This document shows, piece by piece, positions 1 to 64,000 of a stretch of DNA of 64,000 bases. The DNA is taken from contig CATNEN010000025.1 in assembly GCA_950097015.1 (NCBI GenBank), positions 8,618,001-8,682,000 of the forward strand, written 5' to 3'. A program made the translations under genes and the position numbers. The notes under the pieces were generated by a model that did no database searches, was not told where the DNA came from, and saw nothing but the letters and a program-made list of their open reading frames with translations. Origin of the DNA: Macrostomum hystrix. Lineage: Eukaryota; Animalia; Platyhelminthes. The stretch's first letter is position 1. The number at the start of each line of letters is the position of its first letter.

Positions 1-1098
1 ATCGGGCTAATATGTGGATAAGTCGGAAATTTGCTGGTCAAACAACTCCTCTCTGTTTCTGTTCCACTTTCAGGATTTTTCCACATTCGGGAACTTTTCT
101 TGGGTTTCTTGTAAAGATTTTATAAATAGCTCCAAATCCGATTGCAGTCTTTATATTTGGAACATATACTCGTAAGTCCCACCTTCTACGTCCTAAATTT
201 GGGTCGCAGGCCAGAAGCACACAATATAAAGCTGTCATGTTATTAAAATATTTGAATGCGAAAACCTGAACCCTGTTCTCATTTTCACTTATTCCACCTT
301 CCACTGCGCATCACGTGACAAAGAACTGCTATCCGTGTTTGCACTTTTGCACCATCACTAACCATAATGCTATACACAATTAGCCTATTAGGAGGCTTTA
401 TATTTACTGTTAAAATGATTATGAATAACGATTACGATTAACAAGCAGTAATTATGTAATTGTATGCAAAGCTACATTATATTATCCTTATCCTTATCCT
501 TAGGCTTAGATATTAAAAATGCGGATCTTAGATCTAAGAAAAATAAGATCGGAATTACGAGTACTACTCACAGCAATTTGGACTTCAATTGTTATAAACT
601 TTAAAAACCTGCATTTTGAATACATGTAGTCGTTCCAAAATGGTTAACTATAAACTTTATTAAACAAATGAATTATTAAGTTTCGGAGAAGCTAAAATGA
701 AAATTCATTTTATACTAAACATTCGACATATCCTTTATTTATATTTATGAGACACGATAAAGTAAAAAATAGAGATGTTGTTGACCAATCGGTTGTCTAG
801 TAAGTTAGTGAATTGCTCAGCACGTTAGGCACAGAATTAGGCTAAATTTGATTAGCGCGGTTCTCTGCTGAACAACCCACTACCTCACCGGCGACAAAAT
901 GCCTCTTTCGCTATCATGATATCATCTTTCGTGCAAAAAAACAGCGAAAACTGGCAATAAATAATGCTTTTAACCGATTATTTTATGGGTGGGGCTTCTA
1001 AAACTGACTTACCAGACTGGAAATATCGCTGTGAATCAGTGTTATGAGTTATGACGCGCACTCACTCGAGTTGCGGTTGCAAATCAATGGTAGGGTCG

Positions 1099-1542
1099 TG
1101 TCAATTTTCGGGAGTAACGGGGCTTAAAAGAGGCGGACAGGAGACTCCCACTTAAAATGAAATAAAAGATACACGGATTGTTGTTGTTCAATATGGGAGA
1201 ATGGAGAGAGGGCATGCGTGCGCGAGACGGAGAACGGGCGGGCCTCCGTTTATTGAAGAGAAAGCCTCCTCTGGGGGTTGGTGGTGGGTCTGGGGTAAGG
1301 CTTGACGTCAGTTACTATAAATAGCCTATGGGGTGAGATCGGGTTGGGTTGGATGGCAAGGGAAGCCAGAAAGCGGGAGGGGGTGGGCAATCCCGCGACC
1401 CAATAAGGCTCTGAGGTTTTGGGTGGGGTGGCTGGCGCGAATGGAATTGGAATTGGGTGGAGAAGGGCCAGACGAAGGGTTGAAACGAGGGGCTGGAGTT
1501 ACAGATAGAGAGAAGCAGCAAAAGCTACCCGATGGTGGGACA
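1099..1542 (-). mobile_element. Candidate solo LTR
   Basis: GC/purine-rich island in AT-rich DNA bounded by TGTC (1099) and GACA (1542) with imperfect inverted ends. On the minus strand a TATA-like TATTTATA (~1316-1323) precedes AATAAA (~1249-1254), the U3-R-U5 order. No TSD found. Confidence 0.3.
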
Positions 1543-2023
1543 AATTCTAGATAGTTTAGATTTAGATTAGAAGATACGCTACGCTGTCAATGCACACAAA
1601 ACAGTATAAACTGACAGACAACACAAGCGACAAGTCAACGCTTAATATTCTAGCAAAATGATTGTTTTCGCAAATTTTACAAAAATCAATTTGAGAGCGC
1701 TTTGTAACAGTTTTATAAGTCATTATTGCTTATTATTAGAATGGGATTAGACTGTCTCTGAATTGTTGCCAGGGCCTGGCGCTCTATTTGAAAGCATTCA
1801 TGCTTTCATTGTTGATTGCTCTTCACATTTTACCATATGTGAGGAGCCTTTATCCTATATTATCCAATGCCATTTCGTAAAGGAGGTCTGTGTGGGCTGA
1901 CTTGCACCCTAAGGCAGCAAAATATTTAATAACGAATTTTTACTAGGCAATATTATTTGGGGATGCTGACTAGCTTTTGAAGTTATTTGGAGTTCGGACT
2001 TTGGAGTTGGACTTTAAACGCAT

Positions 2024-2190
2024 ACTCACGAACTCATGAACTCATGAACTCATGAACTCATGAACTCATGACCTCATGAACTCATGAACTCATGAACTCA
2101 TATACTCATGAACTCATGAACTCATGAACTCATGAACTCATGAACTCATGAACTCATGAACTCATATACTCATGAACTCATGAACTCTTG
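2024..2190. repeat. 8-bp tandem repeat (GAACTCAT)n
   Basis: About 20 near-perfect copies read directly. Confidence 0.95.
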
Positions 2191-2399
2191 AAATAATAAA
2201 CCCATGAACTCACGAACTAACGAACCAATGAACTCAGAAACTCAGTAAGTAATTCAGGAACTATGGAACTCAGAAAATCAAGAAAACATGACCCACAAAC
2301 CCAGCAATGAACATTTGTACACTCACGCTCACGGATTGTGAGTGATTTAATTGCTATCAGAAATTAGACTCTAACAACTAAATCATTCAAGAGTTCACT

Positions 2400-3995
2400 C
2401 ACTGAGCCATGAATTCAATTACCGACCCATGAATTCCCTCACTGACCCATGAATTCCATCACCGACCCATGAATTCCCTCACTGACCCATGAATTCCCTC
2501 ACTGACCCATGAATTCCCTCACTGACCCATGAATTCCCTCACTGACCCATGAATTCCATCACTGACCCATGAATTCCCTCACTGACCCATGAATTCCCTC
2601 ACTGACCCATGAATTCCCTCACTGACCCATGAATTCCCTCACTGAATTCACTCACTGACCCATGAATTCCCTCACTGACCCATGAATTCCCTCACTGACC
2701 CATGAATTCCCTCACTGACCCATGAATTCCATCACTGACCCATGAATTCCCTCACTGACCCATGAATTCCCTCACTGACCCATGAATTCCCTCACTGACC
2801 CATGAATTCCCTCACTGACCCATGAATTCCCTCACTGAATTCACTCACTGAGCCATGAATTCAATTACCGACCCATGAATTCCCTCACTGACCCATGAAT
2901 TCCATCACTGACCCATGAATTCCCTCACTGAATTCACTCACTGAGCCATGAATTCAATTACCGACCCATGAATTCCCTCACTGAACCATGAATTCCATCA
3001 CTGACCCATGAATTCCCTCACTGAATTCACTCACTGAGCCATGAATTCAATTACCGACCCATGAATTCCCTCACTGACCCATGAATTCCATCACTGACCC
3101 ATGAATTCCCTCACTGAATTCACTCACTGAGCCATGAATTCAATTACCGACCCATGAATTCCCTCACTGACCCATGAATTCCCTCACTGACCCATGAATT
3201 CCCTCACTGAATTCACTCACTGACCCAAGAATTCCCTCACTGACCCATGAATTCCCTCACTGAATTCACTCACTGACCCAAGAATTCCCTCAATGACCCA
3301 TGAATTCCCTCACTGAATTCACTCACTGACCCATGAATTCCCTCACTGAATTCACTCACTGACCCATGAATTCCCTCACTGAATTCCCTCACTGACCCAT
3401 GAATTCACTCACTGGCCCATGAATTCACTCACTGACCCATGAATTCACTTACTGACCCATGAATTCCCTCACTGAATTCACTCACTGACCCATGAATTCC
3501 CTCACTGAATTCACTCACTGACCCATGAATTCCCTCACTGAATTCACTCACTGACCCATGAATTCACTCACTGACCCATGAATTCCCTCACTGAATTCAC
3601 TCACTGACCCATGAATTCACTCACTGACCCATGAATTCCCTCACTGAATTCACTCACTGACCCATGAATTCACTCACTGACCCATGAATTCCCTCACTGA
3701 ATTCACTCACTGACCCATGAATTCCCTCACTAAGTTCACTCACTGAATTCACTCACTGAATTCACTCACTGACCCATGAATTCACCCACTGACCCATGAA
3801 TTCACTCACTGACCCATGAATTCCCTCACTGACCCATGAATTCCCTCACGGACCCATGAATTCACTCACCGACCCATAAATTCCCTCACTGAGTTCACTC
3901 ACTGACCCATGAATTCACTCACTGACCCATCAATTCACTCACTGACCCATGAGTTCACTCACTGACTCATAAATTCAGTCACTGACTCATGAATT
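2400..3995. repeat. Composite minisatellite, 20-bp unit ACTGACCCATGAATTCCCTC with shorter ACTGAATTCACTC variants
   Basis: Continuous tandem array of about 1.6 kb; variant units become more frequent to the right. Confidence 0.95.
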
Positions 3996-4432
3996 TTAAT
4001 CATCTAATCATGAATTACATGAACTCAGGAATAAATTCTTGCTGATATTCTTAACTCATTGCTTCGCTTTGTAACTCAGACGCAATTTTTAGAAGCATGG
4101 TCAAGAATGAATGCGAGTTATATTTGTATTTTGTCTGGAGTAGCAGACTGATAAACGATTGCACTATCAACATGAGCATGCATGAGCTAGAATGGGGCTT
4201 GCTGTTTGAATCTTTTACGGTCTGGGGTCAGTCACTCTGCAGGGACAGACTGTTCCACCTAACAGGTTGAGTCCTGCACAAATGCAAAGCCCAAATTTTC
4301 ACTGACTCATGCTCAGACTGCGAGTCACAGGCGCAGCTGCTGTATCGTAAATTATTCTTGCTGCCAAAACTTTTTTTGAAAAAAGTGTATTGGCCTGAAG
4401 AGTTTAAGGCCCTAATACTCGCATAAGCTGAC

Positions 4433-4822
4433 TGTTTACTAACAGGTGAAATCCGTTTCTCACAGCTGAAATCCGTTTTTCATAGGTGAAATCCATTTCC
4501 TACCAGGTGAAATCCGTTTCTCACAGGTGAAATCCGTTTCCTAACAGGTGAAATTCGTTTCTCACAGGTGAAATCCATTTCCTAACAGGTGAAATCCGTT
4601 TTTCATAGGTGAAATACATTTCCTAACAGGTGAAATCCGTTTCTCACAAGTGAAATCCGTTTCTTACAGGTGAAATCCGTTTCTCACAGGTGAAATCCGT
4701 TTTTCACAGGTGAAATCCGTTTCTCACAGGTAAAATCAGTTTCTCACAGGTGAAATCTGTTTCTCACAGGTGAAATCCGTTTCTCACAGGTGAAATCCGT
4801 TTCTCACAGGTGAAATCCGTTT
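4433..4822. repeat. 20-bp minisatellite CAGGTGAAATCCGTTTCTCA
   Basis: About 19 copies read directly. Confidence 0.95.
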
Positions 4823-5920
4823 GCTAAGAGGTAAACAGGTGGCTTGAGTTTTAGCAGGTGTACCCTGTTTGTATCCTGTGTACCCTGTTTATGTAAAACT
4901 TACATAAAGAAGCAAACCTATAAATCCCAAAAAACTAACCAAAATGTACCCCTAAACCCAATCTTAACAGTTGTGCGCTCTCACCGGATTATTTATTTTT
5001 ATCTGCAAATCTAATAGCATATTTTCTATTTATTTGTTAAGTGCGCAAAGGATGCTAGCGAGATGCTTACGTAGCTACTTTAAGTAGTCATGCATGAACT
5101 TCTACGTTTGCAATAAAAAAATGTACAAAATATAAACATAACGAACCATTTGTGGCTAAGTTAGAGTCACTTTCGGGAAATAGTAAGTCGTACATTAAAA
5201 ATTTGGATTCTCCCCTTTAATTCATTGTTAGTTACTCGTAATGATTCGTGAAACGTCAGCAAGCTCAGCGTATCCCAAATAATAGTAGTTTAAACTGAAG
5301 ATTTATGATGCAGGGTATATAATATGAGTAATCGAATGCTAAGTCACGTTCTCAACTTCTGTGTAAATTTATGGAGGATTTGGTAATTACGAGCTAGTAA
5401 TAAACTTCACAAATGCTCTATAAGAATACTTCATGCTCATTTTTTGGCAGTAACTGCGCATGTATTCTCTATAACTTAGAAAAATCCTCGAATGCATAAA
5501 GGGCAAGAGATAACGCAAAGCTGTTTCTATAGCAACCGCGCGACTTCAGCCACGGAGTCAGCTTATTTATTGCACAGTTTTGAGTAGGACGAATCTGAGC
5601 TCAGCTCTGTGTGTGCTCAGTGTGGCAGAAGATAGCTCTCAAAGATTAAACGATCTCACAACTCTAAGCACATACTCGGTTTAAACGGCTTCACTGCACA
5701 TGAGCACTCTTTACCTACTGCCCATCTCACTGTATATTTTAACCATTCCAAAGCTAAGAAGTCACTGGCTGCGACCAGCACAGAAAAAATTAAATGTCGT
5801 CTATTGGCTATTTGCACTAAGCTTATTTTGTTAGTTTGAGAACAAGTTAGCATATAGGTAATTATAGAGAGCCATAGAGTCAAGCTCTCAAGCTTGCCTA
5901 CATCAAAGAAGATCTGAGTG

Positions 5921-8900
5921 ATGAGTTTCACCGACCGCGTCATCAGCCTGTGCGAGACGGCACCGGATGAGCGTAGCGAAGAGGAAATCGAATACGTGGC
6001 CAGGTGGATCGGCTCCAGTAGCTCGTATTTTCGCAAGCTTCGAAACAAAGGTGCGCACAACTTCGGCATGTTGCTCCATGTTTTCTGTATCGCACAACAC
6101 ATTTCCATCGCATTGTCTTCAATCAATTTACGAATAGCATTCATTGAACAAGAAACTTTGCAGGCCGATCGTCAGAGTTCTAGCCTACGCTCGTAGATCT
6201 TTCAGCTTGACGTTGACAGAAATAAAGTGCAATTTCTGGTTCAATGGTCGCCTTTGGCACATTCACGATGTTTTTCTCTGCCAATCTCCACTGTATTAGA
6301 CACATCTCGGATATCTCCAAGCTTGTCTTCACAGAGTCACACAGACAGTCAGACAGAGTTAGACAGTGCTTGGGTGGGACAAAAAAGGCAATAATTATTT
6401 TTGCAGATGCCATCCGTGAGGTCGTTCGCGATTGTCATCTGCAGAGATTTCGATCCAACGAACTGATCATCAGACAGGGAGAGAAGGGCGACAGTTTCTA
6501 CCTGGTCATCATCGGCCGGGTGTCTGTCTACGTAAACAGCACACTTGAGCAAGCCACAGCTCTGGAAAAGCTCGCCAACGAACCCAGCTCGGAGTTAGCT
6601 GGACATTCAGCTAGCGCAACCACACAAGCGCACACGGCTGCTGATGGTGGCACCGACGAGCAGGACGAGGCAGACGACGCCCAGGAGGACGTCGATGTTG
6701 CTTTCCGCGATGCCGACCAGTTCGGCAACGACAGCGAGGAGTTACGCAGTCGCGTGCTCGGAGCTCACGTACTTCAGATGGGCGAAGGCTATGCCTTTGG
6801 CGAGATCGCCCTCACCAGCCCCAACAGCATCCGCAAGGCGTCCGTCATCTGCGACGAGGACGCTGCCGTGTTGGTCATTCACCAGCTATCATTTGCCAGG
6901 ACGCTGAAAGCCTACCAGCTACAAGAGTACCAGATGATTGACAGGTTCATTGACACCTGTCCAGTGTTCGCCAACTGGCGACCGAAGCAAAGGCAGAGTC
7001 TGCGCAACAGTCTGCACCGGGAGGTCTACGGCTTCGGCGAGCCCATCGTGCAGCAGGGACAACAGAGCGGTGGCCTATTCTTCATTGTGGGGTGAGTTGC
7101 ATGTCAATTTGTTACTTTTGGTATATGGTACATCTTAATAAAAGGAGAAAATCAGTTTTAAGTTCGTCTACTAACGGAGAACATCAGGTGAGAATGAATA
7201 AAATCACCCTTAGAATCGTACTCCAGTAGTCCAGCCACCAGTCAAATATTCCCTAACCATCACATCCCGCCGACCCGTTATCCCATGTAGCTGTTGCATT
7301 AAAACCAGAGTGACGCTGTTTCTGAATTGCACTGCCCCGCCAAACGGGGTTAGCGTCAATTTTATTAACAATTCAGGGCCTCTTTGGTCACAATAGCTTC
7401 CCCTACGATCGACCGCTGCAGCGAGAGACCAAGGGGGAAGTGGTTGATGTAGCGAGGGGATGGAAAAAGTATTGGGTGGAGAGACGGAGGCCGGCGAGTG
7501 GCAAACTGTTGAAACTTGTTCGCCCTTGGACAGAGGGGGCCCTATACGGAAGGACATCAGACCTTGGTTTCCATGCCAACCGGCCCTGTTCAGCTGGAAA
7601 TTCTATCCCATCTGCTGCTTCTATTGCGCTCTCTTCATCGCACCTAACATCTCCAATGCATACTCAATAAATTGCAAAAGAAATATTTAATGATAGTCGC
7701 TATCAACATCGTATCCAACCGGCTCAGGGGATCCGTGAAGCTACTTGCCGATCCAACAAAGTGGCCGGCGAGCATTCAGAAGAACGCAGACAAAGAGGGC
7801 GCATCACCTTCACCGGCCAGAGCGGCGCCGGCTCCTGCGGCAGTTCAGGCAGGCCTTCTGCGTCACCGCCAGGGTTATCAGGCAGCCGAGCAGAGGGTGC
7901 GCAATCGCCAGGTAGAAATCGCCCTGCTGGGCGAAGGTGAAATCCTCGGACAGGTCGAACTGCTGGCCAACTTCAGCGAAAGCCTGACCACAGCGGTCAG
8001 TGCAGACCAAACCTACGGCTACTGGCTCAACCGCGCCAACTGCCGGCGCCTGTTGGCTCGCAACAGACCCGCACTCGCCCAGCTGCGCCACACAATCCTG
8101 CTGCGCCTCCAGTCGCGCTCTCAGCGCGCTCCCCTGATGCGCCGCCTCGGCCAGGATCCTCGCGTTGCTGGCGGCGTTGCGGCTGCGGCGGCAGCGGCGG
8201 CAGCGGCAGCAGCAGCTGCTGCAGCCACCACTGATCCCGTGGCAGCCGGCGAGCAGCAGCGTCTGCTGCAACAGAAACAGCGGCAGACGCTGCTGATGCA
8301 CACTCGCAAGCAGCCGCCGTCTGGCGACCTACTCTGGCAGCACATGCTGGCCATGTACGTTGAGGGTCGCGGAGAGCTGGGCCCGGCTCCCGTGGATGCG
8401 TCGCTGTATTACCGCCACATGTGCCGGGTGAATGCCGAGCGGAGGCGGCAACTCAGAGAGCGAGCCAGACCAGCAAGACTTTTAGCGTCAATGCAGGAGG
8501 ATGAGGCTGAAGATGAGGCTGGTCTTGATTCTGAAACGCAAGGGAAGCAGCGGCAGTCGCGGCTGACAGAGCATCAGCAGCCGCCTAGGCGGACGGTTCC
8601 CAGGAGTCTCCGATTGCTGAAGAGGGAGCTGGAAGCCTCAGGTGGCGGAAGCCTCATAAACACTCGTAAATACTCGTACTTTTGCCACTCTAGGACACGT
8701 TTCTCCATCTTCTGAGAAGAAATTCAATTGAAGTGCGATGCAGAGAAAACTAGGTCATTTGGTCATAGTCAACCCGCAGCCAGCGTGGAGGCAGTTCTGT
8801 CCGTTCCGCTGACTCCCGAACACACACACACACACACAGACAGTCGTGTGCATCTGTCCGGAATTTTTCAAATGAATGTGGCCTCGCGGAGGATTCGAGT

Positions 8901-9667
8901 TCCCCAGGGACCTTGTTGCGAGAGTCGGATGCGTTGCAACTCCGCTATTTCCCTCGCGTACTGTACATCTAAGGCTGATTGAATGATTAAATGTAGAGCA
9001 CTAGATTGAGAAGCGAGCAACCTCAAACTCTCCCACTCGCAGATCAGCGCCAGTCTCCTCTTGAAGACGCTAACAGGGCGGCCTTCCGTCCAGTTGAATC
9101 GAACAAGAAGCCGAGTCCTGAAAGCGGCGCTGCCTCCGCTGCCGTCTCTCAGCCCAACAGTGCCATGTGGGCGCCCAGCTTGATCTCAAGCGCAAGCGTG
9201 CCACGGCTTCTCACCGACTTTGAGTTGTCCAAGGCGCATCTCCGACTCATTGAGCGTCGAATCGAAGCCTTCTGCTCCGACACCTCTGGCGTTGTTGGTG
9301 GCGGAAGCGGCGCCAGCGGCGGCGGCAGCAAGGCTCACAAGCCGCATGTGGAGCCTCTACTGCGTCTGCCGGTAAGAATCATCATGCAAGATGGATAAAG
9401 AACAATGATGTCATATTCACGACTTATCACTGATTATTTCATTTCGCACTCATGCAGGACGTTGAAATTCAAAGGCGCCGGCTCCGAGGTAGTCGGGTCC
9501 TTGTCAAGACTAAGCAGTGCTCGATTAATGCGGCCAACGGTCAGCAGGTTCTAGGCCACAGTCACGTGACTAACCACCTGGTGCAGAGCCTGCCCGACTG
9601 GGACAAGAAGGTACTGCGTGCACGGCGGGAGCGACTGCGCCAGCTGGAACAAATGAGCTACGCTTGA
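5921..9667 (+). CDS. Cyclic-nucleotide-binding domain protein (CNBD2-like), about 5 exons: 5921-6050, 6407-7091, 7728-~8670, ~9000-9371, 9458-9667
   Basis: Two cNMP-binding signatures: IIRQGEKGDSFYLVIIG...GYAFGEIAL...RKASV and IVQQGQQSGGLFFIVGGSV...GEILGQVELL. GT-AG junctions 6050/6407 (phase 1), 7091/7728 (phase 2) and 9371/9458 (phase 0) keep frame. The exon 3/4 junction is not resolved. Confidence 0.8.
8725..8965 (-). mobile_element. tRNA-derived SINE copy, internally deleted, in a CNBD intron
   Basis: Reverse complement matches 43430-43790 at the head (GACTCTCGC..AAGGTCCC...GCGAGGCCACATTCATTTG), the (GT)n tract and the tail (GGAGTCAGCG.AACGG.CAGAA.TGCCTC...GCTGCGGGTT...ACCAAATGA). The middle of about 150 bp is missing. 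Confidence 0.75.
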
Positions 9668-9744
9668 GATCACCGACGTCAGGTTCCTAGAGAGGCTTAA
9701 TTGAAAACTGGTCACGGCAAATCACCCTGCTTCCTCTGTCTGCT

Positions 9745-10190
9745 TGCTCTCTCCTCCTTCCATCCTTCCTTCCTTCCATCCTTCCTTCCTTCCATCCTTC
9801 GTTCCATCCTTCCTTCCTTCCTTCCTTTCTTCCATCCTTCCTTCCTTTCTTTCTTCCATCCTTCCTTCCATCCTTCCTTCCTTTCTTTCTTCCATCCTTC
9901 CTTCCATCCTTCCTTCCTTTCTTTCTTCCATCCTTCCTTCCTTTCTTTCTTCCATCCTTCCTTCCTTTCTTTCTTCCATCCTTCCTTCCTTTCTTTCTTC
10001 CATCCTTCCTTCCTTTCTTTCTTCCATCCTTCCTTCCTTTCTTTCTTCCATCCTTCCTTCCTTTCTTTCTTCCATCCTTCCTTCCTTTCTTTCTTCCATC
10101 CTTCCTTCCTTTCTTTCTTCCATCCTCCCTTCCATCCATCTTTCCTTCCTTCCATCCATCCTTCCTTCCTTCCTTCCTTCCATCCTTCAT
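9745..10190. repeat. Pyrimidine-rich (TTCC/TTTC/ATCC)n microsatellite
   Basis: Read directly; explains ORFs 9687-10292. Confidence 0.95.
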
Positions 10191-11005
10191 AAGTTTCTTT
10201 CAAATCAGAGGTGTTTGGTTTTTATGGCTTTGAGCTTAAAATGTTCCGTTTTTTATGTCTGTGATTATTTATTTCCAATCTCAGCAAGCTGATCAATTAT
10301 ACGAGTACTTTCTGACACATTTAGTTTCTGTCAGAAAAGCAAGATTTTTCTAATGACTATAATTGATTACACATTGCGATACCTGAATGATTGGAAATTT
10401 GATTTAGTGGTTCACCAAATTGATTAGTTTCTCGATATTTACATAATCATGAAGATTTTTTCCTTTTTTCTATTGTATCCTATTGTTAGATGTCTGATGG
10501 AATATCTCATTATAAACGAAATACTAACGTGACTATTCACTTTTAAACCACAGTCACTGCAATTAATTTAGCTCAGCAAAATTTCTAGCCACTTTTATAT
10601 GATACTCTGCTGATAACTCAGCGAAATTGTTATCAAAGTTAGGCTATTAATAAATAATTGATTATGCACACAGGATTCATACTTGAGTAATTAACCCATA
10701 TGAAATCAATGAGTGAGATAGCTTCGATTGATTAATTATCGATTTCATACATTAAGCTGCCACGATAAATAAAAGACTCATGCGCACCTGTGCTTCATTA
10801 TTTTTTGGAAATGCAATTTTTCGCGACGGCTTTACAAAGAAATATTCCGGCATGCTCTACTCTCTGTAAGTAAGATGGTAGAGAACAAACCAATCACAAC
10901 TCCAAGCCTCTTGTGTCCATACAACTGATTGTTCGCCTAAAGTATCTATCAAGTATGTCAACAGCCTCTGATTATCGATACAAATCAGTTCACAAATGTG
11001 GTCTG

Positions 11006-11562
11006 CAGAGAGCATCTCAGAGCATGCTGTCATCTCAGAGCATGATGTCCTCTCAGAGCATGCTGTCCTCTCAGAGCATGCTGTCATCTCAGAGCATGCT
11101 GTCCTCTCAGAGCATGCTGTCATCTCAGAGCATGCTGTCATCTCAGAGCATGCTGTACTCTCAGAGCATGCTGTCATCTGAGAGCACACTGTTATCTCAG
11201 AGCATGCTGTCATCTGAGAGCACACTGTTATCTCAGAGCATGCTGTCATGTCAGAGCATGCTGTCATGTCAGAGCATGCTGTCATCTCAGAGCATGCTGT
11301 CATCTCAGAGCATGCTGTCATGTCAGAGCATGCTGTCCTCTCAGAGCATGCTGTCATCTGAGAGCACACTGTTATCTCAGAGCATGCTGTCATCTCAGAG
11401 CATGCTGTCATCTCAGAGCATGCTGTCATCTCAGAGCATGCTGTCCTCTCAGAGCATGCTGTCATCTCAGAGCATGCTGTCATCTCAGAGCATGCTGTAC
11501 TCTCAGAGCATGCTGTCATCTGAGAGCATGCTGTCATCTCAGAGCATGCTGTCATCTGAGAG
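11006..11562. repeat. 18-bp minisatellite TCAGAGCATGCTGTCATC
   Basis: About 31 copies; explains the SEMTAC and SSQSML ORFs. Confidence 0.95.
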
Positions 11563-12724
11563 TTGACGTATTGGGTCAAACCTTTACAAAAAATCATACT
11601 GGAATCCAGCCATTTTAACTTCTCTAAAAGTAAATTATTTCTCTATAGGCTTTGGGGAACAAAGTATTTAAAAATGCATTAAAACATTTCCTTTATTAAA
11701 CTACAAGGGTACATGTATCTCTGTCTGCAAAAAGTCCTGCCTTGTACACTGCCCTGATTATTTTTTAAAACGTCGTATTGTAATATAGCCATAAATTTAG
11801 CTGTTTAGCGGAAAGCTACATCGGCACGGTGTGTGAGATTTGCTTAGCAACCAGGTAGACAAAAAAATCAACAGTCAGTCCGCGCGCTCCTAATCTTATG
11901 TCTCCCAAACGCCCGACCCGCTAGACGAGTTGCATCTGAGTTTCATTTTTTTCTCAGCCAACCCCTGGTTCTACCCTGGTTTGCAGTCGGCGTGCATCAG
12001 TCCCGCCTTCAGTTCGTATTTTCTAATAAAATATTCCACTAATTGAGTCGCTTAAGTTGCCTGTCCAGCATTCCGGTCTCCAACAAAGGTCCACACAGTT
12101 TTAATCCTGCAAATCGGAGTTAAACAGAATCTGCAAGTTCTCTTTTACTCTTCCTCATCTCCCATTTTTCCCGCACTCAACGTGGAGGAAGGGAGCAGGC
12201 GCGGACGGCATGGGCAGAAACTGGAGGCTGAAGAACAATGAACAGGTTGCTGGCTCTCCGCTGCTTTGTCAAGCGACTGGCTTAAAACTCCGTCTGCGGA
12301 GCCTCTGCTGGCCGCAGCCCTGTGGTGGATGGCAGGCCGGGGGATAGGAAGAATTCTCCACTGGCTTCGCGGGCTCCCCTCCGTAGGCCTTCTCCTCCGT
12401 CTCTCTTCCCGCCGCGAAGCCTGCTGGGCACGTGTGTAAGAGAAAAGGTTGAGACTCGCAGAGCATGGACTCTCCGATGGGGAATGTTGGGAAGTGTAGA
12501 GGCGGCGAGGGGAAGCGCGGTTTTCTGGGGAGGGGACGGCAGTTTGGGAGAGCGATGGAAGTGGCTTATTGGGTCGGCTATTTCAAGTCTGTAGGGCAGC
12601 TACCGTTTTTTCATGGAGTTGTGAGCAGAGCTGAAGCATTACAAATTCTTGGCCTCCTTGGCTTTGTCCACACCTGTTTCCGAATCTCAATCTCGCAGAC
12701 ATAGACACTGTAATAGTAGAAGGC

Positions 12725-13594
12725 ATGGCAGATAAAAAGACGGACGCTGGCGCGGCTGCGGCAGCGAACAAGGCGGACGACAAGACGCGGACGGCGGACG
12801 ACAAGACGCGGACGGCGAACGACAAGACGCAACCTCCGCCCGCGCAGAAGAAAGACGAGCTGAAAGAAGACGAGAACGAAGACGAAGACGAAGAAGACGA
12901 GGACGAGGAAGAAGATGAGAAAAAGCCGGAGCCAGCCAAGCCAGCCGAGGACGATGAGGATGAGGACGAAGACGAGGACGAAGAAGAAGACGAAGATGAA
13001 GAAGAAGAGGAGAAGAAGCCGGCGGCTACTGCCACTGCCAAAGATGACGATGACGAAGAGGATGATGAAGACGAGGATGAGGACGAAGAGGAGCCGGCTA
13101 AGCCTGTGCCGGCTGCGGCTGAAGACGATGATGAAGATGAAGATGAAGACGAAGATGATGAAGAAGAGGAGAAAACGCCACCGAAGGTCCCAGCTAAGGT
13201 TGAGGATGAAGACGATGAAGAAGAAGAAGAAGAAGAAGAAGACGATGACGAAGAAGAGGAAGTGAAAGCCCCGCCAGTCCAACCAGATGACGAAGATGAC
13301 GAAGACGAGGATGAAGAAGAAGATGATGAAGATGGTGATGAAGAGGAGGAGAGCTCAGATGGTTTGGACGCGCTTGACAAGATGGCAGCGGACATGAAGA
13401 AGTGGCTGGCAGATTCCGGAGTTGAGCTGGACGTCGAGGAGACGGAGAGCATGCTGGCCGGCTCTATGGACGTGGACAAGTTCACCGAGGGCATGTCGGA
13501 TGAGGACAAGGCAATCGTGAATCAGGAGATCGAAGAGATGAAGTCCATGTCGCTGCAGCAGATCATGGACCGGCTTGTTTCCGGGGCGGCGTGA
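12725..13594 (+). CDS. Intronless highly acidic (Asp/Glu-rich) protein, 289 aa, unknown function
   Basis: ATG in good context (GGCATGG). The acidic tracts use mixed GAT/GAC/GAA/GAG codons rather than a perfect DNA repeat, are separated by Pro/Ala/Lys linkers, and are followed by a unique ~70-aa C-terminus. GC-rich relative to flanks. Confidence 0.75.
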   Translation: MADKKTDAGAAAAANKADDKTRTADDKTRTANDKTQPPPAQKKDELKEDENEDEDEEDEDEEEDEKKPEPAKPAEDDEDEDEDEDEEEDEDEEEEEKKPAATATAKDDDDEEDDEDEDEDEEEPAKPVPAAAEDDDEDEDEDEDDEEEEKTPPKVPAKVEDEDDEEEEEEEEDDDEEEEVKAPPVQPDDEDDEDEDEEEDDEDGDEEEESSDGLDALDKMAADMKKWLADSGVELDVEETESMLAGSMDVDKFTEGMSDEDKAIVNQEIEEMKSMSLQQIMDRLVSGAA

Positions 13595-14529
13595 TCCTCC
13601 GTGTAAACTTTTTATGTTTTTCGGACGTTTTTCTGAAGTATCCAATGCTAGACTTTTTGTCTAGCGCAGAATTCAATGTGTCTCAACTTTTTTCTCATTA
13701 CCGGCTTCTTCTATCTTGAGAATTACTTTCGACCGTGTCCGACGTTCGAAAACACTGCTGACCTACGTGTATACTATGGTAAATGGGCACGGATTGGGTT
13801 GTATGGGTTGACGCTAACGCATTTTTAATGGCTTCTATCGATGTTTGTTTATCTAGACTTGAACTTCTTAATGCCCGATGAGTTGCATAAATTTTCGGTA
13901 TGCCTGTCTGTTTCAACGAAATGTTTTTTATATGCCATGAAATGTATCCTGGATATCGTGCAGGAATATACTAAGTGCGCAGAGAACTAGACGACAGTGC
14001 TGTATTCAAAGATCTCCGATGCGGTACTACAGACTTTGTTTATTATCTTTTTAGATGAGGAATTAAACCTGCTATATTCGCCTATATTCGCGTACTCAGC
14101 GACTATTTCAAGCCAATCACTATAAGCTTGAATTACAGCGGCTGTTCACCAGCTGGTCCCCCAAATCTTATACAAGTCCCGGAAAAACGCTGGCAACTCT
14201 CACAGATCCGCATGGTTCTCGCAGCCCCATAACTACCTTCAAGGCTGGCGTTTACCTTAGATCCCTTCCCTGGGATCAAGCCGACGCGACCTGCAGGGAC
14301 TACACGTCGGGTGACACGCCAAATAAACGGGACTTCACATGCCATCAAACTTCAAACTTGTATTCTGAACCCGCTCATGAAGTACGCGGCAATTTGATCT
14401 AGTCGAGCATGACACGTCTAAATCAAGCAAAGCGAATTTTTATGCTGAGCTTCAAGCATAAGCTCAATATGAATTTAGATTCATATTGAATCTAACCTCT
14501 GGCCCCTTGTCCATTGCAACATCTACTCT

Positions 14530-15365
14530 AACCTGTCTCATCTGTCAAATATATTATCCGCTATCACATCCTTCCGCTCTGTCGTCTCCCCGCTATATCA
14601 TCTCTCCGCTGTCTCATCTCTCCTCTGTATCATCTCTCCGCTGTCTCATCTCTCCTCTGTATCATCTCTCCGCTGTTTCATTTCTCCCCCTGTCTAATAT
14701 CTCGCTTGTCTTATTTCTCTACTTATCTCTCATCTCTCCGCTGTCTCATCTCTCCGCTGTCTCATCTCTCCGCTGTCTCATCTCTCCGCTGTCTCATCTC
14801 TCCGCTGTCTAATCTCTCCGCTGTCTCATCTCTCCGCTGTCTCATCTCTCCGCTGTCTCATCTCTCCGCTGTCTCATCTCTCCGCTGTCTCATCTCTCCG
14901 CTGTCTCATCTCTCCGCTGTCTCATCTCTCCGCTGTCTCATCTCTCCTCTGTATCATCTCTCCGCTGTCTCATACTCCTCTGTATCATCTCTCCGCTGTC
15001 TCATCTCTCCTCTGTATCATCTCTCCGCTGTCTCATCTCTCCTCTGTATCATCTCTCCGCTGTCTCATCTCTCCGCTGTTTCATTTCTCCCCCTGTCTAA
15101 TATCTCGCTTGTCTTATTTCTCTACTTATCTCTCATCTCTCCGCTGTCTCATCTCTCCGCTGTCTCATCTCTCCGCTATTTTATCTCTTCGCTGTCTCAT
15201 CTCTCCGCTATATCATCTCTCCGCTGTCTCATCTCTCCGCTGTCTCATCTCTCCCCGTGTCTCATATCTCGCTTGTCTTATTTCTCTACTTATCTCTCAT
15301 ATCTCCGCTTTCTTATCTCTCAGCTGTCTCACCTCTAATGTGTCTCATCTGTCCTCTATCTCATA
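14530..15365. repeat. CT-rich 16-bp minisatellite CTGTCTCATCTCTCCG
   Basis: Read directly, with recurring variant blocks (TTTCATTTCTCCCCCTGTCTAATATCTCGCTTG). Confidence 0.95.
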
Positions 15366-15399
15366 TCTCCAGTAAAGTACTTATAACGGAATCAAAATT

Positions 15400-16975
15400 T
15401 CATATTCTATGCGGCCAGCTTTCGTCTTTTGTGTGGGCCTCAGGGCAGTGGCTTTTTATTTAGCTTTAATTATGCTTTCAATGAAGTCCACAAAACTTTC
15501 TGTTAACTCTGTGCTTTCCTGTGTCATTAAATACACAATTTCGTCATCAGCTGTTAAGCTTTCGAAATTTCGAACAGTACCTGCCACTTTCTCTATGAAT
15601 TTATTTCTAATTGGAACATAAACGGACCAATCGCATCTAAAGAGAATATGAGTTTCGTTCCCTACCTCGACTCTACATTTTGGACATGTTCTGTTTTCAT
15701 AGGCGATTTTCGGTCTTACAGTGCGCAATGTCTCACAGGCCAGTTTGTGGTTTCCTAGACGAAATCGGGACATTGTGCGCCTTTGTTGTGGGTTAGAGAT
15801 TATTGTTAGGTACTTTTCTCGGGAGAAATCTTTCTTAAACGTGTAATGGAAGTGGCTGAGCTTGGCTGATTTTCCCATCCTCTGAGTCCAGTGCCTTCGA
15901 AACTCTGACTCAAAGTTCTCTCTGTGCGTTTTGATGGACTTTGTTTTTCTAGTCTGTTGACAATTCCGCATTACTTCACTATTCATTTTTTCCCCAATGC
16001 CAACATCACTGTATTCTGTATCTGCCACCAATTTCGCGATGATGGAGTCTGGTCGGCTCCGAACTGAGGACCAGTATTGAAGGCTTCTTTTTTGAATACT
16101 ATATAATAGTGGTAGTCTTCCTAATTCGGACCGAGCACCATTGCTGTCAGTGTTTGGACTAACTTGCAGAATCGACTTGCAGATTCTAGAATTAATTCTC
16201 TCTATAAGGTTCCGATCTCGAGTACCCAGTTTCCAGGAGACAAAAGCTCCCCAGGTCTCTGATGCATAGAGAACTATGCTTTCAATCATAGTTGTGCTAA
16301 ACAAGATGAGCTGTTTGTGTTTTACTCTCTGAAATCCCGCCAACTTTCTCAGAAGCATTATTGGATATCCACTTTTTTTACCTAGTTCTATGGCATGAGT
16401 ATCTATTGTTCCCTTCACGTTCATGTGAAACCCAAGATATTTCCACTGCTGTACGGGTTCAACCAGTTGACCATGTAAAGACAGTCTATGTGTTGCCCTT
16501 GAGTGGAGATTGCAGCTCAGAAGCTTTGTCTTCTCAGTGTTTATTTCTAATTTATGAGTATTGCAAATTCTGCTACTTTGTCGAGGCCTTTTTGTAATTC
16601 TGTCAGGTCTTCACCAAAAATGGCTACATCGTCACAATAAAGCAGGTTGTTTACTTCTTCATTCAAAATGGAGGTATGGCTTTGAAATGAGTTTTTTAGA
16701 ATTGTGCTTAGCGGGTCGATGTATAGGGTGAATAGCAGTGGAGATAGGGGGCATCCTTGCCTGACGCCATTAGTGATTCGACACGCCTCAGTAGCTGTGC
16801 TTTCTGACACCTTGAGGTGAAATTTCGCGCTTGAGTACATATTCTCTATGGTTCTTATTATTGCTGGGTTCACGCCCAACTGCTTTAATCGTGGGACTAG
16901 GGTTGGGTGGTGAACCATGTCAAAGGCGTTTTTTAAATCAAAGAAAACTAAATGGAAAGGTCTTTTCTTTTTCTT
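15400..16975 (-). mobile_element. 5'-truncated non-LTR retrotransposon (LINE ORF2: RT, thumb, C-terminal CCHC), one frameshift near 16560
   Basis: RT motifs VFFDLKNAFDMV, GVRQGCPLSPLLF, LLYCDD, then after a frameshift LEINTEKTK, QWKYLG, VLYASETW, RSELGRLPL and zinc knuckle CPKC...ETHILFRC. Clade not assigned. Confidence 0.9.
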
Positions 16976-18421
16976 CTTTTATACATATACTATGCATATA
17001 CTTCATATACTATGCATAATATACTATGTATATAGTATATGTGGGAAACACTACATCTTTCGATTCACACATACAAATTTTCTCGCTCTATTTGGCAAAT
17101 GTGCTAGCAAAGTTGAAACATTTTCGTTCATTTCGAACAGTTTATAGAAGCGCCCAGTCTGAAGTGCAGTCAGTTCCGACAAACAAGCATTCGAAAATGA
17201 CACTGCAAACGAAACAAAATCCCTCTTGAAAAAAACGAAAACTTGCATTCAATTCAAAAAGTTCTTCTAGTTGTCCTTGTTCTCAAATCGCCAAGCTTAC
17301 TTTGAAAAAATATAAATTAGGAATATAAATAAGCAGCATGAAACTGAATGCATTTTGTTTCTATCTGACAAATTAATGGAGTAAGTGTATCAAAAAGCCT
17401 GCTTCATTTGCTGTTTTTGTTTAAATCGCGAGCAACAGTTTTAAATCTGGATTGAAACCTGTCGGGACTTTTACGAAACACTTTTCCGAATTCAACCAAA
17501 TAAACATAAAATAAAATTGACGAAACAGGCTGCTTCCCTGAGCCATCCTACCAACGTTGTACCTATCTCGGGAAAGCTACATACATCCAAGTTATCCAAC
17601 TCAGCCAGCTCTTCCGAGTGCATAACAATGGCCTCCCCAGTCACGCACCAGCCTCGCTAGCACTCTGAATCGGCTCTGAGTGCCATTTTTGCATTCACAA
17701 ACATTAAAATTAAAGTAGGGCTAATCTGAACTTAAAAAGTGCTAGACGACCGATAAAATGAATTCTTTACACTCCACATGAATCAATTCGGAAGCTGTCT
17801 TGACCTAATAATCCCTGCTAATGATTTAGAACAGCTTTTCTTGTTCAAGTGTGTCATATCTTAACTTATCTGGTGTTTACTTTGTTCTAAATGGATAGCT
17901 ATTGCCAATGGAGCATTTTCCAGTTTTGTGTTGTATACTAGTTTAGGCCTCTATGACTATGCTATGATATGATTTATTGCTCATGGTCACTTAAAAATAC
18001 AAATTACAGTATAGGCCTATAGGTGACTGGGTGGTCAGGGACTCAAGGCCAAAAACTTGGTCAGCTAGGTGCCAGGCATGACCTAAACTAGGCCTATTTA
18101 TATTCTCTATGACTATTGCCTCTTTCTACCTCTTTGAATGGCTACATAAGGGCCTAGTTTTATTGTAATTCTTTAGACTAAATAGATAGAACATAAGTTC
18201 ACAACTTCAAAAGTAAGATACTAAAATAAAGAGTACATTGTTAGTTGTAGGCCTAATGTTCTTTCATACCAATCAGATAAAAGGTCTTTGGCAAAGCTTT
18301 CTATAATAATAATTTCTATAATAAGCTATCATAGGCCTAATGCTAACTAAGCTAATGGCCTTGAGAAAATGATAGGCCAAGTTTAGTTTTTTGTGTAGCA
18401 TAGTTTTTTGTCAGTTTTTTA

Positions 18422-18751
18422 GCTTAGAAACTTTGTCTAACTAAGACACTTATTCTGACAGTTAATGTGTTATACATTACCTGTCGTAATATTCAGACAG
18501 TTATTCTGACTTGAAAGTCAGTTAGTTTAAATACATGCTCAGATAGTTATTCCAACTTGAAATTACATGCATACATCTAATGAGCTCTCAGACAGTTATT
18601 CCAACAGTTAATTTTGAGTTGGAATAACTGTCTGAGAGTTCATTAGATATATGCATGTAGGATGTCGGAATATTCTGACAGGTAATGTATAACACAAGTT
18701 AACTCTTGGAATAAGTGTCGGAATATTCTTAGTTTGACAAAGTTTCTAAGC
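18422..18751. mobile_element. ~330-bp imperfect palindrome (hairpin MITE or foldback)
   Basis: GCTTAGAAACTTTGTCTAACTAAG (18422) versus CTTAGTTTGACAAAGTTTCTAAGC (ending 18751). Inner arms 18563-18604 and 18618-18659 also pair around a loop of about 13 nt. Confidence 0.8.
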
Positions 18752-19364
18752 AGTTGTTTATATAATATTGATAATATACACTAGGCCTATATTTAAATAT
18801 TGTATAGTGGCACTCATACTGGGTTTCAACATACTAACAGTATGTTGTAGCAATATGTAGTAGCAATAATGTATGTTAGTGTGCACCCCTACCCTAAAAG
18901 CAAGAAGCCAAATGACAAAGGCTTATAGCAAAGCAAGCATGGGGAGGCTGCATAAACCCCTCAAAGATATATACAATCTATTTGTATTTAAGAGGCATAA
19001 AACTGGTAGAATATAAAATGTAAGTAAAACAAAAAACTCAATATAGTACACTGACAGAGGCCTCACATTAGCCTACCCTAGCACATACATGCGCAACCTC
19101 CCAAATCTTAGCCGGCTGTGTGACTTAGTTTTTGCTCTCATTTGCGACTTAGTTCGTTTCATTGCTCTATTTACGACTTAGTTTGCTCTCATTTGCTCTC
19201 TTTTTCTGTCCCCTTTTTCCTTTTCTTCACGCTTTCCTTATTTTGTCCCTTGGTCCCCCCTTTGTTTTTTTTGCGCTTGGTTGATTGGTTTTTGCGACTT
19301 ACCTTGCTTGGCCCTCATTTCACCCGGCCGGGTCAGCTAGGTGTTGCGCATGTATGCCTTAGCA

Positions 19365-19671
19365 CAGGGGTCGGCAAACTCTGGCCCACAGGCCAGATGT
19401 GGCCCTCGAAGCTCCTAAATCCAGCCCATTGCCCCTTCTAACATCTACAGTGTCCTGTTTCATATCTCCCGTGTCTAATCTCTCCTCTGTCTAATCTCTG
19501 CCGTGTCTCATTGCTCTCGTGTCTCATCTCTCCTGTGTCTAATCTCTCCCCTGTCTTATCTCTCCCGTGTCTAATCTCTCCCCTATCTCATATTTATACA
19601 TACAATGCGGCCCGCTGTTGTCTTTTAGGTTCTCTCTTTGGCCCGCCAGCAAATAAGTTTGCCTACCCCTG
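19365..19671. mobile_element. Non-autonomous hAT (Charlie-like) element
   Basis: TIRs CAGGGGTCGGCAAAC and GTTTGCCTACCCCTG; 8-bp TSD CCTTAGCA / CCCTAGCA (7/8 match); GGCCC subterminal motifs. Confidence 0.85.
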
Positions 19672-20937
19672 CCCTAGCACCTCAAATAACCAACTTAAAT
19701 AAACAGGCCCACCACCCAAAAGCAGGGAGGGGTAAGACAAGACCAGGTGCAGGGTGTGCATAAATGTTGGTTAGCTAGCAATGACTAGGTCATTGGTCAT
19801 GTATCCAATTCCAGCTTTTTATTTTGGATAGGGCTAAATATTTAGGTAGTCCATGGTCAGGAAAGTGCAGCATGTGCACTGAAACAAAACATATCTGGAT
19901 TGTTTTGGCTGTGTGCCATGTTCCATATGACAAAGCACCAAAGAAAATATGAGTGCCAAAATAGCACCTATGTGCAAAAATTACTTGTGTTCATAAGTTT
20001 AATTTTAGCTGTATGCTTTCTACATATTCAGTTTTGAAGCAAGAAAAAATGATAAATTGCACTTTTGTAAAAAAACATCCTTATTTTAATTGTATGTACA
20101 AAATTTTAATAATGTTTTTTTGCAACAATCCTTTTTTCTTATAGTATATTTTGTGTTAGAGGTATATGTGCAGAATAGTGCAAGTTTCCAACCAAAATAT
20201 TTAGTATCTTGAAAAAGTCAGAAATTTTCAAGAAATTTGACAGAAATTTGAGATGAACCATGTATGCCATATTGTCCCATATAGCTGGTAAAATGTTATT
20301 GTGTGCCAAGTGAGCACTGTGTTTGCAAAAAATATTTGTGTATTGAAATATTAGGTAAAATTGACCACTTAACTGACTGGCAGGCAGCTTAGAAAGCAGA
20401 TGGCTTTTTTAGAAGTATCAAAATTTTAGGTGATCAAAATCACAAATTTTTTTGCCTCTTAGCCCTTGCAGATCCATCCAAATGCTATCAAGATAAAAAT
20501 GCTATGTCACAATTGTTGTATGTGAGGCAGCGTGGCCAACTGAAGAACAGAGCACTGGGTTAGAGGGTTGGAACACACGCGAGCCCTCCAAAGGCCTGTG
20601 CGCACTAATATATATTTTAGCCAGTCAGAGTAAACAACAACCCCCCGTCCCGGCCTAGACCGGTTCGGATGGACCGACCCCCCCAGCCAATCAAAACGCG
20701 CCACGCGCACTCTAAGGCGGCATGCAAACCGCATACACAACAACAATGTGTACTTCAGAGCTGGGGTGCAAACAAGGGGAAAGGCCCCACCACTAGCAGA
20801 ACCCGGGATGCTTAAAATAGCTTGTAAACCATCAAGAAAGTGCCTTTAGTGTTAGTAGTGGCATAAAGACTTTAGTGGACTTGCCCAATGAGCTTGCCAA
20901 CAGCAGGTTACCCATTCACAGCCTGATTTTCTTGCAG

Positions 20938-22582
20938 GCTCCGCCTAAGCGTGAGGCAAAGCAAGCAGCTCTTGGCCGTCTTGGTGTCTCAGTCTCAGCT
21001 GGTGGCACCGGAGCCATTGGCAAAGCAAACAGCAGTCATGCCTCGAAGCGCTCATTGGCATCAGCAGTGTCATCGGCAACAGATCAGAACAAGCGCCGAT
21101 TGTCCAGTCGGAAGGCTGCAGCTGAAGCCATTGCCGCCCTGGCCCCAGCATCAGTAGGTCAAAAGCGCAACAGACAGTCAGCGCCCCCGGCAGCGACAAC
21201 CAACGCTGCTGCAGCCTCAGGCACCGTCATCGACGTTCAAACGAAGAGAATCGGTGTGTTTAAAATTTTTCCCAACATCCCCACTTGAAAATTTATATAG
21301 AATTCTTAGCTTCAGGATGGGAAACATAGGGGATTCCAAACATTCAGGACAGGGGTGGTAGAGGATTCTTAGATTTATGATACGGAAGGTAGGAGATTCC
21401 CAGCTTCAGAATAAGAGAAAGGTAGGGGATTCCCAGCTTTAGGATGGGGAAGGTAGGAGATTCACAGCTTCAGAATAAGGGAAAGGTAGGAGATTCCCAG
21501 CTTTAGGATGGGGAAGTTAGGGGATTCCCAGATTCAGGATGGGGAAGGTAGGGGATTCCCAGCTTTAGGATGGGGAAGGTAGGGGATTCCCAGCTTTAGG
21601 ATGGGGAAGGTAGGAGATTCCCAGCTTTAGGATGGGGAAGGTAGGGGATTCCCAGCTTTAGGATGGGGAAGGTAGGGGATTCCCAGATTCAGGATGGGGA
21701 AGGTAGGGGATTCCCAGCTTTAGGATGGGGAAGGTAGGAGATTCCCAGCTTCAGAATAAGTGAAAGGTAGGATATTCCCAGCTTTAGGATGGGGAAGGTA
21801 GGGGATTCCCAGATTCAGGATGGGGAAGGTAGGGGATTCCCAGCTTAAGAATAAGGGAAAGTTTGGGGGATTCCAGCTTCAGGATGGGGAAGGTAGGGGG
21901 TTCACAGCTTCAGAATAAGGGAGAGGTGGGGGTTCCCAGCTTCAGGATGGGGAAGTTAGGGGATTCCCAGATTCGGGATGTGAGTCCACAGGACTGTTGT
22001 GACTTATTACTGATCAATGTATGAATTGCTTTCGCAGCTTCGAAAAAGGAGCAGCAGCAGCAGCAGACACAAGCTCTGAAGAAGCAGAAGAAATCTGAGC
22101 CGGCGGTCACCCCGAAGCGCCAGCCGCCGTCTCCAGTTGAGAAACAGCGCAGCCGCAGTCGGCAGAAAAAAACGCCCTCTGCAGAGCCGTTGGACCCATT
22201 CGACATCAGCGGTCTGGACGGCGACTTGGCGGCGAAGTCGGCCAGACGACAGAAGCAGAAGCCGACCATGGCAGCAGCGTCGGCTCCGTCAACTGCAGCC
22301 AGCGGTAGCCACGGAGGCAGCTCGCGTCAGCTGCTGCTGTGCCACCGGCACGCCTACCAGTTCTTCACTCCGTCGCGGCCGCGGCAGCACATTGGCGGCT
22401 CTCAACTTCGCCAAAAGAGCAAAGCCAAGGATAGCCGATCTTCAACTACTGGCAGCGGCGGAGATGTCGCCAATAACGACGACGTGGACTTGGATGCCGA
22501 AGTGGATGTTGAAGCGAATGCGGATGCATCGCCAAGGTTTGATCGTCGACAGCGGTCGACGGCGGCTGCTGCGACTTCTTAG
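20938..22582 (+). CDS. Last two exons (20938-21253, 22038-22582) of a basic low-complexity protein, unknown function
   Basis: Acceptor TTTTCTTGCAG|GCT; donor ATCG|GTGTGT and acceptor TTTCGCAG|CT join in phase 1 into the 22190-22582 frame. The upstream exons and start codon were not found. Confidence 0.6.
21310..21980. repeat. 31-bp G-rich minisatellite GGGGATTCCCAGCTTTAGGATGGGGAAGGTA, intronic
   Basis: About 20 copies filling most of intron 21254-22037. Confidence 0.95.
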
Positions 22583-23396
22583 AACATGTTGAACAAGTTT
22601 TCTAGATTTTGTTTCGGACATTTTTTTGTAAAAAAAATGAAATAATTTGTCTCTGCTGGTGCTTTAGACTTGTCTGTGCTGTCAAATTCCACATTTTCGT
22701 ATTCAGCCGAACCTAGAAGGCTTGCTCATTTGAAAATAGCTGTTCGATCATCGGGCTTTTGTAACCACGAGACTGGAGTTAGGAAACACTGTACCACATA
22801 CTTCATGCCATGCTTTTTACACATATTCCTGTTCCGTTTTTCATGGATCTACTTTGTGTACTTTTTAGTCTCAACTAGCGCGACTGAATATTGCGAGTAA
22901 ATTCGGCGATTTGTAAATAATCTGCATTTTTCTCTAGTTTTAACGCTTTGTCAACGATCTTTTTTAAAACAAACGATTTTAGAAAAATACATAAAATAAT
23001 GGTGTTAAATTTTTGCGACAAACGATTTGACTTCTGCCTGTCCTGTGAAGCATTATTATTCTCGTAGCTAAATTCCTTGATCAAGGCAATTCAAAAAGGC
23101 GACGAATTATCATTGTTTCTCTTTTAGCTATTTCGTTTGATCTTATAGTGACAGCAGCAGGAGGTGCTAGACTCGAACCCGCAGCGTACGTACAATATAT
23201 AATAGGACATTTTGATATTTATTTTCAATTAATTTACCCATGCAGCTTTAGAGAATTCAGTCTAGAAAAAAGTTGCGTTATTACTAAGAAAAAACAATTG
23301 TATACTTTTCCGAAATATATCGTAGCTATTAAGTTTAGAGTTGAGTTCTTCTTGGGAAACACGCATCATATACTACTTAGCCGAGCTCAGTAGCAT

Positions 23397-24071
23397 CTAG
23401 TAGTATTCCGCTTCGGCGTCGTCGTTGTTCTCGTTCAGTGAGCGCGGCACAATGGCTGGCACAGGCGTCTTGGTTGGCGCGGCAGTCGGCACCGCGAATC
23501 GCCCGACCAGGAAGCGGCTCATCCGGTTGCTCCAGCGAATGAGGCCGCGACGCTGCCGCTCGGTCACGCCGCTACAGCCCACGGTGGTGCTGTTCAGGCC
23601 AGATAGCAGGCGAGCCAGACCTCGCAGTCGGCGAACGATGCGGCGGCCAAAGCCGCGGCGTCTGCGGCCAGCCCGACCCCTCCGGCCTTCGATTTCAAAT
23701 GGACGCGACCGCCTCGAGCCGAAACGGCGCAGTAGGCGGCGGATGCGGAATCGGCGCCTCTCGCGGCGCCTACCCCGGCGCCAACCCGAGTCGGAGTCAG
23801 AGTCGAGCCACTGCTTGGCCTCCGGGTCCGCAGATTCCTGAAAACAATGTGTCCATGCAGTGTCATTTTTTATCATTAACTCAGTTTACTTGTGAGTACA
23901 TGCATAAGCTAGCTGTGGGCGCACCTCGTTCTCGTTGAGTTCGGCCAGGTCGCTAGCAAGGCTGTTGTCCAAGAAGTCGCTTTCATCCGTAGCGGAGGAA
24001 GTGTCAGCGACGGCGGTGGCCACAGCCAAGAAGCCGAACAGCAGTAGACCAGTTAGTAGGGCCGGTCGCAT
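23397..24071 (-). CDS. Secreted Arg-rich precursor, 195 aa (exons 24071-23925 and 23837-23397)
   Basis: Signal peptide MRPALLTGLLLFGFLAVATAVA, acidic pro-region, then an Arg-rich domain. An 87-bp phase-0 intron (GAG|GTGCGC...TTTTCAG|GAA) joins two separate ORFs of the track in frame. Confidence 0.8.
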
Positions 24072-24610
24072 TTTTTGTGTACTCGCTGGACAGTTTAGAA
24101 CTTTGCTGCCTCAGATTTCTTCCAGAGTTAACTTGGCAAAATGATTCGATTGGCGTCCTTAAATACTGAAGTTTCGGAGGCTTACCCCTGGCCAGCACTT
24201 TGAGCAGGTGCCAAGGCGAATCCGGGCTTTTTGACCAGTAAAAATACGGATCTGTGTGGAAAACCAGTGCGCAGTCGCACATTGTCCATTGTTCTATAAA
24301 TAGATAATCTACAGGGACAATAGGAGGCTACTAGGGCGAGGTGAAACTGCTCAAATCCTGGAATTGGTGCTCGCACAAAACTTGGATGCTTCAATTCGCA
24401 ACTATCCGCTGCAGTAAATCCTGGCTATCTCAAGTTGAGCTTGAGTCATGATGTCCTACATTAGTAGTAGCTTAGATTACTAGTATTTTGTCTATCTCGC
24501 ATTACGCTTTCTGCAACAGTTATTGCAATTGAATGAAAATATTTTAAGTACCTATTTCATTTGGTACTTTAAAGAGAATTTTGAATTTTTTCTAAGCGCA
24601 TTTTGTACAA

Positions 24611-25052
24611 CATCTAGGTGCAGTGAAATGGGACTACATCTAGGTGCAGTGAAATGGGACTACATCTAGGTGCAGTGAAATGGGAATACATCTAGGTGCA
24701 GTGAAATGGGACTACATCTAGGTGCAGTGAAATGGGACTACATCTAGGTGCAGTGAAATGGGACTACATCTAGGTGCAGTGAAATGGGAATACATCTAGG
24801 TGCAGTGAAATGGGACTACATCTAGGTGCAGTGAAATGGGACTACATCTAGGTGCAGTGAAATGGGAATACATCTAGGTGCAGTGAAATGGGACTACATC
24901 TAGGTGCAGTGAAATGGGACTACATCTAGGTGCAGTGAAATGGGAATACATCTAGGTGCAGTGAAATGGGACTACATCTAGGTGCAGTGAAATGGGACTA
25001 CATCTAGGTGCAGTGAAATGGGACTACCTGTAAGTGCAGTAAAATGGGACTA
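24611..25052. repeat. 26-bp minisatellite CATCTAGGTGCAGTGAAATGGGA(C/A)TA
   Basis: 16 full units plus 1 degenerate unit; the A variant is at units 3, 7, 10 and 13. Confidence 0.95.
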
Positions 25053-25789
25053 CAAATTTCGTTATATTTCGTTACTACGAGTAACGAAATATTCGTACTA
25101 CAAAATATAAGTAGTCAACGCGTTACTTTGAAAAGCAGTAATCAATGCACAAAAGAATAGCTAAAGTCCGTAAAAATTTCGAATCACGATCGAGGAGCAA
25201 CTCAAGTATAGAATAGATAAGCAATGGGTTTTATAAGAAAGTTTTATTGTCCGTTCAGCATCAGTTGAGTGGCTCATTGCACTCTGACTAAATAGCAAAA
25301 ATATAACTGTAAGCACAAGAAAGTACAAATACGAGTACATATTGTTACTAGGCAAGCTCTGGGAGATATTGCAAACTATCGGATAAATTGCACTTCCTAT
25401 TGAGTTAGCAAATATAAACATAAATACTCATAGTAGTAGAGTCCCAATATGCACATCTGAAACCAGCCGTGCATTCATTATGCCCATTTAGTCCAAATAG
25501 AATAACTTCAAGTCAGCGGAGCTGAAAAAGCCGGAAAAATACAAAGAATATAATCGCCTTGTAATACTCAATAGAGATAAAGGCTAGATTTCTTTTTGGT
25601 GTACATTTTAGATCCTAAAAATTAAAACGCAATTGTTTATTGCAGGAAATTAAAAGACAAGCAACATTTTTAGAAAAAAAAACTGCACAAATAGTTGTAG
25701 ATGTTGCTGGGAAAAGTAGAGACTTATAAATAATTCAAACATAAAATACGCAAATGTAACAACGATACCTATTCGTCTAGCTTAATAAC

Positions 25790-27675
25790 TAATCCTGCTG
25801 CGATTCTAGCTTCGATACTGATCCTCCTGCTGCGATTCCAGCTTAGATACTGATATTGCTGCGATTCTAGCTTAGATACTGATCTTGCTGCGATTCTAGC
25901 TTAGATACTGATCCTGCTGCGATTCCAGCTTAGATACTGATCCTCCTGCTGCGATTCTAGCTTAGATACTGATATTGCTGCGATTCTAGCTTAGATACTG
26001 ATCCTCCTGCTGCGATTCCAGCTTAGATACTGATATTGCTGCGATTCTAGCTTAGATACTGATCTTGCTGCGATTCTAGCTTAGATACTGATCCTGCTGC
26101 GATTCCAGCTTAGATACTGATCCTCCTGCTGCGATTCTAGCTTAGATACTGATCTTGCTGCAATTCTAGCTTAGATACTGATCCTGCTGCGATTCTAGCT
26201 TAGATACCGATCCTCCTGCTGCGATTCCAGCTTAGATACTGATCTTGATGCGATTCTAGCTTAGATACTGATCCTCCTGCTGCGATTCTAGCTTAGATAC
26301 TGATCCTCCTGCTGCGATTCCAGCTTAGATACTGATCCTCCTGCTGCGATTCTAGCTTAGATACTGATCTTGCTGCGATTCTAGCTTAGATACTGATCGT
26401 GCTGCGATTCTAGCTTAGATACTGATATTGCTGCGATTCTAGCTTAGATACTGATCCTCCTGCTGCGATTCCAGCTTAGATACTGATATTGCTGCGATTC
26501 TAGCTTAGATACTGATCTTGCTGCGATTCTAGCTTAGATACTGATCCTGCTGCGATTCCAGCTTAGATACTGATCCTCCTGCTGCGATTCTAGCTTAGAT
26601 ACTGATCTTGCTGCAATTCTAGCTTAGATACTGATCCTGCTGCGATTCTAGCTTAGATACCGATCCTCCTGCTGCGATTCCAGCTTAGATACTGATCTTG
26701 ATGCGATTCTAGCTTAGATACTGATCCTCCTGCTGCGATTCTAGCTTAGATACCGATCCTCCTGCTGCGATTCCAGCTTAGATACTGATCTTGATGCGAT
26801 TCTAGCTTAGATACTGATATTGCTGCGATTCTAGCTTAGATACTGATCCTCCTGCTGCGATTCCAGCTTAGATACTGATCCTCCTGCTGCGATTCCAGCT
26901 TAGATACTGATCCCCCTGCTGCGATTCCAGTTTAGATACTGATCCTCCTGCTGCGATTCTAGCTTAGATACTGATATTGCTGCGATTCTAGCTTAGATAC
27001 TGATCCTCCTGCTGCGATTCCAGCTTAGATACTGATCCTCCTGCTGCGATTCCAGCTTAGATACTGATCCTCCTGCTGCGATTCCAGCTTAGATACTGAT
27101 CCTCCTGCTGCGATTCCAGCTTAGATACTGATCCTCCTGCTGCGATTCCAGCTTAGATACTGATCCTCCTGCTGCGATTCCAGCTTAGATACTGATCCTC
27201 CTGCTGCGATTCCAGTTTAGATACTGATCCTCCTGCTGCGATTCTAGCTTAGATACTGATCTTGCTGCGATTCTAGCTTAGATACTGATCCTGCTGCGAT
27301 TCTAGCTTAGATACTGATCCTGCTGCGATTCTAGCTTAGATACTGATCCTCCTGCTGCGATTCCAGTTTAGATACTGATCCTCCTGCTGCGATTCTAGCT
27401 TAGATACTGATCTTGCTGCGATTCTAGCTTAGATACTGATCCTGCTGCGATTCTAGCTTAGATACTGATCCTCCTGCTGCGATTCTAGCTTAGATACTGA
27501 TCTTGCTGCGATTCTAGCTTAGATACTGATCCTGCTGCGATTCTAGCTTATACTGATCGTGCTGCGATTCTATAATAGCTAAGATACTGATCCTGCTGCG
27601 ATTCTAGCGTAGATACTGATCCTGCTGCGATTCTATAATAGCTAAGATACGGATCCTGCTGCGATTCTAGCTACG
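25790..27675. repeat. 29-32-bp minisatellite GCTGCGATT(C)TAGCTTAGATACTGATCCT(CCT)
   Basis: About 1.9-kb array with a few recurring linker variants. Confidence 0.95.
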
Positions 27676-28079
27676 GTCCCTTCTACGATGATTCTAGCAA
27701 AGTTTAAAATGAAACATAAGCCACAGTGATAAACGACAAAGGTAAGAGGACAAAGACAGAACACACACAGTAAAACTAAAGCAGATTAATTATCAAGCCA
27801 TTGAATTGATTACAAAATTTCTGCCTTGAAGCAGATACCGCCAAGTTGCTGATGCACAAGTTTAAGCTTGAGGTTTCACAAAAACTGTAAATTTCTGAAT
27901 CGGTTTCTGATTCTCGAATATTTCATAAATAAAAAGCTTCCATATTTAACTTTCTTAAACTTGCATGTAGAAATTCATTTAACTGGGCCAAAAAATGTGA
28001 AGAAATTGTAATATAAATACTATTCACAATTCGTATACATATATATTCACAATCACAATTTAATTCGTACCCTAAATCC

Positions 28080-28455
28080 GGGTAACCTCTTGCCCCACAT
28101 CCGGCTTACCTGGTGCCCTACATCCGGCTAACCCGGTTCCCTACATCCGACTTACGTGGTGCCCTACATCAGGCTTACCTGGTTCCCTACATCCGGCTTA
28201 CCTGGTTCCCTACATCCGGCTTACCTGGTTCCCTACATCCGGCTTAACTGGTTCCCTACATCCGGCTTACCTGGTGCCCTACATCCGGCTTACGTGGTGC
28301 CCTACATCAGGCTTACGTGGTGCCCTACATCAGGCTTACGTGGTGCCCTACATCAGGCTTACGTGGTGCCCTACATCAGGCTTACCTGGTTCCCTACATC
28401 CGGCTTACCTGGTTCCCTACATCCGGCTTAACTGGCTCCCTACATCCGGCTAACC
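28080..28455. repeat. 23-bp minisatellite CTACATCCGGCTTACCTGGTTCC
   Basis: About 16 copies; explains ORF 28156-28431. Confidence 0.95.
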
Positions 28456-28635
28456 CTGTGCCGTCACATGCCTGACTGCTCACATAAAAAATGCTTTCGA
28501 CACAATCTCTTCGTTAAAATGGCATAAAAATAGTCAGCAAAAGTGTCGCCGGTCCGGTTTGAGTTCAGCGCAGACAGCATATCGAATACTAGCCGGGTTA
28601 CAGATAATCTCGCAATGTTCTCAGGTGGATTAATT

Positions 28636-31600
28636 TTATAGTCGCGTCTCGTGACCACCGGCTGGAAATCCGTCTGGCAATGGCAGGGCGGAGTAGCGGC
28701 TCCGACGATTGGACCGACGACCGTCGGCGCCGCTGCCGCCGCATAGGCAGCACACACAGAGCGACATGATGATTGACAGCAGCTGCGAAAATGAAAAAAA
28801 GTATTAACTTCGTTCTGTACTACTTATATTGACTGGTGCAGTAGACTGGTGCGGCGTCTTAGTAGTAAAATTTGTCTAGTTTTCCTATTTCTTTTCTACT
28901 CACCTCCAAAGCAGTCAAACCGACAGAGGCGAAAAGGCCGATGCGAATGAAGCGCCAAGCCGTTTCCACGACAACCGAACGGCAGCCCTAAGTGGGCAAG
29001 TATTTGCATGCATAATGAGTCACATAGACTCACACCTGACACCTGAGCTAGACTCATCTCACACCTGAGCTAGACTCATCTCACACCCGAGCTAGACTCA
29101 TCTCACACCTGAGCTAGACTCATCTCACACCTGAGCTAGACTCATCTCACACCTGAGCTAGACTCATCTCACACCTGAGCTAGACTCATCTCACACCTGA
29201 GCTAGACTCATCTCACACCTGAGCTAGACTCATCTCACACCTGAGCTAGACTCATCTCACACCTGAGCTAGACTCATCTCACACCTGAGCTAGACTCATC
29301 TCACACCTGAGCTAGACTCATCTCACACCCGAGCTAGACTCATCTCACACCTGAGCTAGACTCATCTCACACCCGAGCTAGACTCATCTCACACCTGAGC
29401 TAGACTCATCTCACACCCGAGCTAGACTCATCTCACACCCGAGCTAGACTCATCTCACACCTGAGCTAGACTCATCTCACACCTGAGCTAGACTCATCTC
29501 ACACCCGAGCTAGACTCATCTCACACCTGAGCTAGACTCATCTCACACCCGAGCTAGACTCATCTCACACCTGAGCTAGACTCATCTCACACCCGAGCTA
29601 GACTCATCTCACACCCGAGCTAGACTCATCTCACACCCGAGCTAGACTCATCTCACACCTGAGCTAGACTCATCTCACACCCGAGCTAGACTCATCTCAC
29701 ACCCGAGCTAGACTCATCTCACACCCGAGCTAGACTCATCTCACACCCGAGCTAGACTCATCTCACACCTGAGCTAGACTCATCACACACCCGAGCTAGA
29801 CTCATCTCACACCCGAGCTAGACTCATCTCACACCCGAGCTAGACTCATCTCACACCCGAGCTATACTCATTAAGCCAATCCAGCGGAGTCTCACCCTAT
29901 CGTAGGCCAGCTCAAACGGCAGACTATAAGGTTTCAGCTGACATTCGGCTGGCCCCAGCTTTTCAGCATTGCAACAGGACCAGGGAATCTGTGGGGTGTC
30001 GCCAACGCTGCTGCTTCTGTAGTCTCTGTATGACTGGCCACCGCAGCAGTATAGCTGAATGGATTGATTGGGTGCATTTGGAAAAATTGCAGAACACAAG
30101 TAGAGCTTCAATTAACAGTAGGACTACCAAGCCATTTTGCCGCCCGTTTTTTTACCCAGAAAATTTTTTTTGCTGCACCCGAACGGAACAATGCAATCAC
30201 ACGAAACTCAAGAACACGGGCCAACTTTTTGTTGCGCATCTTCTGAAACAAGAAACAAGTCGCCAGCTCTTCAGACCGTCGAGATATTCAATGTTTCTGG
30301 CCGAAGGTCCGATTTTTCCTATAAGAGCTAGTGTATTTCATACACCCCTATACACTAATTATTATTAATAACGCCCACTAACGCACTATAACAGCCTGAA
30401 GTACTGGGATATCAACTATTACTGTTAATAAAGGAATGCATCTAGAGCTGTTACTCACTCTCTTGTGAATAATGTCCATGAGCTCAGTGGAGTCAGCTTT
30501 GCCATTGTACTGGTAGCCTCGCTGCCAGCCATGAAATGTGTCGCCCATTTTCTCTTGAACTTCGCCTCAGTGCGGCCTTTCCAGACCTTCAAAATTGATC
30601 AGCATGTCACCCGAGTGTGCTTGCATCATCTCCGACTTCGGCGGTCACCGAACTTTATCTAGACGGAGCTGCTGGACCTTCAACAAGTGGCACCAGCCGA
30701 CTATGGAGTCCCTAAAGCGAATTTCTCTACTTTCGCTGATCAAGCCTCGACATTGGGCAACACTCAACTACTTTACATGCTCCTCTAGTCCGTCAACCAA
30801 TCAGTCACCACCCCGACGCCGTCAGCACCGTCAGCAGGGTGCCTCCAGCTGCCAATGGAGTCCCTAAAGCGAATTTTTCTACTTTCTCCAAAAAAGCCTC
30901 GATATTGGCCTAAACTCAACTATTACTTGTTTAAGGTCCAGCTGCTCCGTCTAGATAAAGGTAGATAACCGCCGAAGTCGGAGATAATGCAAACATATTC
31001 GGGTGACATGCTGATCAATTTTGAAGGCCTGGCAAGGCCGCACTGAGGCGCAGTGCAAATTCGTGTATAGGGGTGTATGAAATACACTAGCTCTTATGGG
31101 AAAAATCGGACCTTCGGCCAGAAACATTGAATATCTCGACGGTCTGAAGAGCTGGCGACTTGTTTCTTGTTTCAGAAGATGCGCAACAAAAGGTTGGCCC
31201 GTGTTCTTGAGTTTCGTGTGCTTGCATTGTTCCGTCCGGCTGCAGCAAAAAAAATTGTCAGGGGGGGAGGGAATTCCCCCCCCCTTGGTAGTTCTACTGT
31301 TAATAAAGGAATGCATCTAGAGCTGTTACTCACTCTCTTGTGAATAATGTCCATGAGCTCAGTGGAGTCAGCTTTGCCATTGTACTGGTAGCTTCGCTGC
31401 CAGCCATCAAATGTGTCGCCTATTTTCTCTTGAACCTAAAAGATAATAAATGATTATTGAATGAATGATAAGGTTATCAGCCCAATAACACAGCCTGAAG
31501 TACTGGGATATCAGCCCACTAACAGCCTGAAGTACTGGGATATCAGCCCACTAACAGCCTGAAGTACTGGGATATCAGCCCAAAAACAGCCTGAAGTACT

Positions 31601-32481
31601 GGGATATCAGCCCAATAACAGCCTGAAGTACTGGGATATCAGCACTCTAACAGCCTGAAGTACTGGGATATCAGCCCAATAACACAGCCTGAAGTACTGG
31701 GATATCAGCACTCTAACAGCCTGAAGTACTGGGATATCAGCACTCTAACAGCCTGAAGTACTGGGATATCAGCACTCTAACAGCCTGAAGTACTGGGATA
31801 TCAGCACTCTAACAGCCTGAAGTACTGGGATATCAGCCCAATAACACAGCCTGAAGTACTGGGATATCAGCCCAATAACACAGCCTGAAGTACTGGGATA
31901 TCAGCCCACTAACAGCCTGAAGTACTGGGATATCAGCCCACTAACAGCCTGAAGTACTGGGATATCACCCCAATAACAGCCTGAAGTACTGGGATATCAG
32001 CCCACTAACAGCCTGAAGTACTGGGATATCAGCCCACTAACAGCCTGAAGTACTGGGATATCAGCCCACTAACAGCCTGAAGTACTGGGATATCAGCCCA
32101 CTAACAGCCTGAAGTACTGGGATATCAGCTGACAGCTCACAAGTGCTGAAATTCCTACCTTCAGAATGGGTAAGTTTCGGATGGCATTATATAGATTAGT
32201 AAATAATAATTAATGAGTACACATACCTGTGAAGCATTAATTAACAAGGAAGCAGCCAGTGCCAGATGGCTAGCATATGTTACAATCAGAAATGTGATAT
32301 ATATGGCTTGTAGGCACTTTTTAGGCCAAGCAACAGAGCAGACACCCAACAGGCCTGTAATGCCAAGGCAAGCATGCAGTCCAATGCAGATGTATCCTGC
32401 AATTGCTGGAATGTCCTTGCCAAATGGTGGCTGAACAACCTGAATGTAGATCACTAGGCTGCATAGGCTGCCACCAACAAT
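28636..32481 (-). CDS. Tetraspanin; exons 32481-32227, 31435-31334, 30054-29896, 28987-28904, 28782-28636
   Basis: All junctions are GT-AG, phase 0. Protein: IVGGSLCSLVIYIQV (TM1 end), TM2-TM3 ..GLLGVCSVAWPKKCLQAIY.., EC2 VQEKIGDTFDGWQRSYQYNGKADSTELMDIIHKR-LYCCG...PWSCC...YDR-GC, TM4 GLFASVGLTALE-LLSIIMSLCVCCLC, tail ending ETRL*. CCG, PxSCC and GC are tetraspanin EC2 hallmarks. Confidence 0.88.
29030..29868. repeat. 22-bp minisatellite GAGCTAGACTCATCTCACACC(T/C), intronic
   Basis: About 38 copies filling tetraspanin intron 28988-29895. Confidence 0.95.
30116..31299. mobile_element. Foldback / long-TIR non-autonomous DNA element flanked by TTAA
   Basis: TTAA|CAGTAG(G/A)ACTACCAAG ... CTTGGTAGTTCTACTG|TTAA. 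Arms 30116-30357 plus 30563-30680 are the inverse of 30933-31299. The ~250-bp core contains a ~70-bp direct repeat. Confidence 0.8.
30420..30560 (-). pseudogene. Duplicated copy of tetraspanin exon 31334-31435 plus its downstream intron, lacking a usable acceptor
   Basis: 141 bp matching 31295-31435 with 3 substitutions in the exon (I>M, D>H, S>G). Confidence 0.85.
31490..32130. repeat. 32-34-bp minisatellite ACAGCCTGAAGTACTGGGATATCAGCCCACTA, intronic
   Basis: About 20 copies inside tetraspanin intron 31436-32226. Confidence 0.95.
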
Positions 32482-34157
32482 CTAAAGGAAAAGAGTGGTT
32501 TAATGGCCTATAAGAATTGAAAATCAAATTTTAACCAAGTACTCGAAAGACAAAAATACAAAAGCAGTTATTTCTGGAGCTATTAATTTTGTTATTATTA
32601 AATTTTACCGAAAATCTTAAAACATTATAAATTAAATTATTATGCATAAATCAGTGTTTTGTTGCAAAAGCTTTTTGGATTAATTATATAGATATATATT
32701 GCTAGCTATTGGTTTAGAGCAGTATTTTAAAAAAATAAAGTCCATCAAAAGCATAATTTAACAGCCAAGAATATAGACAACCAATTTCTTTCTATAAACT
32801 GTTTGGTAAACCCCAGAATCAGAATTGATTTTTCTAAAAAAAAATGTAAATCTTACCCAATTGTATTGAATTAACCAACAGATACCTTACAAACTTAAAT
32901 TAAAGATAAATTTGGATATTTGAAAATCATAAATGCATATTACAAAAAAAAATCATAATTACAAATCATAGCTACTCTTTAGTTCACAGAATTTTTCAAA
33001 TATATGCTACTCCATTTAATGTTTCAAATGTTTCAAACATGTCTTACATCCAAGCAGTGGTAAGGCATGAGACACGTTATTGTGCAATTGTGCAACTATG
33101 TGTGCTTGTTCTTTACCAGGCCTAAATAAGTAACTGCTCTTGAAAATTCTTGAATGTACTACAGTAACACGTTTGATGCAACAATTGAAATAATTCAATG
33201 AAATAATTCTCTATTACTCACTAAAGATGTATTTGACCAAAACACAATGAGCCTAATTTGTGTTAAAGAGTTTCATAGATAAAAAGCCTGGAACTGAAAC
33301 AAAATTTCTAGTTGAAAATACTAGAGTACTTTTACTTACCAAAAATATAATGTTAAAAATTGCCAAAAGAATGTGTGTAAGCTTAAGACACTTCTCTTTC
33401 ATTTTATATAAATATGTAATTATTGCTTGTCTATTGTTTGCTACGTCGGATACCCTTTAACTTGTTTCAACGTCGGTCTGCAGAACAATAAATCAATACA
33501 AGTTACACCTAACGGTAATGTGATATTTGCGTTATGCACTACAGCTTAGTTCAGTTCGGTTATCCATGGATGCACAATATTTAATTATATTTAAAGCGCA
33601 ACACTTCTCAATGATCACTATTAAATTCAATCTAATAGTGACCGTGAACATCTAGTGTTACTCTATAGTGTTAAATCTAAAGAAATGTATGCGGCTCCCC
33701 GATTTCTAGATATTTTCATTATTCAAATTTAGTGCCTTTTTATTTCTGCGTTCGGCATAAATCGTTTATGATTCCGGAATTTATAAAGCGATTTGCCTGA
33801 AATAGAGCTCTAACAGTAAAATTATCGACACGGAATACGCACTAGGCCTAACGAATACCAGGTCCAGACGGTTATTTTTAAATGGCAGTAGACAATGGCA
33901 ACTCGGAAGTTGTTCTGTATGTAGTTTACTAAAACTTTGAATGCAATACGAGCTGCTTTTCGCTTCTTTTTACTTTTATAACTTTTGGGCGATTAACATA
34001 CCTGCTGGATGAAATGGCAGGGCGGCAATGCAGCCGAATTTGTACCAAACAGTGACGTTATTCAAAGAAATTTTGACTGAATGAGTTCCTTAAGTGATAG
34101 AGTGAATTGGAGCAGACATTTACGCTACTAAGGAATTGGTAGTGGATAAAAACAAAC

Positions 34158-34256
34158 TAGAGTCACGAAAAAATAAAGTGCTGTGCAAACATTGCGAGTG
34201 TGTATATTTTGCTTTCTGGAGTTGATTTTTGTTCCGTAGCTGGTGCAGTTTCTCAT
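34158..34256 (-). CDS. Candidate first exon of the tetraspanin (MRNCTSYGTKINSRKQNIHTRNVCTALYFFVTL)
   Basis: 33 codons ending in a hydrophobic half-TM that would join IVGGSLCSLVIY in phase 0. The donor GTTTGT is weak; a TATA-like TTTATAAG lies about 85 bp upstream. Confidence 0.35.
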
Positions 34257-35668
34257 ATTTGGCTCGTAGTTTAATATTCAATAGATCGTGATGTCAATTA
34301 CACGTAATTAGCTCGTTTACAAATTGCTGATTATGGTCTTATAAATCCTCGATTATTATGCTTTGAATTAATTTGAACCAACCAAGCAGCATTTACAAAA
34401 ATTCTTGTTTTGCTAATAAATTGATATTTAATGCAATATGGTAATTACAATCGAAATTGTTAAAATTAACAATAATCCCCTATCAACTGAAATAAGCATC
34501 ATTACTTTCATCATCTCTGCTATAGGTCATGAGTTGTTTAATTACACGAGTGTCAAGAGGGACGCCGACACTCAAGACAGTGGACAGTTGAAGCATAGTT
34601 TTATCATGCATATATAAGAAATCACACGTTATTAAAGGAGCTCGGAAATCTCACACTGATTTCTGAAATGGCGTTCGTAATTTACGTATTTTTTCATGCT
34701 TTAATGGGCGCTATATTAGCCATATAAAAAAATCGCAACCCGGAAAAAATGTAGCACACAGCCACCGAGTATGTGGTAGAAGTTAATTGATGGATCCATA
34801 AAAACATGAAGAATTAAACATAATGGTTTCATTTATTAATGATTGTTAAAATGCTGGACGATGTAGAAGAATAATTATACTCGTATCCTATGTAATAAAT
34901 ATATGCATGTGGCTGTGTAAAGAAGGGTTACCGCTGCATTTAGGATATCCAATTTAATGAAGGGTAAGTCATGTAATGAAGAGTTGTAGGTGTGTTGTTT
35001 CTTGAGGGGTAAGCCAATATGTAATGAAGGGATGTAGGCCTAATTTTTTAAGAATTGGCCATGTAATGAAAGGCTTTCGGTGCATCGAATGCCTATACTG
35101 ATAAATGGCAACCCTTCTCCGGTAATCGTTACGACCTATAAAATGCACGAAGCACGAATCAAGTATTCCTAAATTTTCTGCTGCCAGTGAGTTCAGCTAA
35201 AGTTAAAACAACTCAGACTTTCTTTCTTTCCATTAATTTGCAGCTGGAGCTTTAAGAAATAAAAACTTGCATCCGATCCTTCATTGGAACTTTTGATTGC
35301 CATCTTGTTTGCTTTAGAAAAGTCAAACGCTCTTTCACTTTCTACAAGACGTTGTGGATACGACTTCAAGCTATCGTGTTTCCTCTTCGAATAGACCAAT
35401 GAAAAATTCTAAAGCTCCTGGTTTCAATAGCATCGTTTATTCTGGCCTGAATGGATTGCGATCGGCACTAAAGCGCTGGTTTGGCCCCTAGTTTAGGCAA
35501 ACAAGTGGTGGTCTGCTCAGTCCTAAACTTGAGCACGCTCGGATCCGGCAGAAAATTGCCCAGTCGGGGATCGTTTTACGCGTCTTTGAGCTGCATGGTT
35601 TAGCTGGTTCGAACCGTCCATTTTGCCTGCGTCATCATCTGAAATGCCGTTCGGACATTGCCCGCGAC

Positions 35669-36710
35669 TTGACTTACTTGACTTATCTGCAGGGTGCTCC
35701 GTACCGACGGACGCAGCGAGGAGGCGGAGGGGACCGCCCATTCCGCTAACCCCTGGCAAACCAGACGACCTCAGGAGAGGTGGTGTTGCTCAGGGTGGCC
35801 CGTCGGACTCGCCTGCAGCATGGTCCTCCGCACTGTCAGTGGGAAAGACGTTGGCTCGCCCCGTATCCCGGAGGTACCGGGCAAGCTGAGGGATGCTCTC
35901 GGGCCTGCAAGCATCGGAGAGAGTTGGGTTAGGCCCAAGGTGTTCAAGCCTTGCCCTGGTGAAAACTGGGCAGTGGCAGATAAAGTGTTCGGCGTTTTCA
36001 CTGCCCGAGCTACAGAATGTGCATTTGTCCTCCTGGAGCTGGCCCTGGAGAAAGCGGTGTCGAGAGAAACAGCCATGCCCTGAGAGGGCCATGCTGACTG
36101 CGCGGAGATCTCTGCGGTTCAGCCTTAGGAGGGCTTTGCGCAGGCGGTGAGACGGACATGGTGCCGCTGCCCTGGACTGCTTGCAGTTTTGGGTCTTGGT
36201 CCATCTGTCCAGGTGCTGTGCCTCCATCCAGCGTTTCAGCTTGATGTTTGTCACAGTGGCGGGGATAGGAGCGCCAGGTTCTGGCCCAGCCAGGGTGCTG
36301 GCTGCTCCAGCTTTTGCGAGCTGGTCCGCCATCTCATTCCCTGGGAAGCCAGCGTGACCTGGGATCCATTTGAGCTTGACCTCGTTGGCCCGCGCCAACT
36401 CGTTGAGCTGGGCGTTGCAGTCCAAGGTGGTCTTAGAGCAGGTGGTGCTTCGGTCGAGGGCCCGGAGGGCGGCTTGACTGTCGGAGTGGAAAAAGATCTT
36501 CCGGTCAGTGAGCCCCCTCTGGCGCATCTCTGCTGCACATGAACTGATGGCGAGCATCTCGTTCTGAAAAACGCTGGAGTTTTTCCCCGTGTGCTGGGAG
36601 TGAGTCCAGACGACCTCTCCTCCCTTGTAGATACAGGCTCCGTATCCTGAGATTCCGTTTATGAGGGAGCCGTCGGTATAACAGTGGATTTCAGAGTCGG
36701 TCCAGCTGTC
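35669..36710 (-). mobile_element. 5'-truncated RNase H-encoding LINE (I/R1/LOA-type) with 13-bp TSD
   Basis: RNase H motifs YTDGS, VFQNEMLAI, SDSQAAL, WIPGH..FPGNEMADQLAK; C-terminal CTFC...EHFICHC; 3' tail of AAGTC/AAGT repeats. CATTGCCCGCGAC is duplicated at 35656-35668 and 36711-36723. Confidence 0.9.
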
Positions 36711-38773
36711 CATTGCCCGCGACAGGCTTGGCCAGTTTGTAACCATGCAGCCGTCACGCAGTGCGGGATGAAGCCAGGGCGCTAACTTTATAGAAGCAGA
36801 GTTCCCGCATCTCAGACAGAGAGAACAGGAAGAGGGGCTTGAGTATTGCGATTGGTTTTTATGCGAAAACCTTGTTTACATCGAGTGGGAGGCTTCCGAA
36901 TAAAGTAATTTTTTATGCGTCCAAGATGATTACCGTCGACGTAGCGGTGATAAAATTCTGGAACCTGACGCTTCTGAAGTATTATGGGAGGGCCAAAAAG
37001 AGCAGTGTTTTTGAAGCTCATGAGCAACTTTTTCAGCAAAGATGATTTTGTAGATTTAAGAACTACTGGTTTTTGATACATGCGCTCATGTCAAGGGGAC
37101 ACCACCTCCGGGATAGGCTTGGATAACTGACAATTGTCAAGAAATTTAGGGTTTCTGACACCCCAGGAATCTTTAAACGCTGTAATGAAAGGTAGTTGTT
37201 TCATTTTTTATCCCCAAACGACCCACATCAGTAGTTGTCTTACAGCCGGAAAGTAGAGCTACACTCAACGCATTTTTACTCGTTGCTGAGTGCCAATCCC
37301 AAATCTACTATTAATAGAGTCCGTGTGAGTACTAGTAGCGCATGTGCAGGGGAGATAACTAAGTAGATTTGGGATAAATTACTAGCCAATTTACTGACTG
37401 CATAATTGGCTTCCTGCTTGGACTATTAGATGGATGTCAGAAGCAGTTGAGTACCCGGTGACCAAGCCCTATTTATCACCGATTCGCACGAATTGACGGA
37501 GATACAGTAAGGTCTTCGGGCCTCGACAGGGAGACTTTTCTAAGTTCCATATTATGGTCATAACTTTCTGAAAATCGTGCAGGAAATCAGTGCAGTGTTC
37601 CATTGTAGTCATTTATTTGTACGCTGGTAAAGAGAAATCTTCCAAGTTGTCACCGAACTGAAGGCTCGATCGTACCAGCGAACTCATGCAGATGGTTTCT
37701 GACTTAATACTCGTAATTCCAAGAAAGGAAAACGGAGCTGTCAGGAGCTGTTAGCGGATAAAAAGTCCAGATTTTTCCGATTGCCACCATATGGTGTGCT
37801 ATAGACCCCACAAGCCACGTATTTTTCTATTTGATTTGCGACACGCAGTACAGACATCGCAATACAGTGATGTGTGCGTATTAATTACATTTTCTGAGAC
37901 ACAGTTCAATATTATCATATTGACTGGCCTATATTGATTGGCCGGAAAGCCATATTAGTGAATAACTGCTTGAAGAAAAAACAGACTACTCCTCAGTAGA
38001 GGGGGGTTCTTTGTAAATCCCAATGTGCCAAGGCTGTATCCGGCACGCGAGGCATAAAAGGAGGGAGACGGCGAATACTTGCTGTTTCCAGTCTACCCCC
38101 GTCAGCTACATGTACCAGTATTTCCAAGAAACTCCCCAGCTGACACCTGATGCTGTGGCTGGGTTTATCTTACAGCCCGTATCCCATTCCCACACTACTC
38201 CGCTCCCTTGCCAGTAGGAGTTGAGTCCTCAGGCGACGTGAGCCAGTTTTTTGCCCGGATTGACAGATTGACATGCTGCAAACCAACGAAACAAAGTCGT
38301 GATGTAGGCTTGTGTGACTCTGGCTTTGAGGCCCCACCTGACAATATGCCGCTGCTGACTACAACTCATAAGCCAGAACAAAAACATAAAGTCAACGGGA
38401 ATGCATTGAATGCATTGGGGATTGTCTACAGTCCTGGTAAGAAGCAGTGGTAAATAGCATGTAGCAGAGAGCAATGCCTTCAATGCTCTTTATTCAAAAC
38501 TTATTTCAAGATTTTCGAGCCAAATTTTATTTGAATTGTGATTTTCTCAAGATGCCGGCTATGCAGACAAGTTGATTTATAGAAACTCAGAAGACAGAAC
38601 TTTTAGCATGAGTTCGACTCAACCAACTATTTGCAAGTGGTTTCATCTGCGGTGGCAATGTGATATAGGATATTCTGAATGCTCGAGAAGGAGGGATTAT
38701 CTTTACGCATTTTTAATCTGTCTCACTAGCTTAATCTCTTTTAGTCAGTTGTCTGCGTTGACCTTTCGTTACC

Positions 38774-39472
38774 CTAGCCCATTCGGACGTAGCTGGCTCG
38801 TTTGTCGGTCTCTTCAAACGGTCGCTTGCCCATTCGGACGTAGCTTGCACGCTTGCCCATTCGAACGTAGCTGGCCCGTTTGTCGGTCTCTTCAAACGGT
38901 CGCTTCCCCATTCGGACGTAGCTGGCCCGTTTGTCGGTCTCTTCAAACGGTCGCTTGCCCATTCGGACGTAGCTTGCACGCTTGCCCATTCGAACGTAGC
39001 TGGCCCGTTTGTCGGTCTCTTCAAACGGTCGCTTCCCCATTCGGACGTAGCTGGCCCGTTTGTCGGTCTCTTCAAACGGTCGCTTCCCCATTCGGACGTA
39101 GCTTGCACGCTTGCCCATTCGGACGTAGCTGGCCCGTTTGTCGGTCTCTTCAAACGGTCGCTTCCCCATTCGGACGTAGCTTGCACGCTTGCCCATTCGG
39201 ACGTAGCTGGCCCGTTTGTCGGTCTCTTCAAACGGTCGCTTCCCCATTCGGACGTAGCTTGCACGCTTGCCCATTCGAACGTAGCTGGCCCGTTTGTCGG
39301 TCTCTTCAAACGGTCGCTTGCCCATTCGGACGTAGCTTGCCCGTTTGTCGGCGCCGTCGTCCTCTGCTAAGCGGCTCCAGTCAGCCAGTTCATCAGTCAG
39401 CGAGTTGCAATTCTCACAGGCAAGACCGATTCCCACCAAGTAGACAGCAGTTAGAAGGACTAATTTGGCCAT
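38774..39472 (-). CDS. Amidated neuropeptide precursor: 14x ASYVRMamide and 8x PFEETD spacers
   Basis: Signal peptide MAKLVLLTAVYLVGIGLA, then KR-flanked ASYVRM-G repeats with Gly as amide donor; the last copy ends G-stop. A probable 5'UTR intron lies at about 39481-39557. Confidence 0.93.
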   Translation of the reverse strand: MAKLVLLTAVYLVGIGLACENCNSLTDELADWSRLAEDDGADKRASYVRMGKRPFEETDKRASYVRMGKRASYVRMGKRPFEETDKRASYVRMGKRASYVRMGKRPFEETDKRASYVRMGKRASYVRMGKRPFEETDKRASYVRMGKRPFEETDKRASYVRMGKRASYVRMGKRPFEETDKRASYVRMGKRPFEETDKRASYVRMGKRASYVRMGKRPFEETDKRASYVRMG

Positions 39473-41472
39473 CCCGTTCTGAAACGATTAAGTACCTTAA
39501 CAACTTAAGAACCAAGGTGGACCGGCAGGAGCGTTTTGTTCTGTTGAAAATTACCTACCATTCTCAGAATTTTCATAAACAGCCTCCCGCAAAGATCTCC
39601 TGAAGCTCTTCTCTCCTGCAGTTCCTCTGTTTGTCTTTCTTTTCTGTTCAAGACTCCGGTTTAACCAGCAGCTACGGCAGCAGAAGCACAGAAGTCTGCG
39701 ACAGAGTTTTAAGGCTCACTGGCTTTTTAACCTCTTTGAAGCCCTCCCATACTAAATTCCTTGCGCTTCATCCAATCCGCATTGACTTCAACTCAGCTGG
39801 GGCTACACTGGGAACTCGCCAATTGGATGAGCTGCGACTAACTCGCAACCGGCATGCTTGAGCCAGAAAAAAACACATTTTACCAAGGGGACTTTATTCA
39901 ACAGGTGAAGGAAGGACATACAGCACAGCTGCGCGTTCAGTGATATCAGTTTTCGTGTTTGCCACCTGCCACTCCAACCCAGTCTTTGCGCCATCCTTTC
40001 TGCCGAATCGCAGCTTTTCCATCCATAGAAGAGGAAACTATAAATAAATGACTTGCAGTGAGACTTTGGAGCTGCCAGGGTGAAACAGTAAGAAGCGGTT
40101 TCCCGCACAAGTAAATATCGCAGTCTGAAGAGGTAAGAGACAAAAATTCTCAGCAAACAGAGCTGAAACTGGAGAAGCTGGAAAAAAATAACTAGGAAAC
40201 TATTGCTGACGAACTATAAGTACGGGGTGATAGAGACAGGACCTCTTTGTATAATTAAGCTCACATGTTGCCTGTGAAAGAGCGTCAACTTTTTACCGCA
40301 TCATAGAGAAACCGACCCAGCAGAAGGAAGAAAAGAATGGCTGGGCCTAGCTACGCACTTTGTTAGCGATCCACTTGCGCTCTGCTGCCCGGGGAGAAAA
40401 ATAAATACGCTCAGAAACTCTACCTCCCTCTCAAAGTTTCGGATTAAAGTTACTCCCCAAACCCTTGCACCGCCTCTTTTTCTTTATCCCCAATTTTCTT
40501 TCTTCCCAACCGAGGCAGAAATCCATCTTCTTGCCATCTTCGGCCGTACCGAGGGAAAGCCCGACGCGGCATGATGAATGCGGCAGCGGAATGCTTAAGA
40601 GAATCTGCCGCACCTCAAATCCCCAACGTTAACCCTGGGTCAGTCCAGCTTCATCTTACGGCCTTTAAATCTGGCCGGGTTCGACTCCCCAAAGTCAAAG
40701 TGTTCTCTTAGTCTCGGCGAATGCTGGCGAAGATTGTGTAGACAATGGGTAGTTAGGCATGGTGATTCCGAATTTAGAAAATGATCATTTGTCATGAAAG
40801 TTGAAATTCTATCCCAACCAACATTTGAGTGATGACGAACTGCTCATTGTCAAACGATAGAAATTAAGCAGCTTTTCGCGTTCATTGGATTTTCTTGGAC
40901 TACAATGGATTACAAACGGATTTTTGGTTCGCTTTGGCCACATATCTAAGAAGCAGACAAGAGTGAGCCAGGGTCAAATTGTGGTAATTCATGTCCCTCT
41001 GTTTACTTTTAGTTACGACCATAGACAAAGCGACGACTGCGATCTCTCAGTAACATCCTCAGAAAGTTTTATTTTCAGATACCTTAAAAAGAGAGATGCG
41101 GGAAACCTCAAAACTATTGCGCTTCGAGGCCATAGACATAATCAAGGAAAGCATGCTATAGTATGCATTCTTATTTGAGCATGCAGCGTGCGGGAATGAA
41201 GGCAGTCGTGCAGGAATGAAATAATCTATGGCCAAATCTCCACTGTTTTACACATGGACATCGTGCAGGAATGACACTCTCCGTTCCTGCACGCAAGCAA
41301 TTTATTTATATGTTATTTGATTTATTTTTAACCCCCTCTCTCTTTCCTCCCTCCACACTTTATTCTTAAAATGAATTTTGTCTATGGTTAGAATGGCTTT
41401 AATAAGAATGAAATTCCTGAACGCTTACTCGTGCGTCTATGGCCAAGCACTCGTAAGCGTTCAAGAATTATA

Positions 41473-41770
41473 CATTGTACACTTTTGGAGGGGTTTTTTC
41501 CCAGCCACCAATGAAGCCTGATTGTTGCACGCCTTTACTGTCTATGTCCCGAACCCCAGCGGCTCGTCTCGCTGTCTTACAGCCTTCCCCAAACTGAGTT
41601 CTCTTGCTGCCCAAGTCAGGCGGTCTACTTTTGGACCATAGACATTTCGGGCGTGCACCAATCGACAAAATAATCGATTGCTGCACGCCCCGCGAGACCG
41701 CTGGCTATATCCGCTCCGTGAGACTGATTGTTGCACGCCCCAACTGTCTGTGGTCCAAAAGTATACAATG
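41473..41770. mobile_element. Candidate MITE with 17-bp inverted ends
   Basis: CATTGTACACTTTTGGA versus TCCAAAAGTATACAATG (16/17); internal repeats of GATTG.TGCACGCC. No TSD seen. Confidence 0.45.
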
Positions 41771-43429
41771 CCAGTGATAAACGGCTATTCGTACTGCAAA
41801 GTTTTAAACCTCGGGCGCTACGCGCCTTAAAAACATTGCAGCACTCATGCACTCGTTAACCGTCTAACGATGTAGCAGTATCGGTAGTCGGTGCCAATCG
41901 GGTCAGTGATAACTATGTTGTACTCACTACTCCCAGGAGGGGTGCGCATACGAGGGCCAGAGTACGCGGGCCCGTGCTGGCCTGCGTTGTACAGCACGGG
42001 GCAGCCACCCGCCCCGGCCGCGCCTTTAAAGGTCACAGCCCACCCGGGGCCGGGGCCCCCCTCGCCCCACCCCCCGCCCCACCACCCCAGCCCAGCCACC
42101 CAACGGCCAATCACGGTGTAGCTGGGCGAGGGGCAGCCCGGGGCGAGGGCCAGACAGGGCGGCCCAGCCAACCAGCGTGCAGAAAACACAATGGCGGCTA
42201 AGCGGCTTACACCGCTGAGCATTTAACACCAAAAACACATACGGTATGCCGCGTGGGGGTAGAGTGCACCTTAGCAGTGTAAGTGCACAGGCACAACAAC
42301 TGACTAAGGAAAAGTACAAAAGCCAATAACTAATTTTCAATAGCAGTCTTGCCATCGACAAAAAAATACACTGGAAATGCATCGATCAAGTCCAAAAGAA
42401 TTATAATAGCTAATTCAAAAGTTGAATCGGAAAAGTTTCTGTCAGAACATTATAGCCGCACTTGACTTGCAGACTTTTTGACCCCGAAAAAATCACTAGC
42501 GAAATAAGACTCAAAGTGTGCAGTTAAAAAAAAGTGAAAAATGTAAACAGAACTATCCGGCATTGAAGTCGTCCTTCCCATGGGTGAAAATTCAGCACTG
42601 TTTAATCCCAAGATCTGTAATCTGGGGCAATTGCTGGGCCCGACACGAGTAAATTTGTTGATAACAGAGCGTAGGACGAAAACTATTTCGACTCTAAAAT
42701 CGTTACAAAATTGCTACCTGTCTAGATTAAAGTGCGTTGGATTGGGCCTACATGAATTTTGTGGCTGTCTCAATTTTAGGAACTCGCAGACAGCCAGAGG
42801 AAGAAGAATTAGAAGAAACAGTTCGGCTGGAATTGCAGCTTTAAGGCAGTTTCCAGTTAGAATTGGAATAAAGAAATTGGCATCTCACTAGGCCAAGTGG
42901 GGATGCGGAGAGACGTTGGCCCAGAAGTGCCCTCTCCTGGCTAACAATGCGCAAACAGCGAACTGCTGCTGCTGCTATTCCCACACTACCTTTCGATAGA
43001 CAGAAATTCAAGAACAAAAGAACTAGAACAAAAAATGGCAAGGCCTTGAATTCCAAGCAAACAAGGGAGAGGAAGTGAAAACAAGAAACGGATGGAAATA
43101 TAATTCCGGGCAATGCCGTGAGCGCATCCTGTATTTCCGCAAGACTGCCAACCCTTGTTGGGCCGGTCGCTTATCTCTCATACTCATACACGAATGAAAG
43201 CATATAAGGTGTCCAGCGCATGAAATCTAAATTTGCCTGCTCTGATTGACGATTCGCCAAAGATGTAGCTGGATATTTACAAAAATTCTCTGAAGCAAAG
43301 CGTGCAAGCTATGCTCGTACGAGTACAAACCTCGAAGTTTAATGCTTATTGACAAGAAGTATTTGCTCTAGAGATGAAGATTTCAGGCAGTATAAGAACA
43401 AAAAAACTATCTGCGCACCAACTGTCTTT

Positions 43430-43790
43430 GAGGGGGTCGGTGGAGAGCACGCGTTTGACTCTCGCGCCAAGGTCCCCAAGTTCGATTCCACGGCGAGGCC
43501 ACATTCATTTGGGGCGCAGCCGCGGAGAGAACGCTTGGGGGCTTGTCGTGCAATTTACGCCCCTGAGGGCCAATCTCCAAGGCACAGTGAGAGTGTACTC
43601 TGCCTGGCGATGAGAAAGTCAGGGCAGATGTACAGACCTGTGTGAGCGTGTGCCTGCATAAAGTATCTGTGTGTGTGTGCTCAGGAGTCAGCGAAACGGG
43701 CAGAATTGCCTCATCGATGGCTGCGGGTTTAGTTTCACCAAATGATGTGCCTCTGCTCGCAGCCATCCTGCAATTATTATTATTATTAAC
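43430..43790 (+). mobile_element. tRNA-derived SINE, most complete copy
   Basis: Head with B-box-like AGTTCGATTCC, body GGCCACATTCATTTGGGG..., a (GT)n tract and a (TTA)n tail. Homologous to 8725-8965 and 62005-62215. Confidence 0.75.
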
Positions 43791-44023
43791 TGTCTTTGAA
43801 GAAAAAACCATTAGAGTCACCAGAGTCACCATTAAGGCCATCAAAGGGTAAAGTAAAATTGTTAGGTTTTAGACAAATTAAAGACATAACGTAGTGCCGC
43901 GAGCACTGGGACGTCAGTCTGTTTAGCAATTCTTTGCCAGTCTTTTGTCTCTTGTTTGACAAACATTTCGCTTGTCACCTCGAGATTCCATCTTCAGTAG
44001 CTGAAGTTGTCGCTCACAATTCG

Positions 44024-44566
44024 CTAGCAGTCGAGGGCGGGCAGTCCGAGCCTGTCGGTGAGGCGGGCCCTCAGCATGGTGCCGTCAACCAGGTAGACGC
44101 TGTGCAATCGACGGACATCGCCATCGCGGGCCGCCCTGTGCCGTCCGACCGCTTCCAGAACGTCGCGAAGGCCGGCGCCGAAAACTGGACAAGACACCGC
44201 CAGGCTGTCCAGCGGACGTGGCAGCGGAGCCTCGCGACCTGCCTGCCGGAAGAGCAGCCGGCCACAACGGCGGATGAACTTCTTGGCCAGGCGCCGCGAG
44301 CTGAGGTAGCGGCCTGGGTCGGTGCGGCTGCACAGCTGAGCGAAGAACCGGCTGAGGGGACCCACCGTGGCCAGGGTGTAGCCATCGGCGATCTTGCACA
44401 CGTAGGAGTAAAAGTACTTGTCATTGTCCGGCACGCAGGTGGAATCGGACGGCCCGAGCGCCAGGTAGAGGCAGGCGTGCTCGTAGCTTGGCGGCGCTGA
44501 CAGTTGAATGAGGCGAGCTTCTGTGCTACTTCGTCGGCGGTTCATTTCGTCGTTGAATGCCTGCAT
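44024..44566 (-). CDS. Hypothetical 180-aa protein, single exon or terminal exon
   Basis: GC-rich, non-repetitive open frame with coding-like composition; no family recognised. A TGCAG acceptor overlaps the ATG. Confidence 0.55.
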   Translation of the reverse strand: MQAFNDEMNRRRSSTEARLIQLSAPPSYEHACLYLALGPSDSTCVPDNDKYFYSYVCKIADGYTLATVGPLSRFFAQLCSRTDPGRYLSSRRLAKKFIRRCGRLLFRQAGREAPLPRPLDSLAVSCPVFGAGLRDVLEAVGRHRAARDGDVRRLHSVYLVDGTMLRARLTDRLGLPALDC

Positions 44567-46124
44567 GAATTGGAGAGAGAAACTGTTGAATCGAATCGGC
44601 TCTCAGATTGCTCTAGGTTTGGTCTTATATTATGGCAATATGAAAACATTGCACAGATTAGATTATCACACTCACTGCCTGACTCTGGGCCCCAATCTTA
44701 TTTCCAATGACGTCAATCTTCGCTGTGCTTTTTAAAAGTCTACAGGCAGTGTGCGCCCACACCTCCAAATCAGCAATCTCTTGATAAAAGCATTCCTGCA
44801 AATAACGCTGGTTAAAAAATTAAACTAGAAAACATACGAGTATATCTCATATACTTATGCGACTAGAGTGCAAACAAAGCATTGTTATTTCTTTCATACG
44901 TATTTTTCATTAATAATTTAGCGTTGCCCTCAGATACTTGATTAGAAAATAAAGCACACGCAGTTCAAATCCCATTTTCCCTGAACAATTTCTCAGGAGA
45001 TGAACACAAGACCCGCCATGCGTCAGGATGAAATGAAGTCACGAAATGCTCAATTAATTTATTTCGCTTGGAAGTTGCTTGTTGAAGATAACTAGAAGCA
45101 TTATGGCGGCCCACAATTTCTGTGAATCAGTAGTAATGCTTTTTAGTTTTAGCTTGAGCTTTTTGCCTAATCCAGTAACTGTGGATTAACCTGACTCGCA
45201 CAGCTCATTAGTGCAAATGCAAACAACTAATAGGGACAAGTAAAAATACAAGAGCATAACTAAATTTGGCCTGATCACAGATCGCAGATATGACAGCTCA
45301 TTCCCCACTAGAAAGTGCCAGCTTAAAGTCGCAGCAATTTAGTAGTCTGCTGTAACAAACAATGACCACTTGAATAACCTTTTTCATGGTTTTTGTACTT
45401 CTTAATTCATCTGCTTGGCAATCTTGCATATAAAAAATGTCTGTCAGCCTCCACCGATAGCATTGCAGTGCAAGCATATTTGTTAGATTTTATAGGATTA
45501 GCAGGGCCAGTGCATGCAGTCAGGCATGAACATATAAGAATCGATCAGCAGAGAGCTTTTGACAAAAAATACTAATACTATTCTTTAAAAAGACGGCCCG
45601 AGGACAAAGTACTACTATTGAACTCGCAAAATTTTCAGAAGCGAGCGAATCGAGCGTGAATTAATTATGCCATTATTGATTGCATAATTTCATCGAGCGC
45701 TTGGGACGGCCTCGTCTTCTTTATCGAGACTTCCTTGGAGTCTGCAAACAACGCGGACTAATTGGGTCGCCTGATGCACTTCGGCTCTGAAGACTCTGCA
45801 ATGATGGCATCCCAGTTGAATGCACTCAAATATGCTAGCTTTAAGAGTTGCTCATTAAGATTGCGCAACATCTTGTCCGTTACAAAGAATCTCGATAGTG
45901 TTTCGCAATTAGCCTACTGCACAGAAGTAGTTAGTTTTAATAACTTCAGTTATTATTTATTAGGTCGGTGTTGACCTGAATAAATAGGAAACTATGAACT
46001 AACCATTATCACACAGGCGGAATGCTGGGTGAAGTATTTTAAAGGTTAAAATAATTGTTCATTATAATTGTGCATCATTGTGGGATCGAAATCGCAAGTT
46101 CAAATCTCAGAATTTAATCTATTT

Positions 46125-46335
46125 ACCTATCAGTGTCTACTCTCACAGTCTACTCTCAGAGTCTACTCTCAATGTCTACTCTCAGTGTCTACTCTCAATG
46201 TCTACTCTCAGAGTCTACTCTCAATGTCTACTCTCAGTGTCTACTCTCAGTATCTACTCTCAGTGTCTACTCTCAGTGTCTACTCTCAGTGTCTACTTTC
46301 AGTGTCTACTCTTATTGCCTACTCTCAGTGCCTAC
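46125..46335. repeat. 13-bp minisatellite GTCTACTCTCAGT
   Basis: About 16 copies. Confidence 0.9.
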
Positions 46336-46674
46336 TATTCTGAGTGTTCAATCTAAATTACCAAATTTCGTTACCTAATCTTAAGCTCTGAAGCACCTCA
46401 AACTCTAGACGATATTTGGAACGTGCTCAAGGAGCGGTAGCGTGAACTCACCCAAACAAGTTCGCTCAGTGTTTCAACTCATTGGGCCATCCATATTAGT
46501 CGAATTAGAGATCTAAAAAGAAAATCTTACAAATCAAGAGTTTGTTTAGAACAGAGAGTTGTACTGGAATACTGTGCTATCGGCTGCGCATCTGGCCTAA
46601 TTAGGGCAGGTGTAATTACTTAATATGATTTTTAAGCAGATATTGGAGAGATCCAAGGATTTTGCTTACAATGT

Positions 46675-49600
46675 GATTTCGGGGATTTCAAATCCCTCGG
46701 GGATTCGAAAGTCAGGGATTTGAAAATCGGGGATTTGAAAGTCGGGGATCTGAAATTCGGGGATTTAAAATTTGGGGATTCGAAAGTCGGGGATTCGAAA
46801 GTCAGGGATTCGAAAGTCGGCATTTTGAAATTCGGGGATTTGAAAGTCGGGGATTTGAAAGTCGGTGATTGTAAAGTCGGGGATTTTAAATTCGGGGATT
46901 TGAAATTCGAGGATTTAAAAGTTAGCATATTGAAATTCGGGGATTTGAAATTCGGGATTTAAAAGTCGGCATATTGAAATTCGGGGATTTGAAAGTCGGG
47001 GATTTGAAAGTCAGGGATTTTTTAATTCGGTGATTTGAAATTCGGGGATTTGAATGTCAGGGATTTTTTAATTCGGTGATTTGAAATTCGGGGATTTTGA
47101 AATTCGGTGATTCGAAAGTCGGGGATTTGAAAGTCGGGGATTTAAAAGTCGGGGATTTGAAAGCCCGGGATTTGAAAGTCGGTGATTTGAAATTCGTGGA
47201 TTTGAAAGTCGGCATATTGAAATTCTGGGATTTGAAAGTCGGGGATTTGAAATTCCGGGATTTGAAAGTCAGAGATTTGAAATTCGGGGATTTGAAAGTC
47301 GGGGATCTGAAATTCGGGGATTTAAAATTTGGGGATTCGAAAGTCGGGGATTCGAAAGTCAGGGATTCGAAAGTCGGCATTTTGAAATTCGGGGATTTGA
47401 AAGTCGGGGATTGTAAAGTCGGGGATTTTAAATTCGGGGATTTGAAATTCGAGGATTTAAAAGTTAGCATATTGAAATTCGGGATTTAAAAGTCGGCATA
47501 TTGAAATTCGGGGATTTGAAAGTCGGGGATTTGAAAGTCAGGGATTTTTTAATTCGGTGATTTGAAATTCGGGGATTTGAATGTCAGGGATATTTTAATT
47601 CGGTGATTTGAAATTCGGGGATTTTGAAATTCGGTGATTCGAAAGTCGGGGATTTGAAATTCGGGGATTTGAAATTTGGGGATTTGAAAGTCCGGGATTT
47701 GAAATTCGGGGATTTGAAAGTCAGGAATTTGAAAGTCGGGGATTTGAAAGTCCGGGATTTGAAAGTCAGGGATTTGAAATTCGGTGATTTGAAATTCGGG
47801 GATTTTGAAATTCGGGGATTCGAAAGTCGGGGATCTGAAATTCGGGGATTTAAAATTTGGGGATTCGAAAGTCGGGGATTCGAAAGTCAGGGATTCGAAA
47901 GTCGGCATTTTGAAATTCGGGGATTTGAAAGTCGGCATTTTGAAATTCGGGGATTTGAAAGTCGGGGATTTGAAAGTCGGGGATTTAAAAGTCGGGGATT
48001 TGAAAGTCCGGGATTTGAAAGTCGGTGATTTGAAATTCGTGGATTTGAAAGTCGGCATATTGAAATTCGGGGATTTGAAATTCCGGGATTTGAAAGTCAG
48101 GGATTTGAAATTCGGTGATTTGAAATTCGGGGATTTTGAAATTCGGGGATTCGAAAGTCGGGGATCTGAAATTCGGGGATTTAAAATTTGGGGATTCGAA
48201 AGTCGGGGATTCGAAAGTCAGGGATTCGAAAGTCGGCATTTTGAAATTCGGGGATTTGAAAGTCGGCATTTTGAAATTCAGGGATTTGAAAGTCGGGGAT
48301 TTGAAAGTCGGGGATTTAAAAGTCCGGGATTTGAAAGTCGGGGATTTTAAATTCGGGGATTTTAAAGTCGCGGATTTGAAAGTCGGGGATTTTAAATTCG
48401 GGGATTCGAAAGTCGCGGATTTGAAAGTTGGCATATTGACAAGTCGGGGATTTAAAAGTCGGGGATTTAAAAGTCGGGGATTTAAAAGTCGGGGATTTGA
48501 AATTCCGGGATTTGAAATTCGGGGATTTGAAATTCCGGGATTTGAAAGTCAGGGATTTGAAATTCGGTGATTTGAAATTCGGGGATTTTGAAATTCGGGG
48601 ATTCGAAAGTCGGGGATCTGAAATTCGGGGATTTAAAATTTGGGGATTCGAAAGTCGGGGATTCGAAAGTCAGGGATTCGAAAGTCGGCATTTTGAAATT
48701 CGGGGATTTGAAAGTCGGGGATTTGAAAGTCGGTGATTGTAAAGTCGGGGATTTTAAATTCGGGGATTTGAAATTCGAGGATTTAAAAGTTAGCATATTG
48801 AAATTCGGGGATTTAAAAGTCGGCATATTGAAATTCGGGGATTTGAAAGTCGGCATATTGAAATTCGGGGATTTGAAAGTCGGGGATTTGAAAGTCAGGG
48901 ATTTTTTAATTCGGTGATTTGAAATTCGGGGATTTGAATGTCAGGGATTTTTTAATTCGGTGATTTGAAATTCGGGGATTTTGAAATTCGGTGATTCGAA
49001 AGTCGGGGATTTGAAATTCGGGGATTTGAAATTTGGGGATTTGAAAGTCCGGGATTTGAAATTCGGGGATTTGAACGTCAGGAATTTGAAAGTCGGGGAT
49101 TTAAAAGTCGGGAATTTGAAAGTCGGGGATTTAAAAGTCGGGGATTTAAAAGTCGGGGATTTAAAAGTCGGGGATTTGAAAGTCGGGGATTTAAAAGTCG
49201 GGGATTTAAAAGTCGGGGATTTGAAAGTCGGGGATTTGAAAGTCCGGGATTTGAAAGTCGGTGATTTGAAATTCGTGGATTTGAAAGTCGGCATATTGAA
49301 ATTCGGGGATTTGAAAGTCGGCATATTGAAATTCGGGGATTTGAAATTCCGGGATTTGAAAGTCAGGGATTTGAAATTCGGTGATTTGAAATTCGGGGAT
49401 TTTGAAATTCGGGGATTCGAAAGTCGGGGATCTGAAATTCGGGGATTTAAAATTTGGGGATTCGAAAGTCGGGGATTCGAAAGTCAGGGATTCGAAAGTC
49501 GGCATTTTGAAATTCGGGGATTTGAAAGTCGGGGATTGTAAAGTCGGGGATTTGAAAGTCGGGGATTTGAAAGTCGGGGATTTAAAAGTCGGGGATTTAA

Positions 49601-51828
49601 AAGTCCGGGATTTGAAAGTCGGGGATTTTAAATTCGGGGATTTTAAAGTCGCGGATTTGAAAGTCGGGGATTTTAAATTCGGGGATTCGAAAGTCGCGGA
49701 TTTGAAAGTTGGCATATTGACAAGTCGGGGATTTAAAAGTCGGGGATTTAAAAGTCGGGGATTTAAAAGTCGGGGATTTGAAATTCCGGGATTTGAAATT
49801 CGGGGATTTGAAATTCCGGGATTTGAAAGTCAGGGATTTGAAATTCGGTGATTTGAAATTCGGGGATTTTGAAATTCGGGGATTCGAAAGTCGGGGATCT
49901 GAAATTCGGGGATTTAAAATTTGGGGATTCGAAAGTCGGGGATTCGAAAGTCAGGGATTCGAAAGTCGGCATTTTGAAATTCGGGGATTTGAAAGTCGGC
50001 ATTTTGAAATTCGGGGATTTGAAAGTCGGGGATTTGAAAGTCGGGGATTTAAAAGTCCGGGATTTGAAAGTCGGGGATTTTAAATTCGGGGATTTTAAAG
50101 TCGCGGATTTGAAAGTCGGGGATTTTAAATTCGGGGATTTTAAAGTCGCGGATTTGAAAGTCGGGGATTTTAAATTCGGGGATTCGAAAGTCGCGGATTT
50201 GAAAGTTGGCATATTGACAAGTCGGGGATTTAAAAGTCGGGGATTTAAAAGTCGGGGATTTAAAAGTCGGGGATTTGAAATTCCGGGATTTGAAATTCGG
50301 GGATTTGAAATTCCGGGATTTGAAAGTCAGGGATTTGAAATTCGGTGATTTGAAATTCGGGGATTTTGAAATTCGGGGATTCGAAAGTCGGGGATCTGAA
50401 ATTCGGGGATTTAAAATTTGGGGATTCGAAAGTCGGGGATTCGAAAGTCAGGGATTCGAAAGTCGGCATTTTGAAATTCGGGGATTTGAAAGTCGGCATT
50501 TTGAAATTCGGGGATTTGAAATTCGGGGATTTAAAATTTGGGGATTCGAAAGTCGGGGATTCGAAAGTCAGGGATTCGAAAGTCGGCATTTTGAAATTCG
50601 GGGATTTGAAAGTCGGGGATTTGAAAGTCGGTGATTGTAAAGTCGGGGATTTTAAATTCGGGGATTTGAAATTCGGGGATTTAAAAGTCGGCATATTGAA
50701 ATTCGGGGATTTGAAAGTCGGCATATTGAAATTCGGGGATTTGAAAGTCGGGGATTTGAAAGTCAGGGATTTTTTAATTCGGTGATTTGAAATTCGGGGA
50801 TTTGAATGTCAGGGATTTTTTAATTCGGTGATTTGAAATTCGGGGATTTTGAAATTCGGTGATTCGAAAGTCGGGGATTTGAAATTCGGGGATTTGAAAT
50901 TTGGGGATTTGAAAGTCCGGGATTTGAAATTCGGGGATTTGAACGTCAGGAATTTGAAAGTCGGGGATTTAAAAGTCGGGAATTTGAAAGTCGGGGATTT
51001 AAAAGTCGGGGATTTAAAAGTCGGGGATTTAAAAGTCGGGGATTTGAAAGTCGGGGATTTAAAAGTCGGGGATTTAAAAGTCGGGGATTTAAAAGTCGGG
51101 GATTTGAAAGTCGGGGATTTGAAAGTCCGGGATTTGAAAGTCGGTGATTTGAAATTCGTGGATTTGAAAGTCGGCATATTGAAATTCGGGGATTTGAAAG
51201 TCGGCATATTGAAATTCGGGGATTTGAAATTCCGGGATTTGAAAGTCAGGGATTTGAAATTCGGTGATTTGAAATTCGGGGATTTTGAAATTCGGGGATT
51301 CGAAAGTCGGGGATCTGAAATTCGGGGATTTAAAATTTGGGGATTCGAAAGTCGGGGATTCGAAAGTCAGGGATTCGAAAGTCGGCATTTTGAAATTCGG
51401 GGATTTGAAAGTCGGGGATTGTAAAGTCGGGGATTTGAAAGTCGGGGATTTGAAAGTCGGGGATTTAAAAGTCGGGGATTTAAAAGTCCGGGATTTGAAA
51501 GTCGGGGATTTTAAATTCGGGGATTTTAAAGTCGCGGATTTGAAAGTCGGGGATTTTAAATTCGGGGATTCGAAAGTCGCGGATTTGAAAGTTGGCATAT
51601 TGACAAGTCGGGGATTTAAAAGTCGGGGATTTAAAAGTCGGGGATTTAAAAGTCGGGGATTTGAAATTCCGGGATTTGAAATTCGGGGATTTGAAATTCC
51701 GGGATTTGAAAGTCAGGGATTTGAAATTCGGTGATTTGAAATTCGGGGATTTTGAAATTCGGGGATTCGAAAGTCGGGGATCTGAAATTCGGGGATTTGA
51801 AAGTCGGGGATTTGAAAGTCGGGGATTT
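46675..51828. repeat. 15-bp satellite GAAA(TT/GT)CGGGGATTT, about 5.1 kb, with higher-order repeat
   Basis: Continuous array; explains all FKSPT, LKVGD and FESRG ORFs in 46632-51945. Confidence 0.97.
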
Positions 51829-52634
51829 TAACGCAACAGTTTTGCTTACTGCATCGCTCTCTTGAAAACTTTTCAGGCATTTGATCGATGATTTCTGAGT
51901 AAAGTGTGTGAGTTTGTTGCCACACTGAAGATTTGCCTTCATCATCAGCCAACTGGGTCTTCGCTGATAACAAACTGCCTCTCAGGCGAGGATTAACCCA
52001 CTGACGACTCCGAAGATGGGAAGGTCTGATGAGATTAAGCAGGCTCCACTTGTCCGTCAACTAAAAACAAGACTGTGAATAAAATTGCATTCGATTCTAG
52101 TTCTACTCGTAGTAGTATTAGATTTGGCTCTATATTACAAAGCACATGGACAAAAGCGTAAAATTAAAAAACAATTTTTAAAAAATTCTTTTTTTGAAAG
52201 AAAGCGCACAGAACAGGACCATACAGGAAAGAGAAAGAAACAGAAGGAGAACAAAATAAGGACAAAAAGGAAAAGATAAGAAAGCGCGAAAAGGAGAGAG
52301 ACAATGGAAACTTTGGAGGGGAAGTGGAAAGGAAGAGAAAATATACAACAGAATCCCATCTGTTCAGAAAGCCAACGCTACAACTACTACTGATGTTAGT
52401 AGTATATTACTACTGATATATTCCTAAGCAGAATCTGTCTGTCTGACTGATTGTACCAGTACATGATAGTCGCCTCAGTCTTTTCAGTTTTCATTGCTGC
52501 TGTGTGCACGAAGCTACATCAGCTGTACAGCTTGCAGACGGCGGAGCTTCAGTGAGGTGGAAGTAGGCAATGGAAGCTGTGCCTCTGTTCCGCGAATGGG
52601 ACAGAGCGTTTGAAAGTGAACCGCTAGATGCGTT

Positions 52635-53620
52635 TCATCCGTTTGCCCCTGGCCTACCCCCAGTCGAGCCCACGCTATCCCTATCCCTGTCTTCTTTCCA
52701 GTTTCCTGGGTGAAGCAGCGAAACGGCCAGGCCACAGATCATTGGGGTAGGGAGAGAGGGAGACAGGCGCACCGAGGGGTTGAAGGGGTTGGTGGTTCCA
52801 GCACACACAACGAGGTCTGCTTACACATTAATGCATAGACTATATAGCAATATTTAGTTCTGCGTGGACGGAGTGTCGCAAATGCAACAGCCTGGCCTGT
52901 AAAGCTCCGGCACTGATAAATCAAAGTGTATAAGCACACACGAATATCCCCGGCTTCAGTCTCGATCCCCTGTGTCTCGATCGCTCTGATAATCGTTGAG
53001 CTGGTCATTATAAGCTGGCCAATGCTGACAACTGTGCGCCTCGCTGAGCTGACTCTATCTGCTATTTCCATTCTTCTGTAATAATTGCTGCCATCGGGAC
53101 ACACGTCTAAAATCTTGGTGAGTGATTTGATTTCCATCTTTCTGTCGCTATTTTTCCCACTGGGGAAAGATCACGGGAGCATTGCGAATGCCCACTGCCT
53201 ACTTCACAATAGCTCCCGTACCGAATAACCAATTTTCGTGAAATTCCACTGCATGGATCCGAATTTCCCGTCGAATCCATATGGCGAATCCATATTGGTT
53301 CAATAATCTGAGTCCCTTGTTCTCAGCATCCCAGTAACCAGGGTCCCCTTCATCACCGTCTGAAGCATCGGCGGCGACCTTAAAGAAACCTTTCAGAGAG
53401 AACAAAGGTCCCTGCGACTGACTGACATTGTTTGTGAAGCCGAAACGATCCCATGAAGAAATCGTGTCAGCAGAAAACTTAGGCCTACATTGGTGGTTTT
53501 TGGCACCAGATATCCCGACGAGAATCGTTGAATATCTCGACGATGCCGATGTCTTGTGATTCTGGAGGTTGGTTCATCGGATGGAGCGGAAATTGTTAGC
53601 CCGTTCATTTTCATGGCCAT
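52635..53620 (-). CDS. Spliced hypothetical protein; exons ~53620-53489, 53411-53203, 53141-52942 and possibly 52705-52635
   Basis: Two short GT-AG introns (53488-53412, 53202-53142) join three separate track ORFs in frame: ...RHRHRRDIQRF...KTTN|GPLFSLKGFFK...GAIVK|KMEIKSL... The 5' and 3' ends are uncertain. Confidence 0.5.
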
Positions 53621-53668
53621 GTGTAAAAAAAAATACAGGAAAACGAAAAAGCGTCGGCATTTGAAATA

Positions 53669-54768
53669 CAGCCAGCCAGTCAGTCAGTCAGTCAGTCAGT
53701 CAGTCAGTCAGTCAGTCAGTCAGTCAGTCAGTCAGTCAGTCAGTCAGTCAGTCAGTCAGTCAGTCAGTCAGTCAGTCAGTCAGTCAGTCAGTCAGTCAGT
53801 CAGTCAGTCAGTCAGCCAGTCAGTCAGTCAGTCAGTCAGTCAGTCAGTCAGTCAGTCAGTCAGTCAGTCAGTCAGTCAGTCAGTCAGTCAGTCAGTCAGC
53901 CAGTCAGTCAGCCAGTCAGTCAGTCAGTCAGTCAGTCAGTCAGTCAGTCAGTCAGCCAGTCAGTCAGTCAGTCAGTCAGTCAGTCAGTCAGTCAGTCAGT
54001 CAGCCAGTCAGTCAGTCAGTCAGTCAGTCAGTCAGTCAGTCAGTCAGTCAGTCAGCCAGTCAGTCAGTCAGTCAGTCAGCCAGTCAGTCAGTCAGTCAGT
54101 CAGTCAGTCAGTCAGTCAGTCAGTCAGTCAGTCAGTCAGTCAGTCAGTCAGTCAGTCAGTCAGTCAGTCAGTCAGTCAGTCAGTCAGTCAGTCAGTCAGT
54201 CAGTCAGTCAGCCAGTCAGTCAGCCAGTCAGTCAGTCAGTCAGTCAGTCAGTCAGTCAGTCAGTCAGCCAGTCAGTCAGTCAGTCAGTCAGTCAGTCAGT
54301 CAGTCAGTCAGTCAGCCAGTCAGTCAGTCAGTCAGTCAGTCAGTCAGTCAGTCAGTCAGTCAGTCAGCCAGTCAGTCAGTCAGTCAGTCAGCCAGTCAGT
54401 CAGTCAGTCAGTCAGTCAGTCAGTCAGTCAGTCAGTCAGTCAGTCAGTCAGTCAGTCAGTCAGCCAGTCAGTCAGTCAGTCAGCCAGTCAGTCAGTCAGT
54501 CAGTCAGTCAGTCAGTCAGTCAGTCAGTCAGTCAGCCAGTCAGTCAGTCAGTCAGTCAGTCAGTCAGTCAGTCAGTCAGTCAGTCAGCCAGTCAGTCAGT
54601 CAGTCAGTCAGCCAGTCAGTCAGTCAGTCAGTCAGTCAGTCAGCCAGTCAGTCAGTCAGTCAGTCAGTCAGTCAGTCAGTCAGTCAGTCAGTCAGTCAGT
54701 CAGTCAGTCAGTCAGTCAGTCAGTCAGTCAGTCAGTCAGTCAGTCAGTCAGTCAGTCAGTCAGTCAGT
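53669..54768. repeat. (CAGT)n microsatellite, 1.1 kb, with CAGC interruptions
   Basis: Read directly; the SQSV ORF 53556-54779 is its translation. Confidence 0.98.
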
Positions 54769-55257
54769 CTTTCTACTGATATAGGATGACAAAAAATTCT
54801 GAATTTATCATCGGAATCGATTAGGGCATAGAAAATGCTGCCAGATGCCAAAAAATACTAAAATATTAAGATTGAAATAGTTGCCTCAGTCAAGTGACTG
54901 CTAAAGCAGATTAGGAGCATATCTCTGCAAATACTGTAAGCCTATCTCACCTGAAAGGTCAAGAGGATGCAGAACTAAGCATATGGCAAATAGATTGCAG
55001 GCTTCACTGACGCTTAGACCATTAGCATCTATGCGTCTGCTAGGCTAGCCCTATAGCCCTGCACAGGTAGGATACAGCAGGGGATGGATGGATGAATGTG
55101 TGTATAAACGGGTGAAATCTGACCTGGCCTCACTGCCTGCAAAACTGTTTATCTGATTCTACTTATTTTCTATCGCGCTTGGTCTGGCTCTGAAAAAAAC
55201 AGAAAAAATGCCGATGTTCCAGCGGAAACTGATGAAGGAGACCCGCGTTGCTTGTTC

Positions 55258-55390
55258 ACTGACTGACTGGCTGGCTGACTGACTGACTGACTGACTGACT
55301 GACTGACTGGCTGACTGACTGACTGACTGACTGACTGACTGGCTGACTGACTGACTGACTGGCTGACTGACTGACTGACTAACTGACTGA
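55258..55390. repeat. (ACTG)n microsatellite, the inverse orientation of the CAGT array
   Basis: Read directly. Confidence 0.95.
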
Positions 55391-56063
55391 CACCGAAGGT
55401 TTCAAAATAATCTGAACCACTTAAATGGAACAATCGTCTTTAAATGCTAGACTCGGCCTTATTATAAGGCATGTACAGGCCTTTTAGTATGCTTATTTTG
55501 CTTTTGAGCTGTTTCGTGTGGCCGCGGCACGCACTGCAAGATCCAGGTAGAAACTATACTCCTGCATGTACACCAGCAGCGATAGAAGGCCCACGAGAAT
55601 TGTGTGTGCTTTCAAGGTCGCTCTTTTACCCCTCAGTCAAAAGTTATTACGTGAGAATTTCAAAAGCATAGTTAAGAATTAGCCACTCAGCGGTGACTCA
55701 CGTAATCAAAGCAGCACCACCCTGCTCAATTTCTGTCCCTGCTGTCCAAAAGCATTCGACCTCTAGGCTAGCCGCGTCTGACGCGTCACAATGCAACAAC
55801 AATAGATAAGATTTGAAGTTTTAAGATAAGTTGTGAAATCGTGCGCTCGCGAGAGTCTGTGCGAAGCTATCAATCTGTCAGTCATTTGTTCCGCCCTTCG
55901 AAGAGAACGGTAGCAACCACATGTGACTATTTTAGACGCCTGTCAGCCAACAGACCCGTTGGAAGTCAACGAAAGAAAAGTCGTGGAAAAATAGTATCAA
56001 CACAACTGCCCGCAGATACGAATTAGAAGTAGATCTTGCAATAGATTCGTCACCAACTCAAGT

Positions 56064-57252
56064 ATGCCGCAGGCACGGCAAAACTCACAGCAACAGCAGC
56101 AGCAGCAGCAGCAGCAGATTCACCAGCACCATCTGTATCCGCACCTGCCAGCTCGCATCAAATGCGTGGTGGTTGGCGACGGTGGCGCAGGCAAGACCTG
56201 CCTGCTGTCCTCCTATTCTCACGGAGTATTCCCCACCGACTACATTCCTACCGTCTTCGACAACTACGAAACCGCAGTGGTCGTGTGCGGAGCGCAGGTG
56301 CACCTCAGCCTGTGGGACAGCGCCGGCCAAGAGGATTACGATAAGCTGCGGCCGCTGTCCTACCCGGAGACTGACGTCTTCCTCGTCTGCTTCAGCATCG
56401 GCAACAAGCCCTCATTTGCCAACGTGCTTGACAAGTGGAGCCCGGAGCTCAGGCAGCACGGGCCGCAGACTCCGCTGCTACTGGTCGGCACTAAGGCCGA
56501 TCTGCGCGACGATGCAGAGTTCACAGCGCACCTGGCGCTGCACAACGACTGTCCGATCGGGCGGGAGGAGGCCATCGATATGGCCAAAGAGATCGGAGCC
56601 GTTAAGTATATCGAGTGCTCAGCATTGAAAGGAATGAACGTGTCCCTGGTAAGTCATCCGCTTTGTGGACTCCAACCCATGCACCCTCGACAAAAACATA
56701 CACGAGCTTACAGCACCAAACACAACTCTAGAGCGACGAGTACACATTAAATAATCAATTATCAGACCCACACACTTTTCAACCTGATACTTAACTGACA
56801 TCATGCATATCACACCCCGTTCTTTATCAGGCATTGCACACCCGTGTTTTATCAGGGATTTCACACCCCGTTCTTTATCAGGCATTGCACACCCCATTCT
56901 TTATCATTCCTTTCACACCCAGTTCGTTATCAGGCATTTCACACCCCGTTTTTTATCAGACATTTCAGACCCAATTTTTTAACAGGCATTTCACACCATA
57001 TTCTTTACTAGGTCACACGCTCGATCTAGCATTTTATTTTCGTTCATAACTTACCACTTCACATTCTGCCATTTGACTGTTTACCTAGATCCTAATTTGC
57101 TCCACTAACCACTCGAGTCTTCAACACACTCACTAAATCCAATTCCGCAGGTATTCGAGGAGGCTGTCAAGTCAGTTCTATGGCCAGAGTCGGTCGCCAG
57201 CAAGCACTCGAGCGGCAAGAAGCGTCGGAAACGATCCTGCGCGATTCAGTGA
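56064..57252 (+). CDS. Rho-family small GTPase (Rac-like), 228 aa; exons 56064-56648 and 57151-57252
   Basis: GDGGAGKT P-loop, YIPTVFDNY effector loop, [20 protein letters not shown] phase-0 intron (CTG|GTAAGT...CCGCAG|GTA) adds [10 protein letters not shown]...[11 protein letters not shown]. Confidence 0.93.
56790..57005. repeat. Degenerate ~26-bp repeat (CACACCCCGTTCTTTATCAGGCATT) in the Rho intron
   Basis: About 7 diverged copies. Confidence 0.8.
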
Positions 57253-57614
57253 GCTGAGGCCGCGCTTAGTACCACAGGAACAAGATCGATTAAAGTTCAG
57301 ATACAGTGCTCTGCAGATAATCCGCTATTGGAAATTTTCGCTTGCTTGATGAAATATTTGCTTTTCAAACATTGTGTCATTATTATGGTCCAAGTCGCAG
57401 CTCATGATGGAACAACAATACGAGTATATAGTGTCCAAGAAAAATGCTAAGCTGATGCATTTGGAAACACCTAAATATGGATACGAACATAAGAAAGCCG
57501 GTCTGTTGGTCTGTTGGTAAAACTATAGCCAAAATCTCCCACGCATATGATCCAAACGATTCGCATCTTACATTTTTTGGACTTTACGATAACGGCCCCT
57601 CGGCCTTATTATTA

Positions 57615-57965
57615 TATTACCAGCCACCTCTAACCCTCTAACCCAGTCCCTTATCGATCAGTTCAAAAGCCTGCCCCAAACATCCACCTCAAACCCTCTA
57701 ACCAATTAAATTATCGACCAGTCCTACCCCAACCAACCACCTCAAACCCAATACCTTATCGACCAGTCCAAAAGCCTGCCCCAACCATCCACCTCAAACC
57801 CAGTCCCTTATCTATCAGTTCAAAAGCCTGCCCCAAACATCCACCTCAAACCCTCTGACCCATTAAATTATCGACCAGTCCTACCCCAACCAACCACCTC
57901 AAACCCAATACCTTATCGACCAGTCCAAAAGCCTGCCCCAACCACCCACCTCAAACCCAGTCCCT
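57615..57965. repeat. C-rich degenerate tandem duplications (CCACCTCAAACCC / TTATCGACCAGTCC motifs)
   Basis: Recurrent blocks, including a duplication of about 175 bp. Confidence 0.75.
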
Positions 57966-58544
57966 TATTGGAAAACCCAAAACCCTACCGAGCAAGAACA
58001 CAGAAAAGTATTTTAATCGAAGCCTTCAATCATTGATCGGCAACCCAAACCAGGTGCAGCGCAACCGGAAAGCGAAGAGGTTTTTTTCTCGGTGAGCAAA
58101 CAGCGTCTAGCATTGCTCCGTATTCACCTGTATTAGGTGTGAAAATAAAAACTCCTTGTACTGTGATTAGGCTCCATTTTTATAAACCAACAAACCAATA
58201 ACAGTTGTTACTGTAAATGTTTTTATCTGCGTCCAATTCTCATACCGTAAAACTTCAATCTTGTTTGCATGTGTTGTATAATACTGCTGAAATATTGATA
58301 AATAAAGGTAAAATGCTTGTCTATGCTTCCATAACAAATGGAAACGATTCAACTTTTTAGCTCGTAATTCTAATTGTCTAAGCGGAAAGTACTCATAAAT
58401 AGTATAGAATCAACCTGACTCAAGTTGGTGATAGACAAGGCTTCTCTTTTTCAATCGCCTAAAATGTCATGAAATTATTCAGTGAAGTTTACCGCGTGAG
58501 TAGTTGCATACGATCTCTCCAGACCTTAAAGGAAGGGAAAGGAG

Positions 58545-58795
58545 GGAGAGGAAAGATGGAGAGGAAAGAGGGAGAGGAAAGGGAGAAAGATGGAGAGGAA
58601 AGAGGGAGAGGAAAGAGGGAAAGATGGAGAGGAAAGAGGGAGAGGAAAGAGAGAAAGATGGAGAGGAAAGAGGGAGAGGAAAGAGGGAAAGATGGAGAGG
58701 AAAGAGGGAGAGGAAAGAGAGAAAGATGGAGAGGAAAGATGGAGAGGAAAGAGAGAAAGATGGAGAGGAAAGAGGGAGAGGAAAGAGAGAAAGAT
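58545..58795. repeat. Purine-only GA-rich minisatellite (GATGGAGAGGAAAGAGGGAGAGGAAAGAGAGAAA)
   Basis: Read directly. Confidence 0.95.
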
Positions 58796-59077
58796 GGTGT
58801 GAAGTCGTGGGTTAATTGAAGAACAGAAGCAAACGCATTGAGCAGGTTGCAGGACAGTCACAAGCGCAAACTCCAGCCGTGCACCTTCGATCAATATATA
58901 TTGTGCCAGACAGGCATGATTCAGCAATCACACGAGATAACAATAGGGTGGAGGATGGGTGGTTGTATAAGACACATCAAAGTAAATAACAGCGGCGGGG
59001 GTGGCGCGCGCGCACTTAAATAAACTGAACTATTACAACAACGACAGTGACTGCACTAACAATTGACATAGCCCGAC

Positions 59078-59485
59078 AGATGGAGAGGAAAGAGGGAGAG
59101 GAAAGAGAGAAAGATGCAGAGGAAAGAGGGAGAGGAAAGAGAGAAAGATGCAGAGGAAAGAGGGAGAGGAAAGAGAGAAAGATGGAGAGGAAAGAGGGAG
59201 AGGAAAGAGAGAAAGATGGAGAGGAAAGAGAGAAAGATGCAGAGGAAAGATGGAGAGGAAAGAGGGAGAGGAAAGAGAGAAAGATGCAGAGGAAAGAGGG
59301 AGAGGAAAGAGAGAAAGATGGAGAGGAAAGAGGGAGAGGAAAGAGAGAAAGATGGAGAGGAAAGAGGGAGAGGAAAGAGAGAAAGATGGAGAGGAAAGAG
59401 GGAGAGGAAAGATGGAAAGATGGAGAGGAAAGAGGGAGAGGAAGGATGGAAAGATGGAGAGGAAAGAGGAAGAGGAAAGAGGAAA
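59078..59485. repeat. Second GA-rich array of the same unit
   Basis: Same unit and orientation as 58545-58795, separated by about 280 bp of unique DNA. Confidence 0.95.
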
Positions 59486-60159
59486 GCAAAAGCAATAACG
59501 GCCAAGCGAAGCGCGAAGTTTTCTAGAGAAAAATGGCAAGTTTTATTTGTCTGGCTAAACGAAGCAGAAAATCCACTGAAAAGTACACAGGAAATAATGC
59601 AAAGAGAAAAGCATGATTTGTGATCTGGTAGCCAACGAGTATTAAATACACACATTAATAATAATTTAACGCGTCAGTGACGCGCCGCTTACCTAACTAA
59701 TTAATTCTGCTAATTAAATTCTATTGGTAACAGCATTTTAGAATATTGACTCCTGAGAATATGGACTTTCGGATTCCACACTTAATGAATGTCTAGTAAC
59801 GAAAGGAACAGCAAATAGCTTTAGAAGCCGCATAAAATACTCAATAGTTCAAGTCAAATCAGAAATGAAAATAATATGGCTCAAATTTGACTACTTAAAG
59901 TAGTAAAATGCCTTCACAATTAATATAAACAATGACACAGCGTTGTTAAAATGTTCAAATTATTTATTCCATTTAAGATGAAGACAATGACACACAAACT
60001 GATTTGAATTAGTTCACAGGCAAAAAAATTCAAATTTAAAAGAAATAACCCTTTAATATATGAGATAATAATTAGGATACTGGATTTACATGATTAGGAA
60101 GTATTTAGATTAAAGATTATAACATAAATTATTACATTAAAAAGTTATTATCAAACACG

Positions 60160-60450
60160 CAAGATCCCAGGTGAAACAGATTAGATCCCAGGTCAAATAG
60201 ATTAGATCCCAGATCAAATAGATTAGATACCAAGTCAAACAGATTAGATCCCAGGTCAAACAGATTAGATCCCAGGTCAAACAGATTAGATCCCAGGTCA
60301 AACAGATTAGATCCCAGGTCAAACAGATTAGATCCCAGGTCAAAAAGATTAGATCCCACGTCAAAAAGATTAGATCCCAGGTCAAAAATATTAGATCCCA
60401 GGTGAAACAGATTAGATCCCAGGTCAAACAGATTAGATCCCACGTCAAAC
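60160..60450. repeat. 21-bp minisatellite GATTAGATCCCAGGTCAAACA
   Basis: About 13 copies just downstream of the ankyrin gene stop; explains the FDLGSNL ORF. Confidence 0.95.
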
Positions 60451-60510
60451 AAGCAAGATCGCATGCCAGAAAGGTAAAATCCCAGGTCCCACGGGTACAA
60501 ATTCTTGGGT

Positions 60511-61680
60511 TCACCAGGCGCCATTGCTATCCTCATCGAAGGCGGTGAAGCCCTGCTCACCGGGCAGGTCATTGCTGGCAAACTGATAGTCTATGCCTGT
60601 AGAGGACGGAGCTGGCTGCTTCTTCTGCTGCAGCTGTTGTGGAGTTTTGGGTTCATGAAAGCGAGACTCGAACTGCATCTCCTCAGCTGACTCGGCGGCC
60701 AGCAGCAGGCGGTAAAGCTCCGAGTGGCCGCCAGCCAGGGCGCAGCCGGAGGGCAGCCGTCCGGCGGAATCCAGGACGCCTACTCTGACACCAGCGGCAA
60801 GCAGAGCGGACACGGTGTCGGAGCGGCCAAACAGAGCCGCAGTGTGAAGGCTGCATAGGCCGTCGACATCGACAGAGCCGCTGGCCATTGAGCAACGACG
60901 CAGCCAGTCCAGGATGGCGAGCGCGGCTTCTGTGCGGCCGGCGCGGCAGGCCCGCAGCAGCGCTGATTCGACTGCGGCAACCTCGGCAGCAGCGGTGGAG
61001 TCGCCAGCAGTCGGAAGGGCCGCCAGCAGGGAGCGGCAGAGAGCGGCGTTGCCACATTGCGCAGCTGCTGACAGTGGCGTGGCGCCGTCACGCCGCGCCA
61101 AATGCGGCCTAGCGCCGGCCGCCAGGAGCAGCGCAGCGCACGCGTGCCGGCTACGATGGCAGGCCAGCTGGAGCGCAGTGGCGCCGTCACCGCCAGCGCC
61201 GCGCCAATCCGCAATCGCCCTGTCCCCGGCGACAGCCAGAAGCAGCCGGACGCAGTCGGAGTGGCCATTCTGAGCGGCTGCCATTAGCGGGGAACCGCCG
61301 CGCCGGCCGGACACGGCCAGGCTGGGATCGGCGCCGTTGCCTAGCAACAGCTCGGCCAGGTCGGACCGGCCGGCCTGGCAGGCGAAGAAAAGCGCCGTGG
61401 CGCCGCTGCGACGTCGCTGATTAACTGCAGCGCCGCGGCGCAGCAGGTCCCGCGCGATGGCAGCCTCGCCAGCGATGACGGCGAGCATCAGCGGGCTGGT
61501 GCCCTCGGGATCAGCGGTGGAGACAGCGGCCCGGCCAGTGTCCAGTAGGAGGGCTACGCGATCGCGTCTGCCAGCAAGGACCGCGGCCAGCAGCTGGCGC
61601 GAATGGCGATCAAAGCTTGGCTCTGTGGCATCGGCAGTCGTTATGTCGGCTGCGCCACGGTTTCTGATGGTTGCCCTATG
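60511..61680 (-). CDS. Ankyrin-repeat protein (ANKRD29-like), main/terminal exon
   Basis: At least 6 ankyrin repeats (GTSPLMLAV, GATALFFACQAG, GGSPLMAAAQNG, GATALQLAC, GATPLSAAAQCG, LCSLHTAALFG). No in-frame ATG before the repeats; an acceptor TTGCAG|CAT at 61680 implies an upstream exon that I did not find. Confidence 0.85.
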   Translation of the reverse strand, partial: HRATIRNRGAADITTADATEPSFDRHSRQLLAAVLAGRRDRVALLLDTGRAAVSTADPEGTSPLMLAVIAGEAAIARDLLRRGAAVNQRRRSGATALFFACQAGRSDLAELLLGNGADPSLAVSGRRGGSPLMAAAQNGHSDCVRLLLAVAGDRAIADWRGAGGDGATALQLACHRSRHACAALLLAAGARPHLARRDGATPLSAAAQCGNAALCRSLLAALPTAGDSTAAAEVAAVESALLRACRAGRTEAALAILDWLRRCSMASGSVDVDGLCSLHTAALFGRSDTVSALLAAGVRVGVLDSAGRLPSGCALAGGHSELYRLLLAAESAEEMQFESRFHEPKTPQQLQQKKQPAPSSTGIDYQFASNDLPGEQGFTAFDEDSNGAW

Positions 61681-62004
61681 CTGCAATGGGCAGTGTGTGA
61701 TAGCTTTGAATGGAGCTAGCACTTCCTTAGCTTTTCCTTGGCTTTTTAATGCCCTAGTTTATTTGAGTGCATTAAGCAAGCATTAAGTTTTTACAAAATC
61801 TTGAACATATATTATAGTTTCTATAATTCCACTATCTTAATATTTACTATATTTTAATAAGGTTTTTGGTATAGTCATTTTTATTTCCAGTTTGTCAACT
61901 AGATAAAAAGGTTTTTTATAATCTCTACCTTGAGAAGCAGTGATAAGAATGAAAAAGGCTCGAATAAGTCAAAACAAAAGACTAACTCTCTACTATTAAA
62001 GGGG

Positions 62005-62215
62005 GAGAGTGGTGGAGTGGTTACCTCCACATGAGCTTGATTTTGCAGCAAGGCCACATTCATTTGGGGGTGCAATCACAGGGAGAAGGCTTGGGGACTT
62101 GTTGTGCAATTTACACATTTGAGGACCAACCTCCAAGGCACAGTGAAAGTGTACAATGCCTGACAATCAGAAAGTCAGGGCAGATATTTATACCTGTGTG
62201 TCTGTGCCTATGTAT
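62005..62215 (+). mobile_element. Diverged 5' part of the tRNA-derived SINE
   Basis: GGCCACATTCATTTGGGG...CTCCAAGGCACAGTGA.AGTGTAC...AGAAAGTCAGGGCAGAT matches 43495-43670. Confidence 0.8.
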
Positions 62216-63060
62216 CATAGTTCTCTATGCATCAGAGGCCTGGGGAGCTTTTGTCTCCTGGAAACTGGGTACTCGGGATCGGAACCTTATAGAGAGAATT
62301 AATTCTAGAATCTGCAAGTCGATTCTGCAAGTTAGTCCAAACACTGACAGCAATGGTGCTCGGTCCGAATTAGGAAGACTACCACTATTATATAGTATTC
62401 AAAAAATAAGCCTTCAATACTGGTCCTCAGTTCGGAGCCGACCAGACTCCATCATCGCGAAATTGGTGGCAGATACAGAATACAGCGATGTTGGCATTGG
62501 GGAAAAAATGAATGGTGAAGTAATGCGGAATTGTCAACAGACTAGAATAACAAAGTCCATCAAAACGCACAGAGAGAACTTTGAGTCAGAGTTTCGAAGG
62601 CACTGGACTCAGAGGATGGGAAAATCAGCCAAGCTCAGCCACTTCTATTACACGTTTAAGAAAGATTTCTCCCGAGAAAAGTACCTAACAATAATCTCTA
62701 ACCCACAACAAAGGCGCACAATGTCCCGATTTCGTCTAGGAAACCACAAACTGGCCTGTGAGACATTGCGCACTGTAAGACCGAAAATCGCCTATGAAAA
62801 CAGAACATGTCCAAAATGTAGAGTCGAGGTAGAGAACGAAACTCATATTCTCTTTAGATGCGATTGGTCCGTTTATGTTCCAATTAGAAATAAATTCATA
62901 GAGAAAGTGGCAGGTACTGTTCGAAATTTCGAAAGTCTAACAGCTGATGACAAAATTGTGTATTTAATGACACAGGAAAGCACAGAGTTAACAGAAAGTT
63001 TTGTGGACTTCATAGAAAGCATAATTAAAGCTAGATAAAAAGCCACTGCCCTGAGGCCCA
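62216..63060 (+). mobile_element. 3' fragment of the same LINE as 15400-16975
   Basis: Near-identical to the reverse complement of about 15432-16277; by eye only about a dozen substitutions. Confidence 0.92.
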
Positions 63061-64000
63061 TAGTTAGAATGCGAAAACACAATAGCTATTCTCCTTTCGG
63101 TCAGTTTTAATTTTCCCTTTAAATTTCAATATTTCATTTCTTGTTTTAATGCCTTTGTTTATTTCAAAAAGTTGTTTTTTTAATATTTTAATAACCTAAA
63201 ATTATGTATGCTACTGTCTTCCTATCGCCTTCTCTTTAAAAAATCGATTTGTTTAACCTCAAACATAAAATAAACAAAAAAATCAGCACCCAATCAGTGT
63301 GCGCACCTCAATAATAATAATAATAATAATAATGTATGGTATATATGTGCACATATTCTTAGGGATCAGCAAAATGGGGATAATCCTCCTTACTGGCTGC
63401 AGGTCTAGTGTCAAAAAAAATTTGCCAGTGCCCACAGCCCTCCTGCAGTTATTATTAACTCTACAATAAAAGAAAGCAATTAGTCTGCTTTAATGATAAT
63501 AAAGAATGACTTGTAAAGTGACTTGTTAGGGTCCATATTTTATTGGCAATTGATCATTAATGTTATTAAACTTTTTTATTATGTTTTAAGTACTCAATTA
63601 AAAAGATTAGTTTGCTTGTCTTTGACTTTATAGGAAAAATACTATAGGCCTACAAACATGTTTACTATGATAACCACTTAGAACTCCATTCGGCACAGTT
63701 CCTAGATTCCTATAAAGGACAAACATGATCAAATTGAATTAGGTACTGACACCAATAGTTAAAGTTTGTAGGGTTTGACTTTGACATTTTTTAACATTGT
63801 GAACAATGAAACTTTGCTACAATATTCTTTAAGGACCTTTAAAAACAAGGCCTATTATAGTCTGCTAGATCATAAAGATTCAAATTAGTTCATAGCTAAT
63901 CATTCTAAATAGCTATTTTACTACCTTACTTGGGTTTTGACAAGCTATATATTTTGGAAGCAAAGGAACATAATAATCATGAATCGTGATAGACATTTAC

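Follow-up and report, generated by a model that had tools for sequence, protein, structure and literature searches.

The window, a stretch of 64,000 nucleotides from the flatworm Macrostomum hystrix, harbors a gene with two coding exons on its minus strand. We are confident that this gene is real, conserved and restricted to Macrostomum, and that it encodes a protein of the secretory pathway. The predicted exons, the intron, the stop codon and two candidate flanking signals have the following positions in the window:

24071-23925, minus strand: exon 1, coding part (147 nt, 49 codons), with the signal peptide and the first acidic block
23924-23838, minus strand: intron of 87 nt, GT-AG, phase 0
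23837-23397, minus strand: exon 2, coding part, 146 codons and TAG
23397-23399, minus strand: stop codon TAG, which closes the frame of exon 2
24165-24169, minus strand: Initiator-like TCAGT, putative transcription start, 94 nt 5' of the ATG
23218-23223, minus strand: AATAAA, putative polyadenylation signal, about 175 nt past the stop codon

The ATG of exon 1 lies at position 24071, and the 49 and 146 codons add up to a protein of 195 aa. A first-pass annotation of this DNA had proposed exactly such a two-exon splice model, and it was borne out by the codon count, the GT-AG borders and the presence of an orthologue in Macrostomum lignano. A T-rich tract precedes the AG of the intron, and the GC content drops from 59% in exon 1 and 68% in exon 2 to 40% in the intron. 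We compared all six frames of exon 2, with a Ras-family small GTPase exon and an ankyrin-repeat ORF from the window as reference for codon usage. Minus frame 0 was the only frame free of stops and also had the highest codon usage score. CGC is the chief Arg codon in both Macrostomum species, and likewise in other genes of the window. Support for the predicted gene model comes from orthology and not from ORF statistics, and from the conservation and the annotation in M. lignano we infer that the M. hystrix gene is transcribed. The M. lignano gene has the same TCAGTATT string as the putative transcription start, 63 nt before its ATG.

Five minisatellite arrays are located around the gene, at positions 24610-25054, 25776-27672, 28070-28462, 29039-29871 and 21308-21980 of the window. 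Their periods are 26, 29-32, 23, 22 and 31 nt, respectively, and they comprise 17 to 62 copies. The array at 24610-25054 begins about 540 nt 5' of the ATG, and short-period arrays are also present in the M. lignano intergenic region 5' of the orthologue. The block 28636-28786 (minus strand) is conserved with positions 6905-7052 of the M. lignano locus, with 91% amino acid identity over 22 residues. It starts directly after a splice-acceptor-like cgcag, lies downstream of the point where the annotation of the M. lignano tetraspanin gene stops, and probably represents a last, Cys-rich tetraspanin exon that the annotation missed. The convergent downstream neighbor (20875-22582, plus strand) has no Pfam domain; its conserved counterpart in M. 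lignano is an unnamed gene encoding 302-320 aa.

Elsewhere in the window, the minus-strand ORF at 35790-36746 encodes 318 aa with an RNase H domain and is probably part of a retroelement. The plus-strand ORF at 53556-54779 (407 aa) shows weak Pfam matches of the repeat type (Gp5_C, DUF445-like) and has the appearance of a low-complexity repeat protein or of repeat DNA that happens to read as an ORF. Positions 46000-52000 show a very strong GC skew (+0.34 to +0.56) and a series of ORFs, at 47549, 49206 and 51089, that are each 169 aa long, which suggests a tandem repeat with a unit of about 1.7-1.9 kb. The Ras-family small GTPase exon (56064-56750, plus strand) and the ankyrin-repeat ORF (60511-61722, minus strand) belong to ordinary genes.

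The predicted protein is built from blocks that follow each other in the same order in both Macrostomum species: signal peptide, acidic block, Arg-rich block, helix-loop-helix, Pro/Ala-rich linker and acidic tail. In M. hystrix the following parts were distinguished:

24006-24071, minus strand: predicted signal peptide, residues 1-22, with a basic n-region, a hydrophobic core of 18 residues and A-x-A before the predicted cut (by hydropathy)
23787-23837, minus strand: second part of the acidic block, exon-2 residues 1-17, net charge about -4
23598-23786, minus strand: Arg-rich core, exon-2 residues 18-80, 29 Arg, 0 Lys and four R-x-[KR]-R motifs
23499-23657, minus strand: conserved core, exon-2 residues 61-113, a pair of predicted helices and the loop between them; 32 of 53 residues are the same in M. 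lignano
23586-23594, minus strand: N-glycosylation sequon in the loop, N-S-T here and N-R-T in M. lignano
23574-23576, minus strand: single Cys of the whole protein, invariant in all homologues
23400-23441, minus strand: acidic C-terminal tail, exon-2 residues 133-146; the M. lignano end is likewise acidic

Exon 2 as a whole encodes 37 Arg and 2 Lys among 146 residues (25% Arg) and contains five R-x-[KR]-R convertase-type motifs and 15 dibasic positions. The net charge of the whole protein is about +16. The first-pass annotation had counted 29 Arg and no Lys in a stretch of 63 residues, which is correct for exon-2 residues 18-80. The acidic pro-region and the acidic tail that it described are both present as quoted, and both were also found in M. 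lignano. Its signal peptide is predicted from hydropathy and the A-x-A end, and this part of the protein is conserved in M. lignano as well.

We searched several collections for relatives of the protein. A HMMER search of 1.84 billion representatives returned four matches, two of which were M. lignano proteins. The last exon matched M. lignano with E values of 1e-9 to 3e-8 in phmmer (whole library) and of 4e-13 in BLASTP. No relatives from beyond Macrostomum were accepted among the 1.84 billion representatives. A leafhopper hypothetical protein (a tandem repeat, with 24 matched residues that are repeated six times) and a Lys/Gly-rich repeat protein of 1405 aa (aligned in seven stretches at 25% identity) were rejected as chance matches, since their scores were inflated by repeats. 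When the longest M. lignano form was used as the query, it led to the NCBI protein BOX15_Mlig021339g2 of 350 aa. The M. lignano protein cluster consists of the products of four annotated loci, Mlig021339.g1-g4, which are listed as hypothetical proteins (BOX15_Mlig021339g1-g4; PAA88494.1, PAA57484.1, PAA47760.1 and PAA49876.1). Four loci are expected from the polyploidy of M. lignano. Some M. lignano fragments carry the automatic UniProt name "Retinitis pigmentosa 1-like 1", which we discarded, as no doublecortin or other Pfam domain was found in them.

A Pfam search with both exons and with the M. lignano proteins gave nothing over threshold. A PDB profile search yielded no match and a feature search of the ESM Atlas no usable match. 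The word-indexed protein search remained blank for exon 2 alone and returned only M. lignano with a profile query. Exact-sequence look-ups with the 159-aa genomic ORF and the UniProt fragments matched no contigs. Across Pfam, PDB, the Atlas and the protein collections, no sequence relation to described antimicrobial peptide families was seen. Sequence and profile searches of the M. hystrix genome itself (220,453,370 bases, 42 contigs) revealed no paralogues; the weak matches had E > 0.8 and contained stops. The gene is single copy in this genome. In our literature search, nothing specific turned up on Macrostomum proteins that are Arg-rich, antimicrobial or related to rhabdites. The searchable full texts and paper supplements did not contain "Mlig021339", and no data on expression, secretion, processing or activity were located. 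The sequence family is new, its layout is familiar, and database entries for it already exist under the label hypothetical protein. The description of the gene as hidden and unrecognized is thus appropriate for the M. hystrix genome but not for M. lignano, where the orthologue had already been annotated.

Judged from sequence and gene order, the Mlig021339 loci are positional orthologues of the M. hystrix gene. The last exon aligns over its full length (146 residues in M. hystrix versus 147 in M. lignano). The first 22 residues, which form the signal peptide, align without gaps with 13 of 22 residues identical, and both end with A-x-A; this alignment score was reached by none of 1000 shuffles. 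The global alignment of exon 1 to M. lignano exon 1 had a z of 6.8 against shuffles. All three introns of the M. lignano gene end right before the exon start GAATCGGAG (Glu-Ser-Glu). The M. hystrix intron ends before GAATCTGCG (Glu-Ser-Ala) and is of phase 0 as in M. lignano, and the exon start GAATC (Glu-Ser) is common to all three M. lignano introns and the M. hystrix intron. One UniProt form from M. lignano has 13 extra residues exactly at the intron junction, probably due to a retained intron end. A tblastx comparison of the M. lignano locus with the window gave collinear matches to the tetraspanin gene (33406-28898), the target gene (23618-23412) and the downstream gene (22551-20917). Both neighbors, the tetraspanin gene upstream and the convergent gene downstream, are shared with three M. 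lignano loci in the same orientation.

The orthologues share with the M. hystrix protein the flanking genes, the signal peptide, the phase-0 intron, the Arg-rich last exon, the helix-loop-helix with sequon and Cys, and the acidic tail. They differ from it in length and exon number (350 aa and four exons), because the exon for the acidic-plus-basic unit was duplicated twice in M. lignano. They also contain some Lys, and no alignment is obtained for their acidic blocks and the initial part of their Arg block. While the whole M. hystrix protein is net basic, the M. lignano protein is net acidic with a charge of about -9. The M. lignano last exon nevertheless has 32 Arg and 5 Lys among 147 residues, and Arg-richness is, as far as these sequences tell, a trait of the family.

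The best-conserved part of the protein is not the extreme Arg run. It is the helix-loop-helix of about 53 residues, which aligns without gaps with 32 identical residues and shows a dN of 0.34 and a dS of 0.77 (dN/dS about 0.44). Nearly all hydrophobic positions of this core are kept or conservatively replaced, and the loop keeps the N-x-T sequon, the sole Cys and a run of invariant residues. Several positions with Arg or Ser in the first helix are occupied by Asp in M. lignano. Selection therefore acts on the hydrophobic face and the loop and not on the cationic charge. Conservation of the hydrophobic face, the sequon and the Cys without the charge suggests a defined fold or partner and not a generic cationic lytic peptide. 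In the acidic blocks and the N-terminal two thirds of the Arg block the composition is kept and the alignment is poor. The stretch RFRIRRLL, the first of the modules picked in the first-pass annotation, falls in a poorly conserved part, and the later two modules fall inside the conserved helix-loop-helix.

The first-pass annotation had described the Arg-rich core as amphipathic. Local hydrophobic moments reached values of up to 0.97. When the 63 residues of the core were shuffled, 28% of the shuffles reached the observed maximum of the helical hydrophobic moment and 9% reached the observed mean. The hydrophobic moment was therefore not above that of the shuffled controls, and amphipathicity beyond the effect of composition was not demonstrated. 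AlphaFold predicted helices at exon-2 residues of about 17-40, 61-84 and 93-114, both with and without a three-row alignment. The confidence of these models was low, with a mean pLDDT of 58 and 53 and the best values of about 70 in the two conserved helices. A homodimer prediction for the conserved core gave a score of 0.02, which counts neither for nor against binding.

The functions that had been suggested for the protein (antimicrobial, mucus/rhabdite or cohesive secretion) are conjectures from composition alone. An order of anionic propiece, basic processing motif and cationic part is present, as seen from the charge profile and the R-x-[KR]-R motifs, with cleavage at these motifs being a prediction. 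A signal peptide followed by an anionic block and a cationic core with convertase-type motifs fits a precursor for host defense or for a gland secretion. Of the individual readings, we tentatively place first a processed precursor whose Arg-rich helix-loop-helix would act extracellularly on anionic surfaces. The anionic blocks would offset the cationic part in transit and storage, and cleavage at the basic motifs would then release the Arg-rich C-terminal part. The freed helix-loop-helix may act outside the cell by binding to anionic surfaces, and host defense against microbes would be its single likeliest role.

Many precursors of antimicrobial peptides are known to combine an anionic propiece with an adjacent cationic peptide. 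Examples are the arminins of Hydra, the dermaseptin-type precursors of amphibians and the alpha-defensins of mammals, and the thionins of plants have an acidic piece at the C-terminus. The M. hystrix protein resembles these precursors in its predicted signal peptide, its anionic piece, the basic processing motif and the cationic, helix-prone part, and also in its taxonomic restriction and fast divergence. It differs from them by having no sequence relation to them, by a cationic part of about 115 residues, which is far longer than typical mature peptides, by the conserved sequon and the single-copy gene, and by the lack of conservation of several helix charges. We know of no characterized family of this kind from free-living flatworms.

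Several results weaken the assignment to host defense. The hydrophobic moment of the core does not exceed that of shuffles, the net charge is unlike between the two species (about +16 versus about -9), and the structure models are of low confidence (pLDDT 53-58). Moreover, the gene is single copy, whereas genes for host-defense peptides often form expanding families, and the glycosylation sequon is conserved, which is unusual for antimicrobial peptides. A more specific proposal is that the helix-loop-helix with its glycosylated, Cys-bearing loop would be the effector of a new, Macrostomum-specific host-defense family, and that the anionic blocks would inhibit it until cleavage by a convertase. 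We regard this version as rather doubtful.

A role in the structure or packaging of a gland secretion (adhesive, cement, rhabdite, mucus, or prostate or seminal fluid) is almost as likely as one in defense, although this assignment, too, is tentative. The alternating anionic and Arg-rich blocks would condense in secretory granules by charge pairing. After release, the blocks would cohere or bind to anionic partners, and the lone Cys could cross-link chains. The alternation of charge blocks in both species and the invariant Cys are in agreement with such a function. The same is true for the two acidic-plus-basic units that M. lignano gained by exon duplication, as is seen in repeat-building structural secretions, and for the fast divergence outside the core, with the core itself being only moderately constrained. 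According to PMC10468722, many orphan genes for secreted proteins in Macrostomum are related to glands or reproduction and evolve fast, and this abundance in the genus also favors a gland product. On the other hand, the M. hystrix protein is small (195 aa) and non-repetitive, and the conserved loop motif suggests specific recognition and not bulk material.

Charge-paired secreted adhesives are known from the cement proteins of sandcastle worms, which are large and repetitive. A Lys/Arg-rich adhesion protein of M. lignano is reportedly also secreted, strongly charged, large and repetitive. Like these adhesives, the M. hystrix protein is predicted to be secreted, is strongly charged and has a blocky composition suited to electrostatic condensation. 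Unlike them, it is small and has a conserved, non-repetitive core, and no sequence relation to them was found.

It is less likely, but still worth considering, that the gene encodes a prohormone or the precursor of a signaling peptide. The product would be a 23-residue peptide from the loop, cut out at basic motifs, with the acidic blocks serving as spacers. Prohormones of flatworm neuropeptides also combine a signal peptide with acidic spacers and numerous dibasic sites, and contain a short conserved stretch between basic motifs. In our protein the most conserved stretch is bracketed by the invariant motifs R-R-L-R and Q-R-R, 15 dibasic positions are present, and the single copy and the conserved synteny would also suit a prohormone gene. 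However, the hydrophobic face is conserved as well in the helices on either side of the 23 residues, and these helices would be lost upon cutting. The charge of the 23-residue stretch is +1 in M. hystrix and -3 in M. lignano. None of the four G-[KR]-[KR] sites of the M. hystrix protein has an aligned counterpart in M. lignano, so that amidation sites (Gly followed by basic residues) are not shared by the two species. The rest of the precursor contains neither a repeated nor a conserved peptide, and the units that are repeated in M. lignano are absent from the M. hystrix protein. The Arg density is also far above that of usual prohormones.

The remaining two alternatives, a nuclear protein or the absence of a gene, are very improbable even when taken together. 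Protamines and other sperm nuclear basic proteins have a very high Arg content and almost no Lys, and the 25% Arg in exon 2 as well as the Arg runs, which resemble nuclear or nucleolar targeting signals, would fit a protamine-like or other nuclear or nucleolar Arg-rich protein with an unused signal peptide. The hydrophobic N-terminus with its A-x-A end is, however, conserved in order and length, acidic blocks are present, the N-glycosylation sequon is conserved, and no nuclear protein family was matched in Pfam; we consider such a localization highly unlikely. The first-pass annotation had named a match to a protamine-like nuclear protein as a finding that would speak against it. No such match was obtained, and since the signal peptide is conserved, this objection does not apply. 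That the ORF arose by chance in GC-rich DNA, which yields long ORFs on both strands, or that the true gene is the plus-strand ORF for 138 aa rich in Arg (23425-23841), is hardly conceivable given that sequence, intron position and synteny all tie the minus-strand protein to a gene annotated in M. lignano, that GC content drops sharply in the intron, and that minus frame 0 alone is stop-free with the best codon usage. We concluded that the plus-strand ORF is a by-product of GC-rich coding DNA.

At present, the gene adds one more lineage-restricted secreted orphan to those of the genus. Its practical value lies in a validated gene model, the set of orthologues Mlig021339.g1-g4 and a defined conserved core, which can be used for in situ hybridization and RNAi in M. 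lignano. If the protein turned out to be a gland secretion, it would provide a small, tractable charge-block protein for the study of adhesion, mucus or seminal fluid in flatworms. If its cationic core was a defense effector, it would offer a first point of access to secreted innate immunity in a flatworm genus that is amenable to transgenesis.
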